In this document: positions 1-64,000 of the stretch, one piece after another | Layout of the letters: every line of letters starts with the position of its first letter | How positions within the stretch are numbered: position 1 is the stretch's first letter | From: a virus | Taxonomy: Duplodnaviria > Heunggongvirae > Uroviricota > Caudoviricetes | Length of the DNA: 64,000 bases | Strand: one strand, 5' to 3' | Virus record (IMG/VR): IMGVR_UViG_3300002641_000714 | The notes under the pieces: generated by a model | The model's input: only the letters and a program-made list of their open reading frames with translations | Databases searched by the model: none | Told to the model about the DNA's origin: nothing | Translations under genes and position numbers: made by a program

Positions 1-1914
1 TTTGGCAGTCATGGTTTAAAAGATGGTGAACCTGCAACATTTATGACTGTTAACGGTTTATCTGAAGAAGACGTTTTAGAAATTCTTCAAGAGTTCTTAG
101 ATAATTCTGATACATGTAATGATGCTGAAGCATATATTATAAATAGTGAAGATATATATCTTAATGATAAAGACGGAGAACCTATTGATTATCCACCATA
201 TGATGATATTGAATCTGAAAAAGATTTTCCAGAATATGAAGATATTGAAACTGATGACTTAGATCCTGAAGAAGATGTATTAAATGATGACTTTTTATTA
301 AATGAAGGAGAAGATATTCTTGAAGATGCTCAAGAAGAACTTAGAGGTTTATTATCTAATTTAGGAGAAAATGACAATATCACATTTGATAATGATGTTG
401 AATTAGAGGATTATACAGTTATTTCTATTGAAGCTAATGGTGATATGGAAACTGCAGACGGAGATATTATTAATGCTTTTGATTTAACAGATGCTGATGA
501 TATTTTTACATTATGTGATGTTGTTAAAGATGAATTAGATAATGAAGCTGCATATCCTGATTATGATGATGTTGATGACAAAGAAGATGAACTTCCGAGA
601 TTTGAAAAAATTCATAAAGGACGTCATCTTGATGAAAAGAAAAAGAATAATTGCTGTCCTGGGACAAAAACTGTTAATGAGTCAGCGATTGATACTGTTT
701 TAGCCGATCTTGATGCTAAAATATTAAATGAAGCTAAAGAAGAAGAAAAGAAAAATCAAAAAGAGCTTGAAAAGAAAACTCTTAAGGCATTAACAGAAAA
801 CAAACATTCATTACATGAAAATGTAAGATATAATGGCAAATTATTTGCTAAAATGACTCTTAAAGAATTAAAATCTATTTATGAAACTGTTAAAGCTTCT
901 ATAGATGCATTATCTGAAAGAGCGTTAAATGAAAGTGTAGTAGATACCAAAATGGTAGAAACTATAAACAAAAAGAAACAACTTCTTGAATTCTTAGATG
1001 AAGAAATCACATATAGAACTACCAGAATAGAATGTTTAAACAAACTTAATGAAGATGGCGCTGAGATTTCTGATGAAGAACTTGCTAATTTATTTGGTCC
1101 TGCTCAAGGAGAGGATGAAGCACCTGCAGATAATGGAGGTGATGACGCCAAGAGTGAGACTTCAAATGAAGAAGGAGAAGAGAATAAAGAAGGTAACGAA
1201 GATGAAAATAATGAAGAAAGTGAAGAGGTTGAATTATCTCGTATTGAAATAACATTAAAAGATGCAGAAGCAGCTAATGATTTGAAGCAAGCTTGTTTAG
1301 ATGCAGATATTCCAGAAGATGCATTTGAATTAGAAAATGTAGAGGATGATACATTTGAAGAAGGCGAAGAAAATTCTGAGAAAGAAAATTCTGAGGAAAG
1401 TTCTGAAAAATCAAGTGAAGAAACCACTGATGAAGAAAATTCAGAAGAAGGCACTAATGAATCTTATGAATTTGCCAAATATGTAAAAATGTTAGGTGAA
1501 GGTGAAGTTGCCGATGAACAACCTGCAGATGATGCAGCCGGTGAAGAAGGTGGTGAAGAAGAGAATGGTGCAGAGAATGCAGACGGTGAAGGTGACAAAG
1601 AAAACACTAAAGAAAACTCTGAAGAAGAGGAAGAAGATAAACAACCTAAATTCATTTTAACTAATACTGATTATGCTAGCAAATTGGCCAAAGTATTAGA
1701 AGATGTATATGGAATTTCTAAAGAAGAATTTGAAGATATGATTGGTGGAGAAATCGTCGAAGAAGAACCTAAAGAGGATGAAGAAAATTCAGATAAAGAA
1801 GGTTCTGAAAATTCAGAAGAATCTAAAGGTGAAGAATCTAAAGAGGATTCTGGAGAAAAGAAAGATGATGAAGAGGATGAACTCGATCCATCAGACTTAT
1901 TTAAGAATCTATAA
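1..1914 (+). CDS. Extremely acidic D/E-rich protein (5' partial; the frame is open from the window start)
   Basis: The frame is open from nt 1 (FGSHGLKDGEPATF precedes the first ATG at 43). Long runs of D/E (EEEE, DDD) and repeated SEE/EEN blocks; stop TAA at 1912-1914. The antisense Ser-rich ORFs within it are artefacts of the GAA/GAT repeats. Confidence 0.6.
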   Translation, partial: FGSHGLKDGEPATFMTVNGLSEEDVLEILQEFLDNSDTCNDAEAYIINSEDIYLNDKDGEPIDYPPYDDIESEKDFPEYEDIETDDLDPEEDVLNDDFLLNEGEDILEDAQEELRGLLSNLGENDNITFDNDVELEDYTVISIEANGDMETADGDIINAFDLTDADDIFTLCDVVKDELDNEAAYPDYDDVDDKEDELPRFEKIHKGRHLDEKKKNNCCPGTKTVNESAIDTVLADLDAKILNEAKEEEKKNQKELEKKTLKALTENKHSLHENVRYNGKLFAKMTLKELKSIYETVKASIDALSERALNESVVDTKMVETINKKKQLLEFLDEEITYRTTRIECLNKLNEDGAEISDEELANLFGPAQGEDEAPADNGGDDAKSETSNEEGEENKEGNEDENNEESEEVELSRIEITLKDAEAANDLKQACLDADIPEDAFELENVEDDTFEEGEENSEKENSEESSEKSSEETTDEENSEEGTNESYEFAKYVKMLGEGEVADEQPADDAAGEEGGEEENGAENADGEGDKENTKENSEEEEEDKQPKFILTNTDYASKLAKVLEDVYGISKEEFEDMIGGEIVEEEPKEDEENSDKEGSENSEESKGEESKEDSGEKKDDEEDELDPSDLFKNL

Positions 1915-1935
1915 TACATGAAAAACTAATAAGCG

Positions 1936-1968
1936 CACTGGATTTCAGTCCAGTGTTTGCTCGTTTTT
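1936..1968 (+). terminator. Rho-independent terminator after the acidic-protein gene
   Basis: 7-bp GC-containing stem cactgga (1936-1942) pairs with tccagtg (1949-1955) around a 6-nt loop, followed by the T-run tttgctcgttttt. Confidence 0.55.
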
Positions 1969-2105
1969 CAATTAGTTTTCATTTTTGTGGAGGAATGGCT
2001 TGTGAAAGTCGTTCCTTTTTATTATAAAACAATTAAATAAATTTATTTTATAATATATATAATTTTTGTAATAAATAAGAAGAAAAATGAAAACTAATTA
2101 AAATA

Positions 2106-2294
2106 ATGCAATTATCTGAAATATGTAATAATATTAAAGAACATATTATATCGTGGTATAATATGTTAATTGATTATTTTAAAAAGTTAACATCTAAAAA
2201 ATCAGAAATAAATAATCAAAATGTTGACCAAAATATTCATATTATTAAATATAAGGTAACACATGTTAAGATAAAGAAGAAAAATGAAAACTAA
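2106..2294 (+). CDS. Small hypothetical ORF (uncertain)
   Basis: 62-codon ORF ending TAA. Its start is preceded by the same 22-nt element (aagaagaaaaatgaaaactaat) that precedes the 2301 gene, so it may be a small leader gene or may be spurious. Confidence 0.25.
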   Translation: MQLSEICNNIKEHIISWYNMLIDYFKKLTSKKSEINNQNVDQNIHIIKYKVTHVKIKKKNEN

Positions 2295-2300
2295 TATATT

Positions 2301-3389
2301 ATGGCACAAATTAGATTTTTTCAACACTTAAATGAACAAGATGACAATTTTCAAAAAGTAACAACTTTGGATTATATTGATAATTCAGAAGGTTTTACTA
2401 TGTATTATTTTAAAGATGGCTCAAGATGTAATAAACAATATATTGCACCAGTAAATGCAAATTCGATTGAAGGTTATGAATTTGCTGAAGTTTCAAGTCA
2501 ATATAATATTTGGAAATTAAATTATGTAGTTCCTAAGATAGAAAAAACAAGAACTGCAACAAATGCACAAGGTGAAATAGTTGAAGCACCGACATGGGAA
2601 GAACTTACACAGAGTACCGCTGTCAGAAAACCACGAATTGATGTAATAGGAAAGCCATCAAAGATAGAAAATTATAAAGCTCCTGATGATAGTGAATATT
2701 TTTTTGATTATGATACATATACTGCACAAAAACAAAAAACAGCAGATGTAAAAGAATCTAAATCATTTGATTTTAATAATAATACTACTATAGAAGCACC
2801 TAAACCCGCATCTAAATTTGAAGTTGTAAAAGATACAGATGTAATTTCATATGCTTATAGTTTAGATAAAAATGGAGTATTGCATATTAATGCTGATGAA
2901 TTTTTAAGAAATATTAAATCAGTTCAAATAGAAATTGGCGGAACTGCATGTGAATTATCTACTGAAGATTTTATTGAAAATGCCATTACGCCAAAAGAAG
3001 AAAAAGTAGTTGAAAAAGTAGTTGAAAAAGAAGTATTGGTTAAAACTTCTGATACTGATATTGATCTCGGTGTAAATAATGATCAAAAATCTCTTATTGA
3101 TAATATGATCAATATGTCTAATAAATCAGAATATTCTATTGGCATTGAATTTACATTAAATCTTCCGCCATCTTCAATTTATAAACTAATTAAAACTGCA
3201 TATCCTGAAGAAATGTCTAAAGGTTTTATTAATATTTTAGCAAATAGAATGCAAGTTAAAGAACTTAAAACCTCTGTTGCTGACGGTTTATTAGCTTTTT
3301 ATGATGAAGATATTAATGAAAATCCTTCTATTCAAGAAGAGAATTCAAAAAATAGTGATAAAAAAACCGGGCGTCCAAAAAAAGCATAA
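2301..3389 (+). CDS. Hypothetical protein with a C-terminal basic AT-hook-like tail (KKTGRPKKA)
   Basis: Uninterrupted 362-aa ORF with non-repetitive composition, TAA stop, and no in-frame TAG. Confidence 0.6.
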   Translation: MAQIRFFQHLNEQDDNFQKVTTLDYIDNSEGFTMYYFKDGSRCNKQYIAPVNANSIEGYEFAEVSSQYNIWKLNYVVPKIEKTRTATNAQGEIVEAPTWEELTQSTAVRKPRIDVIGKPSKIENYKAPDDSEYFFDYDTYTAQKQKTADVKESKSFDFNNNTTIEAPKPASKFEVVKDTDVISYAYSLDKNGVLHINADEFLRNIKSVQIEIGGTACELSTEDFIENAITPKEEKVVEKVVEKEVLVKTSDTDIDLGVNNDQKSLIDNMINMSNKSEYSIGIEFTLNLPPSSIYKLIKTAYPEEMSKGFINILANRMQVKELKTSVADGLLAFYDEDINENPSIQEENSKNSDKKTGRPKKA

Positions 3390-3454
3390 CTTAATTAAAT
3401 CTTATAAATATTTAAAAATAATTTGTATCTATAATATTAATGGGAACAATATAT

Positions 3455-3910
3455 ATGACATCTGATAGTGAAACCAAATTGCGATCAATATATTCAAATT
3501 TAAAAAATTATTATATATTAGATGTATAGTCTTTTATAAAAAGTTTAAATTTAGATATGTCAAAAGCAAGTAGTATTTTTATTATCAATGATGAAATTTA
3601 GTCATTAATGACATAGCAATTAAATCTTAAAAAATATAAAGGTGTTATATATATTAATAAACATTTATCAAAAGATTTATTTAATTCTTTTAAATATCAA
3701 TTTAAAAAGGATGGTAATGATATTAGAATAGTACTTATTGATAATGGACAGTTTCCAAAACATTAGGATATAATGGATGTTTTTGATGAAGTTATTTTTT
3801 ATGACAGATTTAAGAAAAATAAAATTGTAGAATTTAATGGATTTGAAAAAAATTCTAATGATATTATTAATAGTATAGATATGGATGAAAATAATTTGTA
3901 TAATGAATAA
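3455..3910 (+). CDS. Hypothetical protein whose gene contains 5 in-frame TAG codons (read as Gln)
   Basis: ATG at 3455. A 152-codon frame with no TAA or TGA but 5 TAGs (3527, 3599, 3614, 3764 and one more). Translation is protein-like (MTSDSETKLRSIYSNLKNYYILDVQSF...). The TAA stop overlaps the next ATG (taATGg at 3908-3912). Missed by the standard-code ORF track. Confidence 0.55.
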
Positions 3911-5304
3911 TGGAAGATGATATATCAATTGGTAGTTTAGACACATTAAATAGTTTACAATCACTAGAAGAACAACAAGATATTTAGCCGGATTTATCAA
4001 AAGTTTAGGAATTACTTGCTAATATTAATACAAATGTTGAATAGGTTAAAGGTATTTCATTTAACCCAGATGGTTCATATGTTGTTAAACAAAGTAAAAC
4101 TCTTCGACAATTAATGGCGATGGTTCAGCAATGGTGGCATATGGTTTGTAATTTAAAAAATATTGATTTTTCTGATTTAAATAATTATGTTGAAGAACAG
4201 CCTGAAGAAAATGGAACAGTTTCTATTAATGCAATGGTTTATATGAATGCTGCTTTTGATATGTATGGTCGTGCATATAGACAAGGTATGGTATGCCCAA
4301 TATGCGGAAAGAAAGCAAGATATTTACCGCCGGGTGGATATTGCTCTACAAAATGTTTACTTCAGGCTGCCAAAAATAAATCACTTGCATTTTTAATGGC
4401 ACCTAATGAAAAATATAAAAGTTTATAGCAAACAGTTAATCAATTATACGGCATTTTAAAACATACGAATTTAATTATTAATGCATTAGTAATGATTCCA
4501 GATATTATTAGAGAATTGGGGTCATTTCCAATTGAATATCGAAATTTTGTTCAATGCAAAATTGCTGAAGGTTTTACAGATTTACAATGTTTAATATAGG
4601 AAGCAATGGTTTATAAAACACAATTATTGCAAAAAATGTTAAAACCCGTTATGACTGGTGTTATTGCAAAACCTGTAGCAACAGGAATGCAAACAATTAA
4701 TTTAATTGTACAATCATTACAAATTGCATAGGAGGCTTTTTAGATTGCATATGACACTATTAAAATTATTATAGATAGATTATCTATTCCAGAAATAGCA
4801 CCGGGATTGGTTATTCCCGCATAGTCACATGCATGGGCATTAACACCTAGATCATTTATTTGCCCTACATTTCCGCCAACGGGAACACCTGATTTAGGTA
4901 AAATATTTGTTATTTTACCAGGCGCAATGAAAAGTCCGCTATACCCTTCATCATTACAAAGTATTAATACATAGTCAATTGATGAAATTGTATAGAAATT
5001 ATTTCCACCATTAACACCAGCTGATTATTATTTAGAACCTGAATTATTCCAAATACGATATTTATTTAGTGATCAAAGCGATTTGGTATCATCTGTAATA
5101 TAGCAATTAGAAGATTTATTAAGATTTGGCCCAGATTATATTCCGGCTTTTGAAAATTTATTACCTGTTAAAGCATATACTGTTAATGGTGATAATGTAT
5201 ATCTTCCAAATGTCGCTTATATATGGTTTGTTTTAGGCCTACTTGATTCGTGGGCACCACATAGTATGGCATTAGTTGGAAATATATTTAATCCAACTGC
5301 ATAA
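3910..5304 (+). CDS. Hypothetical protein (464 aa) with a CxxC...C zinc-ribbon-like segment and 13 in-frame TAG codons
   Basis: I translated it by hand from ATG 3910 to TAA 5302-5304 in one frame. The track's ORF 4114..4428 is an internal fragment bounded by TAGs. There is a TGA stop immediately upstream (3904-3906). Contains GMVCPICGKKARYLPPGGYCSTKC. Confidence 0.6.
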
Positions 5305-5306
5305 AT

Positions 5307-5337
5307 AAAAAGCTAGTAATATTTTTACTAGCTTTTT
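5307..5337. terminator. Bidirectional terminator hairpin between convergent genes
   Basis: Perfect 13-bp stem aaaaagctagtaa / ttactagcttttt around the loop tattt. It lies between the plus gene ending at 5304 and the minus gene ending at 5361. Confidence 0.6.
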
Positions 5338-5360
5338 ATAACTTATTGTAAATCAATTAG

Positions 5361-5690
5361 TTAATAACCAAGTTCAGCGCCAAGTGCCCCCATCACCAAT
5401 GAAGAAGTTAATAATTTTCCAAGAGTTCCATTTTGATCAATACCAAGTATTTTACAAATAGCTCTCATAATTGCTGGGCCTATAGTAGAACCGGCGACAC
5501 CACCAAGTAAAGCAGTAAATAAACCTTCATCCATTATGTCATCAAGTGATTTTCCTTCTTCTTGTGCAATTGCTGCTGATTCAACAATATAATTAAATAA
5601 TTTTTTTGCATTTTGCACTTCTTTAACAGAAACACTTTTTAAATCAACTCCTTCGAATAACTCATTAGTTGCATGTGAATGCTATATCAT
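5361..5690 (-). CDS. Small glycine-zipper membrane protein (1 in-frame TAG)
   Basis: The track ORF 5361..5618 starts at a GTG. The frame stays open upstream through one TAG to an ATG at 5688-5690. C-terminal GLFTALLGGVAGSTIGPAIM...MGALGAELGY is glycine-zipper-like. Confidence 0.45.
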
Positions 5691-5720
5691 AATAAAATAT
5701 ATTATTTTTATTATTTATTT

Positions 5721-5885
5721 TCAAAACAAACCCTTCTTAGATTTAGTTTTTGTTCCAATAATTGTGATTTTCTTTGTTGGTTCTTTTTGTTCTGCCTTTA
5801 TAATTAATGATGGTGCAGATTTTAATTCTAGATTTTTATGTCCGCATCCAGGGCAGAATGTTGCTATTTTCGGAGATAATTTCAT
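5721..5885 (-). CDS. Small zinc-ribbon protein (54 aa)
   Basis: ATG at 5883-5885 and TGA at 5721-5723. Contains CPGCGH. It falls below the track's length cutoff. Confidence 0.4.
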   Translation of the reverse strand: MKLSPKIATFCPGCGHKNLELKSAPSLIIKAEQKEPTKKITIIGTKTKSKKGLF

Positions 5886-6284
5886 TTATTTTTTTATTTG
5901 GTTTATATTATCTAAAGTAAATTTCTTTAGTTTGAATTCATTTGCACCTTTAACAGATGCATTGAATATATAACTATTATTATCAAATTTATGAACTACA
6001 CAGCCTTCATATATTTGTCCGTCTTTTAGTGATTCCCATAAATAAACCGGACGAAGTTGTTCAGCATCAATACCTAAATCCAAATCAAGATTTTTTGTAT
6101 TTATAGTTCTTCTAATTTGATAATATGTTTTTTCTGCTTCTTTTTGAATTTTTTCTTCTTCTTGCTCTTCAGCTTCATCTGCGATATCTTGTTCTTCTTG
6201 TGCTTCTTCTTCTAAATCTTGAATATACATTTCTCGCTCAATATCTCTATTATCGATATCGTATGTTATATCATCTACTACCAT
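5886..6284 (-). CDS. Hypothetical acidic protein
   Basis: 132-aa ORF with a TAA stop and an acidic EEEAQEEQD stretch. Confidence 0.55.
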   Translation of the reverse strand: MVVDDITYDIDNRDIEREMYIQDLEEEAQEEQDIADEAEEQEEEKIQKEAEKTYYQIRRTINTKNLDLDLGIDAEQLRPVYLWESLKDGQIYEGCVVHKFDNNSYIFNASVKGANEFKLKKFTLDNINQIKK

Positions 6285-6335
6285 TTCTTTCTTATTATAA
6301 TTTTTTTTACTATTTATTAAAAATATTTTTAAAAA

Positions 6336-7109
6336 TTATTCACTGAATTTTTCATGCCAATATTCATGACTTGACTTGTAAAATTCATACATATTTTGTG
6401 TATTATAATCAATATTGTCATTTTGTTTATCACGAATATCAGATGGGTTAACATCTTTGTCTTCTTGAATAACTAAAGGAATTGTGCATATATATGTATT
6501 TAGTTCTGGTTTGTCAATCGGTGCACAATATAAAGGTCCATCAGCAACCCAGAAAAATTTGTCAATAAACTCAAGATAATATTCCATACCTTTACGAGAA
6601 AGTGCATACATGGAGGCATTCCATATTGGAACATGTGGATGTTTTACCCAATATTCATCTTTATGATTTAAAACCTCCTCTACTATTCGTTCATCTACAG
6701 TAAAACCACCAAATTGAAGAATATCAAAATCACTAGGAATATTATCTAAATATTTTTCCCACAGTTTTTTATCTTCAATAAAAAGAATATCATCTTCCAT
6801 TATTAAACAATATTGATAGCCTTGATCATATGCTTGCTTTATCATAGAATAATGATTATGTGTACAATCATATTCATTAGGCTTTGTTAATCGCCCTAAT
6901 TTATTTTGATTGAGAACGTGCATCATTACAGTATTATATTTCTTAAATGGAACAGTTGTTCTAATATCAAGATCAGATTGTCTAAAATTATTAGGCAATC
7001 CGAAATCAAATAATTGTTGAATCATTTTATATCGTCTATCTCCTCGAGTTGAAAGATTCAACATAAAAATATGTTTGAATTTCTTTTTAAGTTTTTCAAA
7101 TATTTTCAT
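6336..7109 (-). CDS. Glycosyltransferase family 25-like protein
   Basis: The N-terminal HIFMLNLSTRGDRRYKMIQQL resembles the GT25 (LPS glycosyltransferase) signature VINLxRSxDRR. Has a DD motif (IMEDDILF). TAA stop. Confidence 0.5.
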   Translation of the reverse strand: MKIFEKLKKKFKHIFMLNLSTRGDRRYKMIQQLFDFGLPNNFRQSDLDIRTTVPFKKYNTVMMHVLNQNKLGRLTKPNEYDCTHNHYSMIKQAYDQGYQYCLIMEDDILFIEDKKLWEKYLDNIPSDFDILQFGGFTVDERIVEEVLNHKDEYWVKHPHVPIWNASMYALSRKGMEYYLEFIDKFFWVADGPLYCAPIDKPELNTYICTIPLVIQEDKDVNPSDIRDKQNDNIDYNTQNMYEFYKSSHEYWHEKFSE

Positions 7110-7260
7110 TTTATAAACAAATTAAAAATTTTTAATTATATGGTTTTAATATAAAAAGTTTCTTAAATTCAAATAAATCATTTTTAAGAGACTTTTTTAT
7201 TGTTTTAATGATTTATATATTTTATATATTTTAACTCACCAGAAGTCAAATAAATAAGCT

Positions 7261-8337
7261 CTAATCAAATAATTCATTATTTAATGCTTCTGCACATTCT
7301 TGTATAATTTTTAAACCATATTTTCCAAGTTCGGTTACTATCTCATATGCTTCCTGAATTTGTTCTTTTCTAGGATTATATGCTCTGTATCCCATTGACA
7401 TAATTTTTTCTTCATTCGTCATATCATCAGATATTTTGGTATCCATAATAAGTTTCATATGATCCAAACCATACTTATTAACTAATGCATTCCATTGGGA
7501 TTCTGTAAATACACGAGTGCTGCTATTGTATAATGGGTGGTTTGTATAATATTGAATACCATAAGGAACTTTTGTTGTATTTTTACCATTAGTAACAATA
7601 AAGCATATACACAAATTATACCAATCGATTGACACATCTTTAATAGTCCATTTTGCATATACATCGGTATAATTAATCTTTTCGCCGGTATTCATATCAT
7701 TTATAAATGTAGGGTAATAAAACTTATTTCGCTCGGTAAATAAACAACGGCATTTATTAGTGGCAAATACTAATTTAGAGCCTCTAAGAGATACACAATA
7801 TTCAAGATGTTTCTCCACAATAAACGGAAAATCCATAAACATATCAAAACAAATTTCGCTATCACCATATGCATGATATATGAATTTCAATTTATCACCG
7901 GTATTAAGATCTACCAAATGAAATACCCATGTATATTTATAACTTTTAGGATGATATGACATTACTTTCATTACATAAAAACGGTGTGCTTCTATGTGGC
8001 GTTTATGTGTCCCTAACAATTTGCTATCTCTATAATCAGAATAATCAGATTTATAATTATAATATGAATTATATTCAGACGTTTCATTATCATTAAAGGA
8101 ATAGTCTTTAAACCAATGATATAATTCACAACTTAAATCACCAGATTCATAACGGGAACGAGTAATAGGTAAAAGATATAATATCTCACCTTCGTATGCT
8201 TTAGCATTTTCAAATTGGTAATTGCATGTTTCATCAAAATCTGCATTAGCAAATACTGCAATTGAACTAATAATAATTGATAAGATAATAACTAACCGTT
8301 TCATTATGATTCCTCCTATTTTTAATTTAATATGCAA
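7261..8337 (-). CDS. Secreted hypothetical protein with a signal peptide
   Basis: Internal MKRLVIILSIIISSIAVFA looks like a signal peptide, so the true start is likely near 8304. The stop is TAG (7261-7263). If TAG is read through, there are 5 extra codons to a TGA at 7246. Confidence 0.55.
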   Translation of the reverse strand: MHIKLKIGGIIMKRLVIILSIIISSIAVFANADFDETCNYQFENAKAYEGEILYLLPITRSRYESGDLSCELYHWFKDYSFNDNETSEYNSYYNYKSDYSDYRDSKLLGTHKRHIEAHRFYVMKVMSYHPKSYKYTWVFHLVDLNTGDKLKFIYHAYGDSEICFDMFMDFPFIVEKHLEYCVSLRGSKLVFATNKCRCLFTERNKFYYPTFINDMNTGEKINYTDVYAKWTIKDVSIDWYNLCICFIVTNGKNTTKVPYGIQYYTNHPLYNSSTRVFTESQWNALVNKYGLDHMKLIMDTKISDDMTNEEKIMSMGYRAYNPRKEQIQEAYEIVTELGKYGLKIIQECAEALNNELFD

Positions 8338-8372
8338 AATTAATACTTTTTATTTAAAAGAAAAAATAGAAG
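8320..8372 (-). promoter_or_regulatory. Conserved early/middle promoter-like motif (partial instance)
   Basis: Contains ...gcaaaattaatactttttatttaaaag-aaaaaatagaagc, a member of the ~55-nt family described in the findings. It sits immediately upstream of the 7261..8337 gene. Confidence 0.4.
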
Positions 8373-8418
8373 CTAATTTTTTATTAACTTCTATTATTTT
8401 CTAATATTTGATATCTAA

Positions 8419-9636
8419 TTATTGTACTTTTTCAAGTTCATAGCTGAAAAAAGCTTTATACTTAAAAACCCCATATACAACTTTATAAAGTTTTCTGGTT
8501 TTTCCATCATTAGATCTAGTGTCCAAAATCTCTGCAACACATCCTTTAATACCCATTGATTTAATATATACTAAATCACCTATTTTGAATTTAGCTTTAC
8601 CTGAACGCGGTTCACTTGGAACTTTATCTTCTTTACGGAACTCACAGAATTGAATTGGATTTGTTTTCTTTGGTTTTTCTTTTGCTACTTCAATAGGCTT
8701 CTCATCAAAAATCTGATTACCAAGAATATCCATTACTGAATTAAATTTCAATCGTCCTTCAGCTTCCTCATTCAAAATCTCATAAATATCACAAAATTGT
8801 TCAAATGTAATATCAAATGATTTATTTGTATCAAGTGTCAATTTAATAATATTTACAGTATATCGAGATTTTCCATTTCTTTTACGGTGTTTCAAAAGAA
8901 CCGCATATTCATCTGTAAGTTGTTTATATAATGCAAAATCCTTTTCATTTTTTACATATTCGGGTTTTTGTTTAGGAATATTAACATTATCTAATTCTTT
9001 AATAAGCCGTTCAAATCCAGATTTTGTACAATCTTTTAATTTATTAACTGTGCTTTTAACTGTTTCTTTTGAATCATCTACAGTATTTTTAAAAGCATCA
9101 ATTAATTGGCTGATATCTTTATCAAAATATTTGCGTTCTTTGCAGGTATTAAATTTATCTTGCAACCATTTAAAATCGAAATTACGATTAAATTTAGTAT
9201 CTGGAAAATACTCACTAATGTACTCACTAACAGTTTCAGCATATTTATCTATGCTATCGATAAATGCCATTTCTTTTCCAGCAAGAATAGCCATATTATA
9301 ATCAGAATAAATGAATAAATCATGTTTACCTTCATATAGTAATATTCCATTAATATTATTTTTATACACTTTAATATATGTATGTTCTAAACGTTCACAT
9401 TTACTATTCATCATATCCAATGATATATAAACCTTTACAGGTGTATTTGGATGAGATTTACTAGCAGCATAACCAACCAGCATTTTAACTTTGGTGTCAT
9501 GAATAAACATATCATACTGAAGCTTTTTATAGTCTTCTTTATTTAATGTATTTCCATGATAAAAACCTTTATTTTCATCATATACAACAACATAATCCGG
9601 TTGCATTAACATTTTCTCTAAATATTTGTTACTCAT
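8419..9636 (-). CDS. Hypothetical protein
   Basis: 405-aa uninterrupted ORF with a TAA stop. Confidence 0.6.
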   Translation of the reverse strand: MSNKYLEKMLMQPDYVVVYDENKGFYHGNTLNKEDYKKLQYDMFIHDTKVKMLVGYAASKSHPNTPVKVYISLDMMNSKCERLEHTYIKVYKNNINGILLYEGKHDLFIYSDYNMAILAGKEMAFIDSIDKYAETVSEYISEYFPDTKFNRNFDFKWLQDKFNTCKERKYFDKDISQLIDAFKNTVDDSKETVKSTVNKLKDCTKSGFERLIKELDNVNIPKQKPEYVKNEKDFALYKQLTDEYAVLLKHRKRNGKSRYTVNIIKLTLDTNKSFDITFEQFCDIYEILNEEAEGRLKFNSVMDILGNQIFDEKPIEVAKEKPKKTNPIQFCEFRKEDKVPSEPRSGKAKFKIGDLVYIKSMGIKGCVAEILDTRSNDGKTRKLYKVVYGVFKYKAFFSYELEKVQ

Positions 9637-9656
9637 AATTTATATAATTTTAATTA

Positions 9657-9932
9657 TTATTTCTTTTTCTTATCTGTCCATGTCCATGTAGCGCAATGCT
9701 TCATAATTTCAGGATCAATATCTCTAAAATCATTAAAATCAATTTCAGAAATAGGCATTTTAAGACCGGTTCCCATGTAATTACAACTAATCCATGCATA
9801 ATCTGGATCTGTATTATATGTATTAACACAAATAGGGTGTGAGATTGGTTTTCCCATTTCTTTCAACTTACTTACAATCTTTTCATAAGTCGGATTCGCT
9901 TCTTCTTTTACTGTTTTTGCCATAATTTTCAA
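9657..9932 (-). CDS. Hypothetical protein
   Basis: 91-aa ORF with a TAA stop. The early promoter-like motif lies upstream at 9947-9989. Confidence 0.5.
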   Translation of the reverse strand: MKIMAKTVKEEANPTYEKIVSKLKEMGKPISHPICVNTYNTDPDYAWISCNYMGTGLKMPISEIDFNDFRDIDPEIMKHCATWTWTDKKKK

Positions 9933-9994
9933 TATTTTAATTTAACAATACAAAATTAATACCTTATAATTAAACTAAAAAATAGAAGCTTTAA

Positions 9995-10696
9995 TTATTC
10001 TTCCAAAAATTTAAAATGCCTTTCGTATACATGCAATGAACCTGCATTCCAAATTAATTTACCTCGATAAACAGGACATCCTAATTTTTCAGATAAATCC
10101 TTAATCATCTTGTCAAAAACATACATATGCCAACATGCATCATTACAAAATCCAAAAACTGCATCATTACTTCTCATAAATACATGATAATCAAGCATAT
10201 AACCATCTGCAATATGTCCTTCACTATCTTTAATATCATTCAAAAAACATTGAACTGCATAGGTACAACAAAAATCATGTTTATGATTAGATGTTGCGTC
10301 AACATGCATATTTGGCCTATTATAAATCATGCAAGCTTCTCTTGTTACCAGGTCATTAACTAATTGCCAAATACAATTATTATATTGTGATCCATTTTCT
10401 TTAGAATAAATCATCCAACCATAATTTGAATTAATGTCACCATTTACATCTGCACATTGTTTCCAAATTGTCGGCGCGCCTCCTGGAATATCATTAACAT
10501 TTAATGATTGTGATTCATACCATTCAATTTCACGTTTTGCATAATCATAATTCGGTTCACGAATAATAGAATCTTTGTCAGCTTCAAATTGAATGCCTTG
10601 CAATTCAACCGTTTTTACACCAGTTTTTGTTATTCTGAAATCACCATTTTTATACTTTTCTACTAAAAGTTTCTTTACATCTTCTGTCTTTAACAT
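9995..10696 (-). CDS. dCMP hydroxymethylase (thymidylate-synthase fold, T4 gp42-like)
   Basis: Matches T4 gp42 as I recall it: TKTGVKTVELQGIQF, IEWYESQSLNVNDIPGGAPTIWKQ...GDINSNYGWMIY, MRSNDAVFGFCNDACW, GKLIWNAGSLHVYERHF. Asp in the FGFCND position, where thymidylate synthase has Asn, suggests dCMP specificity. Confidence 0.8.
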   Translation of the reverse strand: MLKTEDVKKLLVEKYKNGDFRITKTGVKTVELQGIQFEADKDSIIREPNYDYAKREIEWYESQSLNVNDIPGGAPTIWKQCADVNGDINSNYGWMIYSKENGSQYNNCIWQLVNDLVTREACMIYNRPNMHVDATSNHKHDFCCTYAVQCFLNDIKDSEGHIADGYMLDYHVFMRSNDAVFGFCNDACWHMYVFDKMIKDLSEKLGCPVYRGKLIWNAGSLHVYERHFKFLEE

Positions 10697-10701
10697 AACT
10701 A

Positions 10702-11262
10702 CTAATTAAACTCTTTTATTATTTCTTCTCGGCTTTTAAACTCATCTGTATTTTCTTTATTAACATAAATTATATGTTTATTTCTTAATAAAGAATGATC
10801 ATATGCAGTTTTGAATAATTCTAATTCTTTTTTAATTAAATCAATATCTGCATTTGATAAAGATTTATTATCATCATTTTTTCTAAGTAATTCCGGTGAT
10901 GTTGATAATAATTGAATATATAAAATATCATCTTGCGGAATTTTCTCTAAAATATGTTTTTCAATAAGCTTTATTGTTTCAAGAATTTGTTCAGGATTTT
11001 CATCTCTATAAAGTTGTCCATAAACATATTCTCCAATATAATACCGATTATATATCAATATATTATTATCATTGTTTATATAATCTTTTATTGCAATATC
11101 AGCTAATGATTTATAATTAATAAATTGGTGATATAATACATTTTGTTTAACTTTTGGTTTACTACAATGAATAACCTTTACAATTTCGTTATTTTCTAAA
11201 ATATTATTAATAAGTGTATTCTTACCGGTATTATCCGGTCCATCAATAATAATTACCTTCAT
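10702..11262 (-). CDS. dNMP kinase (T4 gp1-like)
   Basis: The P-loop IIIDGPDNTGKNTL has the unusual GxxxxGK(D/N)T form of T4 gp1 (GVKRSGKDT). Adjacent to the hydroxymethylase. Ends TAG TAG, then 2 codons and a TAA overlapping the next ATG. Confidence 0.6.
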   Translation of the reverse strand: MKVIIIDGPDNTGKNTLINNILENNEIVKVIHCSKPKVKQNVLYHQFINYKSLADIAIKDYINNDNNILIYNRYYIGEYVYGQLYRDENPEQILETIKLIEKHILEKIPQDDILYIQLLSTSPELLRKNDDNKSLSNADIDLIKKELELFKTAYDHSLLRNKHIIYVNKENTDEFKSREEIIKEFN

Positions 11263-11334
11263 TAAGAATAATTTAATTTTTCATTTAATATTTTATGATA
11301 ATATTTATAAATTGTTTAATAATTAAAAACAAAA

Positions 11335-11356
11335 GGTTGAACTTAAAAATTCAACC
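11335..11356 (-). terminator. Terminator hairpin
   Basis: ggttgaa / ttcaacc stem with an 8-nt loop. On the minus strand it is followed by ttttgttttt. Confidence 0.5.
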
Positions 11357-11377
11357 AAATAATTAAAATATTTCAAA

Positions 11378-11695
11378 TTAAATCATAATAACAAAGTTTT
11401 TTGCAGAATCATATTCATTAGTTGTACAAACCAAAGTATGTGCTTTATTAACTGCCTGTAATGATGTTACATCAAGATTTGGATTAACAGAACCTACAAT
11501 AAATAAATCATAATCATTCAAATTTGTTGCATCCTTCATCTCACCGATTATTGTATTATAATTATCAGTATCAAAATAACGTGTACAAATAACTGCATTT
11601 TCAATCTGACGTGATGCATATTTCTCAAGTTTCTTAATAAATTTTGTCATTTCCAGTCTGTCATTGGTAATAGCTGTTACAATTATTGTTTTCAT
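11378..11695 (-). CDS. Hypothetical protein
   Basis: 105-aa ORF with a TAA stop. Confidence 0.5.
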   Translation of the reverse strand: MKTIIVTAITNDRLEMTKFIKKLEKYASRQIENAVICTRYFDTDNYNTIIGEMKDATNLNDYDLFIVGSVNPNLDVTSLQAVNKAHTLVCTTNEYDSAKNFVIMI

Positions 11696-11847
11696 ATATC
11701 TTTTAAATTATTTTTTATTATTTAATTATTATAAATCTTTATAAAATAATGTTTCAAATTTTACAGTAAAAATGAGTAAAATTTTTCATTTTGCCCATTT
11801 TCTTTTTAATTAAAAATAAATATATTACAAAATAATACATAGTAAAA

Positions 11848-13035
11848 ATGAATAAAAAGATAATATATGAATCTATAATGAGTTTAGTTGCTAAACAAGT
11901 AAAAAATGTGCTTAATGAGTATAGAACTGCCGCACCTGAACATAATATAGATATAACAGATCTTAAACAATTTTTAAAAATGACTATACAGGAATGGATT
12001 TATAAAAAATTTACATCTATTCCAAATTTAACAAATAGATTTTATAGTTTTACATATGAACCTTATGGCAAATTGACTCTTTATATTGGTTCGGTATATT
12101 CAAATCAACCTATAAAACTAACAATTTCTCCTTAGCTTGGTTATTATAATATTAGAGAAGATTTGTAGAAAATTCAAGAATATATTAAAAAACATAAAGA
12201 ATTTAAAATTATATCTTCTAAAATTCAAACATTATAGCAAATACAAGTTGAATATAATTTTAAAAAGGATGATGATTTACAACTTGCACTGGCAGATGCC
12301 GAAAGAAAATTTGATATGGAAGTTGATGCAACTGATACTGATGAATATGCGCCAACAGTAAGAGACTGGATGAAAATGATTGATTATAAAAATAGACATT
12401 CAAATCCAGAAAGAGTTGCAAATTCATGTAAAGATAATAATAAAATAGTTGCCAGATATATTATTGCAAATACATTAGGATGGAAAGAAGCAGTTAAAGC
12501 ATTTAAAGATAGAATATATGATTTGAATATATTAAATGATGCACAGCTTGAAGCATATAGAAGAAAATATGCAACATATAATATACCTGAAGATATAAAA
12601 GAATTAATAGTTGATCTTCAAGAATATGATGAAAAGGGTGGTTTTGGAGAAACAGAACATTCTGAAATATTTCCTGAAAATCTTAAAAAATATATACATT
12701 AGAATAATAATATTAATTCTTATAAAATTGAATTAATTGATGGGGCTCCAGTTAAAGAACATAGAACACAAAGACATAGAATTGATGCACATCATTATGA
12801 TTATCATTCAGATACAGTTCCTCAAGGAACTATTGATCAGGCTAAAGTAACTTTTAAGCTTTTTGATAATTCTGAAGTAGAATTATATTATGTATATAGA
12901 AAAAAGAATGGAAATTATGTTGGACGTTTTTATAAAAGCAAAATTATATTATATGATTGGGATGAATATAGACGGTTATTTAATGCAACATCTGCTGTTC
13001 ATACATTAAAATGGTGTTTTGATGAAGAAGATTAA
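11848..13035 (+). CDS. Leader-family-2 protein (395 aa) with 4 in-frame TAG codons
   Basis: N-terminal MNKKIIYESIMSLVAKQVKNVLNE leader. The track ORFs 11848..12135 and 12316..12702 share one frame and are joined through TAGs at 12133, 12166, 12235 and 12700. Ends TAA at 13033-13035. The late-type motif aaaaataaatatatta is upstream (11812-11828). Confidence 0.6.
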
Positions 13036-13043
13036 AAAACAAA

Positions 13044-13065
13044 GGTTGGAATTAATTTTCCAACC
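13044..13065. terminator. Bidirectional terminator hairpin
   Basis: ggttggaa / ttccaacc 8-bp stem with T/A runs on both sides. It lies between the plus gene ending at 13035 and the minus gene ending at 13071. Confidence 0.6.
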
Positions 13066-13070
13066 TTTTC

Positions 13071-13433
13071 TTACGCACTAAAACTTATAGTTTCATATCC
13101 ATCATCTGTCAATTTTTCTAATTCACATGTAGAATCTGTGCATGGTTGCCAACTTCCGTATTTTGAAGATTCTTGCAATGCATCTACAGTAAATATTACC
13201 CGATCAATATTTGTATCACCTGTTTCTTTAATATAGTCAATACAACATTGAACCAGCCGGTCTTGAAGTTTTTTTGCAAGTTTATTTTGGTTTGGATCTG
13301 CTAATAATTGTTCTCGTTTTTTAATGTCTTCAACTTCTTGCTCAAGCTTTTCAAGATGATGTTTTACAATTCTATCTTTTTTATCTTGAGATAATTTCTC
13401 AAATTGTTCCATAATTTTTTCAGGTTTTCTCAT
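13071..13433 (-). CDS. Hypothetical coiled-coil protein
   Basis: 120-aa ORF with a TAA stop. Confidence 0.5.
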   Translation of the reverse strand: MRKPEKIMEQFEKLSQDKKDRIVKHHLEKLEQEVEDIKKREQLLADPNQNKLAKKLQDRLVQCCIDYIKETGDTNIDRVIFTVDALQESSKYGSWQPCTDSTCELEKLTDDGYETISFSA

Positions 13434-13436
13434 AAG

Positions 13437-13640
13437 TTACTTCACCATTATTACTTTAATTGTTGTATTTTGTTTTTGCATTTCTTCTAATAAAACAATC
13501 TTATGTTCAAGTGAATCTACTTTATTTTGGTTTTCAATAGCAATATTATGGCTGTCTATTGCAATTTCAAAAATCATAAATAATAGAATTCCAATTATAA
13601 CAAATACAATACCTAAAAATATTTTCCAATTCGTTGACAT
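13437..13640 (-). CDS. Small membrane protein (one TM helix plus a coiled coil)
   Basis: Hydrophobic segment IFLGIVFVIIGILLFMIF. TAA stop. Confidence 0.45.
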   Translation of the reverse strand: MSTNWKIFLGIVFVIIGILLFMIFEIAIDSHNIAIENQNKVDSLEHKIVLLEEMQKQNTTIKVIMVK

Positions 13641-13646
13641 AATTTA

Positions 13647-14264
13647 TTACTTATTTAAATATGCATAAAGCAAAGTTAAACCTTCTTTTTTAGCTTCAAC
13701 ACCGGTACCTTCCAAAACACGAGTATCAAATGGATGTGTAATAAAATGCACACCGTGAACTGTTTTTATACATTCAATAATATTATTGTCATGTCCGGAT
13801 TGTGCACGATTTACTTTATTAATAATTTCAATTTGAATTGTTTCATCTTCAGAATCAACATCAATAATCCAGAATTTGTTTCCGTTCGAACCGGATTTCA
13901 TAACAGCAGAATCAAGCATTCCTTTAAGAAGCATTGAAGAACCGCCATTAACCTCATTCTTAATATTTTCCATTACAATAGATTGCAACGAAAAAAGAAC
14001 ATTAAGAATTGGTTTCGGATTAACACAAATATATGCCCGGCACTGATAACGCTTACAAAGTTCAATAATCTCATCTTTTTTATAATCAAAATCCTCAAGA
14101 CTTTGAATATGATAAGATTTAATAGTTCGCTCTTTATGTTCTGCGTTATCCTTTGCACGCATAACAACCCAAATCCAAATAATGGATTTCTTATTATCTG
14201 CTACAAATGTAGTGTCATCACAAAGGAATCGTCTTAGTTTGTCAAAGTTATTAATTTCTTTCAT
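13647..14264 (-). CDS. Hypothetical protein
   Basis: 205-aa ORF with a TAA stop. No confident family assignment. Confidence 0.55.
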   Translation of the reverse strand: MKEINNFDKLRRFLCDDTTFVADNKKSIIWIWVVMRAKDNAEHKERTIKSYHIQSLEDFDYKKDEIIELCKRYQCRAYICVNPKPILNVLFSLQSIVMENIKNEVNGGSSMLLKGMLDSAVMKSGSNGNKFWIIDVDSEDETIQIEIINKVNRAQSGHDNNIIECIKTVHGVHFITHPFDTRVLEGTGVEAKKEGLTLLYAYLNK

Positions 14265-14266
14265 AA

Positions 14267-14569
14267 TTATTTAAGATTTTGTAATTCGCGTTTTCTACGT
14301 TCTGCACAGTATTTACAATTGCCTTTGTGAGCCAAATATCCATAGCCAGTACCCGGCTCGTATCTATTACCAATAAGATACTCACAACTATCAATAACTA
14401 CAGTTCTAAGACAAAGGTCTCCGTATTGTTCATTTACATTAATAATATCTGCTTTTACTTTATATACATCATTGGTTCTTTCAACCTCATGATATATATT
14501 CGTATCAGGTTGTTCGCTACAAGAAGCCATTGCAAATAAAATACTTATTAAAATAAAAATTTTCTTCAT
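14267..14569 (-). CDS. Small lipoprotein
   Basis: Internal start MKKIFILISILFAMASCSEQ (signal peptide plus lipobox). The track's longer N-terminus overlaps the upstream gene and is unlikely to be real. Confidence 0.5.
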   Translation of the reverse strand: MKKIFILISILFAMASCSEQPDTNIYHEVERTNDVYKVKADIINVNEQYGDLCLRTVVIDSCEYLIGNRYEPGTGYGYLAHKGNCKYCAERRKRELQNLK

Positions 14570-14570
14570 A

Positions 14571-14942
14571 TTATTTTGATTTTTTAGTTCTTGTTTTCTT
14601 TGGTTTTTCTTCAATTTCACCTTTAGCAATCTTTTCTGCTTTTTCTTTAGCCTTAGCTTCACGTTTCAACTTTCGTTGTTTATCACCCCACTCCTTTGCT
14701 CTTTCTACAAGTTCTTTATGTTTTTGTTCAGCTTCCTTAGGATGTTCACGTTCCCATTGAATTTGGTCCCATACAAAACTTCCATAACCAAGTTTCCAAC
14801 TATGATAGTGCGGGCACATTAAAAACCAATGCGCATCTTGTCCCTCTTCAATGCATTTACCTTTCATTATGCATGTTTTCTTACAAACATCCTCTTGAAA
14901 TTGAGGAACATCTTTTTTATCATAAAATGATTGATTAGCCAT
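14571..14942 (-). CDS. Hypothetical protein with a basic C-terminal tail
   Basis: 123-aa ORF with a TAA stop. Confidence 0.55.
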   Translation of the reverse strand: MANQSFYDKKDVPQFQEDVCKKTCIMKGKCIEEGQDAHWFLMCPHYHSWKLGYGSFVWDQIQWEREHPKEAEQKHKELVERAKEWGDKQRKLKREAKAKEKAEKIAKGEIEEKPKKTRTKKSK

Positions 14943-14944
14943 AA

Positions 14945-15313
14945 TTATTTTAAAATACGTTCAAAAAAATGTTTCTTTATATCTTCATCACTGTTATAAT
15001 CAATGAAAACACATTGAACTGTAGTTCTTGCTCTCAGATTTCGTTCTCCTATGTTTATATTTGGGTCATTTTTAAAGGCAATTAATTTTTCAATATCATT
15101 TTTATTAATATGCACATATCCTTTATTATCTTGTACACCAAATATTCTAATAAGTCCTCCATAGAACATTATTTTGAAATCGTCATCAGAAAGATGTGAT
15201 AACACTTCCGGAATATTATATTGGTCATCTGCAATAAATGAACCATCTTCATACCACTTAATTATCTCAGACAATAATCTAAATGAGTTATCAAAAAATA
15301 TGTTTCGTATCAT
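14945..15313 (-). CDS. Hypothetical protein
   Basis: 122-aa ORF with a TAA stop. Confidence 0.55.
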   Translation of the reverse strand: MIRNIFFDNSFRLLSEIIKWYEDGSFIADDQYNIPEVLSHLSDDDFKIMFYGGLIRIFGVQDNKGYVHINKNDIEKLIAFKNDPNINIGERNLRARTTVQCVFIDYNSDEDIKKHFFERILK

Positions 15314-15354
15314 TTTATATAAAATTAAAATTATTTACTTAAAATAAAAGTTAT

Positions 15355-15480
15355 GGACCAAAATAACGTATTTGCTGCCCACGCAGCAGTTTGCCATTCT
15401 TTATCTATTAAATAACATCCAATAGCAAAAATAGAAATTGCAATTGTTACAAGACTTAAAAATTTAAGGGTTTTCATACT
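15355..15480 (-). CDS. Small membrane protein (about 41 aa)
   Basis: MKTLKFLSLVTIAISIFAIGCYLIDKEWQTAAWAANTLFWSI. The early promoter-like motif is directly upstream. Confidence 0.35.
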
Positions 15481-15506
15481 TTTAATATTTAAATGTTAAT
15501 ACTATC

Positions 15507-15560
15507 TTTTTTAATTACGATGCAAAGATAATACTTTTTTCTTAAATTAAAAAATAGAAG
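15507..15560 (-). promoter_or_regulatory. Conserved early/middle promoter-like motif
   Basis: ttttaattacgatgcaaagataatacttttttcttaaattaaaaaatagaag. On the coding strand this reads CTTCTATTTTTTAATTTAAGAAAAAAGTATTATCTTTGCATCGTAATTAAAA, ending about 25 nt before the ATG. Confidence 0.55.
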
Positions 15561-15567
15561 TTAATAT

Positions 15568-15732
15568 TCATCTGGATAAAAACCTAATACGATCATTGGT
15601 TCAAATACCTCATCATGGTCTTGTGTGACATCATAAAGATGTGCATTGTCATATGTTTCTGCTTTTATTGTACACTCACTTGGGTCAAAACCATTTTCGT
15701 TTGCATAATCTATTAAATCTTGTAATGTCATA
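15568..15732 (-). CDS. Small hypothetical protein (54 aa)
   Basis: MTLQDLIDYANENGFDPSEC... It sits between two promoter-motif instances. Confidence 0.35.
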
Positions 15733-15760
15733 ATTTTAAATATTTAAAAGTTAATATTAT

Positions 15761-15811
15761 TTTTAATTACGATGCAAAATTAATACTTTTTTCTTAAATT
15801 AAAAAATAGAA
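15761..15811 (-). promoter_or_regulatory. Conserved early/middle promoter-like motif
   Basis: ttttaattacgatgcaaaattaatacttttttcttaaattaaaaaatagaa. Confidence 0.55.
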
Positions 15812-15824
15812 ATTAAAAATAAAA

Positions 15825-15840
15825 GGTGGAATTACCCACC
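15825..15840 (-). terminator. Terminator hairpin after the RNA-ligase gene
   Basis: On the minus strand GGGTGG-gtaatt-CCACC is followed by TTTTATTTTT. Confidence 0.55.
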
Positions 15841-15846
15841 CTTCAT

Positions 15847-17529
15847 TCAATTTTCTTCAGAAGAATCGTCCGTGTATCGTTCTTGCATTTCAATATCATT
15901 AGAACGTCCTTTATCAATATCTTCTGCTTCTTTTCCGAGGAACTTCAAGCACTTAAGTTTAAATGCCTCTGCCATTGGATCATCATTGATTCGAAGAACA
16001 ATGCCTTCACGTGGAAGTTTATTTTTACACAATGGTTCATCCATTTCCATACAGAATTTCTTATCAGATTTCATTGCATTCAAAACATTTTCATGCCAAT
16101 GATTTTTAATATCAATTTCAGGATACAAATTCTTCATATCTCCATTATACAAAATTGGAATAGGAACAATTTGATCTGCATAATGAGTTCCGTGCATATT
16201 ATCAAGCTCTTTAAGAGTAAAAATAAGTGCTCGCTCAGTATAATCGTGAACATCTTGAACATTGAACTCAAATACTTGTCCATCTTCCATTACTCGTTTG
16301 ATACGATAAATCATAAGTTTATTCTCACCAGGTTTGCAACCATAATCGTAAACTTTACCTCCAAGAGATTGAATACCAGAAGTACTGTCAGGAAGATAGC
16401 CTACAATTTCACCATATAAAGTCATTCCTTGCGGAATAATACCTTTAAGGATATCATAGTATTGCTTCCATACATCAACTCCATAAAAACCGTCTTTTTT
16501 AGATTGAATAGGATTTTTAAACAAGTCTTTAATTTTATCCCAGAAAGTTTTAGGTGTTCCGTCTTCATTCAATACACGTTTGTTTTTCTTAAACAATGAA
16601 CGCAGTGTACGTGTAATATGATTATACCAAGTATAAATGTATTGATATACAGCTGCAAGCATATTTTGATTTTTAATTACACTACGAGAACTATAAATTA
16701 CATCATAATCTTCAGTAGTAAATTGCAAGAACTTTGGCAAATATACAAATAGTTTTGAATATAACCCTCTATATTTCGGCTTATGAACTTTTACATTACC
16801 AAAAATTGCTGATGTTCCATGAAGCTTTACTGAAATTGCAACTGAAGTTTCAGGCTGCAATCTTCCAATCTCACGTTGAAGTTGTTGAGTATCATAGTGG
16901 AATGCAAATTGTCCAGGAATCATACGATCATATTTTTTAATTTGTTTTTCATGACGTCCAACTCGATTTCCACGTTTCTCTTCTTTAACTTCAGGAACAT
17001 ATGCCTTTACGAACAAATCACCATTAATGGTATCAAAATCTTCACCAATATGTTGAGACCAATCAAAATGCTCAATAAGAAAAGTCTCATTGTAGGTACT
17101 CATTTGATCAGGTGAAATAAGATATCCCATAGACATAACGCCCTTAATTCGCTTCATACGAACACGACATTTCTTATCAAAGTATCCACGATTAGCTGCA
17201 ATATATGATTTAATATCATCTTCAGATACCCTGTCTGCTTTCATTTGCTCTACATGTTTTTGAATTTCAGAATAATTTGCATTAAGTTCCTCATCCTGAA
17301 ACTCATTGTTATAATGCAAAAAAAGTTGATCAAGCTGGCACTCATTAGATACATAAATCATAATATCGCCCTCTTTAACGCGATCTTTACGAACTACAAT
17401 TTCTCGACCTTCAACCATTACAGTGGCGAGAAAATCAGTTCCTTCAATTGGAGTCAATTCACCCAATTGAACAACAGTGGCACAATACTCATGTGACATG
17501 TCTTTAGATTGTGATAGTAAATTTCTCAT
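15847..17529 (-). CDS. Putative RNA ligase (Rnl2-like nucleotidyltransferase)
   Basis: Motif I VKLHGTSAIFGNV (T4 Rnl2 has KIHGTN), an EGIVLR motif-IV-like element, and an N-terminal extension. TGA stop. Confidence 0.5.
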   Translation of the reverse strand: MRNLLSQSKDMSHEYCATVVQLGELTPIEGTDFLATVMVEGREIVVRKDRVKEGDIMIYVSNECQLDQLFLHYNNEFQDEELNANYSEIQKHVEQMKADRVSEDDIKSYIAANRGYFDKKCRVRMKRIKGVMSMGYLISPDQMSTYNETFLIEHFDWSQHIGEDFDTINGDLFVKAYVPEVKEEKRGNRVGRHEKQIKKYDRMIPGQFAFHYDTQQLQREIGRLQPETSVAISVKLHGTSAIFGNVKVHKPKYRGLYSKLFVYLPKFLQFTTEDYDVIYSSRSVIKNQNMLAAVYQYIYTWYNHITRTLRSLFKKNKRVLNEDGTPKTFWDKIKDLFKNPIQSKKDGFYGVDVWKQYYDILKGIIPQGMTLYGEIVGYLPDSTSGIQSLGGKVYDYGCKPGENKLMIYRIKRVMEDGQVFEFNVQDVHDYTERALIFTLKELDNMHGTHYADQIVPIPILYNGDMKNLYPEIDIKNHWHENVLNAMKSDKKFCMEMDEPLCKNKLPREGIVLRINDDPMAEAFKLKCLKFLGKEAEDIDKGRSNDIEMQERYTDDSSEEN

Positions 17530-17646
17530 AATTTTAAATGTTTTTAATTGTTAATTTTTATTTTCTCCGCCACCAGCGATATTTCTATCGCAATTTATTA
17601 TTATAATTATTATTTATATTTTGTTTCAATCGGTTTATTACATTCA

Positions 17647-17922
17647 TTAATCGACAACTCCTAAAATTTTAGTATTATTGCCATACCAAAACCTCATGCA
17701 AGCAGGCTTATCATAATCATCAAGATAAAATTTATAACTACGAATAATTACTTTTGTATCTTCTGGATATTCTGGTTCACAAAATAAATGTTCTTTTTCA
17801 TAATCAAAATCATAATCTTTGCCTTCTGTCAATGTTGATAATTTTTCATATACAAGAGACATTGGTTTAGTTTCGAATTCACAAAATTCCAAATATAAAT
17901 TATTATAATCAGTTAATGTCAT
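17647..17922 (-). CDS. Hypothetical protein
   Basis: 91-aa ORF with a TAA stop. Confidence 0.5.
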   Translation of the reverse strand: MTLTDYNNLYLEFCEFETKPMSLVYEKLSTLTEGKDYDFDYEKEHLFCEPEYPEDTKVIIRSYKFYLDDYDKPACMRFWYGNNTKILGVVD

Positions 17923-17950
17923 ATCTTATTTTCTCTTTTTATAATTATTA

Positions 17951-18259
17951 TTATGGTACTATTTTCCATTGATAACACCACCATTTGATATTGTATTTTT
18001 CTTTAAGCCAACTCCAATGATTTTCTACTGATTTAAGAGTTCCTATCTTTTTATTTGCAGTACAATAAATAATGGGTTCATTTTCTAATTCTGGAAAATA
18101 AACATCTGCATTTTTCCATTCTATTGTTAATATAAAATTATCTTCCATAATTTTACAATCAAAATATTTTATATCAGCTTTCGAACCGTTTTCAATATCA
18201 ATAGGTAACAACTCGGGTTGTCTTGTTGTCATTGCAATACCTTTTGTAATTGCTTCCAA
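17951..18259 (-). CDS. Hypothetical protein
   Basis: 102-aa ORF. The listed start is TTG, so the true start is uncertain. A degenerate copy of the early motif lies at 18341-18378. Confidence 0.45.
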   Translation of the reverse strand: MEAITKGIAMTTRQPELLPIDIENGSKADIKYFDCKIMEDNFILTIEWKNADVYFPELENEPIIYCTANKKIGTLKSVENHWSWLKEKYNIKWWCYQWKIVP

Positions 18260-18527
18260 TGCAGCTTTGTCTTCACTATGTAATCCGTCAAACCAATTCT
18301 TTATGTCAGGATTTTTACTTATATCCTCAACTGTTTTTATTTTTTAATTACAACGTAAAAATAATAAAAATGGAAGTTAATAATTTCTTTGTTTTCTTTC
18401 AGGTTTTAAACTAACATTAGTTTCAAATAATTCACAACTACAATTTTTTGATTTTTCGCAGTTATTAAATAAGTTGCATATTTTACAATACTGAGATTCC
18501 ATAATTAATTATTGTATTTTAATTTTA

Positions 18528-19109
18528 TTATTTACGTATTCTGAGCTCAGCAAAATCCCATATTTCTTTAATACATTTTTTATTAATGTATGATTCAGGA
18601 TCTAATCCTAATATTTCCTTTTCAGCTAAATCATTAAATACCTCTGTCAAAAAGTGTGCGGTATCTTTATGCATTTTTGCAATTTTCTTTTTGTTTTCCC
18701 ACCACTCAAATTCGCCTTTATATGTAAAATTGTTACCAAGATATGCTTTTGCCGCACCAATATAATCACAAACCATCTCAACTGCATATTTATAGGGCAT
18801 TTTTATGCAAACCGTGCCTTCATCATATCTATCTGTCCAATATTCATAATGATGAGGATTACGGCCTTTATGATGCTGCCATGCTAATGAATACCCTTTA
18901 TCTGCCTTACATACATTGATTGGCGAACTTGTTCCTTGATAATATCTTACAGATTCCCAAAATTCAACCCATGAAAATTTAGACAAATCGTGAGTAATAC
19001 CTTGCCAATACAATCCAGCCTTAAAGCAATAATATGCTACCCAGAATTTATGTACACAAATTTTCTTAAAATGCGCTAATGTATTTTTTAATGTAATTTT
19101 ATGCTTCAT
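18528..19109 (-). CDS. Hypothetical protein (His-rich motifs HHKGRNPHHYEYW)
   Basis: 193-aa ORF with a TAA stop. Confidence 0.55.
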   Translation of the reverse strand: MKHKITLKNTLAHFKKICVHKFWVAYYCFKAGLYWQGITHDLSKFSWVEFWESVRYYQGTSSPINVCKADKGYSLAWQHHKGRNPHHYEYWTDRYDEGTVCIKMPYKYAVEMVCDYIGAAKAYLGNNFTYKGEFEWWENKKKIAKMHKDTAHFLTEVFNDLAEKEILGLDPESYINKKCIKEIWDFAELRIRK

Positions 19110-19114
19110 AATTT

Positions 19115-19336
19115 TTATTTATTAGGCCCTGTAATTTTCATATAGCTTTTTTCTTCTTTTAACTTTTTTTCAAGCCATGTAGCATAATCAGTCCACCAAA
19201 CATTAAGAGTTGTAGTTTTTCCACCAATAACAATAGTATAACCGACCTCTTCACCCTCTGCACATGGTATAAATGTAACATCACCGATAGGATGAATATT
19301 CATTTCTTGTTCAAGATATTCAACAATATATTTCAT
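19115..19336 (-). CDS. Hypothetical protein
   Basis: 73-aa ORF with a TAA stop. Confidence 0.5.
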   Translation of the reverse strand: MKYIVEYLEQEMNIHPIGDVTFIPCAEGEEVGYTIVIGGKTTTLNVWWTDYATWLEKKLKEEKSYMKITGPNK

Positions 19337-19353
19337 AACTTTATTAAATTATT

Positions 19354-19473
19354 TTAACCCAAAAATAAGCCCACAATTACACCTAATATTGCTCCAATTG
19401 CTCCGCAACCTAAAATATATAGAATTGCCAATACCCACACAGGGAATTCAAATTCAAATTTTACCTTTTTCAT
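19354..19473 (-). CDS. Small membrane protein (39 aa)
   Basis: MKKVKFEFEFPVWVLAILYILGCGAIGAILGVIVGLFLG. Its ATG overlaps the stop of the upstream gene (ATGA). Confidence 0.35.
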   Translation of the reverse strand: MKKVKFEFEFPVWVLAILYILGCGAIGAILGVIVGLFLG

Positions 19474-19730
19474 AATCCATGTACTTTAATATGCATATTC
19501 AAACATTTTTCTATTCCGGATTCATATAATTGATTTTGATTTCCATATTCATTTTTCCCATTAATTTCCAAAATGATTCTATATAAAATATATCCATCCT
19601 GTTTAACTTCATCCCATACATAATCAGAATCAACTAAATAATCATAACCACAAATAGAACCTTTATGAGTTTCATATTTATTAGAGATAATATCTCCCCT
19701 TTTCAGCGTTTTAAATTCTTCTTTTGTCAT
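19470..19730 (-). CDS. Hypothetical protein
   Basis: 86-aa ORF with a TGA stop. Confidence 0.5.
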   Translation of the reverse strand: MTKEEFKTLKRGDIISNKYETHKGSICGYDYLVDSDYVWDEVKQDGYILYRIILEINGKNEYGNQNQLYESGIEKCLNMHIKVHGL

Positions 19731-19884
19731 GGTTTAATCATCATTTGAACGTTGTGTACCAAAATAATTTAATTTTTCTTTAAATTTTTGATTCCAATTA
19801 ATAGACATATCAAATTTACTGTTTATTATTTCATTAAGAATTTCTTTAAATGCAAACTCTGCATCAATTTGTTCTACTTTCATA

Positions 19885-21873
19885 TTAATTGAATTTTTGA
19901 AGTTTGTTTAAAATTTGTTTATATGCCAATGCATCATTAGATGTAATAGGACGTTTAACCTTATTTTTAAGTTTCCACCATTTAATGGTTTCTTTAATAA
20001 GCTCGTCACTTACATTAGGAACTTGTCCCTTTAATAATAGTATAAAAGATTCCTCTTGTTTCATTTCTTCCAATAATTGTTTATGAACATTTTCCAACAT
20101 TGGCATAATGCTTAGATAATCTGCGCGATTAATTCGATTATTAAGATAATATTCTACAGTTTCAATATCTAATGCATCATAATTAAGAACTTCACGCGCA
20201 TCAGTATAAACCTTAAATGATATACGGTTTTTTCTATCTGGATCATAATGCCATGTTTTATCTGGCATATATTTAATTACAAAATCACCATGAGAATTTT
20301 TCTCGATTGTATATAAACCGGTTTCTGGAACATTCGGAAGCCCCCATGTGTCATCTTTATCACGGTTCCAAGAATAATATCTTTCATCAAAACGATCTTG
20401 AACACCCATTACATAATTTTGTAAAAATAATATGCGAGAACCAACTTTAATGTCTTTATTAATTTCTGTTACGAAATGCCAATAATCAGGATGCCCATCA
20501 CTAACACGTTTATATTCGGCATCATACACAAATTCAACATATGGAGATTCTAATCCTTCTTTGAATAGGTTAACCGGATTATGCGGAGCCAAAACATCTG
20601 AACGATCAAGCAAACCCTGAAGTAAACAGAAATTAAATTTATATCTGTCTATAAAATCTTCAATTTGTTCTTGTTTATTTTTTCTTATATAGTGTATGCC
20701 TTCCTTCTCCAATTCATCTACAAGTTTTTGAAGCTCATCTTGCTTTGGAAACAAATATGGATGGATAATTAAATCTGCCCAAATTCGATATACGTTATCG
20801 CCATTTCTAACAATAATATATGTTTTTACATCATTCTCGTCTAATTCATTTATTAAATATGGATTATAAACATAATGATGCCCATATTTAATTTCACCAC
20901 CTTGTTTTCCATTTCTGCGAACACGGAATACGCGAACACCTTTCTTAGATACAAATAAATCAAGGTGGTTATTTCTGAGAAGCCATTCGTCAAATTGCTC
21001 AATTTTTGTAAAATCAAGACCACCATCTTTCCAATCACCAACCTCTTCATCCATATAAAGAACCTCTTGGAAGAATTGAATAGGTTCATCAATCGGTGCA
21101 GGCGTACCTTCTTGAATTTGAATAACATCTTCATTGACACCTGTATACAATTCAAGCTGACCAAGAACCCTGCGAATACGTGTCAACTTACGTTCAACAA
21201 CCATTATTGCATCTCTATATTTACGTTGTATTGCTTCAACTTTTTCACGTTGTTCAGCGATACACATTTTAACAATAGCGAGCTTTCGATCCATTTCCTC
21301 TTTAAGAGCAAGTGTGGTATTTTGCGCATTTAAATATGTTTGTTTTGATGCAGATATACTAACAAGTGCTGTACTTTCCTCGTTGGTGTCGTCATCACTT
21401 ATATTATCTGTTTGTAAAAACTCATCATCTTTACCATTAATTGCATCCATACCGCAATTTACATATGCAACTAATTCCTCTTTATTTTTAAAAACCAAAT
21501 AATTTCTTCCATAATCTGTGCCATTAATTGACAATGCTCTAACTTCGGTTCTTTCAGGATTATATCCACCAAAACCAACTTCATATTCTTTATCTATAAA
21601 TGGATCAAATCCTACAACCTTTACATTAAGGTGATATGTATCTAATTCAATTTCTTTACGTTCACCATTTTCAAATTCTAATTTGATGTCTTTTTCCGGT
21701 TCAATAGATACAATACGATAACAACGTGGATCATGCCAAGACATATCAACAATATAATTACCCGGCTGAATATCCTTCTGCCAGTCTTTTGGATGAGTTT
21801 CAAGAGCATTTGCAATCTGTGCATCTCTTGTAACTAATTCTTTACTTTGATATTTTTCAATATTGTTATCCAT
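19885..21873 (-). CDS. Large hypothetical protein (662 aa)
   Basis: Uninterrupted ORF with a TAA stop. No recognisable motif. Confidence 0.6.
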   Translation of the reverse strand: MDNNIEKYQSKELVTRDAQIANALETHPKDWQKDIQPGNYIVDMSWHDPRCYRIVSIEPEKDIKLEFENGERKEIELDTYHLNVKVVGFDPFIDKEYEVGFGGYNPERTEVRALSINGTDYGRNYLVFKNKEELVAYVNCGMDAINGKDDEFLQTDNISDDDTNEESTALVSISASKQTYLNAQNTTLALKEEMDRKLAIVKMCIAEQREKVEAIQRKYRDAIMVVERKLTRIRRVLGQLELYTGVNEDVIQIQEGTPAPIDEPIQFFQEVLYMDEEVGDWKDGGLDFTKIEQFDEWLLRNNHLDLFVSKKGVRVFRVRRNGKQGGEIKYGHHYVYNPYLINELDENDVKTYIIVRNGDNVYRIWADLIIHPYLFPKQDELQKLVDELEKEGIHYIRKNKQEQIEDFIDRYKFNFCLLQGLLDRSDVLAPHNPVNLFKEGLESPYVEFVYDAEYKRVSDGHPDYWHFVTEINKDIKVGSRILFLQNYVMGVQDRFDERYYSWNRDKDDTWGLPNVPETGLYTIEKNSHGDFVIKYMPDKTWHYDPDRKNRISFKVYTDAREVLNYDALDIETVEYYLNNRINRADYLSIMPMLENVHKQLLEEMKQEESFILLLKGQVPNVSDELIKETIKWWKLKNKVKRPITSNDALAYKQILNKLQKFN

Positions 21874-21886
21874 AAAATTATTTTAT

Positions 21887-21938
21887 TTTTAATTTCGATG
21901 CAAATTTAATACATTTTTCTTAAATTAAAAAATAGAAG
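21887..21938 (-). promoter_or_regulatory. Conserved early/middle promoter-like motif
   Basis: ttttaatttcgatgcaaatttaatacatttttcttaaattaaaaaatagaag. Confidence 0.55.
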
Positions 21939-21939
21939 C

Positions 21940-23046
21940 TTAATTAGTTTCCATTAAATATGCTTTAATAAATTCATCAATATTTCCATTCATAACAGAA
22001 TCTACATCAGAAGTTTGATAATTTGTTCGATGATCTTTTACACGTTTATCATCAAAAACATAACTTCTAATTTGTGCGCCCCAGCCAATTGGCATCTTTT
22101 TATTTTCTATTTCTGCTTGAACTTGACGACGTTTTTCAAGCTCTAATTCATATAATTGGCTGCGCAAATGTTGCATTGCAATTTCTCTGTTTTTCGGTTG
22201 GTCTCTTGATTCTGTACTTTCTGCTACCAATTCATCTTCCTGTCCGGTTAACGGATTAATAAACTTATAATGAAGTCTTACCCCAGATTCAACTTTATTT
22301 ACATTCTGCCCGCCTGCGCCAGAAGATCTAAATGTATCCATTGTAATATTTGCAGGATTAATATTAACTTCAATAGAGTCATCTACTAATGGACATACAA
22401 ATACACTTGCAAAACTTGTCATACGTTTTCCTTGTGCATTATATGGACTTACCCGCACTAATCTGTGTATACCTGTTTCTCCTTTAAGATGGCCATATGC
22501 AAAATCTCCATATACATTAAATGAAACAGTTTTAATTCCTGCAGTATCGCCTTTTTGATAGTTTGTTATTTCTCCTGTAAAATTGTGATTTGCAAAATAA
22601 GATAGATACATTCGCATTAACATTTCGGCCCAATCTTGTGCTTCAGTTCCACCTGCTCCAGCCACAATTTTTAAAACTGCAGGCATTTTATCCTCATCAT
22701 TATTTAGCATTGTTTGCATTTCATATTTAGAAATCGTTTCTAAACATGTATTATATAATGATTTGGACTCCTCTTGAGACAATTCTTCATCAGATAACAA
22801 TTCTAAATAAGTAATGTTATCATCAGTTAAATTAATATCATATAGCAAGTTAGATAAATTTTTCCAATCTTTCGAAATTTTTTCTGCCATTTTTGCATCA
22901 TTCCAAAAAGCTGGATCATGCATTCGCATATTCAACTCATTTTCTTGATTCTTTTTATCTTCAAAATGGATACAATTTTTTAAATATTCAAATCGCTTTC
23001 GAAGTTCTTTAACATTAATATTTGAATTTAACATTTTCATTCCCAT
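21940..23046 (-). CDS. prfB: Class-I peptide chain release factor, RF2-like
   Basis: Has the GGQ motif (SSGAGGQNVNKVESGVRL). The tripeptide anticodon region reads RLVRVSPYNAQGKRMTSF (SPF-like SPY, not the PxT of RF1). Continuous ORF with no +1 frameshift site. Confidence 0.8.
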   Translation of the reverse strand: MGMKMLNSNINVKELRKRFEYLKNCIHFEDKKNQENELNMRMHDPAFWNDAKMAEKISKDWKNLSNLLYDINLTDDNITYLELLSDEELSQEESKSLYNTCLETISKYEMQTMLNNDEDKMPAVLKIVAGAGGTEAQDWAEMLMRMYLSYFANHNFTGEITNYQKGDTAGIKTVSFNVYGDFAYGHLKGETGIHRLVRVSPYNAQGKRMTSFASVFVCPLVDDSIEVNINPANITMDTFRSSGAGGQNVNKVESGVRLHYKFINPLTGQEDELVAESTESRDQPKNREIAMQHLRSQLYELELEKRRQVQAEIENKKMPIGWGAQIRSYVFDDKRVKDHRTNYQTSDVDSVMNGNIDEFIKAYLMETN

Positions 23047-23339
23047 ATATCATTTTCTTCAACCCAATCTATTTTAACATTCGGACGTTCATTACTATTT
23101 ACACAATATTTCATATAATATTCATAATCAGAATGAACACCAAGTGATTTTATTTCTTCATCATTTGTCCAATCAATATCCTCTATAAGTCCATACATTA
23201 TAGTAATACGATTCTGCATATTTATGTAATTTATCCCAACAATATGTCCTGAATAATTACTATATTTTTGTGCTAATGGTTCCCAAATACGATAATTAAC
23301 ATGTTGGTTAAAATCATATTTATTATCTATTTGTATCAT
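23037..23339 (-). CDS. Hypothetical protein
   Basis: 100-aa ORF with a TGA stop. Confidence 0.5.
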   Translation of the reverse strand: MIQIDNKYDFNQHVNYRIWEPLAQKYSNYSGHIVGINYINMQNRITIMYGLIEDIDWTNDEEIKSLGVHSDYEYYMKYCVNSNERPNVKIDWVEENDIWE

Positions 23340-23350
23340 TTTATTTAATT

Positions 23351-23728
23351 TTATTTTTTATAGTTGTAAATATTTTCTTGCAAATATGCATTTAACAAAC
23401 ATTTAAAATGTGTTAATGCATTTTTATCTGCAATATTATTTTCTAAATGTTTAAAAAATTTGCAATTTAACTTTTCAATAAATGCATCCCTATAATAATG
23501 CCTAACATTTTTTGGAAGGCAATTATAATATATACCAGTTTCATGAATAATTCTAGAAAATACATTAATAAACCAATATTGCATATTATCATCTCCATTA
23601 GTAATAATATCTTCACAAACATCTACAATATTTTGTAAACCATTATGCTTTTCAGGAATTAGTGAATGCAGTTGATTAAATAATGATTGCATTGTTTTTT
23701 CACTGTAATGTTTAATATTTGTTTTCAT
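23351..23728 (-). CDS. Hypothetical protein
   Basis: 125-aa ORF with a TAA stop. Confidence 0.5.
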   Translation of the reverse strand: MKTNIKHYSEKTMQSLFNQLHSLIPEKHNGLQNIVDVCEDIITNGDDNMQYWFINVFSRIIHETGIYYNCLPKNVRHYYRDAFIEKLNCKFFKHLENNIADKNALTHFKCLLNAYLQENIYNYKK

Positions 23729-24123
23729 TTTTCTGTTGGATTTGTTTTAAAATAATTATCAAATTTTTCCTGTTCCCACCAATTGATATTATCAATTAGA
23801 CTTTTAATAGATTTTTCCATTGCTTTATAACTTCTAAATGGTTTTCTACTTCGTAACCAAAATAAATATGATGGATGTTTATCACTTCCATCTACAAGAA
23901 TTTCCCATTTTCCATCACTATAATTTCGATTTATACATCTAAAAAGTTTACCAAGCCTAATAAAATCATTACAAAAGAAAAATATCATATATCTTTCTTT
24001 TAAATGTCCGCAACAGCTTTCCAAAGTTTCAATACCATCTAAAGAATTAAGTTTTTCACATAATTCAATACATTCCTTATCCATATCTTCAATAGGAAGA
24101 TCTATCTTTTTTCCATTAATCAT
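23725..24123 (-). CDS. Hypothetical protein
   Basis: 132-aa ORF with a TGA stop. Confidence 0.5.
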   Translation of the reverse strand: MINGKKIDLPIEDMDKECIELCEKLNSLDGIETLESCCGHLKERYMIFFFCNDFIRLGKLFRCINRNYSDGKWEILVDGSDKHPSYLFWLRSRKPFRSYKAMEKSIKSLIDNINWWEQEKFDNYFKTNPTEK

Positions 24124-24125
24124 AA

Positions 24126-24593
24126 TTAATTGTAATTTTTTATAAAATATGTTGAATATACCGGGTATGGTTCCCCAAGCATTGCATTCATATAATCAAA
24201 TCTTCTATGATTCATTTCTGCTTCTTTCTTAAGATAATCAGTATAAGATATTTCTGGATGAATTTTGTTCCATTCTTCAATAAACTTATTATGAGAATCT
24301 TGATAAATCTTCGGAACTTGGATAGGTTCAAAGTATTTCCCATTAATTAACTTAATGAGATCTCTGAATTTATCAGTGAATTTGTATTTTTCATAAAATT
24401 CACCAGCCTTATCAACAAACTGTGCATATAAATCGGCAATGGTAATAATCTCTCGTAAATCATTTGTTCGTTTAATACCCATATCGCCAGTATAACTAAT
24501 ACCCCAAGTATCAATTAGCCAAATAACCTCAAAATCCTCACCAAATTGTATGGCAAGTTGACGAATTTCTTTAAGCATTTTGTTGTACGTCAT
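24126..24593 (-). CDS. Hypothetical protein
   Basis: 155-aa ORF with a TAA stop. Confidence 0.5.
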   Translation of the reverse strand: MTYNKMLKEIRQLAIQFGEDFEVIWLIDTWGISYTGDMGIKRTNDLREIITIADLYAQFVDKAGEFYEKYKFTDKFRDLIKLINGKYFEPIQVPKIYQDSHNKFIEEWNKIHPEISYTDYLKKEAEMNHRRFDYMNAMLGEPYPVYSTYFIKNYN

Positions 24594-24596
24594 AAT

Positions 24597-24893
24597 TTAC
24601 AATGTTTTAGTTAATACTCCATATTTTTCTGTTATAAGATTTCCATTTTTATCAATGGTTCCAGTTTTTTCTAAATCTCCACAATCTTCAATCAAGTTAT
24701 GTTTTTCATCAAACCACTGATTTGGTTTAATTTCATAGTTATTTAATTTTTTTATTTCTATATGCAAACATGCAGGATCATTTAAAAACCTCAATACTTG
24801 TTTTAATACTTCTAATTTCCCGTAAAGCACTCTTTTCATACTAGCATGATATGAGTGTAATTCCTGATAGTAATATTCATTTTCTTGTTTCAT
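24597..24893 (-). CDS. Hypothetical protein
   Basis: 98-aa ORF with a TAA stop. Confidence 0.5.
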   Translation of the reverse strand: MKQENEYYYQELHSYHASMKRVLYGKLEVLKQVLRFLNDPACLHIEIKKLNNYEIKPNQWFDEKHNLIEDCGDLEKTGTIDKNGNLITEKYGVLTKTL

Positions 24894-25471
24894 ATCTCAT
24901 TATTAAAATACCGCATTCTATTAAAATTAAAATAACCAATTATATTACTATGATTAATTACATCATTATTTAATATACCTATCCATTCATTTAATGGAAC
25001 ATTATTTACTAAAAAATTATGTAATTGTAAACTAAAGTATCTTCCATATTGGTTAATATCAATATCAATATCATCATAATCTGATTGTGCAAATGTTATT
25101 CCGTGTTGGTCTGCTTCACTTTCATTTGAAATAAACATTCCAGTAAAAAACCCATGCAAATGATGTGTTTCGGCAAAATCTGCTGCATAACACCATGAAC
25201 CAATAACATTCCGTGCATGAATTAAATGCACATTATTTTCATGAATAATGTATTGTCCTGAATTCAAATTTGGATGAAGTAATCCTTGTGTGGTTCCATG
25301 TCCACACATAATTAATGTATCATTTTCTGACATAATGGCCGCATCAACAATATCCTCATAATCTTCTGTGTCATGAGTTATTTCAATAATTCGATCAGGA
25401 TTCAAACCCTCCCATATTAATTGAAGAAGTTGAGTATCTTGATCGCCAAAATTTGAATAAATTATAGTCAT
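24890..25471 (-). CDS. Hypothetical protein (MCGHGT motif)
   Basis: 193-aa ORF with a TGA stop. Confidence 0.5.
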   Translation of the reverse strand: MTIIYSNFGDQDTQLLQLIWEGLNPDRIIEITHDTEDYEDIVDAAIMSENDTLIMCGHGTTQGLLHPNLNSGQYIIHENNVHLIHARNVIGSWCYAADFAETHHLHGFFTGMFISNESEADQHGITFAQSDYDDIDIDINQYGRYFSLQLHNFLVNNVPLNEWIGILNNDVINHSNIIGYFNFNRMRYFNNEI

Positions 25472-26109
25472 TTTTCTTCATTAGTTTCATTAAACATCGG
25501 AACTTTTGCTAATCTTTCTATCAACTCGTCTGGAATATCATGCCAGTCAAGCCAATCCCATTTTGCAATATAAAATACTGCACCATTTTCTGTCGGTTTC
25601 CAATATTCGTCAAAAATCCCATTCCAAACTTTACTGCGTTGTTTCCATTGTTGCCATGATAAATCTAGGTCAGGATCTCCAGAATCACCATACCAATAAT
25701 CATCAACAATAGTCATTATCAAATCTCTATTTTCTTGACAATGATCACATCCAAAATAATTTCCATATAAATTTCCATGATATGGATATATCATTACTTG
25801 TAATGAATAGTCTAAATCACCATTTAACCGAGCTTCATCATCTTTACGACTGCCTAAATACCGAATAATTTCAAACTTTGCTTTTAAAAGGTTTTGTTCA
25901 GACGGATCATTTTTATATGCAATAATATCTTCTTTAAGGTATTGATTCATTTTATGGTCAAGTCCCACAAGAAGACCGATATAATTACCATGCAACAATG
26001 AATTGGCCATATTTTTTAAGGCCTGCTTTCTAATAGATTTCAAAGAATCTACTGCCTTTTCAAAACTCTTTGTTCGGAATTTAATTCCTGTATATACATT
26101 AAAACTCAT
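25468..26109 (-). CDS. Hypothetical protein
   Basis: 213-aa ORF with a TGA stop. Confidence 0.5.
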   Translation of the reverse strand: MSFNVYTGIKFRTKSFEKAVDSLKSIRKQALKNMANSLLHGNYIGLLVGLDHKMNQYLKEDIIAYKNDPSEQNLLKAKFEIIRYLGSRKDDEARLNGDLDYSLQVMIYPYHGNLYGNYFGCDHCQENRDLIMTIVDDYWYGDSGDPDLDLSWQQWKQRSKVWNGIFDEYWKPTENGAVFYIAKWDWLDWHDIPDELIERLAKVPMFNETNEEK

Positions 26110-26124
26110 AATATACTATATTTT

Positions 26125-26400
26125 TTATTTTCTACAAATAAATTTAAAAATTTTTTCTTTACGTTCTTGACTTTTTCTATATTGTTCAGCACGTTCTTTA
26201 TTAATTTTATTATGTTTTTCAATTAATCTTTTTCTTTCCTCATCACTACAATGTATAGTTATTTTTCCAATAGGGCCACAATATTTCCAGCCTTGAATTT
26301 TATATTCTTCTTCATACCATATATGATCTTTAATAGTAGCAATACATAAAATAACAAAAGCTATAAATCCAAGTATTGCTATTAATTTTTGTATTATCAT
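26125..26400 (-). CDS. Small membrane protein
   Basis: N-terminal TM helix IIQKLIAILGFIAFVILCIATI. TAA stop. Confidence 0.5.
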   Translation of the reverse strand: MIIQKLIAILGFIAFVILCIATIKDHIWYEEEYKIQGWKYCGPIGKITIHCSDEERKRLIEKHNKINKERAEQYRKSQERKEKIFKFICRK

Positions 26401-26417
26401 ATTTTATAATTTTTTAT

Positions 26418-26468
26418 AATTTTTATGTTGCAAAAATAATACTTTTTATTTAAATTAAAAAATAGAAG
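26418..26468 (-). promoter_or_regulatory. Conserved early/middle promoter-like motif (variant)
   Basis: ttttatgttgcaaaaataatactttttatttaaattaaaaaatagaag. Confidence 0.5.
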
Positions 26469-26556
26469 TTTATTATTTTAATTATTATAATTTAAAATGG
26501 GAAAATGTTTCACAACATCTTCCCACCCAATATATAATTAAAAATAATATCATTTT

Positions 26557-27723
26557 TCACTTTTTGATATTCAAATCATGAAAACATTGTTGAATTTCTG
26601 TTTCATCTCCCATTACCTTTCCGGCATCATCGCTCACTTTAATGCAATGAACCCATGGACTATTTGCATTCATTCTGCATTGCATTAATTTCATTACAAT
26701 ATTCTGGCTTGGCGTATTCGTATCACATGTAAGGTTTGTTCCAATGCCAGCTGAACATTTAATTTTGCCTTTACAATAATCAGCAATCTCTTTATATTTC
26801 GGAAATGTCAATGCATTTGAAAATACAATAGTTTTATCTTTAGGATCAATTCCCTTAGCTTTGTATGCATCAATTACCATCTGTGTATATTCATATTCAT
26901 CTCCCGAATCATGACGAACACCATCAAATAATTTTGCATGTTTCATTGTAAATGTATCAAAGAATGCTTTAGAACCATATGTATCAGTTAATGCAATTCC
27001 AAGATTTCCATCATAAACAGAAACCCAGTCTTCATATGATTTATAATTCGCATTTCGATAACCAAATTGTGCTGCATGGAACATAATCCATTCATGTGCG
27101 ACAGTTCCAATAGGTTTCATACCATACTTCATTGCAAGATGAACATTGGATGTTCCTACACAATAAAGCGCATTTTCTTTAAGACGTTTTACTACAGCAT
27201 CTTGAACATTATAGCTAAAACGGCGGCGGGTACCAAACTCACTAAATACCAAGCTATACTCATTTGACAATGCAATCTTTGCATCAAGCCGTTTCAACAT
27301 ATCTGCCATATTAATTATATGAACACGATTTGATACTTCGGAAACAATAGCAAGACATGCAATTTCCCAAAAAGTCAGACGATATAATTTATCGGTTGCC
27401 TCGATATGAAGAATTTTATTATCATCAAGATATACCTTAACTTTACTTGCATCAAATCTAAAACCGCGAAGCCACTCCCAGTAAAATTCAGGAATATAAG
27501 GAATATGTTTTACGCACCAATTAAACTCATCTTCTGTTAAATACAAATCCTCAAGTTTTTTAATTTCATTAAGGATTTGTTCTACGTCAGATTGTGTCCG
27601 TTTAACTCGATTACGATCACAAAACTCAAATACTCCTTCAGCTTCAGGATAAAGCTTCATATATGCATAACTCATACTGAGTTTATACAAATCTGTATCT
27701 AAAATACTTTTAATTACTCCCAT
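26557..27723 (-). CDS. pncB: Nicotinate phosphoribosyltransferase
   Basis: ILDTDLYKLSM, FSEFGTRRRFS, GTSNVHLAMKYGMKPIGTVAHEW, LGIALTDTYG, RHDSGD and SAGIGTNLTCD all match E. coli PncB blocks. Confidence 0.85.
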   Translation of the reverse strand: MGVIKSILDTDLYKLSMSYAYMKLYPEAEGVFEFCDRNRVKRTQSDVEQILNEIKKLEDLYLTEDEFNWCVKHIPYIPEFYWEWLRGFRFDASKVKVYLDDNKILHIEATDKLYRLTFWEIACLAIVSEVSNRVHIINMADMLKRLDAKIALSNEYSLVFSEFGTRRRFSYNVQDAVVKRLKENALYCVGTSNVHLAMKYGMKPIGTVAHEWIMFHAAQFGYRNANYKSYEDWVSVYDGNLGIALTDTYGSKAFFDTFTMKHAKLFDGVRHDSGDEYEYTQMVIDAYKAKGIDPKDKTIVFSNALTFPKYKEIADYCKGKIKCSAGIGTNLTCDTNTPSQNIVMKLMQCRMNANSPWVHCIKVSDDAGKVMGDETEIQQCFHDLNIKK

Positions 27724-27731
27724 AAATCACT

Positions 27732-28415
27732 TTATTTAAATTGTTTTTCTTTTAATGCATTCAATTCATTTTCAACTTTTTTAAGTTGTATTTTTGCATT
27801 CTCAGCTTTACGTATAATTTTATTTAACTGCTTTATTTTATGTGTTAATTCACTAACACGATATTCATATATTTCAGTTTTTATTTTATTAATATACTTA
27901 TCAAACTCATCAAGTTTGTATCCAACAACCTGCATATTTACATTAATGCCCAAATCACATGAATGATCCAATACAATATCTTGAAAATACTTGAATTCCA
28001 TCCGTTCTATATAATCACTACCATATAGCCATTTATTTCCAAAATATTTTTCAGTATAATAATAGCCAACAAAAATTGGTTCTGTGCATTCAACATTTAT
28101 AAATTTATATGTTGTGTGCAATTTGTCAGCTTCATTATTGCTATTTTTATATATTGACCATATATCACTTGTTAGATTATTCTTAATAATATCTGCTGAA
28201 ATACCAGTAACAAGACTTACATATTTGCAAAATGCATTTACGTCATTTTCTCGTTCTTTAATATATAAATCTATATGTTTTTTACCACTAATAATAAATC
28301 CATGTCCACAAACAGGAGGCATGTAGTTATATATAAACTCTTTAATATATGGACATAAATCTTTTGGAGAAAATGCCGCAAAATTTTTAGGATCGACTTC
28401 AATTAAATTTTCCAT
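27732..28415 (-). CDS. Hypothetical protein with a C-terminal coiled coil
   Basis: 227-aa ORF with a TAA stop. Confidence 0.55.
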   Translation of the reverse strand: MENLIEVDPKNFAAFSPKDLCPYIKEFIYNYMPPVCGHGFIISGKKHIDLYIKERENDVNAFCKYVSLVTGISADIIKNNLTSDIWSIYKNSNNEADKLHTTYKFINVECTEPIFVGYYYTEKYFGNKWLYGSDYIERMEFKYFQDIVLDHSCDLGINVNMQVVGYKLDEFDKYINKIKTEIYEYRVSELTHKIKQLNKIIRKAENAKIQLKKVENELNALKEKQFK

Positions 28416-28458
28416 TATTAACTTTAATTTTTAAAATTTATAATGTTTACTAATGTTT

Positions 28459-28719
28459 TTAAATTAAACCAATATGAGTACCACAAACCAAACAATCCCT
28501 ACTATACCATCCGCAACCTGTTGGTGTATCAATAAAAATATGAAATTTACATTCGCCATTTTTATTATAATATTCCAAAGCTTCTTCAACTTCTTTTTGT
28601 GTTGCCTCACGTACAGTAGAACCGCCACATTGGCAATGCACATACGTATCATTTTCAGAACACCGCGCTGAAATAATTTGTTTAGTTCTATTTGATATTT
28701 CTACAAATCCTTTTAACAT
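28459..28719 (-). CDS. Small Cys-rich protein
   Basis: 86 aa with multiple Cys pairs (CQCGG, CLVCG). TAA stop. Confidence 0.45.
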   Translation of the reverse strand: MLKGFVEISNRTKQIISARCSENDTYVHCQCGGSTVREATQKEVEEALEYYNKNGECKFHIFIDTPTGCGWYSRDCLVCGTHIGLI

Positions 28720-28742
28720 AATATTAATTTTTACTTAAAAAT

Positions 28743-29018
28743 CTACACATAAATGACTTTGTATATTGTATGCCAAGTTTTTCTTCGTGTCAATACATAA
28801 TATTTACGACGTTCTTTAACATAATAACAATCCTTAATATAATGTGCATCACCATCATTAATAACAGTGGTTTTTCCATTAACCCGAATCATTTCACCTG
28901 GCAATGGCACACGAGTTGCATATGTATGCCACTTTAGCTCTTTGTTAAAAAACTTTGCAATTTCTTTTGCAGTCATTACATACTTTGTAATTTTTACAGG
29001 AATAACTTCATAACCCAT
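28743..29018 (-). CDS. Hypothetical protein
   Basis: Internal start MGYEVIP avoids overlap with the cca gene. The stop is TAG, with 3 further codons to a TAA. Confidence 0.4.
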   Translation of the reverse strand: MGYEVIPVKITKYVMTAKEIAKFFNKELKWHTYATRVPLPGEMIRVNGKTTVINDGDAHYIKDCYYVKERRKYYVLTRRKTWHTIYKVIYV

Positions 29019-29022
29019 ACTT

Positions 29023-30480
29023 TTAAAATTTATAATGTTCATCAATATACTTATATAATGCATCTGGTGTATTCTCAACAATATTATCAAGAACTGCATC
29101 TTTAATAAGTTGTTTAATTTCACCGACTTGCCGACTTGGTGTCAAATGATAACGAATCATAATATCATCTCCAGATACACATGGTTGGAACAATCGCACA
29201 TAATCTTTTTGCTTAAGATCTTCAATACGTTGTTTCAATTCATCATATTGTTTCCAGAAATTTTTCTTCTTCTCTTCATGTTTCGTTGTAATATCGGCTT
29301 TTGCCAAAATTAACAACTCATCAATATAACCATTTGCATCATGAACAAGACGACGTACAGCAGCATCAGTTACACCCTCATCACAAATTGCTTGAGGCCT
29401 CATATGCATACGAACCATAGTCTCTACAAAGTCCATATTTTCATCCAGAGGCATCTTCATGCGGCTGAATATAGATTTTATCATCTTAGCTCCTACATAT
29501 TCGTGGTTGTCAAAAGACCAGCCTTTATGAGCATTCCAAGATCTGGTTTTCATTTTACCAATATCATGAAATAATGCGGCAATACGAAGCCATACATTAT
29601 CAGACTGTTTAGTAACATTGTCAAGTACATGCAAAGTATGCCAGAAAATATTTTTGTGGCCACGTACATACTCAGATACAGTTGAAGCTCTGGTAGTATC
29701 CATTTCTACCAATTCTGGTAAAAACTTTTTAAGTAAACCAAAATTTTTCAGAATTTCAATTCCGTCTTTTGCATGATTAGATGCCATGATTTTCATAAAC
29801 TCTGTAGTAATTCGCTCAGCAGAAATAATATCAAGACGATCTACATTTCGTATAATTCCATCTTGAGTTTTCTGATCAATTCCGAAATCAAGCTTGCACA
29901 TAAAACGAACAGCCCGAAGCATACGTAGTGGGTCATCACTGAATGTAGTATCAGGATCTACAGGAGTCCGAATAATTTTATTCTTCAGATCTTCAATTCC
30001 GTTAAACGGATCAACCAACTCACCAAAATGTTCAGCATTAAGTTGAATAGCCATAGCATTAATTGTAAAATCACGGCGAAGCTGATCATCTTCAAGAGTT
30101 CCATCCTCTACAATAGGTTTACGAGAACCACGTTCATATGATTCTTTACGAGCACCGACAAATTCTACTTCCCAATTTCCAAAATGAACCTGGGCTGTAC
30201 CAAAGTTTTCAAATATTGATAATTTAATATTGTCAAAATTTGATTCCCTTTTCAAATATTCTGTAAAAGCCTCTGCAATTTTCTGTCCCTTTCCGACTAC
30301 CACAACGTCAATATCATCATTGGGCCTGCCAAGAATTAAATCACGAACATAACCGCCGACAACATAACATGGATATTGTAAAGTGTCAGCAACCTTCTGA
30401 ATATTGCAAAGAACTCCAAAAATATCTGGAGTTTTTTGAATTTCTTTTAGAATTGTATTTTTATCAAATTGTGTTAACAT
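29023..30480 (-). CDS. cca: CCA-adding tRNA nucleotidyltransferase with an HD domain
   Basis: GGYVRDLILGRPNDDIDVVV and RRDFTINAMA (class-II nucleotidyltransferase head) plus HD-domain motifs HTLHVLD and HDIGK. Confidence 0.8.
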   Translation of the reverse strand: MLTQFDKNTILKEIQKTPDIFGVLCNIQKVADTLQYPCYVVGGYVRDLILGRPNDDIDVVVVGKGQKIAEAFTEYLKRESNFDNIKLSIFENFGTAQVHFGNWEVEFVGARKESYERGSRKPIVEDGTLEDDQLRRDFTINAMAIQLNAEHFGELVDPFNGIEDLKNKIIRTPVDPDTTFSDDPLRMLRAVRFMCKLDFGIDQKTQDGIIRNVDRLDIISAERITTEFMKIMASNHAKDGIEILKNFGLLKKFLPELVEMDTTRASTVSEYVRGHKNIFWHTLHVLDNVTKQSDNVWLRIAALFHDIGKMKTRSWNAHKGWSFDNHEYVGAKMIKSIFSRMKMPLDENMDFVETMVRMHMRPQAICDEGVTDAAVRRLVHDANGYIDELLILAKADITTKHEEKKKNFWKQYDELKQRIEDLKQKDYVRLFQPCVSGDDIMIRYHLTPSRQVGEIKQLIKDAVLDNIVENTPDALYKYIDEHYKF

Positions 30481-30526
30481 ATTAAATTATAATTAATTTT
30501 TGTAATTTGTTTCTGTATATGTTTAA

Positions 30527-30766
30527 TTAATCACATTTATATTCGTTAATTAACTCATCAAGATTATAAAATACAACTCTTCCATCACATGGCTGATAAA
30601 ATCGTACATCAATTAAATATGTATATTTTAATGTACAATTTATATCATTCATTTCATCTGCAACTATTCTTGAATATAGTGAACCTCCCATTGTATTAAA
30701 TAGTTCAGATTTCTTTTTTAATTCACAAAGTAAATCATAAATATCTTTTTTGTTTTCTATATTCAT
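30527..30766 (-). CDS. Hypothetical protein
   Basis: 79-aa ORF with a TAA stop. Confidence 0.45.
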   Translation of the reverse strand: MNIENKKDIYDLLCELKKKSELFNTMGGSLYSRIVADEMNDINCTLKYTYLIDVRFYQPCDGRVVFYNLDELINEYKCD

Positions 30767-30776
30767 AATTATAATA

Positions 30777-30829
30777 TTTTTAAATTCGATGCAAAATTAA
30801 TACTTTTTTCTTAAATTAAAAAATAGAAG
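30777..30829 (-). promoter_or_regulatory. Conserved early/middle promoter-like motif
   Basis: ttttaaattcgatgcaaaattaatacttttttcttaaattaaaaaatagaag. Confidence 0.55.
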
Positions 30830-30832
30830 TCA

Positions 30833-31441
30833 TTAATACATATTATGATTTAATAGAAGCTTTACAACTTTAGGCAATTTCTTAATATTTTCCTGATCAT
30901 AACCTGCAAATGCAAAATGTTTATAGTATTCTGGTTCATTTCCGAATCCACAAATAATATTAGTTATTTTAATTTCACTGTCGGCAATCATCATACAACC
31001 GTCTATATCAGTTACATCTATATATTTTGTACCAGCAGGAACTTCTACAATACCGATTGCTGGATAATGAGAGGTTTTTGTAAAATGTGCAATATTATAA
31101 AGAATATTACTAAAGATGTTTGCACTGTTATCAGTCATTTGAAAATCAAATACCAATGGCATCTCTTGCAAGCAATTTCCACATTTGATAGTAATTGCAT
31201 CATTACTATTATTATCTTCATCATACAATTTCAAATCATGAAATTTAACATTGCCATGCAAATATTTAGCATTAACCGTTCTAAACATTCCAGTTGGCCA
31301 ATAATGATGAAGAAGAATATCTCCATAAATGTCAATTTCCAATGGAATTGCATACTTACAAGTTTCTTTAGTTGTTTGAAGTTTTTTAAGTTCTTTTGTG
31401 GTGAAAACTTCTTGTTCTCCAAATGTTTTAATTGTTGCCAT
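30833..31441 (-). CDS. Hypothetical protein
   Basis: 202-aa ORF with a TAA stop. Confidence 0.55.
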   Translation of the reverse strand: MATIKTFGEQEVFTTKELKKLQTTKETCKYAIPLEIDIYGDILLHHYWPTGMFRTVNAKYLHGNVKFHDLKLYDEDNNSNDAITIKCGNCLQEMPLVFDFQMTDNSANIFSNILYNIAHFTKTSHYPAIGIVEVPAGTKYIDVTDIDGCMMIADSEIKITNIICGFGNEPEYYKHFAFAGYDQENIKKLPKVVKLLLNHNMY

Positions 31442-31453
31442 AGTTGATATTAT

Positions 31454-31505
31454 TTTTAATTACGATGCAAAATTAATACTTTTTATTTAAATTAAAAAAT
31501 AGAAG
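31454..31505 (-). promoter_or_regulatory. Conserved early/middle promoter-like motif
   Basis: ttttaattacgatgcaaaattaatactttttatttaaattaaaaaatagaag. Confidence 0.55.
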
Positions 31506-31570
31506 TTAATAAAATATCAAAAAACACTACCTAAAATTAGGTAGTGTTATATTATCTATTAATTATTTCA

Positions 31571-32395
31571 TTATCGTCTAATATTCCACATATGTTGGGA
31601 AGAACCATCAAACAATACATCAATATTTGCGCCTTGCTTTTGTTCAATAATAGACCATGCACGTAATTGAATATATTGATCCGGAGACAAATTCATTTCA
31701 CGCATATACGCTTTATCAGCTTTTGCACGTTGTTTTTCCGCTGATTCTCGAACAGTTTCCATTTCTTTTAAACGTTCTTGAGTTTTAGTTTTCTGAATAG
31801 CAGCCGCGGTAAGATTCATTTCTTTCTTTTGTTCCTCATTAGGACTAGCTTTTCCTGTTGTGACAGAAATAATTCTAATTGGCATATCAGCATCTTGTGA
31901 TTTATACTCGACATATTTACGCATATATTCTAATACAATAGAGTCAATTTTTGCATTTACTTCACGATTAGAAATCAAATCGAATGGGCTATACAATGAA
32001 ACACAATCCCTTACTTTATTTCGATAAACCTGTTGAATATTATTTTTATACCAATCGCTTCCATAATTTTGTAATAGAATTGGTGTTTTACCTTTCTCAA
32101 CCTGTATAACAATATATGTGCTAAAATCCAAAGGTGTATTATCATTTGAAAAAATATCATCAAATGTTTCATCATATTGTACTGGAACAATTTTAAACGG
32201 AACACCATATGTAGTTACTGCACACCATTCCAGACCGGTACTAACAGGTGATTTATCTACACCACCATGGCCAAAAAACCAGGGTTGCATAACAAGTACA
32301 GCTTCCTCATCAGCGTTAACCTCTACTGAATGACATGAAGACAAAGTAAACATTGCAAATACTGCAATACTGAAAAAATAAAAAATTTTCTTCAT
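31571..32395 (-). CDS. Lipoprotein with an SPFH/band-7-like coiled region
   Basis: Signal peptide plus lipobox (FTLSSC). TAA stop. Confidence 0.5.
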   Translation of the reverse strand: MKKIFYFFSIAVFAMFTLSSCHSVEVNADEEAVLVMQPWFFGHGGVDKSPVSTGLEWCAVTTYGVPFKIVPVQYDETFDDIFSNDNTPLDFSTYIVIQVEKGKTPILLQNYGSDWYKNNIQQVYRNKVRDCVSLYSPFDLISNREVNAKIDSIVLEYMRKYVEYKSQDADMPIRIISVTTGKASPNEEQKKEMNLTAAAIQKTKTQERLKEMETVRESAEKQRAKADKAYMREMNLSPDQYIQLRAWSIIEQKQGANIDVLFDGSSQHMWNIRR

Positions 32396-32418
32396 AATTA
32401 AAATAAATTTTATTGTTT

Positions 32419-33081
32419 TTAAATAATATTAATTTGACATGATTTCATTACTTCAAGTGCAGCTTTGTGTTTTTCTGGAGTAACTCCAGCACAACATTTG
32501 CTATCCACTGTAATCTCTGCAAAATTATATGTATATGCTTTAAGAATAAGTGCATTAGAAACTACACAAATATCTGTACAGAATCCACACATTTCAATTT
32601 CCATTGGAATATAATTAATATGCCCATTATTTTTAATAATATGATTAATAAATCCATTGTTTTTAATATGTTGAAATGTTCGGTCTTTTTCAAAATTTAA
32701 AACGGTGTCTTTAAGAGTTGATGCAATTTCACCATCTTCAATATAAACTGGATCAACAGAACCAAATGTATTTTTACGAATATATTTAATTTCACATCCT
32801 TGTTTAGCTTTTACTAAGACTGCTTGATAAATAGATTCTTCAATTCGCCACCCTTCACTATTGACCATACAATGTTCAACCGGAAGTTTTTTACCTTCTG
32901 ATGTATCAAGATAATCAAAATAATGAGTGTCCATTGTTAGATAAATTGCATCACCATCAAATGATAAAATTTTGTCAACAATATTTAGAACTGCTTTTTG
33001 AGCATCTTTATTTGCTAATGTGCCAGTAATAAAATCATTCTGTGCATCAACTACTACTAAAACTTTAATCTTATTTTCCAT
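32419..33081 (-). CDS. pncA: Nicotinamidase (isochorismatase family)
   Basis: VLVVVDAQNDFITG and HCMVNSEGWRI match E. coli PncA (LLLVDLQNDF, HCVQNSEGAQL). Catalytic-Cys block IEMCGFCTDICV. Confidence 0.8.
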   Translation of the reverse strand: MENKIKVLVVVDAQNDFITGTLANKDAQKAVLNIVDKILSFDGDAIYLTMDTHYFDYLDTSEGKKLPVEHCMVNSEGWRIEESIYQAVLVKAKQGCEIKYIRKNTFGSVDPVYIEDGEIASTLKDTVLNFEKDRTFQHIKNNGFINHIIKNNGHINYIPMEIEMCGFCTDICVVSNALILKAYTYNFAEITVDSKCCAGVTPEKHKAALEVMKSCQINII

Positions 33082-33083
33082 AA

Positions 33084-33878
33084 TTAAATTAATGTTTTTG
33101 CTTTTTCTAACAAATCTTTAAAACAATTCATAAAATTCTCTGCCATTTCTTTTGTTGGAAAAGATAATGGTTGTGATATTGAAGAATATTGCATAATATT
33201 AATTTTGTTGAGCCGATAACCAATACACCAGTATACTTCAGCATTATTCCAAACAGGCTTCCAATCACGAATCCATGCTTTACGCAATCTAATTAAGCGT
33301 CCAAATGCAATAAGTGCATCTGCATCATCCCCATCAAAGCCGTGTGCAAATTTTGGAATATAATGCGTATGCTTTTCATATGGATAAAAATTATCACAGT
33401 AATCATCCCATGTTTTTGGATATTTTGGTTTTAATTCATCTTCAGTAAAAGCTCTAAGAGCAAATTCACGGAGTTTTCCACCGGCATTATACATTTCTTG
33501 TGCTTCTTCTAATGTAAGTTTAAATGCCCGTGTATTTTCATCTATATCACCATATCGATTTTTAATAACTACTCCATCTACCATAACTTTGTTTGCACAA
33601 TTTTTAAATTTATTTGCAGAGTCAATAGTATTTAATGTAGTTTTATCAAACTCCAAAGTTACGGTAGAATTAACAATTCCATTATTAGATTTAGGTATAA
33701 AATTATCTACTTTCTCTAGTTGGTATGAATAAAAATATGTATTTGGCAACTCTTTAAGTATATATATATTTCGTTTATCACCATTAATATATCTTACATA
33801 ACAAATTGTATATATTTTATTATTTGCCTGATCTTTGCGGTGAACCTTATCGCCAACTTTAAATTTAGATTTTTCCAT
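33084..33878 (-). CDS. Hypothetical protein
   Basis: 264-aa ORF with a TAA stop. Confidence 0.55.
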   Translation of the reverse strand: MEKSKFKVGDKVHRKDQANNKIYTICYVRYINGDKRNIYILKELPNTYFYSYQLEKVDNFIPKSNNGIVNSTVTLEFDKTTLNTIDSANKFKNCANKVMVDGVVIKNRYGDIDENTRAFKLTLEEAQEMYNAGGKLREFALRAFTEDELKPKYPKTWDDYCDNFYPYEKHTHYIPKFAHGFDGDDADALIAFGRLIRLRKAWIRDWKPVWNNAEVYWCIGYRLNKINIMQYSSISQPLSFPTKEMAENFMNCFKDLLEKAKTLI

Positions 33879-33905
33879 AAGTTTTTAAAATTTTAAAATT
33901 TATAA

Positions 33906-34316
33906 TTAATTATCTGTAATATCTTTAGTTTCTCCACATTCATTACATTTAATATTTACACAATGTCCTAATCCTCCCGGAGTAATTTCATATGTAAATT
34001 GTTGTTTCATTGTAGATAAGAATGTTTTACTTTGTTCTGAGTCTTCAATATGGGAATGCGTATTTTTAAATTCCATTGCTGCTTTAGTTTCATTATCTGT
34101 TAATTCAAAAACAATATTTGTTTTCCCATTTTGATAACATGGTTCCAAATCAATATTTTTTCCAGTATTTGGATGTCCGCATATTGGACATTTCCATACA
34201 TATTCGTCATTTGCAACTTTTGGCATTCCAAATTGTAAAGCAGACTCATGCATATCATCAATACTTGCAACAAAATCTCTATTACAATATTCACAATGAC
34301 ATTTATAATATGTCAT
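33906..34316 (-). CDS. Hypothetical zinc-ribbon protein
   Basis: CHCEYCN...CPICGH...CNECG Cys pairs. TAA stop. Confidence 0.5.
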   Translation of the reverse strand: MTYYKCHCEYCNRDFVASIDDMHESALQFGMPKVANDEYVWKCPICGHPNTGKNIDLEPCYQNGKTNIVFELTDNETKAAMEFKNTHSHIEDSEQSKTFLSTMKQQFTYEITPGGLGHCVNIKCNECGETKDITDN

Positions 34317-34383
34317 ATAATATTCCTTTTCTGCCTAATCTAGTGTTCTAATCATATATTTTTATTTTAATTTTTATTTATTT

Positions 34384-35151
34384 TTAGTCCCACCAACCTT
34401 CAATTCCAGATCCATCAAATAATTCTACCTGTGCATCATAAGAACTAAAGTTCTTCTTTTCCTCTTCAGATAATGATTCATATTTTTCTTTAACCATTTG
34501 GCCAAGTTTATCATTATCTTGCCCGAGAATTAATTTAAATATTTTATCATAATGAGCTTTACGTGCTTTCTTTAATGCATTAGCATGACGTTCTTTAGCT
34601 TTTGCAACGGTTTCATCATCTTTATAATTGAATGATACTGAACCATCTGAATATTTTATGATTTTTTCAAGATATGTATCTCGAGGAAAACGCTCATCTA
34701 CTTCTAATTCATAATCTCGCTTAATTTCGGTAATTAACTCTTTAATTGCTGCTATTTTTTTATTACGAGATGCTTCTTCTTCATAACCATAATATTCCAT
34801 TGTATTTGCAAGTTGTTTAAGTCCAAATACAAATAAATCCAATTGGTATTCATAACTCCATGAACGCCATGATTTAATCATTGGTTGAAAACGTTTCAAA
34901 TTACTAAAATACCATTTTGTATCAATCCACCAATCTCTTACATTCCAACCAATACGGAATACAAAAAAATCTTTTATCTTTTCATACCATTTTTTATTAT
35001 TATGACGATCTTCAAAATCATCTTTAAAATAATCATCAAAACTAGTCCATTCCTTAACCGGAACAGCCTCTTTAGCTTTTTCAATTGATTGTTTAGCATT
35101 TTCAAGATTAAATCTTTTGATGCCTTTTTCACTTAATACTTGACTTTTCAT
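34384..35151 (-). CDS. Hypothetical protein
   Basis: 255-aa ORF with a TAA stop. Confidence 0.55.
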   Translation of the reverse strand: MKSQVLSEKGIKRFNLENAKQSIEKAKEAVPVKEWTSFDDYFKDDFEDRHNNKKWYEKIKDFFVFRIGWNVRDWWIDTKWYFSNLKRFQPMIKSWRSWSYEYQLDLFVFGLKQLANTMEYYGYEEEASRNKKIAAIKELITEIKRDYELEVDERFPRDTYLEKIIKYSDGSVSFNYKDDETVAKAKERHANALKKARKAHYDKIFKLILGQDNDKLGQMVKEKYESLSEEEKKNFSSYDAQVELFDGSGIEGWWD

Positions 35152-35154
35152 GTT

Positions 35155-35499
35155 TTAAATATTTTTATTTTCAAAATATGTATTTATACTTGGAAATAAT
35201 TCCCCATCATTTTCATTGTTAATATTTTTTGCATATTTTTTAAATGCTTCAATAAATGCATTCACATCTTCATAATATGAAGTGTCTGGATCATACCAGT
35301 CAAAATTAGGAAATCTTTTACATATAATTCGAGATATTTCATCTGAAAATACTTTATGATATAATTTTTCCCATGCAGTATCATCATATATTTTACTATA
35401 ATCATGATTATTTTCAAAAGCTTTATCACGTGCTATATTATATAAATATTCCAAATATTCTGCGATTTCTTGTGCAGATGCGGTTTCAATTGTTTTCAT
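35155..35499 (-). CDS. Hypothetical protein
   Basis: 114-aa ORF with a TAA stop. Confidence 0.5.
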   Translation of the reverse strand: MKTIETASAQEIAEYLEYLYNIARDKAFENNHDYSKIYDDTAWEKLYHKVFSDEISRIICKRFPNFDWYDPDTSYYEDVNAFIEAFKKYAKNINNENDGELFPSINTYFENKNI

Positions 35500-35547
35500 G
35501 AATTTTATTGTTTATAATTTTATTTCAAAATTCAAAAAAGTTTCTAA

Positions 35548-35985
35548 TTATTTGAATTCCCAATATCCGTAAACACATCGCTCACCATCACGGCCACAAT
35601 CATATGTATCATTAATAACACCATTAATAACCGCGGTCAAGTGCTTACTGACACTACATACGATTTTTCCTTGCATAGGAATTTCATTAACACGAAGGTG
35701 TGCTTTACAACCGGTTCCAATACCCATTAATGGATGCCATGTGCCACCAAGTTGTTTTGCCACTTTTTTACAAATAGATTTCTTTACACCATTGCGCGGT
35801 GATTCTTTTGCATTCTTGAATATAAGATTATATACTTCTTTATAATCTTTACCAGCTGCAATTGCAAATGCACGAGTTACACAATCACCGACTTTTTGTG
35901 CTTTGAAATACCGTGATCTGCCTCCGTCATTGTATTGGAATGCAAGATTCTTTCCATCACTGTCTCTTTGAATTAGTTGTGCCAT
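35548..35985 (-). CDS. Hypothetical protein
   Basis: 145-aa ORF with a TAA stop. Confidence 0.5.
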   Translation of the reverse strand: MAQLIQRDSDGKNLAFQYNDGGRSRYFKAQKVGDCVTRAFAIAAGKDYKEVYNLIFKNAKESPRNGVKKSICKKVAKQLGGTWHPLMGIGTGCKAHLRVNEIPMQGKIVCSVSKHLTAVINGVINDTYDCGRDGERCVYGYWEFK

Positions 35986-35996
35986 ATAACTATAAA

Positions 35997-36485
35997 TTAT
36001 TTGCTAAAAACTTCTTTAAATTCATTAATTGCTTTTATTTCATCTTCTGTTGCAAGACGATAACAATGATCTGTATGAACAGTTTCCCATTCTGGCGATA
36101 GATTTGTAGTGTTTACTGCATATTCTAAATAAGATTCGCCCATAATAGTTAATTTTACAATTCCTGCCAAATGTGCATTTGCAACATAATCACCTACTTC
36201 AAAACCTGTTGACAAACATATAATTTTATCACCATTTTCAAGAATACCATCATTTTTGCATAACAATAAATTAGAATCATTTTCTTTTTTGAAAATAAAA
36301 TATTCTATTTTATTTTCTTCAAAAATTCCAACACACCGAAGTTTAGAATCATCTGACTCTAATTTAAATTTTCTAATATATCCGAATCGTATATCTAAAT
36401 AAATATATTCATTATTTAAATATATTTCTTCATAATCTTCTTTATTTAAAACATTTGGTAAAAGTGTATAAACTGTTGTTTTCAT
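35997..36485 (-). CDS. Hypothetical protein
   Basis: 162-aa ORF with a TAA stop. The promoter-like motif is upstream at 36496-36548. Confidence 0.5.
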   Translation of the reverse strand: MKTTVYTLLPNVLNKEDYEEIYLNNEYIYLDIRFGYIRKFKLESDDSKLRCVGIFEENKIEYFIFKKENDSNLLLCKNDGILENGDKIICLSTGFEVGDYVANAHLAGIVKLTIMGESYLEYAVNTTNLSPEWETVHTDHCYRLATEDEIKAINEFKEVFSK

Positions 36486-36495
36486 AACTATATTA

Positions 36496-36548
36496 TTTTT
36501 AATTACGATGCAAAATTAATAAAATTATTTCAAACTAAAAAATAGAAG
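36496..36548 (-). promoter_or_regulatory. Conserved early/middle promoter-like motif
   Basis: ttttaattacgatgcaaaattaataaaattatttcaaactaaaaaatagaag. Confidence 0.5.
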
Positions 36549-36561
36549 TTAAAAAATAAAA

Positions 36562-36585
36562 GAGGAAACTCTTTCGAATTTCCTC
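36562..36585 (-). terminator. Terminator hairpin downstream of the putative capsid gene
   Basis: gaggaaa / tttcctc stem. On the minus strand it is followed by TTTTATTTTTT. Confidence 0.55.
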
Positions 36586-36632
36586 CTATTATCGAAATTA
36601 TTGTAATAATTTCTTAAGCTTTAACTTATTAA

Positions 36633-38552
36633 TTAAAGTCCTACGCAGTTTACATAGAATGTAATATATTGTGTTTCAGGATAGAAACCTGCATCTACAA
36701 GAGCGTAACGAGATTTAATCATAAGTTTTGGAGCCATTGTACCTTCAGCGATAATACGTACAACTTCAGCCATTACATATGGGCAGAAGTGAACACCTGG
36801 TTCATCTTTACCACCTTTACGACCAACTAATACACGAGTATCATTAGCTTTCATCAATGGATCAACGTAAACAGTTAAACCGCAAACAGTACCGATTGGG
36901 TAAAGTTGACCAGCAGTTTGTTTAACAGTATTCTCAATTGGTGAGAAGCTATAGTGTGCATCAGATTGTAACAATGTAGCAACACGGATATTAGTTACAA
37001 CGAATGTAGCAGCACCGTAACGACCACGTTGTTGGATCCAGTTAGAAGCAGCTAAGATGTTTGTGAAGATTCTCTTGATAAGAGTGTCACGGTTCTCGAA
37101 GTTAGCACCTTCAATAACACCCATTGGAAGTACTGGTATGCTAACCATTCTTTGAGAAGCATAACGTTGTTCTTGTTCAAGATATTCACCTTCTGGAATT
37201 GCATATGTAGCCCAGTCAAGATTACTAGGATTTTCTGCATCGAATTTTCTGAAGTTTAAGTTTAAGCATGCGCCAAGACCTTCAACTTCTACCATACGAG
37301 CGTGGTTTTTCCAACCAAGAGCAAACAAACGAGATGTGATGTGACGGTTGATAGTTTGAGAAAGTTCGTTTACACCAGCATTCTCAACAATCTTTAATAC
37401 ATCAATACCCCATTGTTTTTGGAGGTCAGTAACTTGTTCTTGAGTTACAGCACAAGCAACTTGGATAGTACCAACTTGGATGTTCTTTGTGAAGAGTTGT
37501 AATGAGATTTGACGAGCAGGAGTCATTTCACCTGTTGCACGGCTCATTGGTTCAAAAAGAACAGTACCATCTTGATATGTACCAGCCCATGCATCTTCAT
37601 CATGGTCACCAGCACCAGCAAAACCAAGAAGTTGATCCTCTAACATAGAGATTAATTTAGCACCTCTAACTGTAAGAGTAATTGCAGGAGTTTCACTTAC
37701 AAGTTCAACATCCTTTAAGAATGTTTCACCAAGAGATTGGTCGCCATCAACAACTTTGAACATTGGATCACCATCAATACGGCTCCAACCAATAAATTCA
37801 ACTGTAAGATGTTTATCAGCATCCTCAAATCTTACACCAGCTTTTAAACCAGCTTGTTCAAGCTCATATTTGTATTTAACAACTGGATCTGAACCTTGTG
37901 GAACAAGAACAGCTTTAAATGCATGTGGAAGTCCATAAAGACGGAAAGCAGCTGCGCCATTAATTGGTTTTTCTTCATTTGGCCAATTCTCTGGGAATGC
38001 TTTTGTAGAAGAATCAACAGCCATACGACGTTTGTTATAAACATGTGGATTAGCGCTGAATCTATCATATGCAGGAGTTGCACCATATGGTTGTTTGCTA
38101 CCGCTATATACATAGTCCATATAAGGAAGAACACCACTAGGACCTGCAAGAGGAGTAGTATTTACAAGTTCAAAACCAATAGTTTTAGCAGCAACCTTCA
38201 TTGCTAATGGAAGAAGTGCAGGGAATTTGTCACCTGAACCAAGAATTTTATCATCAGCCTATTGTGCGCCGGTCATTGCAGCCATTTTAGGAGCAACTAC
38301 ATTACCAACACCAAGAGTATTGTAAAGGTTGTTATATGGAGCATATGCACCACCGAACTCTGAGAATGCGTTAGCACCCATTTCAGGAGCAGATTCATTT
38401 AAGGATTTAGCTGTGTTGTGAGCAAGTTGACTCATCCAAGCAAGCTTTTCTGGATCCTTAACACCAGTTGTACGAGTAATCATTGGAGCCCAAGCTTCAT
38501 TGATCATTTGCTCTGCATTTTTAGCAGTAGCTTTTTGATTGTTTACTTTCAT
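36633..38552 (-). CDS. Putative major capsid protein (639 aa, 1 in-frame TAG)
   Basis: The track ORFs 38259..38552 and 36633..38201 share one frame ((38552-36633+1)/3=640) and are joined through the TAG at 38259-38261. The region is visibly more GC-rich with biased codons (ggt, gca, aac, ttc, atc), as expected for a highly expressed structural gene. The Gly/Ala-rich N-terminus is typical of processed capsid proteins. The late-type motif is upstream. The functional call is tentative. Confidence 0.5.
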
Positions 38553-38822
38553 ATTATTTTTTATAATTATTTTTTATTTAGTGTGTTATCTATAAAAAAG
38601 ATAACGGATAATCATTTTTCTAAATCTTTAATTAATCTTAATCATTTAATATGTCTATTTCGTAAATTTATTTTCTCTATACTAATAAATCTCTAAAATG
38701 AACGAGATGTGTTTTTGTTTCTTACATTACTCTTTCATATTAATTAAGACAGAAAGATAATTATATTTGTATTTTATTTATTTATTTTCTTAAAAAATGT
38801 TAAAAATGCAAAAATGCATATT

Positions 38823-39551
38823 TTATTCTTCTTCATCTTCAATACCGCCATTATTAAATATATTCTCTAAATCAATAGCTAATTCACGAACAGCTAATAA
38901 ATTTATTTGTTCATCATCTGTAGAAATACATAAAATAGAACCAAAGGCTTTACCATGAATATCTTTAAGATTTAATACGGCATATGATTTAGCATTAATA
39001 TAATCCATTTGTTGTGCTAAATATCTATCAGCTTTTTCAAATTCTTCTTGTGTATAATAAAGCAATTTGTTTTTGCCTAAATCTTCTGATAACAAAATAT
39101 CATAACGTGCAACAATATCATCACGGAATTTTTCAATAGCTACATATTTTGCATTGTCTGTTGCTACTTCAAGAGTCATATCAAAACGACAAAATTGAAC
39201 ACCTGTCATTACGTTTTCAGAACCATTATGGTATTCAATTAAAAATATATATTCTGAATTAGTCAATGAAATATATTCTTGCATTGTATGTTTTGCTAAT
39301 GCATATGCTTGACGGGATGCCTCAAAATTTGCTCTGTGTGTAGCTTTATTTCTTTCATCTCTGTCATCTAATGAATTAGTTACCGCTTCAGATACAGATT
39401 TTTGTTGCATTGAATTATTTATAAAAGAGGTTACCACTGGGCCCATTAAGATCCATACCACAGCAATAGTGAAAAGTGTTTTGAACCACCATTTATCACC
39501 CCATTTATCAAACACTTTTGTTAAAAAATTCTCAGATATTTTTGTTTCCAT
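38823..39551 (-). CDS. Membrane protein (one TM helix), hypothetical
   Basis: TM helix WWFKTLFTIAVVWILMGPVV. TAA stop. Confidence 0.55.
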   Translation of the reverse strand: METKISENFLTKVFDKWGDKWWFKTLFTIAVVWILMGPVVTSFINNSMQQKSVSEAVTNSLDDRDERNKATHRANFEASRQAYALAKHTMQEYISLTNSEYIFLIEYHNGSENVMTGVQFCRFDMTLEVATDNAKYVAIEKFRDDIVARYDILLSEDLGKNKLLYYTQEEFEKADRYLAQQMDYINAKSYAVLNLKDIHGKAFGSILCISTDDEQINLLAVRELAIDLENIFNNGGIEDEEE

Positions 39552-39661
39552 GTTTTATTGATATTTTGTTGATTAACATTCTTTCTTTTATTATTTATTA
39601 AAGAATTAAAAATAAAAATTTTATTTTTTAATAATATATAAAATTTAATAAATATATTGAT

Positions 39662-40483
39662 ATGAAAAACTATAAACAAATATTAGAAGCAATTAATCGT
39701 GGTATTAAATTTGCATTAGACGATTTTGAAGATCAAGATGATATTCAAGGTTAGGATAATAGTAAAGTTAAGTATAAAGGCGGAATTAAAGACTGGTTAG
39801 ATTTAATGAGTGATGTTGTTGATTTAGGACTACCTTCAGGAACTCTTTGGTGCAAGTATAATTTGGGATGTGAAACTGAATTATTAAATGAAGAAGGTGA
39901 AAATAGTGTAGCTGATTGGTGGCAAGGTGATTATTTTGCCTGGGGTATTAATCAGCATAATGATTTTTTTACATGGGGGTCTTATGATTATTCAGACTGG
40001 GCTATAAAAATGTTGCCTAATTTAAAAACAGAAAATTGGGTTCTTAAATTATTTAAATATTGTTATGAAAAAGATACAGTTGCATCTATATGTGATGAAC
40101 CTGATAATAAAATGAAACTTGATTTGGAAGATGATGCAGCTTATGTAAAAAATAACAAATACTGCATACCGTCTACAGAACAATTTCAAGAATTATTAGA
40201 TAATACAAAACATAAATTTGTTGCAAATTATAATAATATTTCCGGACTAAACGGTATATTATTTGCATCTATCTATAATCAAAATACAATATTTTTTCCG
40301 CTTGCAGGTTATATGAATGAAGAAAATATCAGAAGAAAAAATACACAAGGTTTTTATTGGACATGTGATTTAAGCCCAAAATATCAAACATGCGCAAATT
40401 CATTTAATTTAACAAAGAAAACAGTAGAAGTTGGAAGTTATAGACGTGACCAAGGTTGTTCAATAAGGCCTGTATTAAAATAG
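39662..40483 (+). CDS. Leader-family-1 protein A with a DUF1566-like domain (1 in-frame TAG)
   Basis: ATG at 39662. Leader MKNYKQILEAINRGIKFALDDFEDQDDIQG, then TAG (39752-39754) exactly where paralogs E and F have Gln (QGQ), then DVVDLGLPSGTLWCKYNLG, YFAWG, IPSTEQFQELL and a C-terminal SIRPVLK. Confidence 0.65.
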
Positions 40484-40501
40484 TAAAAAAAACTCTAAAA
40501 T

Positions 40502-41341
40502 ATGAAAAATTATAAACATATATTAGAAGCTATAAATAGAGGAATTAAATTTGCATTAGATGACTTTGATGATAATGAAATTCAAGGTTAGATTAGTAGT
40601 AAAGTTAATCATCAACATGGAACTAAAGAATATCTAGACTTTGTGAATGAAGTTGTTGATTTGGGGCTTCCTTCAGGAACTTTGTGGTGCAAATATAACT
40701 TAGATGTTAATCCTAATCAGTTAACTAAACCTGAAGACTGGTATGGAAAATATTATGCATGGGGCGAATTAGGAGGAAATAAAACTAATAAAGATGGTAT
40801 AATTTATTTTTATTGGTCTAATTATAAATTTGGAAAATATGATTTAACTAAATATTGTAATGATTCAGAACATGGATTAAATGGTTTTACTGATAATTTA
40901 ACAGAACTTCAACTAGAAGATGATGTTGCATATCAAAACAAAAAACTTTATAATTATAAATTCCATATACCAACTAAAGAACAGTGTGAAGAATTATTGA
41001 AATATACTAATAATTATTGGGTTGTTAATTATAATCCTAATAAAACTATTCATAATCCAAAAGATGATGGCGGAATTCAAGGTTTGGATGGTGGAATATT
41101 TGAAGGAAGAAATGGAAATCAATTGTTTATTCCAGCAGCCGGATTCCGATAGGATTTATGTCGCTATCATGTTGGTTTTTATGGTCACTTGTGGTCTTCT
41201 AGTCTTTACTTAAAAGATTGTAGCAATGCTTACTGCTTAAGCATTAATTCAAACATTATCAATATATACAATGAGGAGCATACATATAATTATGGAGAAC
41301 GTATATATGGTTATAGTATTCGTCCAGTATTAAATTTATAA
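40502..41341 (+). CDS. Leader-family-1 protein B with a DUF1566-like domain (2 in-frame TAGs)
   Basis: Leader MKNYKHILEAINRGIKFALDDFDDNEIQG-TAG. The track ORF 40643..41152 is internal. Read-through of the TAG at 41150 gives the conserved C-terminus ...GYSIRPVLNL and a TAA at 41339-41341. Confidence 0.65.
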
Positions 41342-41354
41342 ATTAATTATTTAA

Positions 41355-42554
41355 ATGAAAAACTATAATAAAATATTAGAAGCTGTTAATAGAGGAATTA
41401 AATTTGCATTAGATGACTTTGATGATAATGAACTTCAAGGTCAAGTTAGCGGTAAAATCAATAATAAAAGTAATCTTAAAGATTGGCTTGAGTGGCAAGA
41501 ATGGATTAAAAAAATTGAAGCTAGAAGTTTAAAAACAGTAAAAGATATATAGGAATTAGCAGATTTTTCAAAATCAAGCAGATTTAAATATGAGGTTGGG
41601 AATAACCGTAATTTATTAATATCTTTAATTAATTATATAATTGAAATTGATTCAACTGCTGATTTAAACTGGATTGACGTATCTAAAATAACAGATATGA
41701 CACAATTATTTGATAATAGTAAATTTAATGGTAATATATCTGAATGGGATGTGTCTAATGTTGTAACAATGCGTCAAATGTTTATATTTTCTCATTTTAA
41801 TGGTAATATATCTAATTGGAATGTATCTAATGTTAAAGATATGCATAATATGTTCAGATGCTCTTATTTTAATGGTGATATATCTAATTGGAATGTATCT
41901 AATGTTAAAAATATGTCTGGTATGTTTAAAGATACATTTAATTTTAATAAACCATTAAATAATTGGAATGTTTCTGGTGTTGAAAATATGAGTGAAATGT
42001 TTCACGGATCTAGAAGATTTAATCAACCACTTAATAATTGGAATGTTTCTAATGTTAAAGATATGGCACAAATATTCTGTAATTGTAAATTTAATCAAGA
42101 TATTAATAATTGGGATGTTTCTAATGTGGAAGATATGCGTTGTATGTTTATGCAAAATCAATATTTTAATAAACCGCTTAATAATTGGAATGTTTCTAAT
42201 GTTAAAATGTTTGCAAGTATGTTTTGCGCATCTATATTTAATTAGCCGATTGGAAAATGGAATATGTCTAAAGCAATATCTCTTAGTGGAATGTTTAAGG
42301 GTTCAAGATTTAATTAGAATATTAATAATTGGAATGTTTCTGGTGTAAAATAGATGCATGAAATGTTTTGTAATTCCCGTTTTAATAAACCATTAGATAA
42401 ATGGAATGTTAGCAATGTTTGGGATATGGAATACATGTTTCAATCATCACAATTTAATCAAGATATATCAATGTGGAATATAAATCCTAATGTAAAAACA
42501 ATTTGTATATTTAAAGATGCTGTTATATAGAAAGAATATAAACCAAAAGTATTA
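41355..42554 (+). CDS. Leader-family-1 protein C with about 10 DUF285-like repeats (5 in-frame TAGs)
   Basis: Leader with QGQ (CAA). The track fragments 41355..41552 and 41697..42245 are in the same frame. Repeats have the form FNGNISNWNVSNVKDMHNMF. TAGs fall at repeat positions that are Q in sister repeats (FN-TAG-PIG vs FNQPL). TAA at 42552-42554. Confidence 0.65.
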
Positions 42555-42564
42555 AGAAAATATA

Positions 42565-43501
42565 AATGATAAATTATAAACAAATATTAGAAGCGGTTAA
42601 CAGAGGTATTAAATTTGCTTTAGATGACTTTGAAGATCAAGAAGATATTCAAGGTTAGATTAATAGTAAGGTTAATAATAAAAGTAATATTAAAGAATAT
42701 TTAGAATGGAATAAATGTCTTGATTTATTATTTAAGAATGTTGATACTAATTATTTTAATAAAATGGTTAAATTATCAAAAATAATTGGTATACAATATA
42801 AAGTTAATGATATAGATACATTAAAAAATATTATAAATTGGTCTTGCCAGATATGTCCGAATAATGATGCAAATTTAAATTGGTTAGATGTTTCTGAATT
42901 AACATCAATGTATGGTTTATTTGGAAATGATTATACTAAAAATTTTAATGGTGATATTTCTAAATGGGATGTATCTAATGTTGAAGATATGAATTATATG
43001 TTTTATAAAAGCAATTTTAATGGTAATATTTCTAAATGGGATGTGTCAAAAGTTAAACATATGAATTATATGTTTTCACACTCTATATTTAATGGTGATA
43101 TTTCTAATTGGAATGTATCAAAAGTTGAAACTATGATTGGTATGTTTAAAGAAGTTAGACCATATGATTACCCATTGGATAATTGGGATGTATCTAATGT
43201 TAAAAATATGTCTGACATGTTTAGTGATTCATGGTTTAACCAACCATTAAATAATTGGGATGTATCTGGTGTTGAAAATATGGCACATATGTTTTCTGGC
43301 TCACAATATGATTAGCCATTAGATAAATGGGATGTATCTAATGTTAAAAATATGGATTCAATGTTTTCTGCATCTCATTTCAGACAAAATATTAGTAATT
43401 GGAATATTAGTAAAGACTGTAATACTAATAATATGTGGAGATTAGGCATGTAGTATGATATTAATAAACCGCCAAAAACAAGATTAAGATATAGACGTTA
43501 A
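42565..43501 (+). pseudogene. Leader-family-1 paralog D, frameshifted in its leader, with a DUF285-repeat body
   Basis: From ATG 42565 the sequence MINYKQILEAVN is followed by an extra C (gttaacCagaggt at about 42600) that puts RGIKFALDDFEDQEDIQG-TAG-... and the repeat body (track ORF 42764..43315, read on through a TAG to the TAA at 43499-43501) in the +1 frame. This is a sequencing error, a pseudogene, or expression from the internal start at 42764. Confidence 0.4.
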
Positions 43502-43502
43502 A

Positions 43503-43532
43503 AAATCTCTAAGATATATTTCTTAGAGATTT
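43503..43532. terminator. Bidirectional terminator hairpin
   Basis: Perfect 12-bp stem aaatctctaaga / tcttagagattt between the plus island and the minus polymerase gene. Confidence 0.6.
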
Positions 43533-43536
43533 TCTT

Positions 43537-45084
43537 TTAGAATAATGATGAAACATAACATAAATCTGAAGTAAAAGGTTGATATCCGAGAATTTCAATA
43601 ATTCTGTTTAACGGTGTTAAAACTAAATCTTCAAATTGTTGGTTATAATCAATCGGCAAAGCAAATTCTAATGGATACTTTCCAGGTGTAAAACCGAAAA
43701 CAGGATAATTAGGATCTGTAGTTTTATAGAATTTTACCTTGTCACGAGTTTTAATTGTTTCATATTTTAATTTATATTTCTTATTCTTTGGATTATTTAA
43801 TATATAATTATAAATTCCTGCAGCTTTAACATGAATTGGACAATGCTCGCCAAACACAAAATTATTTTTATCATCTAGAATAAATTTATCATAATCAGAA
43901 ATCTGAACACTTTTGCAAATATCTTCCGGATTTTGTTTAATAAAATCATCTTTAAATTTCTTAAGCATTGCATAAATATCATCAAATTCCGGTGCATTAT
44001 TATGTGTAATATACCAATTCATAATGCTTCTAATAAATTGATCTTGACATTTTTTTGCAAATGGTGGAGTAGAACCTTGAATTAATTCAAGTCCCTTATA
44101 GATAACATGTTCACCCGGCGTTACATAGATATTTGGTTCAAGAAAACATTCTGACATTGCATAATGTTTCTTTGCAATCATAATTGCAGTATCAGCAACT
44201 TTTTCAAGTTCAAGATTTTCAAGATTAACATCACAGTTGAATTTTTGTGCATACTCATCATATTTTTTATTCATATATGGGCCAATTCCGTAATTCCACA
44301 TATCAACAACAAAACGTGTCGCTTTATTAAAATCGTGTATTCCTAAAAATGTTGTAACACGCCCAAATTCAACATAAATTGAATCAGTATCACCATTTAT
44401 TGTTAAACTACATGTTGGATCATCTTCCAAATATGATGTTTTGCCCATATATGCAAACGGGTTTTCCTTAGAATTTAATGGATTTTTAGCTTTTAGTGCT
44501 AATGAATTAAGTGGTTCATTTTGTGTAATTTTGCCTTTATTAATTTCAAATTCTTTTATTTTTTCGTAAGGTTCTCCAAGATATTCGCCAAAAGATGTTT
44601 TAACTGAAACTTTTTTAAGTAAAGCTTTCATTTCTTTTGATAAATTATCTTGATCTTTAACTTCATTTTTACTTATTGGCAATTTAACTAAAACCCATTG
44701 TTTATCCGGTGTTTTAGCATAAAAATCATCAGTGGTTTCAATATCATATTTTTCCATCCACTCGAATAAAGGAACATAAATAATTCTGTTATATTCTTCT
44801 TGTGATTGAAAAATTCCCCTAAAATACTTATTGACACAGTTTTCTGAATAGTGGTTCAAATCCTGTCCTTGAAGTGTAATTGATTCAGCGACTGCGGTAT
44901 TATGACCAACGAAATACTTACTTGCGCAACTTCCATATACCGAATTAATAAATGTTTTAATAGCCAATTGTTTAGTTTCGTAATATCCTGATAAACTTTT
45001 ACACTCATTAATTGCATTATATAATTCTTCTTTAGAACAATTATCCGGATCTATTTCTATAAATTTGCTTTTATAAACTGCCAT
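43537..45084 (-). CDS. Family-B DNA polymerase, C-terminal fragment (motifs B and C plus thumb)
   Basis: KTFINSVYGSCA (KxxxNSxYG, motif B) at residue ~43 and INGDTDSIYV (motif C). The exonuclease domain and motif A are absent from this ORF and from the adjacent ORFs. Confidence 0.75.
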   Translation of the reverse strand: MAVYKSKFIEIDPDNCSKEELYNAINECKSLSGYYETKQLAIKTFINSVYGSCASKYFVGHNTAVAESITLQGQDLNHYSENCVNKYFRGIFQSQEEYNRIIYVPLFEWMEKYDIETTDDFYAKTPDKQWVLVKLPISKNEVKDQDNLSKEMKALLKKVSVKTSFGEYLGEPYEKIKEFEINKGKITQNEPLNSLALKAKNPLNSKENPFAYMGKTSYLEDDPTCSLTINGDTDSIYVEFGRVTTFLGIHDFNKATRFVVDMWNYGIGPYMNKKYDEYAQKFNCDVNLENLELEKVADTAIMIAKKHYAMSECFLEPNIYVTPGEHVIYKGLELIQGSTPPFAKKCQDQFIRSIMNWYITHNNAPEFDDIYAMLKKFKDDFIKQNPEDICKSVQISDYDKFILDDKNNFVFGEHCPIHVKAAGIYNYILNNPKNKKYKLKYETIKTRDKVKFYKTTDPNYPVFGFTPGKYPLEFALPIDYNQQFEDLVLTPLNRIIEILGYQPFTSDLCYVSSLF

Positions 45085-45110
45085 ATAATTTTATTAATTT
45101 TATTTTATAA

Positions 45111-45293
45111 TTATATGTTTTTATTATTTTTTGTTTTAATTAAATATTCAATGAACTTCCAAAAATGTTGTTCAAGTAAAACTTCATTATATGTTTCGTC
45201 TATTTTTTCTAAACTAGATTTTGGAACTCCAGAAATCTCATATATTTTTTGTTTAAAATAATCTAAATCAATTGTTTCCATTATATTTCTCAA
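45111..45293 (-). CDS. Small hypothetical ORF (TTG start; uncertain)
   Basis: 60-aa ORF with a TAA stop. It overlaps a possible read-through extension of the HNH gene. Confidence 0.3.
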   Translation of the reverse strand: MRNIMETIDLDYFKQKIYEISGVPKSSLEKIDETYNEVLLEQHFWKFIEYLIKTKNNKNI

Positions 45294-45366
45294 AATAAAA
45301 TTTTATTTCTTGCGGATGTTCTTCTACTAAACCATACTTAATCATCATTCGATATGTAAAATTTCG

Positions 45367-45579
45367 CTAGCAACATATCAATCCATGTTGTAATTCTTCT
45401 CTAAATCCTTCTATATCATTGGAGCCTTTTCTAAAATTACATGCTCTGCATGATGGATTTAGATTTTCTATAGAATCATCACCTGTATAATCTTTTGGTA
45501 ATAATTTTTCTTTATCTTTTTCAGACCAATTATGAAATACAGGTTTAATGTGATCTACCTGCATATCTTTATAATCCAA
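45367..45579 (-). CDS. HNH homing endonuclease
   Basis: VDHIKP...ENLNPSCRACNFRKG is an HNH motif. It lies immediately upstream of the truncated polB. The stop is TAG. If read through, the frame stays open for about 33 more codons to a TGA at about 45268. Confidence 0.7.
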   Translation of the reverse strand: MDYKDMQVDHIKPVFHNWSEKDKEKLLPKDYTGDDSIENLNPSCRACNFRKGSNDIEGFREELQHGLICC

Positions 45580-45604
45580 TTCGCATCCGCAATATGCGCA
45601 GTGT

Positions 45605-46072
45605 TTATTGTATTTGTTCCAAATTTGTTCCCTCTATATTTTGTTTAGTTTCATTATTATCTTCTGCTAATTTTTTAAGTGCAAATAGAACAATAGATTC
45701 CATTGAATCATTATATGTTTGACATGAACATTTATATATTTCATTTTCACTTACCCACCATATTCCATGCCAAAGTGGGAAAAAATATTCAGTAGTTTCT
45801 ATTTCTTTTCTTTCAATAAATCTATGAGGTTCAACCCATATTTTCAGATTTTTTATTTCTCTCAACCAATCACATATTTGTGATAAAGTTGGTGCAGACA
45901 TTACTGCATTATAGATTGCATTTTCACATTCTTCATTCCAGTCTCTATATTCGCCTTCTTCATATAATTCATATTCTGCATTTGATGTTTTTGCTAAATA
46001 GAAACTATTGGTTTTTTCGTGAAAACCAACTTTTTGCAATAATTTAGCTATTTCAATTGATACTTTTTTCAT
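45605..46072 (-). CDS. Hypothetical protein
   Basis: 155-aa ORF with a TAA stop. Confidence 0.5.
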   Translation of the reverse strand: MKKVSIEIAKLLQKVGFHEKTNSFYLAKTSNAEYELYEEGEYRDWNEECENAIYNAVMSAPTLSQICDWLREIKNLKIWVEPHRFIERKEIETTEYFFPLWHGIWWVSENEIYKCSCQTYNDSMESIVLFALKKLAEDNNETKQNIEGTNLEQIQ

Positions 46073-46077
46073 AATTA

Positions 46078-46839
46078 TTACTTATCTGTTTGTTCTAATT
46101 GTTTAATTTGTAACTTATTCCATAATTTAATTACTTCATGTTCTTTTTCATATTTTAAATCTAAATTATATTTAGATTCATCTTCAACACGATTCAAAAT
46201 ATCCGGATTATAACCAAATTCTTTCATAGCATCACGCAATGCGATATTCCATACAATATCTCCGTTTTCATCATTATTAAGAACTTCAACTTTATATTTA
46301 GAAAAAGCCTGAGAAGATGTGTCAAGCATCATTGCAGAAAGCTCAATTGTATCTTTTCCCATTTGTAAAATTTTTCTTGAACTATCCCATAAATTTTTTG
46401 TGGTGATGCTTAATGTATCAATTCTATACGGGTTTTCAAAATTGACAATTCTGGCCAGATTTGCAACATACATATCTTCTGTATATAACACTGCTGTATA
46501 TTTTGAAAAATCAATATTATATTTTTTGAAATATTCGTCTCGACTAATATTCGGAAGTGGTGTATCATTATGGACTTCAGTAACTATTAAAATAATATAA
46601 TCACCAAATTCCCGTTTTGACATACGCCACGTACTATTTACAATTTCATTAATAATCTCTTCGGAATATCTGGATTTTTCAAAAATTGCATAATAATGTT
46701 CACATTCGATATGCTTACATTTGCCAATTTCACCAGCAGTATAATAAAACTCTAAATCTTCTGGATATTTGATAGTTGTTTCACACATTTCATTCCATCC
46801 AGAAACTTTAATTTTTTGTTCAATCAATTTTGTTTTCAT
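46078..46839 (-). CDS. Hypothetical protein
   Basis: 253-aa ORF with a TAA stop. Confidence 0.55.
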   Translation of the reverse strand: MKTKLIEQKIKVSGWNEMCETTIKYPEDLEFYYTAGEIGKCKHIECEHYYAIFEKSRYSEEIINEIVNSTWRMSKREFGDYIILIVTEVHNDTPLPNISRDEYFKKYNIDFSKYTAVLYTEDMYVANLARIVNFENPYRIDTLSITTKNLWDSSRKILQMGKDTIELSAMMLDTSSQAFSKYKVEVLNNDENGDIVWNIALRDAMKEFGYNPDILNRVEDESKYNLDLKYEKEHEVIKLWNKLQIKQLEQTDK

Positions 46840-46853
46840 ATATTTAATATTTT

Positions 46854-48524
46854 TTAGTTAATTGCTTTTGTTATTTCTATTTTTGAAAAACCGTCTTTTG
46901 TTACACTAATGATTTTATTAAAATTATCAAGATATAAATCAGTATGTGAAACAATAAAACAACTTAAATTATTTTCTTGTGCAAAATGTCTCAAGAAATC
47001 AAGAACTAATCCGGATGTTTCATTGTCAAGTGAAGATAAAACTTCATCAATAGATAATATATTAATTGATGGAAATCTTCTCTTCAATAATTTAAATAAA
47101 CTACAAAGAACAATTAAATCCACGCGTGTTTCTTCACCATCTGATAATGATTCTGGCGTCAATTCAACTCCAAGTTCTTTGAGGTGTGGTTCAAATTTAG
47201 TGTCAATTTCCAATTGATATGGGAAATTAACCAAGTCCAGATTATCTTCAATTTCTTTATTCAAGATTGGTAAATAATTTACAATAACTTTTTGTTTAAC
47301 ACCGTCAATAGAATAAACAATTGCTAATGTCTGTAATTCTTTTAATTTTGCAGAATCTTCAGACAGTTGTTTATTAATATCTTCTATTTGTTTTGTTGTA
47401 TTATTGATAATATTATTAATTCCCTGGAACTCTGCATTATTCTTAAGTTGTTCATTCAATGCATTATTCTGTGCAGTTAATTGCTGAATATCAGAATTTA
47501 ATTGATATATTGCAGTATTCAGTTTTCCAATATATTCTGTTATTGCATTATAATCTACATTTGCTTTTTCTAATTGTTTATTAAGTTCTATAGTTATATT
47601 ATCTTTTTCTGCTTTAAGATTTAAAAGTTTAGTTTTCAAATCTTTAACAGAATCTGTTGAGAATGACATTCCGCATGTCGGGCATTTGTCTTGAGAATAC
47701 AAATCAATTTTTTGGTGAATAACTTGAATATTATAATTATTCTCATATTGTTTTTGCTTGATTTCTGTAATGCTTCCTAATGCTTCAGTTTGTTTTTGAG
47801 TATAAGTTGACAATGCATCTGTCAATTTTTTAATATTCTCATTATCTTTTGAAATCTTTTCAGTATTTGTTCTAATAATTTCTTTATTCTCTTCAGTTTG
47901 TGAAGATTGTTGAAGTTTTGATAATTCAATATTTGCATTATTCAAAGTTTGTGTCAATTGGAACAAAGTATTATTATTAGAATTAATCATATTTCCAATT
48001 TCACGGGCGTCTTTTTTAATTTTCTCAAATGCAATATTGACAACTTCAAGATTGAAAACTCTATCAATAATTTCTTTTCGATCTGCTGGAGACATAGTTA
48101 AAAATGATTTGAATTTCTTCATAGAAATAGAAATCATATTAGAAAATGCCTTAATAGGAATATCTGCAATTTCTTTATCAATATAATCTTGTGCAGATGA
48201 AACACCATAAGAATTGATATTAACTCCATCACGGAAAACCTGCAAATCATTAGGAGTGAATGAACGTTCAATAATATATTCATGCCCGCCTTTTTCAATA
48301 ACAGCTTTAACCCAGCCATGTTTATTGATTCGGTTATGAATTGCAGATTTTGTCAATCCTGGAGTTTTTCCAAATAATGCTATACATGGAAGTGAGAGAA
48401 TTGTAGATTTTCCGGAACCTGAAATTCCTTTTAACAAAACTAATTCTCCATCAACAAATTCAACTTTTTGAATTTCTTCTCCAAATGATCTAATATTTTT
48501 CCACTCAATCGATTTAAATTTCAT
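46854..48524 (-). CDS. sbcC: SbcC/Rad50-like recombination ATPase (T4 gp46-like)
   Basis: Walker A LKGISGSGKST, long coiled coil with a zinc-hook CPTCG, ABC signature LSDGE, Walker B LSIDEV. Confidence 0.8.
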   Translation of the reverse strand: MKFKSIEWKNIRSFGEEIQKVEFVDGELVLLKGISGSGKSTILSLPCIALFGKTPGLTKSAIHNRINKHGWVKAVIEKGGHEYIIERSFTPNDLQVFRDGVNINSYGVSSAQDYIDKEIADIPIKAFSNMISISMKKFKSFLTMSPADRKEIIDRVFNLEVVNIAFEKIKKDAREIGNMINSNNNTLFQLTQTLNNANIELSKLQQSSQTEENKEIIRTNTEKISKDNENIKKLTDALSTYTQKQTEALGSITEIKQKQYENNYNIQVIHQKIDLYSQDKCPTCGMSFSTDSVKDLKTKLLNLKAEKDNITIELNKQLEKANVDYNAITEYIGKLNTAIYQLNSDIQQLTAQNNALNEQLKNNAEFQGINNIINNTTKQIEDINKQLSEDSAKLKELQTLAIVYSIDGVKQKVIVNYLPILNKEIEDNLDLVNFPYQLEIDTKFEPHLKELGVELTPESLSDGEETRVDLIVLCSLFKLLKRRFPSINILSIDEVLSSLDNETSGLVLDFLRHFAQENNLSCFIVSHTDLYLDNFNKIISVTKDGFSKIEITKAIN

Positions 48525-48619
48525 GTTCTAATTACAATTTTACTTAATTATTATATATAAAAATAATGAATTGTTTCTTAAATAAATATATTGTATAAAT
48601 AAAAAATATAATTAAATAT

Positions 48620-49123
48620 ATGAAAAGCGTTAGCAAAAAAGCTTTATATGAAAGCATTATGACTTCGGTTGCTAAACAAGTAAAGAAAACATTGAATGAG
48701 AATAATAATGTGAATGATAATGCAGATTAGTTGAAGGAGTTAATTGCAGAGCATGAAAGTAGGCTTAGAGTATTAAAAAGAAAGCTTGCAGTATTAGAAA
48801 GTGAAAAGGAAATAATAGATGCGTTTGCAAAAGGTATTAATGACTGGACTGATTGGCATGATTCACATTATAGCAATTATATTCGTGAAGGTGAAGAAGG
48901 AAAAGAGTTAATAGAAGCCAGTGGTGGAATATGTAATTATATATATGAAACTGGTTGTAAAGATATGTATTCGTTTATTGAAGATTGTTTAGATGATATA
49001 GATATAGATATAGATGATGATGATTTTGAATTTGATGAAGATTTTATAGAGGATTTTATTAAAGAACATGATGAAGAAATTAATGGTGTATTGGCATCAG
49101 ATTATGGATATGTCTTTGAATAA
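48620..49123 (+). CDS. Leader-family-2 protein, acidic (1 in-frame TAG)
   Basis: ATG 48620. Leader MKSVSKKALYESIMTSVAKQVKKTLNE, TAG at 48728, then track ORF 48731..49123 in the same frame. The late-type motif cttaaataaatatattgtataaataaaaaat is upstream. A terminator hairpin lies at about 49164-49192. Confidence 0.6.
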
Positions 49124-49250
49124 TGATTAATTATATAATTTATTAAAAAATATAAAATTAAAGAAATCGGATTTCTTTCCTTTTTATTTCTTATTATTTT
49201 TGAAATTTATCACAATAAATAAATATATTATAAAAAATAATATAATAATT

Positions 49251-49661
49251 ATGAAAAGAGATAACAAAAAAGCTTTATATGAAAGCATTATGACTTCTGT
49301 AGCTAGAGAAGTTAAAAAGACTTTAAATGAAACTGTAGTAGATACAGAAGATAATGAAACTGAGACAATCAATCATTGTTTAGATGAGATTAAACATTGT
49401 TTGTATAATGGCTGTGATTTTACACAATATAACAAGTATATTGATAGTAAAAAATTTTATGTAATAACTGGATGTATATATGATTGTATTTAGCAAGCTA
49501 GCAATATTGCAAAAAATCTTACAACACTCGCTGAAAATTCTGCAGTATATAAATAGAATTTAAATAATAGTATATCTATATCTATGTTAGAAAAATGCAG
49601 CAATCAATTAGAAGATCTTGATAGTCTTATGAGACGGTTAAAACGCGCATTAAATTATTAA
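49251..49661 (+). CDS. Leader-family-2 protein (2 in-frame TAGs)
   Basis: Leader MKRDNKKALYESIMTSVAREVKKTLNE. The TAG at 49491 is read through (second TAG at 49554) to the TAA at 49659-49661. Upstream motif acaataaataaatatattataaaaaataatat. Confidence 0.55.
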
Positions 49662-49790
49662 TATTAAAAAGGCGGATTTTATTAATTTTAATTAATAAAA
49701 GAGAGAATCAAAGAAATTTGGTTCTCTTTTATTTTTGTCTAATTATTTCTTAAATAAATAATAAAAGAAATAAAAGTATATATTATAATT

Positions 49791-50696
49791 ATGCGAAAAA
49801 ATTCTGATTTATATAATAAAATAATGGAGCAAGTTGCAAAAGAAGTTAAACGTTCTTTAAATGAAGTTGACGATATTGCTCCAGTTAAACAAGAAGTTTC
49901 TGGTGAAGTTTATTTAGTTCGCTGCGATGGAATGAATAAGAAAACATTAGATATGTTATCATCTAAATTACCAGCATTTGATAATTATGGTTCCGGTTCT
50001 ATCAGAGTAACATGCAAAACTCATGAAGAAGTTATTAAAGTCATTTCTTTATTGGTTAATTCAAATGTTTTAGATATTGATAATTCTCTTGGACAATCTC
50101 CTAGAATTTCAATTCAAAAAGTTAATAAGAATTCTGTTAATGATTCTGTTAATGAAAATCGTCAAGAGTTATCACGTGATTATATTCAAATGAGCAAAAT
50201 TAAAACACCAAGGCAACGAGTTAAATTTGAAATAATCCAAAAAATTAATAAAGGTGAAATTCCTGCAACTCCTGAAGCAATCCGTGCAGAAATTGATAAA
50301 TCCGGTGAATGGATAGATCGTTCTGAACCAAGAATTCAAATGGATGTTGATCTTATTATGAGAAAAACTACTGATGAAATAATGGAAGGTGATTTTATAA
50401 CAGATTTCATATATTCAAAAGATAATTATGAACCTGGTGAATTTAGTAATGGAATGGAAGCTGCAGAAAATCATGTTAAATGGTTAAAAAAGCATGGGCT
50501 TGGTGTAAGGGTTGAAGAAGGTAGATATTCATTTAAATATTATATTCATTATAGCACTAAAAAACAATTTAATGATTTAGTTCAATGGATGGCATGGCAT
50601 TGTGGATTTACTGATACAATAACAAATCCACCATCAAAAGAAGATAGAAAATATTTTGAAGAAATTGTTAAATCAGGAAAGAAAACTACATGGTAA
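49791..50696 (+). CDS. Leader-family-2 protein (301 aa)
   Basis: Leader variant MRKNSDLYNKIMEQVAKEVKRSLNE. TAA stop and no TAG. Confidence 0.6.
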   Translation: MRKNSDLYNKIMEQVAKEVKRSLNEVDDIAPVKQEVSGEVYLVRCDGMNKKTLDMLSSKLPAFDNYGSGSIRVTCKTHEEVIKVISLLVNSNVLDIDNSLGQSPRISIQKVNKNSVNDSVNENRQELSRDYIQMSKIKTPRQRVKFEIIQKINKGEIPATPEAIRAEIDKSGEWIDRSEPRIQMDVDLIMRKTTDEIMEGDFITDFIYSKDNYEPGEFSNGMEAAENHVKWLKKHGLGVRVEEGRYSFKYYIHYSTKKQFNDLVQWMAWHCGFTDTITNPPSKEDRKYFEEIVKSGKKTTW

Positions 50697-50707
50697 AACA
50701 AATAATA

Positions 50708-50732
50708 AAGGAATCAAATTAAATGATTCCTT
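50708..50732. terminator. Bidirectional terminator hairpin
   Basis: aaggaatca / tgattcctt 9-bp stem between the plus gene (ends 50696) and the minus sbcD (ends 50738). Confidence 0.55.
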
Positions 50733-50737
50733 TATTT

Positions 50738-51859
50738 TTAATCATTTGCAATTTCTGCTTCAGCATCTTTTAAATACTGATCACTTGTTTTTATTAATTG
50801 CAATTTAAATTCTTCACTGACATCTAAATCATTAATAGCTTCATTTATTAGTTCAGATGTTGTTTTTTCTTTATATTCTATATTCTCATCAACATTAACA
50901 CTTAGTGTTTGTCTGCTAATAACGGGTTTGACAAATTTTGCGGTTGTTCCAATTCCTAAATTATAAATATCAAATTTCTTTTTATATTCTGGAATATTTT
51001 CTTCTTTAATGATAATATAATTATAATTGTTGTTTAGAAATTCTTGTCGTTCTCCAATAGACATTTCAACATATTTTTCCATTAATAAACTGTGATATAT
51101 TGGGCTATAATGATTTTCAATAAATTCATGTTTATTAGTTTTAAGATTAAGCAAATATAATCCTTTTTGATTTCCAATATCTTTTTTATCCATATGATAT
51201 GGTGAACCAACATATATACATTTCTTTGTTTCTTGACGTTTATGAATATGTCCTGAATAAACAACCCCATTAAATGCATCTGTATTGACACCTTCAGTAA
51301 TAAGCATTCCATTGTCAAATCGCATTTTTGCTAAATCTGTATGCATAAATGCATATTTGGCTTTATTGTTTTCTATTAAACAATTTGTTTCTTGTGAATG
51401 ATCGCCTAAATATGGAATTGCAATAATTTTAGTATGTTTAGCACCTTCATAATTTATATTCAATATAGTTGGTTCAGTAATAAGATGGACATTATTTATA
51501 TATTGAATCGCACGAAGTGAAGTGTTTCCTGTATTAGTTTTCTTTGCTAAATCATGATTTCCATTTATAATATAAGTTTCTATTTCTTTAGCAATATCTT
51601 CAAATACATCAATTGCTAAATTATAAACATTAATATCAGTGGCTCTGCGATCATTAAAAGTATCCCCAAGGTTCACCAGAACCATTCTTTCACCATCTTT
51701 TAATGAGGTTTTAAGTTCTTTAACCTTTGGAATAAAAAAGTCATAGAAATAGTTTTTCATATTCTCTTGCCACTCTTCTGAATTAACATGAGTGCCAAAA
51801 TGAATATCAGAAATCATTAAAATATGCGATGCTTTAATGTCTATTTGTTTTGTTTCCAT
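50738..51859 (-). CDS. sbcD: SbcD/Mre11-like nuclease (T4 gp47-like calcineurin-fold phosphoesterase)
   Basis: ILMISDIHFG, GDTFND, GNHD and GHIH phosphoesterase motifs. Confidence 0.8.
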   Translation of the reverse strand: METKQIDIKASHILMISDIHFGTHVNSEEWQENMKNYFYDFFIPKVKELKTSLKDGERMVLVNLGDTFNDRRATDINVYNLAIDVFEDIAKEIETYIINGNHDLAKKTNTGNTSLRAIQYINNVHLITEPTILNINYEGAKHTKIIAIPYLGDHSQETNCLIENNKAKYAFMHTDLAKMRFDNGMLITEGVNTDAFNGVVYSGHIHKRQETKKCIYVGSPYHMDKKDIGNQKGLYLLNLKTNKHEFIENHYSPIYHSLLMEKYVEMSIGERQEFLNNNYNYIIIKEENIPEYKKKFDIYNLGIGTTAKFVKPVISRQTLSVNVDENIEYKEKTTSELINEAINDLDVSEEFKLQLIKTSDQYLKDAEAEIAND

Positions 51860-51956
51860 TATTTAATAAAACATTTTTATATTATAAATTATATACAAAA
51901 ATTTGAAATGGTTTAATCTAAATAAATATATTGATAATAAAAAATAATTTAATAAT

Positions 51957-52403
51957 ATGAAAAAGATAGTAAAAAAAGCTTTATATGAAAGCATTATGAC
52001 ATCTGTGGCTAAAGAAGTTAAGAAAGTATTGAATGAATCAGATTCATTAAGTGATTCATTAAATGATATTAAAAAACAACTTATTGAAAATGGTGATGGA
52101 ATATATTTTGTATATAGCGATTATATATCACGTGATGCAGCATACCTTTATGTTGTTAAAAATGGAGAAATTATTCATCAAGAACACCCAAGTTGTTTTA
52201 TGACACTTAATTATTATGGCGATGGTAAGCCATGCGGTATTATTCCTTCATTAAATAAATTAATTCGTGAATATTATGAATTAAATTTATATGTAGCAAA
52301 TAAAGGCTGGTATACATTTCCGCAAAAATGGAGAGAATGTGATTGGACTACAACACTTGAAAAATATGGTATTAATTCTACACTAATAAATATTGATATT
52401 TAA
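51957..52403 (+). CDS. Leader-family-2 protein (148 aa)
   Basis: Leader MKKIVKKALYESIMTSVAKEVKKVLNE. TAA stop. Upstream motif ctaaataaatatattgataataaaaaataat. Two tandem hairpins follow, at about 52413-52437 and 52466-52496. Confidence 0.6.
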   Translation: MKKIVKKALYESIMTSVAKEVKKVLNESDSLSDSLNDIKKQLIENGDGIYFVYSDYISRDAAYLYVVKNGEIIHQEHPSCFMTLNYYGDGKPCGIIPSLNKLIREYYELNLYVANKGWYTFPQKWRECDWTTTLEKYGINSTLINIDI

Positions 52404-52522
52404 TTAAAATAAAAGGAATCATTTAATTTGGTTCCTTTTATTTTAATTTTAGTTTAATTTTAATAAAATAAAAAGAGAACCAAATTTTTTTGATTCTCTT
52501 TTCTTTATTATGTTTTTCAGAA

Positions 52523-55500
52523 TTATTGATCTGATAAACGTTGAAGTGTGAACTTTTGAATAATTTTCTCCATTCCGTGATTCATCCACAAGTTGATTTC
52601 TACAACACATGCATCTGCTTCAATAACATCTGGTGTGTTATTAGTTTCATCACAAATAATTTCATAACGAACTAAAGCACCAGAGATTTGCATTGCAGAA
52701 AGAATTGGAGTAAGTTGTTGAACAATATTTGCACGAACTGCAGGAGTATTGTATTTAAAGTTATATTTCTTAAGAACTTTCTCACATTCAATTTCAGCAG
52801 TGTTAAGATTTTCACGAACATGAAGTTTATTAAAGTCTGACTTCATTGCTTGATAAGCTGTTTGATTACCATAAATCATGATAGAACCTTGATCCTTAAT
52901 AATTGTATTAACACCGAATGGTTCAAGATATTCACGATCTGTTAAGTCTGCTAAGAACTCAAGACCTTTAAGATATCTATTAGATAAGATACCGTTTTGG
53001 TTAGCACAAATTGCATATGGATCATTGATACCATTGAATTTACGATTCAAAACATTTGCTACATCAGCTGCTGGTGGAACTACAATCTCTTTACCATTCT
53101 CTTGGTAAATCAAGTGTGGCCAGAAGCATGCTGTAAACTTAGCACCGTCTTCTTCACTTGGTAAGCTGAAGATAACAGTTGAACCCATTTCAGTATTACC
53201 GCCTTCAGGAATATATTTAGTATTCATTGATGGACGAGCCTCAGCACCTGGAGTATAAGTATCACAGAAATAAGGATTAGAACTTACTGCAAATTGTTTT
53301 GCTGATGGCAAGTTAAGAATTGCAGTACATTTACCTCTTTCTTGTGCAGTAATTGATAACCAGCGTTTACCACCAAGTTCTGAATTAAGACCATATGACA
53401 TTGAGTCAATAATATAACGGTAGTCAACCATTGCAGGATTCATTAAACCGCGTTTGATACCTTCATCATTCAATACTGAATAAACTTTTTCAATACCGTC
53501 TTCGATATTAAGTTGACCATTTGAATCATAGCCTGGACGATGACGTGATGTAATTGTAAGACCCTTCATAGGAATAAATCTTAATGAACCTGAAATTCTA
53601 TCATCAGAAATTGGTAATTGACGAATAATTTCATTATTTTCAATAAGAACAGGAGCAGTACAAGTTACCAAATAGAAACCAAATTTACCGGTTGAGAACT
53701 CTGCATAATTACCATTATAATCATATGATACACCTTGATAAGAAATCTTATTATCAGTTTTATTATATGGAATAAATTGTTTTCTAATTACACGAGCAAG
53801 ACCTGGAATAAGTTGGTATTCTTCTGTTTGTCCAGCTTCATTTTTATATGTAATATTATGTACATAGTCACCAAGTTTAACCTTTGCATCAGACCATTGT
53901 GAAGCATCTGTAATAATAAACATATTCTTAGTATCTGCTGATACAGGAGCAACATCACCCCATAATGTTGGATCACTAAAGTATTTAACATTAGATATTG
54001 TTTCTTGAACACCGTCTTTATCAGCTTCAACATAATTATATGATAAGAAATTAATACCATAGTATTCATCTAATGCCTTATTTTCATCTACTTTATTTTC
54101 ATTTAATACTAGCAAACCATCTTTTTCTTCAGCAGATACAATATATAATTGTTTAGTACTTGGATCTTGTTTAACGCCTACAGTATATGATTCGCAGAAT
54201 GTTGAATTATCTAAAATAAAGAATGCAGAAACATCAACAGTATCATTATCTAATACTTTATCTTTACTAAGTTCAATATCAAAATATAATGTTTTTGTAG
54301 ATAATGTACCAGTATTAGAAACAACATAATAATTGTTATTTAACAAATCAGCTACATTTGCTTTACTGTATATTGAATTATCAAGCATTGTAACATCTTT
54401 AAGGAATTCAGATGCAACAAATTTACCTGGGCGAATTGCATCAACAAAATCATTAATAGATGGATTACTATAAAGTGATACATCAGCAATAGACGGATTA
54501 TCAACCTTTACTAATTCTGTTAATTCAAATGCAGGTGATTTATAAAATTTCTTTCTATCTGAATTATAAACATAGACACTTGCATCAATTGTATCTAAAA
54601 TTGGTGCTTCTATCCATTTTTTATCAACTGGTTCTTTTTTCATAAATGCTTCATGACCAACCATATCAACAATATATTTAGCAACAGATTCGCCACCTGC
54701 AACCTCACCGCTATTGTCAATATCTAATCCCCAGCATCCAGAATCAGGATCACTAGAACCAGTATCTTTACCAGAATAATCATATGTAAGAACATTTGCA
54801 AGATCTTGGTTAAATGACATTAACAAACCTGTTCTTTCAGTAGCAGCATTAACTTTCTTTTCAAGGTTAAGCATATTACCTTGTTTATCAGTAAAATCGG
54901 GAATAATACATCCAGTCCATGAACCAAGAACTGTTACACCTTCAGCACTCATGAATTGATTAATACGATTCTTGATAATACCTTTTTTATCAAAGAAACC
55001 TTTCCATACAGGATCTGTAGAAAGAACCGGATAATTAGACCAGTTACCTTTAACACAAACTACTTGAAGGAAATAATCAGAAATATTATCATATGGACGA
55101 ATCCAGCCAAACGGAATATTTTCACGGCCACCGAACCAAGATTCAGCAGTTACTTCATAACCTGGCATACTAGCTGGTTTGAATACCAAAATAGAAATCT
55201 CTTCTGTTCCAACATTTACAAAGTTAAGTAAGTTACCATTTTCAAATGTATATGAAGTAGGATTTTCTGGAGCATTCAAATTACGAGCAGCTTCGGCAGT
55301 TAACAAATCTTTATCTGGAACCCAGAAACGTGATCTGTTAAATACACTAGCAAACGGAGTTTTTGCTACATATGGAATATTATCACCTTTAACTGTTCCA
55401 TAAATAACTCTATCTATAGAATCTGCCAAATAATCATATTCTCCATATGTATTATCTGAACTATTACATGCAGGGTTAGCCTCACCAGCACTCATTGATA

Positions 55501-55837
55501 ATACTGCAAGGTTAACTTGATCTGGACCGCTATAAGCAGTAGATACATTTAATAAGTTAAGTGCAATAACAGGGCCACCGTTTAATAAGGTTCTTAACAT
55601 TCTATTAAAGTAGCTTCCTTTATGCTCTAATTTTGTATCAATATCACCAAATACTCTTACTCTGTCAGTATCATCCTATAATAAAACAGGACGGTTAAAA
55701 GGCCCTTTATTAGAGAAACCAACTAACATGCGTAAAGAATCAGTTGCTTCATCGATAGCTCTGACGGTGTTATCAACTTCAAGAGTATAAATACCAGCAG
55801 CTTTAAAAGAATTTAAATCAATACTAATTTTACCCAT
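52523..55837 (-). CDS. Contractile tail sheath protein (T4 gp18-like, 1104 aa, 1 in-frame TAG)
   Basis: The C-terminal VRYEIICDETNNTPDVIEADACVVEINLW matches the gp18 C-terminal block YRVVCDTTNNTPSVIDRNEFV. The track ORF starts at 55600, but the frame continues upstream through a TAG (...RPVLL-TAG-DDTDRVRVFG...) to an ATG at 55835-55837 (MGKISIDLNSFKAAGIYTLEVDN). Confidence 0.85.
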
Positions 55838-55972
55838 ATTATTTAAATTTATTATTTTTTATCTTTTTATTTTTATATTTATTTTATATTCAATTAGCAA
55901 AAATATAATTTATATAATAATACAATATTATACTTTTATTATTTATTTTCAGTTGAAAAAAGAAAAAATAAA

Positions 55973-56000
55973 AAGTGATTCAATTATTTTTGAATCACTT
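55973..56000 (-). terminator. Terminator hairpin after the primase gene
   Basis: 11-bp stem aagtgattcaa / ttgaatcactt. It overlaps the primase stop codon. Confidence 0.55.
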
Positions 56001-57162
56001 AAACATTTAATGCATCTAACAAATTATTTGAAAAATATTGGTTCCATATTATTCGTGGATTTAGTTTTATATCTCTAAAATATTTTTTAATATCTGTTAT
56101 ATCCCATTTCTTTTTATTTCCAGATGATATATATGGATTAATTTCCGGAATATTAAATTCTGTCATAAATTTTTTCCATAAGAAAACATTATAGCCTTGT
56201 TTCATTTTGTCCATTGCATGCTCATTACCAGTATCATCTTTATCAAATATATACCAAAATGGGAATTGCATTGCAAAGTTTTTTCCGGCACCGGCAAGTG
56301 CAATACAATTTGGAAGTAAAAATGCATCAAATGGGCCTTCAGTAACAAATATTGGTTTAAAAGATGTATGTGCAAAATCAACATTAAATATATTGAATAT
56401 TAATGAGAGCTTGAGAATAGTTTCCGGAACCGGTGTTTTATCACCAAGCATTGTCTGTCTCATCTTTTCAATAGTCATTGTCAAATATTTAGGTTGGCCT
56501 TGCTTTGGTGTTAAATTTCTAATTTGCATTCCAAGAACTCTATCATCAACCAAATTCAATATAAGAATTTGATTATATTTGTCAGAATATAAAAATCTCT
56601 CATGATTTTGATATTGGCATCTGTTAATTAAATAGTTATATGCAATTGGTGTTGTTACACGCCCAATATCTTGCAAACCTAAAACATCCCTAATGTAATT
56701 TCTGTCTATAGCCCATTTATAAGCTTCCTCTTTATTAATAATGTTAGATGTTATATTATTTGAAAGTTCTTGAGAATTTGCTTCAGGATTAGTATAATTA
56801 TTTGAAATATAATTTATATCTGTCAAAGAAAGATCTGTCCCGAAATGCTTAAAAAACTTTTTTAGAGACATAGATCCACAACTATTAAAACAAGTATAAA
56901 GTCCTGCATGACGGCCTCTAAATGCAATATGCCCACGTTTCTTTCTTGGATCAAATGCAGAATCATGACAAATAGGACAAGCAAAATTAATTCCTGTTGT
57001 CTCCTTTTTAATATATTGTTTTTGACGAGTTTCTGGAAATTCTTTTTGTAGAATTAACTGAACTTTTTCTTGAATACCAGCTTCAAATTGTTCTTCAGTT
57101 ATATTAGCAGCTGTCAAACTTGACGAATCAAAATCTATTTTTAAAAAATTATTCTCTTCCAT
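55999..57162 (-). CDS. DNA primase (zinc-ribbon plus TOPRIM, DnaG/gp61-like)
   Basis: CPICHDS...RGHIAFRGRHAGLYTCFNSCG zinc-binding region. TOPRIM-like VTEGPFDAFLLPNCIALAGAG. Confidence 0.6.
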   Translation of the reverse strand: MEENNFLKIDFDSSSLTAANITEEQFEAGIQEKVQLILQKEFPETRQKQYIKKETTGINFACPICHDSAFDPRKKRGHIAFRGRHAGLYTCFNSCGSMSLKKFFKHFGTDLSLTDINYISNNYTNPEANSQELSNNITSNIINKEEAYKWAIDRNYIRDVLGLQDIGRVTTPIAYNYLINRCQYQNHERFLYSDKYNQILILNLVDDRVLGMQIRNLTPKQGQPKYLTMTIEKMRQTMLGDKTPVPETILKLSLIFNIFNVDFAHTSFKPIFVTEGPFDAFLLPNCIALAGAGKNFAMQFPFWYIFDKDDTGNEHAMDKMKQGYNVFLWKKFMTEFNIPEINPYISSGNKKKWDITDIKKYFRDIKLNPRIIWNQYFSNNLLDALNV

Positions 57163-57209
57163 TTTTAATTATTTAGTTAATAATTATATGATGAAAGAGA
57201 ATTTTGTTT

Positions 57210-57980
57210 TTACAAATTTATTACTGGACGAATTGGAAGCCCTTTGTAACGAGCGCACTAAGCACAAAAAATTTCAGGTTTTAATTTATTAGTATTAAAA
57301 TTTAATGTCATGCCATATTGCATATTATTAATTTTAGAATTAATAACTGTATTAGTCCAATAATTTCCATTTGTAGGATATTCATTTACATCTTTTTCTC
57401 CACATTTTTTACATGCTGGAAAAAATAATTCATTACCATTTTTCCCTATAAATAACCAGCCATCTAAATAATATACATTTCTATATTTTTCAACTGGTTT
57501 ATTTATTGTATTTTTTATTAATTCATTAAACTATTCAGGTGTTGGTATGCAAAACTTTAAATTACTATTCTAATACGCAGCATCATCTTCAGATAGTAAT
57601 GTATTTAAATTATCTTTATTATTATATTTAGTTAATTCTTTTCCAAATTTATATGTTTCCCATGAATATTCTGGCTTTGTCCCTAATTCTGTTTCACCCC
57701 AAGCAAAGTAATCACCATACCAATCTAAATATGTAGTATAATAAGGATCTTTATTTAAAAACCTCCAATCACACCCAAGATTATATTTACACCAAAGAGT
57801 TCCTGAAGGAAGTCCAAGATCAACTACTTCATTCATTAAATCTAACCATTCTTTAGTTCCACCTTTATACTTAACTTTACTACTAGTTTGACCTTGAATA
57901 TCATCTTGATCTTCAAAATCATCTAAAGCAAACTTAATGCCTCTATTAACAGCTTCTAATATTTTATTATAGTTTTTCAT
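57210..57980 (-). CDS. Leader-family-1 protein E with a DUF1566-like domain (3 in-frame TAGs)
   Basis: The track ORF 57570..57980 (leader with QGQ, DLGLPSGTLWCKYNLG, YFAWGE) ends at a TAG. Read-through gives ...CIPTPEQFNELIKNT... and the family C-terminus GLPIRPVINL, with a TAA at 57210-57212. Confidence 0.6.
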
Positions 57981-59959
57981 ATATTATTAATATCTTCCTT
58001 ATTTACAACAGCTCTTATTTGTAATCCAACACATCTATCAATATCTTTAATTGACGGTTTTACATTTTTGAATATATTTAATTCATATGCCATGTATTCT
58101 TTACCTTTAATATTTTCACATGCCCAATAATAACCGCCATATTTATAGATACTTAATTTATCTTTTTCCATAATATTTGTATATGGCATAAATAATTTTT
58201 CTTTATTAATTTTACTGATAAATGTAATACCGTTTAATCCTGTAATTCCTTGATAATCCTATTCAAATTTTATTTTAGTATTTTTTAATAATTCTTCAAA
58301 TTGTGCTTTTGATGGAATACAAAAATTAAAATTAAAAGATTTAGTTAATTTTTGAACAGCTGCATCATCATCTGGTATAAGCGTATTTAATTTATCAAAT
58401 CTGACATTATATTTAGGATTATTACCATATTTAGTTAATTTATCCCATGCACCGTTTGCATACTTATAAGTTGTCCAATCATATTGTGCTTTTGGTTCCA
58501 ATTCACCCCAAGCATAATAATTACCTATCCAATCTTTAGCATTATCTAATTTATCAATATTAACACCTAAATTATATTTGTGCCATAATGTTCCTGAAGG
58601 CAATCCTAAATCAACAACTTCTTTCTTTATATCTAAATATTCTTTCCAACTACCTTTATAATGGTTTGTTTTACTGCTAGATTGACCTTGAAGTTCTTCA
58701 TCATTATCAAAATCATCTAAAGCAAAACGAACATTATTATAATTAAATGATTCATTTAAATTTACTTTATTTTGATATGGACGTAATGTTACTTGCATTA
58801 TATAACATACTGTTGGAAATAAATTTTTCCATAAATAATTTTTGGGATCTGTTTTCTTTTTAAGATCAAATACGACAGGATCATTATTATTTAAAATAAA
58901 ATTAATATATAATTTCTTATTTTCAGCAAAATTAACTGTAAAATAAAAACCAAAATCAGTTTTTTCTAATCCAGTAATTTCAATAGTATCAACTAATGCA
59001 TCTTTTAATAATAATGTTCTTGTAATATTTTTATAAATTAATTTTTCATATTCTTTATTAAAATAGTCAAGTGCAAGATCAATACGTTTTTCTCTTGGCA
59101 CCGGTAAACGTCCAAGTGAATCTGTTTCTTCTCGGAAATATGTATATGGTATCATTAAAAAATGTAAATTCTAAATATATGTATTATATTCATTAATTTG
59201 TTCATTATATTCATCTATTTCATTTTCCGGATGATTGTTTATTTCTGCATAATTACGATTATCTTGCAAATCATCAACTAATTTTTGATAATGCTACTGT
59301 AATTTATAAAATTCTATATATTTTTTATTACTTTCACCTGTATTATATTTGTCATAACAATCATTTATAAAATCAACTAAATATTGTTCAAGATCCATTT
59401 TTATTTCATAGGTATCTTCTAATAACTTATTTTCAATTCCAATTTTATTATTTTCTTTGCTTTGTAATGAATTAGAATTTAAACTGTATTTTAATTCATA
59501 ATATTTTTTAACAGATTGATAACGTTCTAATAATGTTTTATCATTAGAAGACAAATCCAAACAATCTCTTGATTTAATATTAATTGTTGCCGCATTTTGT
59601 TTAATATATTGTGTAAATGTAGAACGTGTCTGAATTGTATTTTCTAAATATTCTAATAGATATTTAATAAAATTTTTAGGTTCATACATTAAAAATGATT
59701 CAAGATCCTGATACTTCTATGCACCATTTATCATTCCATAAAAATCATGAATATCATTTTGAGTATATTTAGTTTTATTATTTCTTAAATATTGAAGATA
59801 ACTATATATTTTTTTAATAATATTTTCAGATTTACCGCATTTTTCTTTTGGTAAACCATATTTTAAACCTACTTCTAATTTTTCTGATTTAGAAGGAACC
59901 TAATCTTTGATATGTAATAAATCTTGTCTAACTTCAAATTCTGAAATTTTATTTTCCAT
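57977..59959 (-). CDS. Leader-family-1 protein F: long N-terminal extension, internal leader remnant, DUF1566-like domain (about 5 in-frame TAGs)
   Basis: Track fragments 59294..59689, 58259..59155 and 57977..58189 are co-linear in one frame, and the frame stays open further upstream to an ATG at about 59959. Contains ...NVRFALDDFDNDEELQGQSS...VVDLGLPSGTLWHKYNLG...YYAWGE...CIPSKAQFEELL...ITGLNGITF...GLQIRAVV. Its TGA (57977-57979) overlaps the ATG of gene E. My coordinates are within about 1 nt. Confidence 0.5.
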
Positions 59960-60001
59960 AATTTTATATATACATTTCTATTCAATATATTTATTAAAAC
60001 A

Positions 60002-60029
60002 AATGACTCTAGAAAAATCTAGAGTCATT
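60002..60029 (-). terminator. Terminator hairpin after the gp32-like gene
   Basis: Perfect 12-bp stem aatgactctaga / tctagagtcatt with a 4-nt loop. On the minus strand it is followed by ttgtttt and then the late-type motif of gene F. Confidence 0.6.
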
Positions 60030-60069
60030 CTTAAAAGAAGAATTTACTTATAATAATTACTCATCATAA

Positions 60070-61188
60070 TTATAGTATTTGTCCATTAAGAACATCATTC
60101 AAATCAAGTGCCATTGACGGAGCTGCTTGTTTCGGAGCTTCTGCACCTGTATTAAGCAATGCGTCAACATCCGGAATATTAGTAGGTTGGAAACCCGTAG
60201 GAGATGTTTGTGCAATGCCAAGTCCGTCAAGTCCAAATTGTGGTGCAGGTGCAGCTGGCATTTGAGGAGTTACCGGTGCAGCTGGCATTTGAGGAAGTTG
60301 AACAGGTGCTTGTGCAGTTTGAGCTGCCATTGGTTGTGTTGCAACTTGTGGTACACCTGGATTTTGAGCAGCTGCTGCAGCTTGAATAGATGCTTGAGGA
60401 TTAGAATAAATTCGAATACACTCATTTACAAATTCTGTTTCCTCTGTAGTCCAAGGATGATATTCATACTTGTCTGTATCAGGTGCATTCTCTTTAAGAT
60501 AATTGAATACTGCAGCCTTACCTTGTTCTGTTGCAATAGTAGCGGTAGTTACTACAGAAATTTGGGGTTGGCCTTGTGCATTATTTACTACAATACGCAT
60601 ACCTGATTGCTCAAGAGCTAAATCAAAGAATTGACATGCATCATAATTTGGAAAACCGCTAACCTCTTTTACTTGAACACTAAATGGACGTCCGGTAAAA
60701 AGATTGAATGGATTGTGTCCTTCACCCATAGGAGGATTCATTTCAGCATTAATCTTTTCTAAAATTTTAATTCCATATTTCCAAACTAAAATCTTATTAA
60801 CAAGGCTTGGATCTGACTTACAAGAAATAACCTGAACAAGTGAAACACATTGTTGCTTACGTGAAAATTGTTTAGAATTCTCTTGAAGAATAGGATTAGC
60901 AGCATTACGAAGTGCAAAGAATGTGTTTTGAATTGGATCTTGTTGACCAACTGTTGAAGGACAATCAATGTTCTTTTTTACTTGTGAAACCGGGTGAGTC
61001 AAATAAGCATAATACTTAGTAATAATAGACTTGTTTGCCGGATCCTTTGGATTAGGGAGGAAGCGAACTACTGCTTCAAAAACTCCATTTTGTCCTTTTT
61101 TAGGATTAGGACGAAACTCTGTTAATTGTGTTGGTTGTTGTTCTTGAACAACTGGTTTTGCATTAAAAAAATCATCAAAATTTTGCAT
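60070..61188 (-). CDS. ssDNA-binding protein (T4 gp32-like) with a Q/A/P-rich C-terminal tail
   Basis: GVFEAVVRFLPNPKDP matches gp32 GQAVIRFLPSKNDE. VKEVSGFPNYDACQF matches VKQVSGFSNYDESKF. The C-terminus is low-complexity AQ/PA-rich and more GC-rich. Confidence 0.8.
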   Translation of the reverse strand: MQNFDDFFNAKPVVQEQQPTQLTEFRPNPKKGQNGVFEAVVRFLPNPKDPANKSIITKYYAYLTHPVSQVKKNIDCPSTVGQQDPIQNTFFALRNAANPILQENSKQFSRKQQCVSLVQVISCKSDPSLVNKILVWKYGIKILEKINAEMNPPMGEGHNPFNLFTGRPFSVQVKEVSGFPNYDACQFFDLALEQSGMRIVVNNAQGQPQISVVTTATIATEQGKAAVFNYLKENAPDTDKYEYHPWTTEETEFVNECIRIYSNPQASIQAAAAAQNPGVPQVATQPMAAQTAQAPVQLPQMPAAPVTPQMPAAPAPQFGLDGLGIAQTSPTGFQPTNIPDVDALLNTGAEAPKQAAPSMALDLNDVLNGQIL

Positions 61189-61434
61189 TTTAAATATAAA
61201 TTAATTTTTATTTTTTCGACTTAATAATTGTATAAAATATTTCAAAAAAGGTTTCAATAAAATTAAACTTAAACTTAAAAAATTCTTAATAAAATAAAAT
61301 TCAAAAATCTTAAATAAAATAAATCACTAAATCATTAAATCTAAACATCAAAACCAGTTGCAAGAACCAATAAAAAGTTCTGCGTTGGTTTGTCTGTTTT
61401 GTATATTATATTTATTTATAAAAATAAAGTTTAT

Positions 61435-62397
61435 TTACATATTTTTAATAACAGAATTTATGCGTTCTGTATGTTTTTTAATAATTGGATCATTTAAAAA
61501 CGGTTTATAATATCTGGCAAACCATGTATGATATGCATAAGGCTCATTCCTATCATTTAATAGAACTGTTGTTATACCGGAATTATCCATTTTTGTTTCT
61601 TTGTCAGTATATAAATCAGAGCCAAAGAAATAATATATTGGCATTTTAGTCGCAAAAACAACCGCTTCTTCAATTAAATAATATAGTTCCATATTTGTTT
61701 TGACATTATCTTTAAAAGAATATGGAATTTGATGCGGTTCATAATTATTAGTTGGGTCATTTCTAACTATAGATGCATGCGGAGGTTCTTGCTTAAAATT
61801 CTTTTCTCTGTATTCTTTTCCTAATTGAATCATATTATTAGCCGCATTATCTATAATATTATATAATTCACTATTTTTATATTCTTTAAGTTTATTTACA
61901 AATATCTGATATGGATTTGGAATTTGAGAAAAAACATTTAAATTATTTGTATATCTATCATAATTTTCTCTAATTGCTTTTATATTCCAAAAACTTAAAA
62001 AAGTATTTACTAATAATTTAGACTGATTCCTATGACAAATCATTCCGCCATCTTGCAATCCCGCCAAACAATAATTTCCTGATTTAAATTTATCAAATTC
62101 TTTTACTAATAACTCAATATTTTTTATAAAACAATCTTCATCAATATATATTGCATATTCAAAATATTCATATTGAGATTGTACAAGTGTAAATATCATT
62201 TCATTAAATGCTTTTAATCCGTAATATGGTTTATTATTTTTAAATCCCGGAATACAAATAAAACTATTATCTGGAATATAATCAATATATGTTTTTAAAG
62301 AATGTAAAAACAAAGAACCAGGAAATTCTGAAATACTATTAGTTACGAAACATACTTTGCTATCTGCAAAATATTGTTTAATTTCTTCTTTAGTCAT
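61435..62397 (-). CDS. Hypothetical protein, possibly a GT-A-like nucleotide-sugar transferase
   Basis: 320 aa with a DxD-like YIDEDCF. The assignment is weak. TAA stop. Confidence 0.35.
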   Translation of the reverse strand: MTKEEIKQYFADSKVCFVTNSISEFPGSLFLHSLKTYIDYIPDNSFICIPGFKNNKPYYGLKAFNEMIFTLVQSQYEYFEYAIYIDEDCFIKNIELLVKEFDKFKSGNYCLAGLQDGGMICHRNQSKLLVNTFLSFWNIKAIRENYDRYTNNLNVFSQIPNPYQIFVNKLKEYKNSELYNIIDNAANNMIQLGKEYREKNFKQEPPHASIVRNDPTNNYEPHQIPYSFKDNVKTNMELYYLIEEAVVFATKMPIYYFFGSDLYTDKETKMDNSGITTVLLNDRNEPYAYHTWFARYYKPFLNDPIIKKHTERINSVIKNM

Positions 62398-62494
62398 TTA
62401 ATTAAAAATATATTTTATATTATAAAACAAAATTATTGATTGGTTTTTCTATAAACATTAAAATAAATATTTTGATAATAAAATTTGACTTATT

Positions 62495-62514
62495 TTAGTT
62501 ACAGTGGTAACTAA
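62495..62514. promoter_or_regulatory. Perfect palindrome (possible operator) in a divergent intergenic region
   Basis: ttagttac-agtg-gtaactaa, 25 nt upstream of the phoH ATG, with the late-like motif aaaataaatattttgataataaaa just upstream. Confidence 0.35.
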
Positions 62515-62539
62515 ATTATCAAAATTATTTTAATTATAT

Positions 62540-63268
62540 ATGAGTGGAAAAAGTAAAAAAGTTCACGGAACTAAACAAACTTTAGAATTTGTTGAGGAAG
62601 AGAAAAAGCTTCATGTTAAACAAATTAAATGCATGAACCCTCGCCAAAAAGAATTTTTAAAATCTATCGAAACACATGAGGTAACCATTTGTTCTGGTAC
62701 ACCAGGTTCTGGAAAAACATTTTTATCTTTGTATTCATTTTTAAAAATGTTGGAGAAAAATCAAATAGAACAAATTTTACTAGTTAAATCAGTTACGCAA
62801 ATTCCTCATGAAGAAGTTGGATTTTTAAAAGGATCATTAGAGGACAAATTATCGCCATCAATGCAATCATACTTTCATAATATTGACAAATTAATTGGTG
62901 AAGAACAAAGAAAAAAATTAATAGCGCAGAACAAAATTAAAGTTGTTCCATTAGCATTTATACGTGGTTGTCAATTTGATAATGCTGGATTAATAATGGA
63001 TGAAGTTCAGAATATTACAATGGATATATTTAAATCTTTAATAACACGTATTGGTTATAATAGCAAATATATATTTCTTGGAGATATAGAACAATGTGAT
63101 TTGCATAATAAAAAAGATGAAGCATTATCAAAAATAATAAAAATTTTTAATGATGATAAAAATATTGGTATTATATAGTTTAATGATGAAGATTGTGTTA
63201 GAAATCCAATTATTCCTAAAATATTATAGAAATTAAGAAATTATGAAAATGAAAATAAAATGAAATAA
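62540..63268 (+). CDS. phoH: PhoH-like ATPase (2 in-frame TAGs)
   Basis: Walker A ICSGTPGSGKTF, then IRGCQFDNAGLIMDEVQNIT and LGDIEQCDL. The track ORF ends at the TAG at 63176. Read-through gives NIGII-Q-FNDEDCVRNPIIPKIL, which matches the conserved PhoH C-terminus (..DVVRHPLV..). A second TAG and then a TAA at 63266-63268. Confidence 0.8.
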
Positions 63269-63291
63269 ATATTAAAATATAATTTATTTTT

Positions 63292-63405
63292 CTCCCTACA
63301 TAAACTTAAAAAATAAATTATATATAATTTTTAAATGTTTTTATTTGTTAAAATTATATTTTTAGAAGTAGGGAGCTTTAAATATAATAACAAATAAAAA
63401 CATTT
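63292..63405 (+). promoter_or_regulatory. Interleaved inverted repeats upstream of the GIY-YIG gene
   Basis: A=ctccctac (63292-63299) pairs with A'=gtagggag (63368-63375). B=aaatgtttttatttgtt (63333-63349) pairs with B'=aacaaataaaaacattt (63389-63405). They are arranged A-B-A'-B'. Confidence 0.35.
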
Positions 63406-63433
63406 TATTTTATAAAAATTAATTATTAAATAT

Positions 63434-64000
63434 ATGATAAAAGAAGCCTACGTTTATTCATATGTGAATAAAATTACAAAGAAAACCTATATAGGTAGTA
63501 GAAGTGGATATAACACATCTGCCGAAGAAGATTTTAATATTAAATATAAATCATCTAGTAAAAATAAAGAATTTTTAAATGATATGAATAATAATTTATT
63601 GGATGGATATATTATATTAAAAATAAATTGTGAAAATTCTAATAAAAAAATAGTTCAAATAGAACATAAATTAATATAGGCATATTGGAATAAATTTGGT
63701 AAAGAAAATTCTTACAATAGATATTGCAATGGAAATTTTAGTATGGCTGGACATAAACATTCAGAAGAAACCAAAGAAAAATGGTCAATACATCGCCGAG
63801 GAGAAAATAGTCCTACATTTGGAAGACATTTAACAGAAGAACAAAAATCCCATTTACGAACATTTTGTGGAGAAAAATCATCAATGTATGGTAAGAAACA
63901 TTCAAAAGAAGCATGTGAAAAAATAAGTAAAGCTTTAAAAGGCAGAACTTTTTCAGAAGAAACTAGACAAAAACTTAGTATTGCAGGAAAAAGTAGACAT
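63434..64000 (+). CDS. GIY-YIG homing endonuclease with NUMOD3 repeats (3' partial, at least 1 in-frame TAG)
   Basis: YVYSYVNKITKKTYIGSRSG is a GIY...YIG motif. After the TAG at 63677 the frame continues with repeated GxKHSEETKEKxS / GKKHSKEACEKISKALKG / RTFSEETRQKLSIAG NUMOD3-like units to the window end. Confidence 0.7.

Follow-up and report, generated by a model that had tools for sequence, protein, structure and literature searches.

The window, meaning the whole 64,000-nucleotide stretch analysed here, comes from a Lak-like megaphage of Prevotella that uses TAG as a sense codon (code 15). Its sequence matches ENA contig ERZ12302819 NODE_557 at 100% identity, and the best phage matches are Lak phages (Lak-A, B and C genomes), at 57–59% amino-acid identity. 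Recoding has been reported for Lak phages (PMC8346664). An HNH endonuclease gene with two in-frame TAG codons and the four genes of a nearby cassette, with two to five each, are continuous only with TAG as sense, and the capsid and sheath gene calls become longer when TAG is read in this way. The locus contains the following features (relatives are given as L numbers):

39619..43528, plus strand: 3.9-kb four-gene cassette, delimited by synteny breakpoints against L003, L054 and L081
39662..40486, 40502..41341, 41355..42569 and 42566..43501, plus strand: the cassette genes, from gene calls in L006 and translations
43500..43535, no strand assigned: AT-rich 15-bp hairpin between an A-run and a T-run, from folding
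43537..45084, minus strand: family B DNA polymerase (PolB) gene for the C-terminal part of the enzyme (C-half), 515 aa, ATG start, TAA stop, zero in-frame TAG
44161..44172, minus strand: KKxY motif, here KKHY, C-half residues 305–308, with K305, K306 and Y308 invariant
44380..44394, minus strand: motif C, GDTDS, C-half residues 231–235, from alignment with 29 homologues
44932..44973, minus strand: motif B, KQLAIKTFINSVYG, C-half residues 38–51, from invariant columns and alignment with T4 gp43
45111..45281, minus strand: conserved ORF of 56 aa just 5′ of the C-half, called in L006, L081 and L090
45268..45654, minus strand: free-standing HNH endonuclease gene, 128 aa, with in-frame TAG at 45634..45636 and 45367..45369

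Motif B, on the second finger helix, is followed in the C-half by an insert of ∼130 aa, motif C of the palm, KKxY, the thumb and, at the C terminus, a hydrophobic tail (...SSLF) that probably holds a clamp-binding element. A Pfam match to DNA_pol_B (3.9e-13) covers the motif B region, aligning residues 32–89 with profile positions 147–203 of 453. Within motif B the columns K38, Q39, K43, F45, N47, Y50 and G51 are invariant among the 29 homologues, S48 lies between N47 and Y50, and the aligned counterpart in T4 gp43 is ‘NRKILINSLYG’. Motif C (G231, D232, T233, D234, S235) and KKxY (K305, K306, H307, Y308) are invariant or near-invariant in the same set. In phmmer comparisons, residues 14–94 align with T4 gp43 528–608 and residues 229–425 with 615–808, and the PHROGs family phrog_1918 (‘DNA polymerase’, 382 positions) matches the protein almost end to end. 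The AlphaFold model (pLDDT 82) has RB69 gp43 structures as its best Foldseek matches, at probability 1.00; RB69 gp43 has no counterpart of the clade-specific insert, which spans residues ∼100–230 between motifs B and C. The gene product thus has the C-terminal attributes of a family B polymerase (PF00136), namely motif B, motif C, KKxY and the thumb fold. Pfam finds no PF03104 match in it and nothing is encoded N-terminal to the second finger helix, so it is not a complete single-chain enzyme. The preliminary description of the locus had read the 515-aa ORF in this way, from its motif B, motif C and thumb and from its lack of a 3′–5′ exonuclease and motif A, and this reading is borne out by Pfam, phmmer, the 29 homologues and the AlphaFold model.

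The missing N-terminal half (N-half) might be an artefact, produced either by TAG read-through that hides an N-terminal extension or by a chimeric contig from which the N-half was removed. TAG is indeed sense in the neighbouring genes named above, but 5′ of the C-half ATG the frame runs into several TAA and TGA stops in addition to TAG, and the start is therefore genuine. Gene calling with TAG as sense still gives 515 aa. The junctions between the C-half and the cassette, and between the cassette and a 242-aa gene, recur across samples and assemblers in L006, L012, L080 and L090–L092. An artefact is the least probable of the alternatives weighed here.

A decaying remnant or duplicate, with the work done by a full-length PolB at another locus, had been named as the finding that would overturn a split gene. 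Compatible with decay, this lineage has no N-half at the position where synteny would place it. Against this, dN/dS for the C-half is 0.098 relative to L081 (93% identical at the DNA level), which argues that the gene is functional and not degraded; the catalytic motifs are all intact and the reading frame is free of frameshifts. In the 15 complete Lak genomes that have been published, each has one N-half place and one C-half (in one or two pieces of a single gene), and a full-length copy occurs in none of the 15. The same layout is also maintained between lineages that are ∼87% identical in DNA. A remnant is accordingly highly improbable.

Across the Lak-type clade, PolB is made by two conserved genes of ∼510 aa each, with the break at the finger tip. 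Alignment of both halves to gp43, proposed in the preliminary description as a means of defining the split point, places N-half residue 485 at RB69 gp43 residue 487 and C-half residue 14 at T4 gp43 residue 528. A distant relative, L067, has an unsplit PolB of 916 aa with which the break is colinear: the N-half ends at residue 487 and the C-half starts at residue 488, without loss or duplication of residues. Homologue searches return 702 C-half and 891 N-half proteins, the best matches being stand-alone proteins of 505–516 aa and ∼490–530 aa, respectively. Stand-alone halves are conserved down to ∼40–50% identity, indicating that the split is old, and PHROGs holds a separate family that matches each half end to end (phrog_1918 for the C-half, phrog_2062 for the N-half). 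Where the two cistrons are neighbours in L003 and L081, their coordinates place them out of frame with each other. The earlier proposal that the ORF is half of a split family B polymerase, with its partner outside the ORF, is upheld by this finger-tip break and by the separate conservation of the halves; the partner is also outside the window. In the literature library that was searched, no paper describes a split or reordered PolB in Lak phages.

The HNH gene is a free-standing mobile endonuclease unrelated to the split. Its 128-aa product matches PF01844 (2.1e-8, profile positions 1–46 of 47) and phrog_2118 (6e-41), and the motifs CAYCGC...VDHIKP...N...CRACN supply the CxxC/DH/N/CxxCN pattern of a zinc-binding ββα-Me nuclease. 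Its translation requires TAG to be decoded as an amino acid. The endonuclease had first been described as a 70-aa ORF at 45367..45579; the HNH assignment stands, and the ORF is a standard-code fragment of the longer gene. Similarly, an ORF had been placed at 45111..45293 with 60 aa; the ORF is real and its more likely extent is 56 aa, at 45111..45281. This small ORF is 68% identical to a 53-aa ORF of L003 and has no Pfam or PHROG match.

The preliminary description took the endonuclease as the cause or mark of the split, an HNH gene having inserted into an intact polB with the N-half left upstream or elsewhere. Fewer than 200 nt do separate the HNH gene from the polymerase start, and T4-like phages include cases in which a split gene 43 is associated with an endonuclease (PMC2988022). 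An endonuclease that had split the gene would be expected between the halves, however, with endonuclease-free relatives unsplit, and neither is the case: the HNH unit (45267..45656), found ∼180 nt 5′ of the polymerase start, is flanked by a 155-aa ORF and the 56-aa ORF, neither of them polymerase-related, and the HNH-free L003, L011 and L090 have the identical break. The unit is a 390-bp presence/absence polymorphism, present in L054, L081, L080, L032, L012 and L097. L054 and L081 carry the same HNH gene, yet their N-half is directly downstream of the C-half. Moreover, the break is conserved down to ∼40–50% identity, whereas the HNH gene is polymorphic among genomes that are ∼87–97% identical in DNA. 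Splitting by the HNH gene is contradicted by these data and is even less probable than a decayed copy. The next two genes upstream (155 and 253 aa) contain no polymerase domain, as first reported.

Inteins and introns do interrupt this gene pair in relatives. The D234|S235 junction within motif C (between nt 44383 and 44382) is an empty intein insertion site in the window allele: L011 and L090 have 494-bp insertions (a 165-aa mini-intein) exactly at DTD|S, and L012 has a 1.76-kb insertion there consisting of IntN, a free-standing ORF and IntC. The free-standing ORF of L012 was considered as a Vsr-like homing endonuclease, as suggested by ‘EFYGDYWH’, and this candidate was set aside, since Pfam gives no match and PHROGs only a family of unknown function. 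Intein or intron remnants, for which a check had been advised, are not found in the window allele: Pfam finds no intein (PF14890) in the C-half, and Rfam finds no group I intron (RF00028) at the gathering threshold across the window, nor at E≤1 within 43300..46200. The Rfam search has a positive control in the intron within the N-half of L056, which scores 85 bits. No tRNA genes are found. Almost all of the stand-alone N-halves listed (∼490–540 aa) have PF03104 and PF00136 only; the exceptions P0220 and P0221 are longer N-half proteins that also have PF14890. The selfish elements seen at this gene pair are the mini-intein, the group I intron (in motif A), the free-standing HNH gene and, together with its free-standing ORF, the split intein.

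The N-half is absent from the 64-kb window. Searches with cyanophage P-SSM3 gp43 (tblastn) and with the clade's own N-half detect no N-half, exonuclease or motif A in it, and Pfam assigns the large ORFs to sheath, CCA/poly(A) polymerase, gp32 and similar proteins, with no exonuclease domain among them. An N-half elsewhere or further upstream had been anticipated; a place elsewhere in the genome is probable, and the upstream part of that expectation does not fit the nearest relatives, in which the N-half follows 20–36 nt downstream of the C-half. This C-then-N adjacency is found in L003/L004, L054, L081–L089, L031, L032, L035 and L069. The halves are 4–6 kb apart in L011/L014 and L021/L072, and >200 kb apart on opposite strands in the complete Lak-A1, A2 and C1 genomes.

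In the window, the place of the N-half is taken by the cassette. The cassette occupies the position of a 3.3-kb block (N-half, phosphoesterase, 119-aa ORF and dUTPase) and is on the opposite strand. Its four genes have a common N-terminal module of ∼45 aa, and the 311-aa cassette protein matches DUF285 (3e-95, Pfam). A window-like layout appears in independent assemblies (L006, L012 at 97% identity, L080 and L090–L092) and persists between the ∼87% identical lineages. In this lineage a module swap would have put the opposite-strand cassette in place of the N-half block; genomes of this layout have the block itself at a distant locus. Recombination between paralogues may have been the cause of the relocation; tblastn of all proteins of L093, a relocated N-half locus, against the window gives matches only to the paralogous cassette family.

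Alternatively, the N-half could have been lost outright, leaving a defective or helper-dependent genome that uses the N-terminal subunit of a co-infecting relative. No N-half lies within 64 kb, and samples whose ENA accessions are close by (ERZ12302813 and ERZ12302816) contain sister strains in which the N-half adjoins the C-half. Yet the C-half is under strong purifying selection, and the dUTPase and phosphoesterase would have had to go simultaneously. Genomes with the same layout carry the entire block at another locus, and the published Lak-A and Lak-C genomes retain their halves at >200 kb. Loss is very unlikely, although the least improbable of the alternatives. Contigs with the C-half and cassette (L092, L091) co-occur with N-half contigs (L094, L095) in samples ERZ1029116 and ERR3201403. 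For this layout the longest contig listed for the N-half protein and that listed for the C-half protein have the same length, 491,091 bp, which suggests that both halves sit in one genome. For the window's own strain, the N-half was sought in IMG/VR and JGI scans and via P0122, P0123 and P0247, which returned other lineages only; the C-half protein is found on a 74.8-kb ENA contig and is listed also on a 204-kb contig. The N-half of this strain is presumably located at a distant locus.

Taken together, these data argue with a probability of roughly 0.85 that 43537..45084 is the gene for the C-terminal subunit of a heterodimeric, naturally split family B replicative polymerase of a Lak-like (Prevotella) megaphage, with the HNH gene unrelated to the split and the partner gene relocated. 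An ancestral single-chain PolB would have been broken at the finger tip. On the N-half (∼510 aa) would lie the N-terminal domain, the 3′–5′ exonuclease and motif A of the palm, together with the first finger helix, whose KRK residues contact the triphosphate; the C-half would supply motif B on the second finger helix, motif C of the palm, KKxY and the thumb, and its tail probably binds the clamp. Both chains would be translated separately and then assemble non-covalently into the active enzyme, with no intein, intron or read-through joining them. By analogy with characterised split polymerases, the two subunits are expected to assemble physically and to be active together.

Bicistronic gp43, encoded by 43A and 43B, is described for the T4-related phages 133, 44RR, 31, 25 and 65 in the accounts of Petrov et al. 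(2006, 2010; PMC3061061, PMC2988022), and the 43A and 43B subunits of Aeromonas phage 25 are stated there to co-purify and to be active (PMC2988022, PMC3061061). The Lak enzyme shares with these a family B replicase broken in the variable tip between the finger helices, separate translation of the parts, and homing-endonuclease genes that are sometimes nearby. In the T4-related phages, however, 43A (N) precedes 43B (C) at distances of 2 bp to 3 kb, whereas the nearest Lak relatives have C then N, and others have halves kilobases to >200 kb apart, even on opposite strands; the window lacks the partner altogether. The clade differs too, Lak phages being megaphages of Prevotella with TAG recoding. 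Since the clade includes an unsplit member, L067, the Lak split is probably independent of the T4-like one. No N-half stands beside the C-half in the window, and the 43A-then-43B order is not seen there.

Unlinked PolB subunit genes are shared with Methanobacterium (Methanothermobacter) thermautotrophicum, in which, according to Kelman et al. (1999, as cited in PMC3061061), two genes 85 kb apart reconstitute one enzyme. In contrast with the Lak polymerase, this is a cellular rather than a phage enzyme, and its break is described there as lying in the palm, ∼83 residues C-terminal to the finger-tip position. An engineered Pfu polymerase is split between the two finger helices, as in Lak, and the fragments reassemble to full activity (PMC3061061). 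The Pfu construct is artificial and bicistronic, in the order N then C, and is cut within helix alpha-O and not in a long tip loop. In ‘fractured genes’, a split intein is combined with a free-standing endonuclease gene (Dassa et al. 2009, PMC2677866); this layout occurs at DTD|S in the C-half of L012, L096 and L097 as C1-IntN, free-standing ORF and IntC-C2. The window allele, unlike this arrangement, has an empty site, the finger-tip break is not flanked by intein halves, and the ORF of L012 has no Pfam match.

Annotators of huge gut phages will read such a gene as ‘truncated’ or ‘fragmented’ when it is one subunit of a clade-wide split replicase; in Lak-like phages the pieces have to be concatenated before PolB is used for phylogeny or to check completeness. 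The finger-tip splits of T4-like gp43 are hereby extended to a large, uncultured, globally distributed megaphage clade, in which the subunit genes tolerate reversed order, kilobase separation and >200 kb on opposite strands without loss of selection. As a hot spot for selfish elements, the gene pair offers a natural series for the study of how much fragmentation an essential gene tolerates. A broader and improbable proposal is that Lak-type PolB would be an obligate two-subunit enzyme (three-piece with the split intein) whose genes behave as independent relocating modules. The finger-tip break might then widen the nucleotide-binding pocket and alter substrate range or fidelity (e.g. for modified nucleotides), as in the engineered Pfu split, and unlinking might permit separate regulation of the exonuclease-bearing N-half and the catalytic C-half.

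A sigma-70 promoter scan did no better than shuffles. A scan for G+C-rich terminators missed the AT-rich hairpin at 43500..43535, which was later confirmed by folding. The hairpin is located directly 3′ of the C-half stop and is kept in L090; its folding energy is −16.8 kcal/mol (z = −4.35), with 0 of 200 shuffles equally stable. Judged from its sequence, it looks like a bidirectional terminator, predicted to serve the two convergent genes.

At 43537..45084 on the minus strand, the window carries the C-terminal half (C-half) of a family-B DNA polymerase (PolB), encoded by an uninterrupted 515-aa frame that starts with ATG and stops at TAA. Its Pfam DNA_pol_B match (3.9e-13) begins at profile position 147 of 453, in the motif B region, and phmmer pairs residues 14-94 and 229-425 with T4 gp43 residues 528-608 and 615-808. 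An alignment of 29 homologues shows conservation at three motifs:

C-half K38 Q39... K43. F45. N47 S48. Y50 G51: motif B, invariant or nearly so in the 29 homologues
C-half G231 D232 T233 D234 S235: motif C, likewise (near-)invariant
C-half K305 K306. Y308: KKxY, likewise (near-)invariant

The AlphaFold model (mean pLDDT 82, pTM 0.71) opens with two long helices, followed by palm and thumb, and all its best PDB matches are RB69 gp43 (probability 1.00). Because motifs B, C and KKxY are present, and searches detected neither exonuclease domain nor motif A in the protein or elsewhere in the 64-kb window, the truncated polymerase of the preliminary description is confirmed. Between motifs B and C sits an insert of ~130 aa (window 44400..44790, residues ~100-230) without counterpart in RB69 or T4 gp43; the model folds it into a small alpha/beta module at high confidence (pLDDT about 85-95, residues 90-180).

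The best phage relatives of the C-half (57-59% amino-acid identity) are the Prevotella ‘Lak’ megaphages, in which TAG is reported to be a sense codon (PMC8346664). Truncation as an artefact of the genetic code was rejected: several TAA and TGA codons close the reading frame ahead of the ATG, and on an identical ENA contig the gene calls, which elsewhere read through TAG, arrive at 515 aa as well. In-frame TAG codons do occur inside conserved window genes (HNH, cassette 39662..43501), so the window uses TAG as sense, in a Lak-type code 15, and standard-code ORF lists therefore fragment its genes. The capsid gene spans 639 aa on the identical ENA contig versus 522 aa in the standard-code call, and the sheath gene is likewise called longer.

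The split is old and clade-wide. A database search with the C-half finds numerous free-standing homologues 505-516 aa long, aligned over the full query with 51-87% identity. In the relatives L003/L004 (83% identical), the next gene downstream, separated by a 19-nt gap, encodes a 510-aa product with DNA_pol_B_exo1 and the motif A part of DNA_pol_B, the missing N-terminal half (N-half). As a query, this N-half retrieves hundreds of proteins that likewise stand alone, measure about 490-530 aa and reach down to 42% identity. The two proteins match separate PHROGs families nearly end to end (C-half phrog_1918, 382 positions; N-half phrog_2062, 502 positions). The N-half alignment to RB69 gp43 reaches residue 487, in the KRK helix of the fingers, and the C-half starts at about T4 gp43 residue 515. 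A more distant relative, L067 (49% identity), encodes a single unsplit 916-aa PolB; in the three-way alignment the N-half ends at its residue 487 and the C-half starts at 488, with nothing lost or duplicated. These alignments place the break in the variable loop between two finger helices, the position of the natural gp43 splits of T4-like phages 133, 44RR, 31, 25 and 65 and of an engineered Pfu polymerase split (PMC3061061; PMC2988022).

Two conserved genes jointly make up the whole of PolB; the cut falls between the finger helices, and no splicing element was found there. By analogy with gp43A/B of phage 25 and split Pfu, the two proteins would assemble non-covalently, one chain supplying motif A and the other motifs B and C, with their finger helices pairing across the subunit interface. 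A degraded duplicate does not fit the C-half: dN/dS is 0.098 against L081 and 0.13 against L003, all catalytic motifs are intact, and its stop codon is followed by a strong hairpin (-16.8 kcal/mol, z = -4.35), missed by a G+C-biased terminator scan:

43500..43535: AT-rich 15-bp hairpin with A- and T-run flanks, where the C-half and DUF285 genes converge

These features indicate a working subunit gene rather than a relic.

The preliminary description attributed the split to insertion of an HNH homing endonuclease, of which it had recognised a 70-aa fragment:

45268..45654, minus strand: HNH gene, 128 aa, in-frame TAG at 45634..45636 and 45367..45369

The full product has complete CxxC...DH...N...CxxCN motifs (Pfam HNH 2.1e-8; phrog_2118 6e-41) and, since the gene contains two TAG codons whereas the polymerase gene has none, would be translatable only where TAG is decoded as sense. 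The short ORF beside the C-half gene, described as 60 aa, is more likely 56 aa long (45111..45281). L054, L081, L080, L032, L012 and L097 have the 390-bp HNH unit (45267..45656), L003, L011 and L090 lack it, and the split is identical in all of them. The unit is bordered by a 155-aa ORF (phrog_12005) and the 56-aa ORF rather than by polymerase halves. The HNH gene is a bystander to the split, behaving like a free-standing homing-type endonuclease gene.

Neither intein nor intron was found in the window C-half gene, although its relatives often carry insertions at a site that is empty here. L011 and L090 carry a contiguous 165-aa mini-intein (SVIKC...VHN|S) exactly at D234|S235. At the same position L012, L096 and L097 have a ‘fractured gene’, in which a free-standing ORF of 367-390 aa separates C1-IntN from IntC-C2; the downstream extein of L012 is 99% identical to the window. 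Loci with these DTD|S insertions:

L012 1134..2893
L096 and L097 6623..9968
L090 10001..12043

The free-standing ORF has phrog_22677 as its sole match. In a more distant Lak-like group (L056 at 11280..11539; also L050, L057, L058 and L064), motif A of the N-half gene is interrupted at DFA|SLYPS by a group I intron (Rfam RF00028, 85.4 bits, E = 2e-22).

The N-half had been expected elsewhere or further upstream; in the closest relatives it lies directly downstream. C-half then N-half, 20-36 nt apart, is the order in L003/L004, L054, L081-L089, L031, L032, L035 and L069. Because these adjacent cistrons are in different reading frames, fusion by read-through is ruled out. A distance of 4-6 kb separates the halves in L011/L014 and L021/L072; in Lak-B it is about 7 kb, and in complete Lak-A1 and Lak-C1 the halves are on opposite strands, more than 200 kb from each other; in complete Lak-A2 they lie at 345,475-347,614 (+, C-half) and 122,992-124,524 (-, N-half). 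L015-type loci (about 63-65% identical to the queries) have the N-half first, two ORFs, then an IntC-C2 piece, with no C1-IntN piece detected within roughly 10-kb flanks.

The window itself has undergone a module swap. Compared with L081 and L054 (about 82-97% DNA identity by segment; HNH and 56-aa ORF shared), homology breaks about 20 nt past the C-half stop codon and restarts about 65 nt before the start of the gene for a 242-aa protein (38823..39551). A 3.3-kb block between these breakpoints in L081/L054 holds the N-half, a Metallophos phosphoesterase, a 119-aa ORF and a dUTPase; the window has instead:

39619..43528, opposite strand (+): 3.9-kb cassette of four genes, each requiring TAG as sense

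An assembly artefact is ruled out because the junctions recur in independent assemblies: L006 (100% identity), L012 (97%), L080 and L090-L092 (about 87%). In two samples with the window layout, ERZ1029116 and ERR3201403, the N-half sits on other contigs. A 524-aa ORF comes next, ahead of the familiar phosphoesterase, 119-aa ORF and dUTPase genes, and cassette-family paralogues border this entire block at either end. N-half and C-half proteins each list a longest contig of 491,091 bp. We infer from these two samples that the block was relocated rather than lost in the window's lineage, probably via recombination among dispersed cassette-family paralogues.

The cassette family is multi-copy (window 39662..43501, plus; paralogues at 57213..58735, minus), sharing an N-terminal module of ~45 aa (MKNYKQILEA[IV]NRGIKFALDDF...) with 2-5 in-frame TAG codons in every copy. 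The C-termini vary, with DUF285 repeats or a ‘LGLPSGTLWCKYNL’ domain without a Pfam match. The relocated N-half block of L093 is flanked by this family, which may supply the recombination substrate for module shuffling. The intergenic sequence TTCTTTAATAAATAATAAAAGAAAGAAT...TTAATCAACAAAATATCAATA (39552..39620), before the ATG of the 242-aa gene, is conserved in relatives whether or not they have the swap, and a role as phage promoter or leader is possible.

Finger-tip split PolB is already known in phages, and unlinked split genes in an archaeon. The present case adds the Lak-like megaphage clade, a C-then-N order that is the reverse of the known one, unlinking on repeated occasions and the module swap of the window lineage. 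No description of split, reordered or unlinked PolB in Lak phages was found in the searchable literature, and for one Lak genome the NCBI label of either piece is just ‘DNA polymerase’. The split may extend beyond the Lak clade: the huge uncultured phages LR756500, LR756501 and LR756503 (462-735 kb) have N-half-like and C-half-like PolB matches that do not sit together; the distance between them is about 13 kb in LR756500 and >100 kb in LR756501. A second, small family of plus-strand ORFs in the window (49200..49493, 49791..50696, 51957..52403) has the N-terminal motif KKALYESIMTSVA[KR]EVKK.LNE in common; its members are scattered among two recombination nuclease genes, one gp46-like (46854..48524) and one gp47-like (50738..51859).

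Follow-up and report, generated by a model that had tools for sequence, protein, structure and literature searches.

Five proteins encoded in the window, the 64,000-nt stretch of phage DNA analysed here, share an N-terminal leader of 24-27 residues, which probably acts as a capsid-targeting propeptide carried on recombining late-gene cassettes and as the functional counterpart of the CTS of phage T4. The leader motif, [LI]Y(E/N)xIM..VAKxVK..LNE, was matched exactly five times in a six-frame regular-expression scan of the window, always on the plus strand, in genes starting at 11848, 48620, 49251, 49791 and 51957, the same starts given by an earlier reading of the DNA made without database searches (the sequence-only reading). 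Each of these genes would constitute a late transcription unit in which a promoter-like motif is followed by the leader, the cargo and a hairpin. We infer for the leader proteins core binding, cleavage, presence in the virion and ejection: the leader helix would bind the scaffolding core or the inner prohead, cargo would be enclosed as the gp23-type shell assembles, a gp21-type (S77) prohead protease would cut after the Glu of [L/I/V]-N-E to remove the leader and leave the mature cargo in the head, and this cargo would be ejected with the DNA.

Leader genes and their transcription units

The window phage is related to the Prevotella Lak megaphages, which are uncultured, rank among the largest phages known and are common in human and animal guts; the majority of their genes have no known function. 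Lak phages use genetic code 15, with TAG use mainly in structural regions (PMC6784885). As a correction to the sequence-only reading, g48620, g49251 and g11848 are open only with TAG read through, which fits code 15. In-frame TAG codons occur at 48728 in g48620, at 49491 and 49554 in g49251, and at 12133, 12166, 12235 and 12700 in g11848, where the four were read as Gln; in g48620 the TAG is followed by 131 open codons (chance about 1e-4). A tRNA search of the whole window found none, so that the suppressor would be encoded elsewhere.

All five units were traced on the plus strand. The gene g48620 (48620..49123, 167 aa, leader 48620-48700) follows an exact copy of the late-promoter-like motif AAATAAATATATTG at 48580..48593 and encodes a very acidic cargo (D+E 29%); 3' of it a weak hairpin, AAAGAAATCGGATTTCTTT, and then a T-run (49160..49178) were read by eye and missed by the terminator scan. 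The motif recurs with one mismatch at 49217..49230, before g49251 (49251..49661, 136 aa, leader 49251-49331), whose cargo has 6 Cys and which is followed by a terminator hairpin with a T-run at 49699..49730; a near-identical copy of this hairpin lies at 52475-52498 on the minus strand. A variant motif, AAATAAATAATAAA, at 49752..49765 precedes g49791 (49791..50696, 301 aa, no TAG, leader 49791-49865), and the hairpin with a T-run at 50704..50736 is common to this gene and to sbcD on the minus strand. A second exact copy of AAATAAATATATTG, at 51920..51933, precedes g51957 (51957..52403, 148 aa, no TAG, leader 51957-52037), which has an orthologue in the related contig L002, is absent from L009 and ends at a terminator hairpin with a T-run at 52402..52448. 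The distant gene g11848 (11848..13035, 395 aa, leader 11848-11919) encodes a cargo conserved in relatives; AAATAAATATATTA, which differs from AAATAAATATATTG by one mismatch, lies at 11814..11827, 34 nt 5' of its ATG, and the terminator scan placed a hairpin with a T-run at 13041..13068, between it and a convergent minus-strand gene. The earlier claim that every gene has the motif upstream and a hairpin downstream was borne out: the motif is exact at two genes, one mismatch off at two and a variant at the fifth, and the hairpin is clear after four genes and weak, uncalled by the scan, after g48620.

Terminator-like sites in the island region numbered 6 against 0.8 expected in the terminator scan, and the upstream motif also recurs 5' of leader genes at many related loci. 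TAG is present in 30 of 45 leader genes. Both the presence of TAG in the genes and the upstream motif, rich in TAAATA, indicate that they are expressed late, in support of the previous description of the genes as late units.

LNE occupies aa 25-27 in g48620, g49251 and g51957, aa 23-25 in g49791 and aa 22-24 in g11848, a range of aa 22-27 that replaces the aa 27-30 first reported. The leaders of g49791 (DLYNKIMEQVAKEVKRSLNE) and g11848 (IIYESIMSLVAKQVKNVLNE) are diverged. The leader holds two L-x-E motifs, LYE and LNE, with Asn almost always at P2. Its amphipathicity did not reach significance (helical hydrophobic moment 0.96), 15% of shuffles being as high. A Sec, Tat or lipoprotein signal peptide, which would show a basic N-region and then at least about 10 residues of hydrophobic core, was rejected, since KKALYESIMTSVAKEVKKALNE, read by eye, has a charged or polar residue every 2-4 positions.

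In public metagenomes at least 904 leader-bearing representatives of 50%-identity clusters were found at E≤1e-3, and 121 at E≤1e-10. Almost all of the 150 matches listed have the leader starting at residue 1, LNE is the leader end in 218 of 229 leaders, and similarity among leader proteins ends exactly after LNE, at the Glu, the downstream sequence being unrelated. Lak-A1 has at least about 10-15 leader genes, among which INE is the commoner ending. The family appears to be undescribed in the Lak-phage papers PMC8346664, PMC6784885 and PMC11165621.

Head machinery, xNE sites and cargo

The major capsid protein (MCP), of the T4 gp23 family, is encoded on the minus strand at 36633..38552 (639 aa, 1 TAG; Pfam Gp23, 121.8 bits). 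The Lak MCP was located with published Lak PCR primers and confirmed by Pfam, after being missed by phmmer with T4 gp23. Two xNE sites occur at the N-terminus of the window MCP, INE at aa 17-19 (38496-38504, minus strand) and a conserved LNE at aa 51-53 (38394-38402, minus strand), the latter taken as context evidence for a cleavage motif. LNE is conserved in this region in two clades, as ...AKLNE|DAF in Lak-A1 and ...AKSLNE|SAPEM in the window clade, and is kept despite differing neighbour residues. In T4 gp23 the cut falls behind LTE, at residue 65; the MCP LNE lies 58 residues before the first gp23-aligning block, against 28 in T4.

The protease of the window genome and any scaffold lie outside the window, and the evidence on the protease comes from Lak-A1 and homologues. 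Lak-A1 encodes at 187878..189632 a Peptidase_S77 protein (55 bits; T4 gp21 match 2e-8), and its portal matches T4 gp20. The S77 protease has 222 metagenomic homologues at E≤1e-5; when the Lak-A1 protease was searched against IMG/VR, all homologues recovered were 95-100% identical to it. In nine aligned homologues (34-68% identity to the first) xLNE, once IFE, is kept at about aa 16-24, and R(I/V)NE|S and Y(L/I)NE|S are kept directly after the catalytic domain; xNE on both sides of the domain is as expected for autoprocessing sites. With a gp23-type MCP, an S77 protease in Lak-A1 and these conserved LNE and xNE sites, the proposal that the leader ends in a motif of the T4 prohead-protease type gains support at the level of sequence. 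In the Lak-A1 proteome [LI]NE was modestly enriched (209 against 144 expected), with a best single-protein P of about 1e-3 among 570 genes, and the N-termini of its TAG genes had no excess (23/220 vs 28/350, P=0.37).

Every pairwise BLASTP comparison between the five window cargo parts gave E≥0.44, in agreement with the unrelated C-terminal domains described previously. Pfam and PHROGs returned nothing significant for the five window leader proteins, Pfam matched 0 families in 38 cargo sequences, and PADLOC on the cargo gave only weak MotA/ZorA-like and REase matches, in single members. The cargo is overwhelmingly acidic, with a pI<5 in 25 of 45. A sigma-70 cargo keeps the leader in 15 of 15 Lak genomes, and the sigma homologues of other phages align to it only from about aa 55. 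One Lak cargo has a phage lysozyme domain and a hydrophobic stretch taken to be a membrane segment, and another leader protein has long hydrophobic segments; these annotatable cargoes (sigma-70, lysozyme, hydrophobic) suit ejected proteins.

Internal sites of the same type were also found. In g49791 an invariant NDSVNE (aa 117-122, nt 50139-50156) falls within the linker that joins two domains and is predicted to be disordered. The AF2 model of this protein (mean pLDDT 70.9, 80-93 in the C-terminal domain) has the leader as a helix at aa 2-19, with LNE and the internal NDSVNE in linkers of pLDDT <50; the model had no fold match at E≤0.001 in PDB or BFVD. The leader protein P0197 carries an internal ...KEVKKSLNE|NKF between two protein parts.

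One type of cargo fits a location inside the head less readily. A Fib_succ_major-like cargo, recognized from motifs like WxKYNLG...YYAWGE...IRPV and giving no Pfam match, is found on the leader in L004/L006, P0145, P0146 and P0250, and is more suggestive of a surface adhesin than of a protein inside the head. The same cargo type occurs on a first leader family (MKNYKQILEA), together with DUF285/BspA-type repeats (320 bits), and a gap-free alignment of 22 columns joins the two leader families (hhalign E 7.5e-4, probability 25%), with LDD in place of LNE in the first. These features would suit an uncleaved docking helix that plugs many alternative proteins into one shared site on the virion exterior, such as a decoration, collar or fibre hub, for polymorphic display. 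We regard such a role as unlikely: neither a sigma factor nor a lysozyme that has a membrane-like segment would make sense on the particle exterior, xNE also occurs in the N-terminal region of the MCP and flanks the protease domain on both sides, the internal xNE sites lie in disordered linkers, and conservation ends exactly at the Glu.

The diversity of the cargo, mostly acidic and including a transcription factor, would also be compatible with a tag that has nothing to do with the virion and serves as an address within the cell or in regulation (a compartment, a chaperone or hub, a degron, or the site of another protease). This is slightly more doubtful still, as the genes have late features (TAG codons, upstream motif), the terminal motif coincides with conserved head-protease and MCP sites, and the same architecture has a precedent in T4 (PMC3012670).

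Extended to Lak megaphages as a whole, the capsid-targeting reading becomes tentative, at close to even chances: one universal tag of about 27 residues may direct a large recombining repertoire into the capsid, to be injected together with the DNA; this repertoire would comprise hundreds of cargo families, mostly small acidic proteins, plus a conserved sigma-70, a lysozyme and proteins of membrane type. In that case the tag would allow the injected arsenal of an uncultured phage group to be read from sequence, and a sigma factor would be delivered by the virion, taking over the host RNA polymerase as soon as infection begins. To our knowledge, delivery of a sigma factor by the virion to seize the host polymerase has not been described. 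A capsid tag would give location and timing to hundreds of orphan genes, would flag candidate injected counter-defence or host-takeover factors, the tagged sigma factor included, and might serve as a protein-packaging tool.

The sbcC-sbcD locus and selection on the leader

The genes for an sbcC (gp46-like) ATPase (46854..48524; AAA_23, 45.5 bits) and an sbcD (gp47-like) nuclease (50738..51859; Metallophos, 25.9 bits) lie on the minus strand. In Lak-A1, Lak-B8 and Lak-C1 the pair is only 257-290 nt apart, which bears out the 2.2-kb insertion claimed earlier between the two genes in the window. Close relatives have different cargo at this locus: in L002 and L009 homology to the window is lost at the final codon of the leader (48699-48702) and regained at the terminator hairpin (49676-49687), breakpoints that agree with the cassette exchange that had been suggested. 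Paralogous copies share 81-88% identity over a promoter-plus-leader segment of about 150 nt. The near-identity of three members over some 45 nt, also reported before, was confirmed for 29-30 identical nt (AAAAAAGCTTTATATGAAAGCATTATGAC), with differences in codons 3-5.

The repeated segment of about 150 nt and the hairpin terminators, which border the units 5' and 3' respectively and are distributed around the genome, may act as homology arms, and with arms on both sides cargo modules would be swapped, gained or lost by recombination. Such recombination would have built the 2.2-kb island, and a capsid tag would account for the origin of hypervariable islands within conserved modules like sbcCD.

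The autonomy of the units is the part of the earlier moron-style interpretation that stood. As in morons, each has its own promoter-like motif and terminator, between genes adjacent in relatives. Unlike morons, they form one leader-defined family with a GC content equal to the flanks (26-29% in the island genes, 27% in sbcC and sbcD) and no sign of host origin; homologues were found only in Lak-like contigs. A host-derived origin was rejected on base composition and homologue distribution, the cargo being shuffled within the phage lineage and not taken from a host.

The units also resemble the PeSL promoter/stem-loop cassettes, which mediate modular shuffling in T4-like phages, with replacements between close relatives that break at the motifs (PMC4122927). 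In both systems variable genes lie between a repeated promoter and a stem-loop, and the replacement breakpoints fall at those motifs. The cassettes differ in that here the 5' homology arm reaches into the coding leader and the genes look late, not early as the PeSL early promoter would have them.

The identity of the promoter-leader segments, including the 29-30 identical nt of three copies, could in principle reflect an ordinary paralogous family whose N-terminus is kept by gene conversion or recombination, the peptide itself being functionless. This is improbable. Diverged copies keep the amino acids through synonymous changes and changes between serine codon families, the leader is kept in Lak-A1, where conserved genes have 47-62% protein identity to those of the window, and the cargo parts are unrelated sequences, not diverged paralogues. 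Among 34 distinct leader DNA copies pS was 0.61 and pN 0.18 (pN/pS 0.30), with synonymous sites near saturation, and leader serine codons switch between the AGC and TCA families. RNA folding of the five leaders gave no fold signal (z-scores 0.15, -1.22, -0.43, 0.04 and 0.61), and Rfam had no match in the window. The leader is therefore selected as a peptide, not as RNA, given the pN/pS and the lack of a fold signal; the RNA element that the sequence-only reading had named as its own refutation was rejected on the pN/pS, the z-scores and Rfam. That the element acts as nucleic acid at all, whether as an RNA structure, a translational enhancer or a recombination site, is suggested by the nearly identical start (first 45 nt) of three copies and is scarcely credible against the excess of pS over pN, the null folding and Rfam results, and the lack of any base-pair covariation seen.

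Capsid targeting in other phages

The proposed capsid-targeting propeptide compares most directly with the T4 CTS, carried by IPI, IPII, IPIII and Alt and removed by gp21. In both cases a short N-terminal propeptide is the sole common part of unrelated proteins and ends in (L/I)-x-Glu, the shell is of the gp23 family and the protease, in Lak-A1, of the gp21 family (S77); the T4 internal-protein genes are likewise late and located in variable regions. The Lak leader differs in its length (24-27 residues vs 10), its two L-x-E motifs and its nearly invariant Asn at P2. The T4 internal proteins are basic, whereas the Lak cargo is mostly acidic; it also includes a sigma factor, and the T4 system is of much smaller scale than a leader found on at least 904 cargo clusters. 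The T4 CTS, MKTYQEFIAE, ends in I-x-E (PMC8442874). No homology between it and the leader was demonstrable, the only resemblance being Y-x-x-hydrophobic-hydrophobic, too short for statistics.

The ejection and inner-body propeptides of phiKZ and SPN3US are thought to be CTS-like (PMC5694885). In these giant myoviruses, too, the prohead protease is related to that of T4 (gp21-like), many head proteins are processed and paralogues share the same N-terminus. The propeptides there mostly exceed 100 residues, have (S/A/G)-x-E as the cleavage motif and belong to paralogue families, unlike the single, short Lak leader on unrelated cargo. Of the two leader families, the first (MKNYKQILEA) is nearer to the T4 CTS than is the second, described here.

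Leader genes in the window and beyond

A six-frame scan of the window found the second leader family, a shared N-terminus ending in LNE, five times and on the plus strand only, in genes starting at 11848, 48620, 49251, 49791 and 51957 (here g11848, g48620, g49251, g49791 and g51957). These are the five starts listed by the sequence-only reading, and the pattern is genuine and far from random. The positions Y, I-M, V-A, V-K and L-N-E were without variation among the five copies, and LNE ends at residue 24-27, slightly earlier than the aa 27-30 first stated. The parts C-terminal of the leader are unrelated, as had been claimed (lowest pairwise E 0.44), and gave no significant match in Pfam and PHROG searches. 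An upstream motif and a downstream hairpin had been attributed to every gene. AAATAAATATATTG is present 34-40 nt upstream of the ATG of four leader genes, exact or with 1 mismatch, but only a variant precedes g49791; the terminator scan gave 6 terminator-like sites in 48400-52600 against 0.8 expected, with one further hairpin of this kind 3' of g11848, although that 3' of g48620 is weak. With AAATAAATATATTG upstream, hairpins downstream and TAG codons in 30 of 45 leader genes, the description of late autonomous units holds on the sequence evidence. Two copies of one terminator hairpin, GAGAATCAAA(G/A)AAATTTGGTTCTC, are present in the window, at 49703-49726 (+) and 52475-52498 (-), and differ by one mismatch; hairpins of another type, AAAGGAATCA..., are found at 50704-50736 and 52402-52448.

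The window has a GC content of 28%, and only the Prevotella Lak megaphages in the phage collection matched it at the DNA level (66-70% identity). Lak phages use code 15, and their TAG codons lie mainly in regions for structural proteins (PMC6784885). A subset of window genes contains in-frame TAG, and a long frame is open there only with TAG translated; examples are the gene at 3910..5304 (11 TAG), that at 39662..43501 (+) and the stretch 57210..60028, and the same applies to 3 of the 5 leader genes. A tRNA search of the window found none. There is no in-frame TAG in the window sbcC (46854..48524, minus strand) versus 19 in its orthologues from Lak-A1 and Lak-C1, in a comparison that took in Lak-A1 92681..94357 and 5972..7648 of the related locus L001; Lak clades therefore differ in their set of TAG-recoded genes.

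Leader-bearing genes were then gathered beyond the window. A profile of the five leaders retrieved 127 clusters in a word-indexed search (90% identity clusters), all 127 reading MK(K/R)DNKKALYESIMTSVAKEVKKxLNE and then unrelated sequence. HMMER, run exhaustively over 1.84 billion cluster representatives, gave 904 leader proteins (E<=1e-3), 121 of them with E<=1e-10. The match spans residue 1 to 27-33 in nearly all of the 150 matches listed. LNE is the ending in 218 of 229 leaders, and the cargo then mostly begins with D, S, N, G, E or Y. Tandem runs of two or three leader genes are frequent in IMG/VR loci. In the complete Lak-A1 genome about 10 genes clearly belong to the family and several more are diverged members; INE is a commoner ending there than LNE.

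Head machinery and the LNE site

The nearest known system is the T4 capsid targeting sequence (CTS) with its diverse internal proteins (PMC3012670), from which the Lak leader departs chiefly in scale but also in length, sequence and the chemistry of its cargo; the Lak system is not described in the Lak-phage literature searched. The T4 CTS is MKTYQEFIAE (PMC8442874), and in the T4 gp23 sequence LTE precedes the mature N-terminus AEIGG.

The Lak head machinery is T4-type. The major capsid protein (MCP) is encoded by window gene 36633..38552 (-) (Pfam Gp23, 121.8 bits) and is 62% identical to the product of the Lak-A1 gene matched by published Lak MCP primers. Lak-A1 187878..189632 matched the T4 prohead protease gp21 (2e-8) and Pfam Peptidase_S77 (55 bits, cut-off 27), and the portal was located with T4 gp20 as query. 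Adjoining the portal gene, Lak-A1 220294..220923 (-) encodes a papain-like cysteine protease (Peptidase_C1, 49.7 bits) with 4 TAG. The MCP gene, which the sequence-only reading of these leader genes did not name, lies 10 kb from the sbcC/sbcD island and has a GC content of 39.5%, compared with 28% over the whole window.

Three observations, independent of one another, connect [L/I/V]-N-E with the Lak head protease. The N-terminal region of the MCP reads ...SQLAHNTAKLNE followed by DAFVMP in the Lak-A1 clade and ...SQLAHNTAKSLNE followed by SAPEMG in the window clade, LNE being kept despite an indel and divergent flanks. Nine protease homologues, 34-68% identical to the first, carry xLNE (once IFE) at residues 16-24 and, directly C-terminal of the catalytic domain, R(I/V)NE and Y(L/I)NE, each followed by S, with more xNE sites beyond, a layout such as would be expected for autoprocessing. 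In the g49791 family an internal NDSVNE is invariant (21 sequences, 58-93% identical); AlphaFold placed both it and the leader LNE in linkers that separate folded parts and have pLDDT below 50; the g49791 leader itself forms a helix (residues 2-19). Leader protein P0197 likewise has ...KEVKKSLNE followed by NKF internally, between two protein parts. On these computations the earlier claim of a T4-type protease motif in the leader stands. Proteome-wide [LI]NE enrichment is only 1.45-fold and adds little to the protease-site case.

The protein at window 43..1914 (+), 623 aa long and very acidic, contains four LNE where 0.29 would be expected, which likewise adds little; its Lak-A1 orthologue (72581..74713) has four [LI]NE. 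A family search with the window protein gave no match, and a scaffold or core role is a candidate function for it.

Cargo and the first leader family

The cargo, the part of the protein after the leader, is short (median 134 aa) and remarkably acidic, with a pI below 5 in 25 of 45 cases, compared with 22% of the proteins of Lak-A1 (Fisher P=4e-6). Most cargo is orphan: a Pfam search of 38 cargo sequences returned 0 families, and a fold search with the g49791 model gave no match. In Lak-A1 (MK250015.1), gene 212646..213662 (-), with four TAG codons, joins the leader to a sigma-70 factor (region 2, 47.7 bits; region 3, 28.3 bits). This leader is retained in 15 of 15 Lak records, and sigma homologues of other phages are without it, their alignment beginning only at about residue 55. 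Lak-A1 216330 has the leader, a hydrophobic stretch resembling a membrane segment and a borderline phage lysozyme domain (22 bits), and in Lak-A1 194934 long hydrophobic segments come after a variant of the leader. All three, a sigma factor made late, a hydrolase of the wall and a protein of the membrane, fit ejected proteins acting at the start of the next infection. A CTS-like mechanism, in which the leader would direct packaging and be cleaved before the cargo is ejected, is somewhat more probable than its alternatives taken together.

External display of the leader proteins is kept alive by their relation to the first leader family, a separate N-terminal leader (MKNYKQILEAINRGIKFALDDF...) carrying Fib_succ_major-like domains or DUF285/BspA-type repeats. 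A few second-leader cargos are of this Fib_succ_major-like type, as judged by eye from sequence motifs with no Pfam match, and the two leaders align gap-free (hhalign E 7.5e-4, probability 25%), LDD of the first standing opposite LNE of the second.

First-family genes lie at 39662..43501 (+) and 57210..57980 (-) and start MKNYKQILEA..., with I-L-E at aa 7-9 and a resemblance to the T4 CTS. Lak-A1 10433(-), MSLLYNKLIESIKTAIYESLFDD, is an apparent intermediate between the two leaders. The 683-aa protein of window 57977..60028 (-) has an internal first-family leader copy directly after LNE (...KVNLNE, then SFNYNNVRFALDDFD...) and may be a processed fusion.

Selection on the leader and exchange of cassettes

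The leader is selected as a peptide. Among 34 distinct DNA copies of its core (19 codons), taken from 22 IMG/VR loci and the window itself, pS was 0.61 and pN 0.18 (ratio 0.30). Leader copies use 4 codons for Val and 5 for Leu, alternate AGC and TCA at Ser, and in some cases have TAG where others encode Gln; leader mRNA segments folded no better than shuffles (z -1.2 to +0.6), and an Rfam search of the window gave no match. The pN/pS ratio and the fold and Rfam results thus speak strongly against a conserved nucleic-acid element, the outcome that the sequence-only reading had set against its peptide signal.

The genes called sbcC and sbcD (50738..51859, minus strand) proved correctly named, with Pfam matches to AAA_23 and Metallophos. 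They are separated by only 257 nt in Lak-A1, 258 nt in Lak-C1 and 290 nt in Lak-B8, so the 2.2-kb island holding g48620, g49251 and g49791 is an insertion in the window clade that splits the pair, as proposed. Decisive evidence on cargo exchange came from the IMG/VR relatives L002 and L009. Their identity to the window (92-93%) runs from inside sbcC to 48699-48702, where the leader of g48620 has its final codon; the cargo that follows, 111 and 179 aa long, is unrelated, and identity returns (85-91%) at 49676-49687, the terminator 3' of g49251. One cargo thus replaces two window genes. L009 is also without g51957, two minus-strand genes standing in that place. Between paralogous copies, promoter and leader together (about 150 nt) show 81-88% identity, and these repeats and the terminators are likely homology arms. 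A recombining-cassette architecture, which is very probable and agrees with the cassette exchange proposed from the sequence alone, resembles the shuffling of promoter/stem-loop (PeSL) cassettes in T4-like phages (PMC4122927). At 26-29%, the island genes have the same GC content as sbcC and sbcD, and g49791 homologues are confined to Lak-like contigs; the cargo is shuffled within the lineage rather than captured from a host. Of the suggested moron-style acquisition, the autonomy of the units and their insertion remain.

In Lak-B8 a leader gene with different cargo again is convergent with sbcC. Gene order is sbcD-sbcC-primase-sheath in Lak-A1 versus primase-sheath-sbcD-sbcC in the window, the permuted blocks being Lak-A1 91305..100592 and window 46854..57162. 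Lak-A1 217569..218852 (+), 427 aa, carries a leader copy at its C-terminal end (...KKKRALYESIMKNVSKTIKRKLQLI, then the stop), which may be a scar of cassette exchange.

Follow-up and report, generated by a model that had tools for sequence, protein, structure and literature searches.

A putative T4-type late promoter associated with TAG-containing genes in a Lak-like Prevotella megaphage

Results

Gene content of the window

The stretch of DNA analysed here (64,000 nucleotides, 28% GC; hereafter designated the window) carries a major capsid gene (36633–38552, 639 aa) of the Gp23 family (Pfam, E=6e-35), the product of which shows 61% identity to the capsid proteins of the Prevotella phages Lak-A, Lak-B, and Lak-C and more distant matches to gp23 of T4-like cyanophages and to Tenacibaculum jumbo phages. 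Nearer relatives, with capsid identities of 81–82%, are found on IMG/VR contigs of 262 and 380 kb. Together with the capsid gene, the T4-like backbone of the window comprises genes for gp32, the tail sheath, and gp46/47 (Rad50/Mre11-like), and further genes encode PhoH, DUF285 repeat proteins, a split family-B DNA polymerase, a primase, and an RF2-like release factor (21940–23046). Many open reading frames become longer once TAG is read as sense, one of them (464 aa) containing 11 in-frame TAGs, and a minus-strand block at about 13–36.5 kb is almost without in-frame TAG. A tRNA scan detected no tRNA gene in the window, and thus no suppressor tRNA there, and an Rfam scan of the window revealed no known RNA family. 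Megablast of 16.5 kb of the window against GenBank phages gave no close DNA relatives, and comparison of 10 motif-adjacent proteins with PHROGs yielded almost no annotation. Judging from these protein affinities and from its TAG usage, the window belongs to a divergent Lak-like Prevotella megaphage that is a member of the TAG-recoded Lak group, and the T4-like gene set shows this phage family to be distantly T4-like.

Copies and enrichment of the upstream motif

A 15-mer, TAAATAAATATATTG, occurs exactly at 48579–48593 and 51919–51933, with one mismatch at 39645–39659, 49216–49230, and 59983–59997 (minus strand), and with two mismatches at 11813–11827 and 62460–62474. When up to two mismatches were allowed, 18 matches were found in the window against 5.0 expected, and none of 100 shuffles reached 18. 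A previous reading of the sequence alone (the sequence-only reading) had placed the 15-mer before leader-family genes, gene F, phoH, the tail sheath gene, and the capsid gene. The copies at the leader-family, gene F, and phoH sites are indeed present, but those at the sheath and capsid genes are not as it had written them: the sheath copy (55876–55883, minus strand) shares AAAATAAATATA / AAATAAATATA and has no TATTG, and the capsid copy (about 38571–38578, minus strand) reads AATAAAAA, without the ATAAATA core. The start of gene F also required correction, its true ATG ending at 59959 and not at 60028.

The pattern AATAAATAT[AT]TT[GA] has seven copies in the window, all of them intergenic and sense-oriented, with an ATG 2–65 nt downstream (genes 11848, 39662, 48620, 49251, 51957, gene F, and phoH); the 15-mer likewise lies 2–65 nt from the ATG, a wider range than the 0 to about 25 nt proposed before. 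Dinucleotide shuffles of the intergenic DNA gave 0.29 copies on average, and 0 of 1000 shuffles reached seven; four of the seven copies of this 13-mer, however, precede paralogues and are therefore not fully independent events. The shorter AAATAAATA has 14 intergenic copies against 4.9 expected (1 of 1000 shuffles reaching 14), and 20 of the 34 copies of [AG]ATAAATA fall within the intergenic 10% of the window. The canonical TATAAATA is not enriched (5 observed versus 7.0 expected). The intergenic DNA is about 82% A+T, and the box itself is AT-rich. The sites considered in the following are listed below, where "late box" denotes a candidate late promoter box and TAG an in-frame TAG codon.

3403–3410, plus strand: canonical TATAAATA, 29 nt before 3440–3910 (4 TAG); the next gene, 3910–5304, has 11 TAG
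5712–5719, minus strand: late box, 21 nt before 5361–5690 (1 TAG)
11302, minus strand: canonical TATAAATA
11815–11822, plus strand: late box before 11848–13035 (leader family, 4 TAG)
34375–34382, minus strand: late box, 19 nt before 33906–34355, the only gene with internal TAG in the otherwise TAG-free minus-strand block
38571–38578, minus strand: doubtful capsid word AATAAAAA, one mismatch to the box, 18 nt before the capsid gene 36633–38552 (1 TAG)
39647–39654, plus strand: late box, 7 nt before the ATG of 39662–40486; predicted transcript nearly leaderless
48581–48588 and 48594–48601, plus strand: late boxes AATAAATA and canonical TATAAATA, respectively, before 48620–49123 (leader family, 1 TAG)
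49214–49225, plus strand: two overlapping AATAAATA boxes before 49251–49661 (leader family, 2 TAG)
49753–49760, plus strand: late box, subtype CTTAAATAAATAATAAAAG, before 49791–50696 (no TAG), directly after the hairpin 49699–49730
51919–51933, plus strand: index copy with box AATAAATA at 51921–51928, then TATT-G-A; predicted start near 51934; box 28 nt before the ATG of 51957–52403 (leader family, no TAG)
55876–55883, minus strand: proximal sheath box TAAAATAAATATAAAAAT, 38 nt before the tail sheath gene 52523–55837 (1 TAG)
55940–55947, minus strand: distal sheath box AAAATAAATAATAAAAG, directly after the primase terminator 55973–56000
59988–59995, minus strand: late box before gene F 57977–59959 (5 TAG), directly after the hairpin 60001–60030
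62462–62469, plus strand: late box AATAAATATTTTG, 70 nt before phoH 62540–63268 (2 TAG), with a hairpin in the intervening leader
60001–60030 (minus strand), 55973–56000 (minus strand), and 49699–49730 (plus strand): intrinsic-terminator-like hairpins immediately 5' of late boxes

The PhoH assignment of 62540–63268 was confirmed by Pfam (E=5e-54). The gene 39662–40486 is the first of a four-gene cargo operon (39662–43501, 2–5 TAG each) that includes DUF285 proteins; further proteins of this operon are putatively FISUMP-like (lectin-like domain), which Pfam did not confirm.

Boundaries of the conserved element

Alignment of 14 well-placed window sites revealed an invariant AATAAATA followed by four A/T positions, a purine at 13 of the 14 sites, and A at 10 of them. 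Upstream of the box (positions −12 to −1 relative to the box), only an A/T bias and no −35-like element was found among 81 sites of the Lak-C1 genome and the 14 window sites. We take the functional core to be the 8-bp (A/G/T)ATAAATA, followed by four A/T and then purine-A, which is shorter than the 15-mer; the latter was rejected as the functional unit, the conserved part being the 8-bp box plus start-site-proximal bases. After the common core, three subtypes can be distinguished, namely ..TATATTG[AT] (the form first described), ..ATAAAAG (49791, the distal sheath box, 38823, and 5361), and ..TATAAAAAT (the proximal sheath box). The TATATTG tail is common mainly to paralogous leader-family cargo genes.

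The box lies 19–40 nt from the ATG at 11 of the 14 window sites, the full range being 7–102 nt, and the motif contains no GGAG-like core. An A-rich ATAAAAAATAAT box downstream had been described as part of the motif; it was rejected as such, being unspecific, as A-rich words of the same type, for example AAATAATAAA, lie ahead of most window genes, early ones included. A-rich leaders lacking a Shine-Dalgarno sequence are usual for Bacteroidetes-type messages, and the A-rich stretch after the motif can be read as an ordinary leader of this kind. None of the seven motif copies contains TAnnTTTG, the corresponding bases reading TATATTG or ATATTTTG.

Conservation in relatives and position after terminators

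Comparison with the relatives L028–L033 shows an invariant box ahead of the sheath gene (both of its copies), 49791, gene F, and the 48620/51957 orthologues, with divergence of the flanking sequences; the sheath and 49791 proteins themselves share about 50–75% identity with those of several of these relatives. In the gap between the primase and sheath genes of five genomes, two invariant blocks, AAAATAAATAATAAAA and T(A/G)ATAAATATAAAAAT, are separated by variable sequence. The proximal sheath box forms a 13-column invariant block in the window, L029, L031, L032, and L033 (GATAAATA in L032), and the distal one a 16-column invariant block in five relatives; ahead of both, the primase terminator differs in sequence and maintains its hairpin. 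The 49791 box block is invariant in L028, L029, L030, and L033, the orthologues keeping TTTCTTAAATAAATAATAAAAGAAA, and TTTTAATAAATATATTGA of gene F is invariant in L029 and L031, where the hairpin shows compensatory changes. The 48620 box is conserved in L028 and L030, and the index copy is kept in L028 and L032 with a different downstream leader. At the site orthologous to 39662, L005 reads TTTAATAAATAATATGTATG with conservation of the nearly leaderless layout; the 39662 cargo cassette is absent in L004.

The capsid gene behaves differently. The word AATAAAAA, just upstream of which lies a conserved hairpin GTTATCT-N7-AGATAAC, is kept in L004 and L005, yet it contains no ATAAATA match, and it was rejected as a member of the motif. 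In more distant Lak-like phages, GATAAATA or TATAAATA is found upstream of the capsid gene.

Terminator-like sites number 11 in the window against 4.9 expected, the strongest three being located immediately 5' of boxes, and in many cases no more than about 10 nt separate the terminator T-run from the start of the late box. The order terminator, box, short leader, and gene is what independent late transcription units would be expected to look like. Because the distance to the ATG is variable, the orientation strict, the position after terminator hairpins recurrent, and the box conserved among orthologues, the motif is better explained as a promoter than as a ribosome-binding site, as the sequence-only reading had also held.

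As further observations on this region, the box of the 51957 orthologue in L028 is followed by a leader of the 48620 type, pointing to an exchange between paralogues, and the motif-bearing plus-strand genes form islands in a minus-strand backbone that vary between relatives.

Association of the box with in-frame TAG codons

Internal TAG codons were counted with the last six codons ignored, where TAGs look like genuine stops. In the window, 10 of the 11 head genes with internal TAG (TAG+ heads) have ATAAATA in sense orientation in their upstream gap, as do 7 of the 33 without it (TAG− heads; p=7e-5), whereas the antisense control gave 1 of 11 and 4 of 33, respectively. The box is essentially absent from the TAG-free early block, so that the outcome named beforehand as refuting the sequence-only reading, a motif also frequent ahead of early replication genes, did not occur. 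The claim that this motif drives exactly the TAG-containing genes thus holds as a strong association, in the window as well as in Lak-C1 (see below), but not literally: seven TAG− heads possess the box (51957, 49791, 38823, 5886, 2301, 10690, and 15847), and the sole TAG+ head without it is the major capsid gene. The index gene 51957–52403 itself, formerly counted among the TAG genes, has no TAG, nor does 49791–50696; both are leader-family genes, other members of which have TAGs. Among the remaining exceptions, 2301 heads an operon in which the next genes have 4 and 11 TAGs, and orthologues of 38823 carry a TAG in L004 and L005.

Bacteroidetes sigma-A promoters are composed of TAnnTTTG at −7 and TTTG at −33. 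Promoter candidates of this type, with a distinct upstream element, are found in the window as follows.

36509–36548, minus strand: representative early-class promoter CTTCTATTTTTT-N15-TATTAATTTTGCA (contains TAnnTTTG)
31504, 30828, 26467, 21937, 15811, 15559, 9987, and 8371 (starts), all minus strand: eight more early-class copies

All nine of these copies precede genes without internal TAG, and TAnnTTTG[CT]A occurs upstream of none of the 11 TAG+ heads. The resemblance to host promoters thus lies in this other class of the window (…GTATTAATTTTGCA) and in the Lak-C1 word TGTATCTTTGTA, both heading TAG− genes, in contrast to the ATAAATA motif, which is devoid of TAnnTTTG and shows the opposite TAG association. 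Some of the TAnnTTTG-headed, standard-code-compatible genes end in TAG.

The number of promoter classes had been put at two. Given a conserved TTTTT-N-TATAAT ahead of the T4-like replication genes, a third class (TATAAT) probably exists, making at least three. A scan with a generic sigma-70 consensus showed no enrichment in the window (141 matches versus 155 expected).

The same analysis was applied to the published complete genome of Lak-C1 (540,217 bp), in which a crude greedy call gave 548 ORFs, 346 of them preceded by a gap of 30 nt or more. When TAGs were counted in the refined way, ATAAATA was found ahead of 89 of 151 TAG+ and 40 of 195 TAG− ORFs (p=3e-13), and TAnnTTTG[CT]A shows the opposite bias (3 of 151 versus 39 of 195; p=7e-8). 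Indeed, an unbiased discriminative k-mer scan returned ATAAATA as the top TAG+ 7-mer of 410 (91 versus 38, p=6e-14) and, as the top TAG− word, TGTATCTTTGTA (42 versus 1), which contains TAnnTTTG. Of the oriented 8-mers found upstream, AATAAATA ranks among the commonest (75 sense, 27 antisense). The box lies 20–30 nt from the ATG at 47 of 81 Lak-C1 sites, and A occurs at frequencies of 0.84 and 0.82 at the predicted −1/+1 positions, with nothing conserved upstream. Because Lak-C1 gives the same opposite TAG associations, the two-class partition can be regarded as a property of the family and not of the window alone.

A gp55-like sigma factor in Lak phages

The sequence-only reading had recommended a search for late transcription factors of the gp55/gp33/gp45 type. 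A profile hidden Markov model (HMM) was made from six gp55 proteins of T4/cyanophage type, the T4 one verified at 100%. The Lak-C1 ORF 193275–193766 matches this model (E=4.6e-6), with the YVxNK and FDxxxxxNPFAY motifs aligned, and corresponds to PHROG 234, "late sigma transcription factor" (E=4.9e-11); reciprocally, a Lak-family gp55 profile matches genuine T4-like gp55 (E=1.5e-7). Homologues were found in 33 cases in Lak-like contigs, some with a precomputed Sigma70_r2 match. Moreover, the gp55-like gene carries 1–5 in-frame TAGs in every lineage examined, at positions where homologues have Gln.

The clamp-binding tail of T4 gp55 is SLDFLY, and the gp55-like proteins of the Lak family end in a conserved ..SLDNNIHSF, which suggests, by analogy with T4, that this sigma factor may be tethered to a sliding clamp. 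Homologues of gp55 are known to retain a hydrophobic C-terminal motif (PMC2988020). A search for other proteins with a ..SLDNNIHSF-type C-terminal tail found none.

The gp55 part of the recommended search was thus productive for the Lak family but not for the window. With both the T4/cyanophage and the Lak-family models, no gp55 was detected in the 64-kb window or in those loci of its closest relatives that the analysis covered; two degenerate DNA patterns run over the viral contig collection gave no match in the clade's 262-kb and 380-kb contigs, and in a gp55 profile scan of IMG/VR the matches listed were T4-like phages, these two contigs not being among them. The gp55-like sigma of the window's own lineage is accordingly one that we assume from the wider family. 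The flanks of the gp55-bearing contigs L058–L062, L150, and L153 showed no early promoter of the window's clade, and these contigs were accordingly not assigned to its lineage. For gp33 and gp45, phmmer searches with the T4 sequences against the Lak-C1 and window ORFs gave nothing below E=0.05, a single-sequence search being weak at such distance.

Comparison with known promoters and with the recoding model

T4 late promoters consist of a TATA box of 8 bp spanning −13 to −6, without a −35 element and AT-rich to the start, and 9 of 50 T4 sites have A instead of T at −13 (PMC2988020). In the T4-like cyanophages S-PM2 and Syn9, NATAAATA late promoters were identified in silico ahead of homologues of T4 late genes, and g55, g33, and g45 homologues are also present (PMC2984593). 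The resemblance to T4 late promoters noticed previously is borne out: the window core AATAAATA equals the T4 box with A at −13, and the relaxed first position of the cyanophage NATAAATA accommodates both AATAAATA and GATAAATA. Further points of likeness to T4 are the 8-bp box at the predicted −10 position, the lack of a −35 element, the AT-rich stretch to the predicted start, the occurrence on both strands, the position ahead of the sheath gene, and the gp55 homologue with a C-terminal SLD-hydrophobic tail in Lak phages; in the T4 register, the conserved purine-A of the window falls at −1/+1.

The window differs from T4, however, in that the first base is preferably A or G and not T, with the canonical TATAAATA in the minority, that the host belongs to the Bacteroidetes, with TAnnTTTG promoters of its own, and that the capsid gene of the window's clade, an archetypal T4 late gene, has no consensus box. 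The promoter class of the window moreover coincides with stop-codon recoding, which is absent in T4. Compared with the cyanophages, the host phylum is different and the window phage has a much larger genome and an alternative genetic code; cyanophage gp55 adjoins gp47, whereas the gp47 neighbourhood of the window contains no gp55.

Borges et al. (10.1101/2021.08.26.457843) put forward a model in which stop-codon recoding regulates late/lytic genes in Lak, crAss-like, and other gut phages: structural/late genes contain in-frame TAG, early genes can be read with the standard code, and the phages encode RF2 and a suppressor tRNA. The window belongs to the same phage family and shows the same pattern, with RF2 present. 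Recoding acts in that model as post-transcriptional control, to which the present analysis adds a partition of promoters and a late sigma gene with TAG codons. The word "promoter" is absent from the two Lak papers and from the recoding preprint (10.1101/2021.08.26.457843), and a 2026 jumbo-phage review makes no mention of Lak late promoters, the TAG partition, or a TAG-bearing late sigma gene.

Discussion

In our judgement, the ATAAATA element of the window probably serves a Lak-like Prevotella megaphage as a T4-type late promoter. Early in infection, the host sigma-A polymerase would read the TAnnTTTG promoters and thereby give standard-code-compatible proteins; later, when TAG is decoded, a gp55-like sigma would bring the host core RNA polymerase to (A/G/T)ATAAATA. 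The recognised part would be this box at about −13 to −6, followed by four A/T pairs and purine-A at about −1/+1, and no −35-like element would be needed. We infer that initiation takes place about 6 nt downstream of the box, which would produce short A-rich leaders or, as at 39662, nearly leaderless messages, and the TATATTG tail would represent the start-site-proximal segment of one subtype. The late class would thus express the TAG-containing genes, that is, virion proteins and variable cargo genes. Since ATAAATA heads TAG-containing units and TAnnTTTG heads standard-code genes, the promoter programme and the code switch appear to partition the same genes, and late transcription of the window phage appears to be tied to the genetic-code switch.

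Tentatively, these features may be combined into one circuit of Lak-like megaphages, in which TAnnTTTG drives only standard-code genes and ATAAATA the TAG-recoded ones, the gp55 gene itself being TAG-bearing; we see about as much reason to doubt this proposal as to accept it, and slightly more. If it is correct, late transcription would wait for the suppressor tRNA, a translational checkpoint would stand upstream of the transcriptional switch, and the motif of the window would be the visible output of the circuit. Because the suppressor tRNAs and gp55 of Lak-C1 have no clear early or late box directly upstream, the first step of such a suppressor-tRNA/gp55 cascade is unsupported.

An element acting at the RNA level, such as a 5' UTR sequence that enhances translation through its A/U-richness or is bound by a translational regulator, would be conceivable in a host group without Shine-Dalgarno pairing, and the rather narrow distance to the ATG in Lak-C1 (20–30 nt at 47 of 81 sites) and the general A-richness of the sense strand in upstream regions would agree with it. 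We nevertheless consider it unlikely, as conserved sites also lie 7, 70, 86, and 102 nt from the ATG and two conserved copies, spaced by 64 nt, precede the sheath gene. A box so near to the terminator T-run would, in addition, be absent from a transcript starting downstream or be placed at its extreme 5' end. Generic A-rich words occur just as often ahead of early genes, which is not true of ATAAATA, and the sequence of the latter is that of a known DNA promoter box for which a matching sigma factor exists in the family.

Unmodified host polymerase could also be imagined to use the motif as a variant host sigma-A (−7/−33) promoter, with TATATTG as a degenerate TAnnTTTG, from which it differs, roughly, by one T, and with an ATG distance similar to that of the early promoters. 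This interpretation is quite improbable: TATTG is confined to the seven-copy subtype, the sheath, 49791, 5361, and 33906 sites having AATAAAAG, TAAAAAT, or similar sequences, no motif copy matches TAnnTTTG, and the true TAnnTTTG promoters of the window and Lak-C1 show the opposite TAG association together with a distinct upstream element.

The box might, furthermore, have no promoter role of its own and be left over from, or serve recombination between, cargo cassettes that have been duplicated and shuffled, considering that four copies precede paralogues sharing the N-terminus MKK..ALYESIMTSVAKEVKK, that the motif genes form variable plus-strand islands, and that the L028 orthologue of 51957 carries a 48620-type leader after the box. 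Duplication would account for the recurrence of the exact 15-mer ahead of paralogues. Such an origin is very unlikely to suffice, because the paralogues differ upstream of the box and have the box alone in common, and because the box is also found before the unrelated sheath gene, phoH, gene F, 5361, 33906, and 3440, and genome-wide in Lak-C1; shuffling is compatible with promoter function and is no replacement for it. Finally, a chance low-complexity word, suggested by the roughly 82% A+T of the intergenic DNA and the lack of enrichment of TATAAATA, is effectively refuted by the composition-matched shuffles, the antisense controls, the positional peak, the orthologous conservation, and the TAG association.

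With the T4-type late promoter as the preferred explanation, the element belongs to a known type of promoter; neither the Lak papers nor the recoding preprint describe its occurrence in Lak-like megaphages, the way it partitions with TAG, or the TAG-bearing late sigma gene. Lak megaphages are uncultured, and no account of the timing of their gene expression is known to have been published. The late box would allow hundreds of unassigned genes in these 500-kb genomes to be sorted into early and late from sequence, would offer independent, transcription-level evidence for stop-codon recoding as a mark of late genes, and would provide a mechanistic link between these gut megaphages and the T4 lineage. 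The order suppressor tRNA, TAG-containing gp55, and ATAAATA promoters would constitute a testable circuit.

In the hyperplastic regions of T4, which include genes for internal proteins, cargo genes are shuffled by means of promoter/stem-loop cassettes. The short cargo genes of the window, each with its own terminator and promoter candidate, a conserved N-terminal leader, and variable presence, resemble this arrangement. The sequence KxLNE is common to the leader family and the N-terminus of the capsid protein, and is noted here as a lead only, for capsid targeting.

TAG codons in the late sigma factor gene and in the TAG-free class

The gene for a gp55-like late sigma factor, located in the complete Lak-C1 megaphage genome and in the Lak-like contigs listed below, contains 1–5 in-frame TAG codons in every Lak-like lineage examined. 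These codons align with Gln in homologues, and the C-terminal tail of the Lak-like proteins (..SLDNNIHSF) is conserved.

Genes for the gp55-like late sigma factor
Lak-C1 (MK250029) 193275-193766, minus strand
L051 10001-10384
L058 10001-10390
L062 103-489
L150 5115-5498
L153 5844-6227

Because the gene carries in-frame TAGs, synthesis of the late sigma factor would depend on TAG suppression. In some genes of the TAG-free class, TAG apparently serves as a genuine stop, and under TAG suppression their proteins would acquire short C-terminal extensions.

Terminal TAG codons and the release factor gene
7246-8304, minus strand, TAG at codon 348 of 352
28731-29099, minus strand, TAG at codon 119 of 122
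10690-11262, minus strand, tandem TAG-TAG at codons 187-188 of 190
21940-23046, minus strand, RF2-like peptide chain release factor, within the TAG-free block

RF2-type release factors terminate at TAA and TGA, not at TAG. An early-type promoter (TAnnTTTG class) at 21937 stands upstream of the RF2-like gene, consistent with early expression of that factor. Two more complete early-type promoters (starts 15811 and 15559, minus strand) were found in the 533-nt "gap" at 15314-15846, each followed by a short ORF; the small early genes there had been overlooked by the 70-aa ORF cut-off.

A third upstream word

A third word, TTTTT-N3-5-TATAAT, occurs 19–28 nt 5' of the ATG of the genes for primase, gp47, gp46, and the C-terminal half of DNA polymerase, that is, T4-like replication/recombination genes, and also of 6336-7109. 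It is kept in loci L029, L031, and L033 of relatives, and may constitute a class of middle promoters recognised by a different sigma factor.

Copies of TTTTT-N3-5-TATAAT
57182-57190, minus strand
51887-51895, minus strand
48550-48557, minus strand
45109-45117, minus strand
7134-7142, minus strand

Leader families and the capsid gene

The N-termini of leader family A (genes at 11848, 48620, 49251, 49791, and 51957) share MKK..ALYESIMTSVAKEVKKxLNE and diverge completely beyond it; homologues were found only in similar phage contigs, without names. The N-terminus of the capsid protein (36633-38552) contains AKSLNESAPE. A common KxLNE could be a prohead-protease site, which would make leader A a capsid-targeting propeptide resembling those of the T4 internal proteins. 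A hairpin (GTTATCT-N7-AGATAAC, 38580-38610, minus strand; loop-stem TATAGATAA) some 25 nt 5' of the capsid leader is conserved in the relatives' loci L004 and L005 with a compensatory T-to-C/A-to-G change. It might form part of the leader's structure, or else be a capsid gene promoter of divergent sequence.

In the second family, leader B (MKNYKQILEAINRGIKFALDDFEDQ..) is joined either to DUF285 repeats or to putative lectin-like (FISUMP-like) domains.

Leader-B genes
39662-43501, plus strand, 4-gene cassette
57210-57980, minus strand
57977-59959, minus strand, gene F

The cassette is absent from L004, where the two DNA polymerase halves adjoin, and its site is taken by another leader-B gene in L005.

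Split DNA polymerase and an antisense 15-mer

The family-B DNA polymerase is split. In the window, the ORF at 43537-45084 (minus strand) corresponds to the C-terminal half, beginning just ahead of the KxxxNSxYG motif, and is adjoined by an HNH endonuclease gene (45268-45651, minus strand); in L004 (4048-7144), a 510-aa ORF follows this half on the same strand, and the Lak-like contig L058 has a polymerase fragment with an intein.

A near-exact copy of the 15-mer containing the proposed late box, TAAATAAATATATTC, lies at 36396-36410 (plus strand), antisense within CDS 35997-36485. T4 late transcription covers both strands, and this copy may be either a chance occurrence or an antisense late start.
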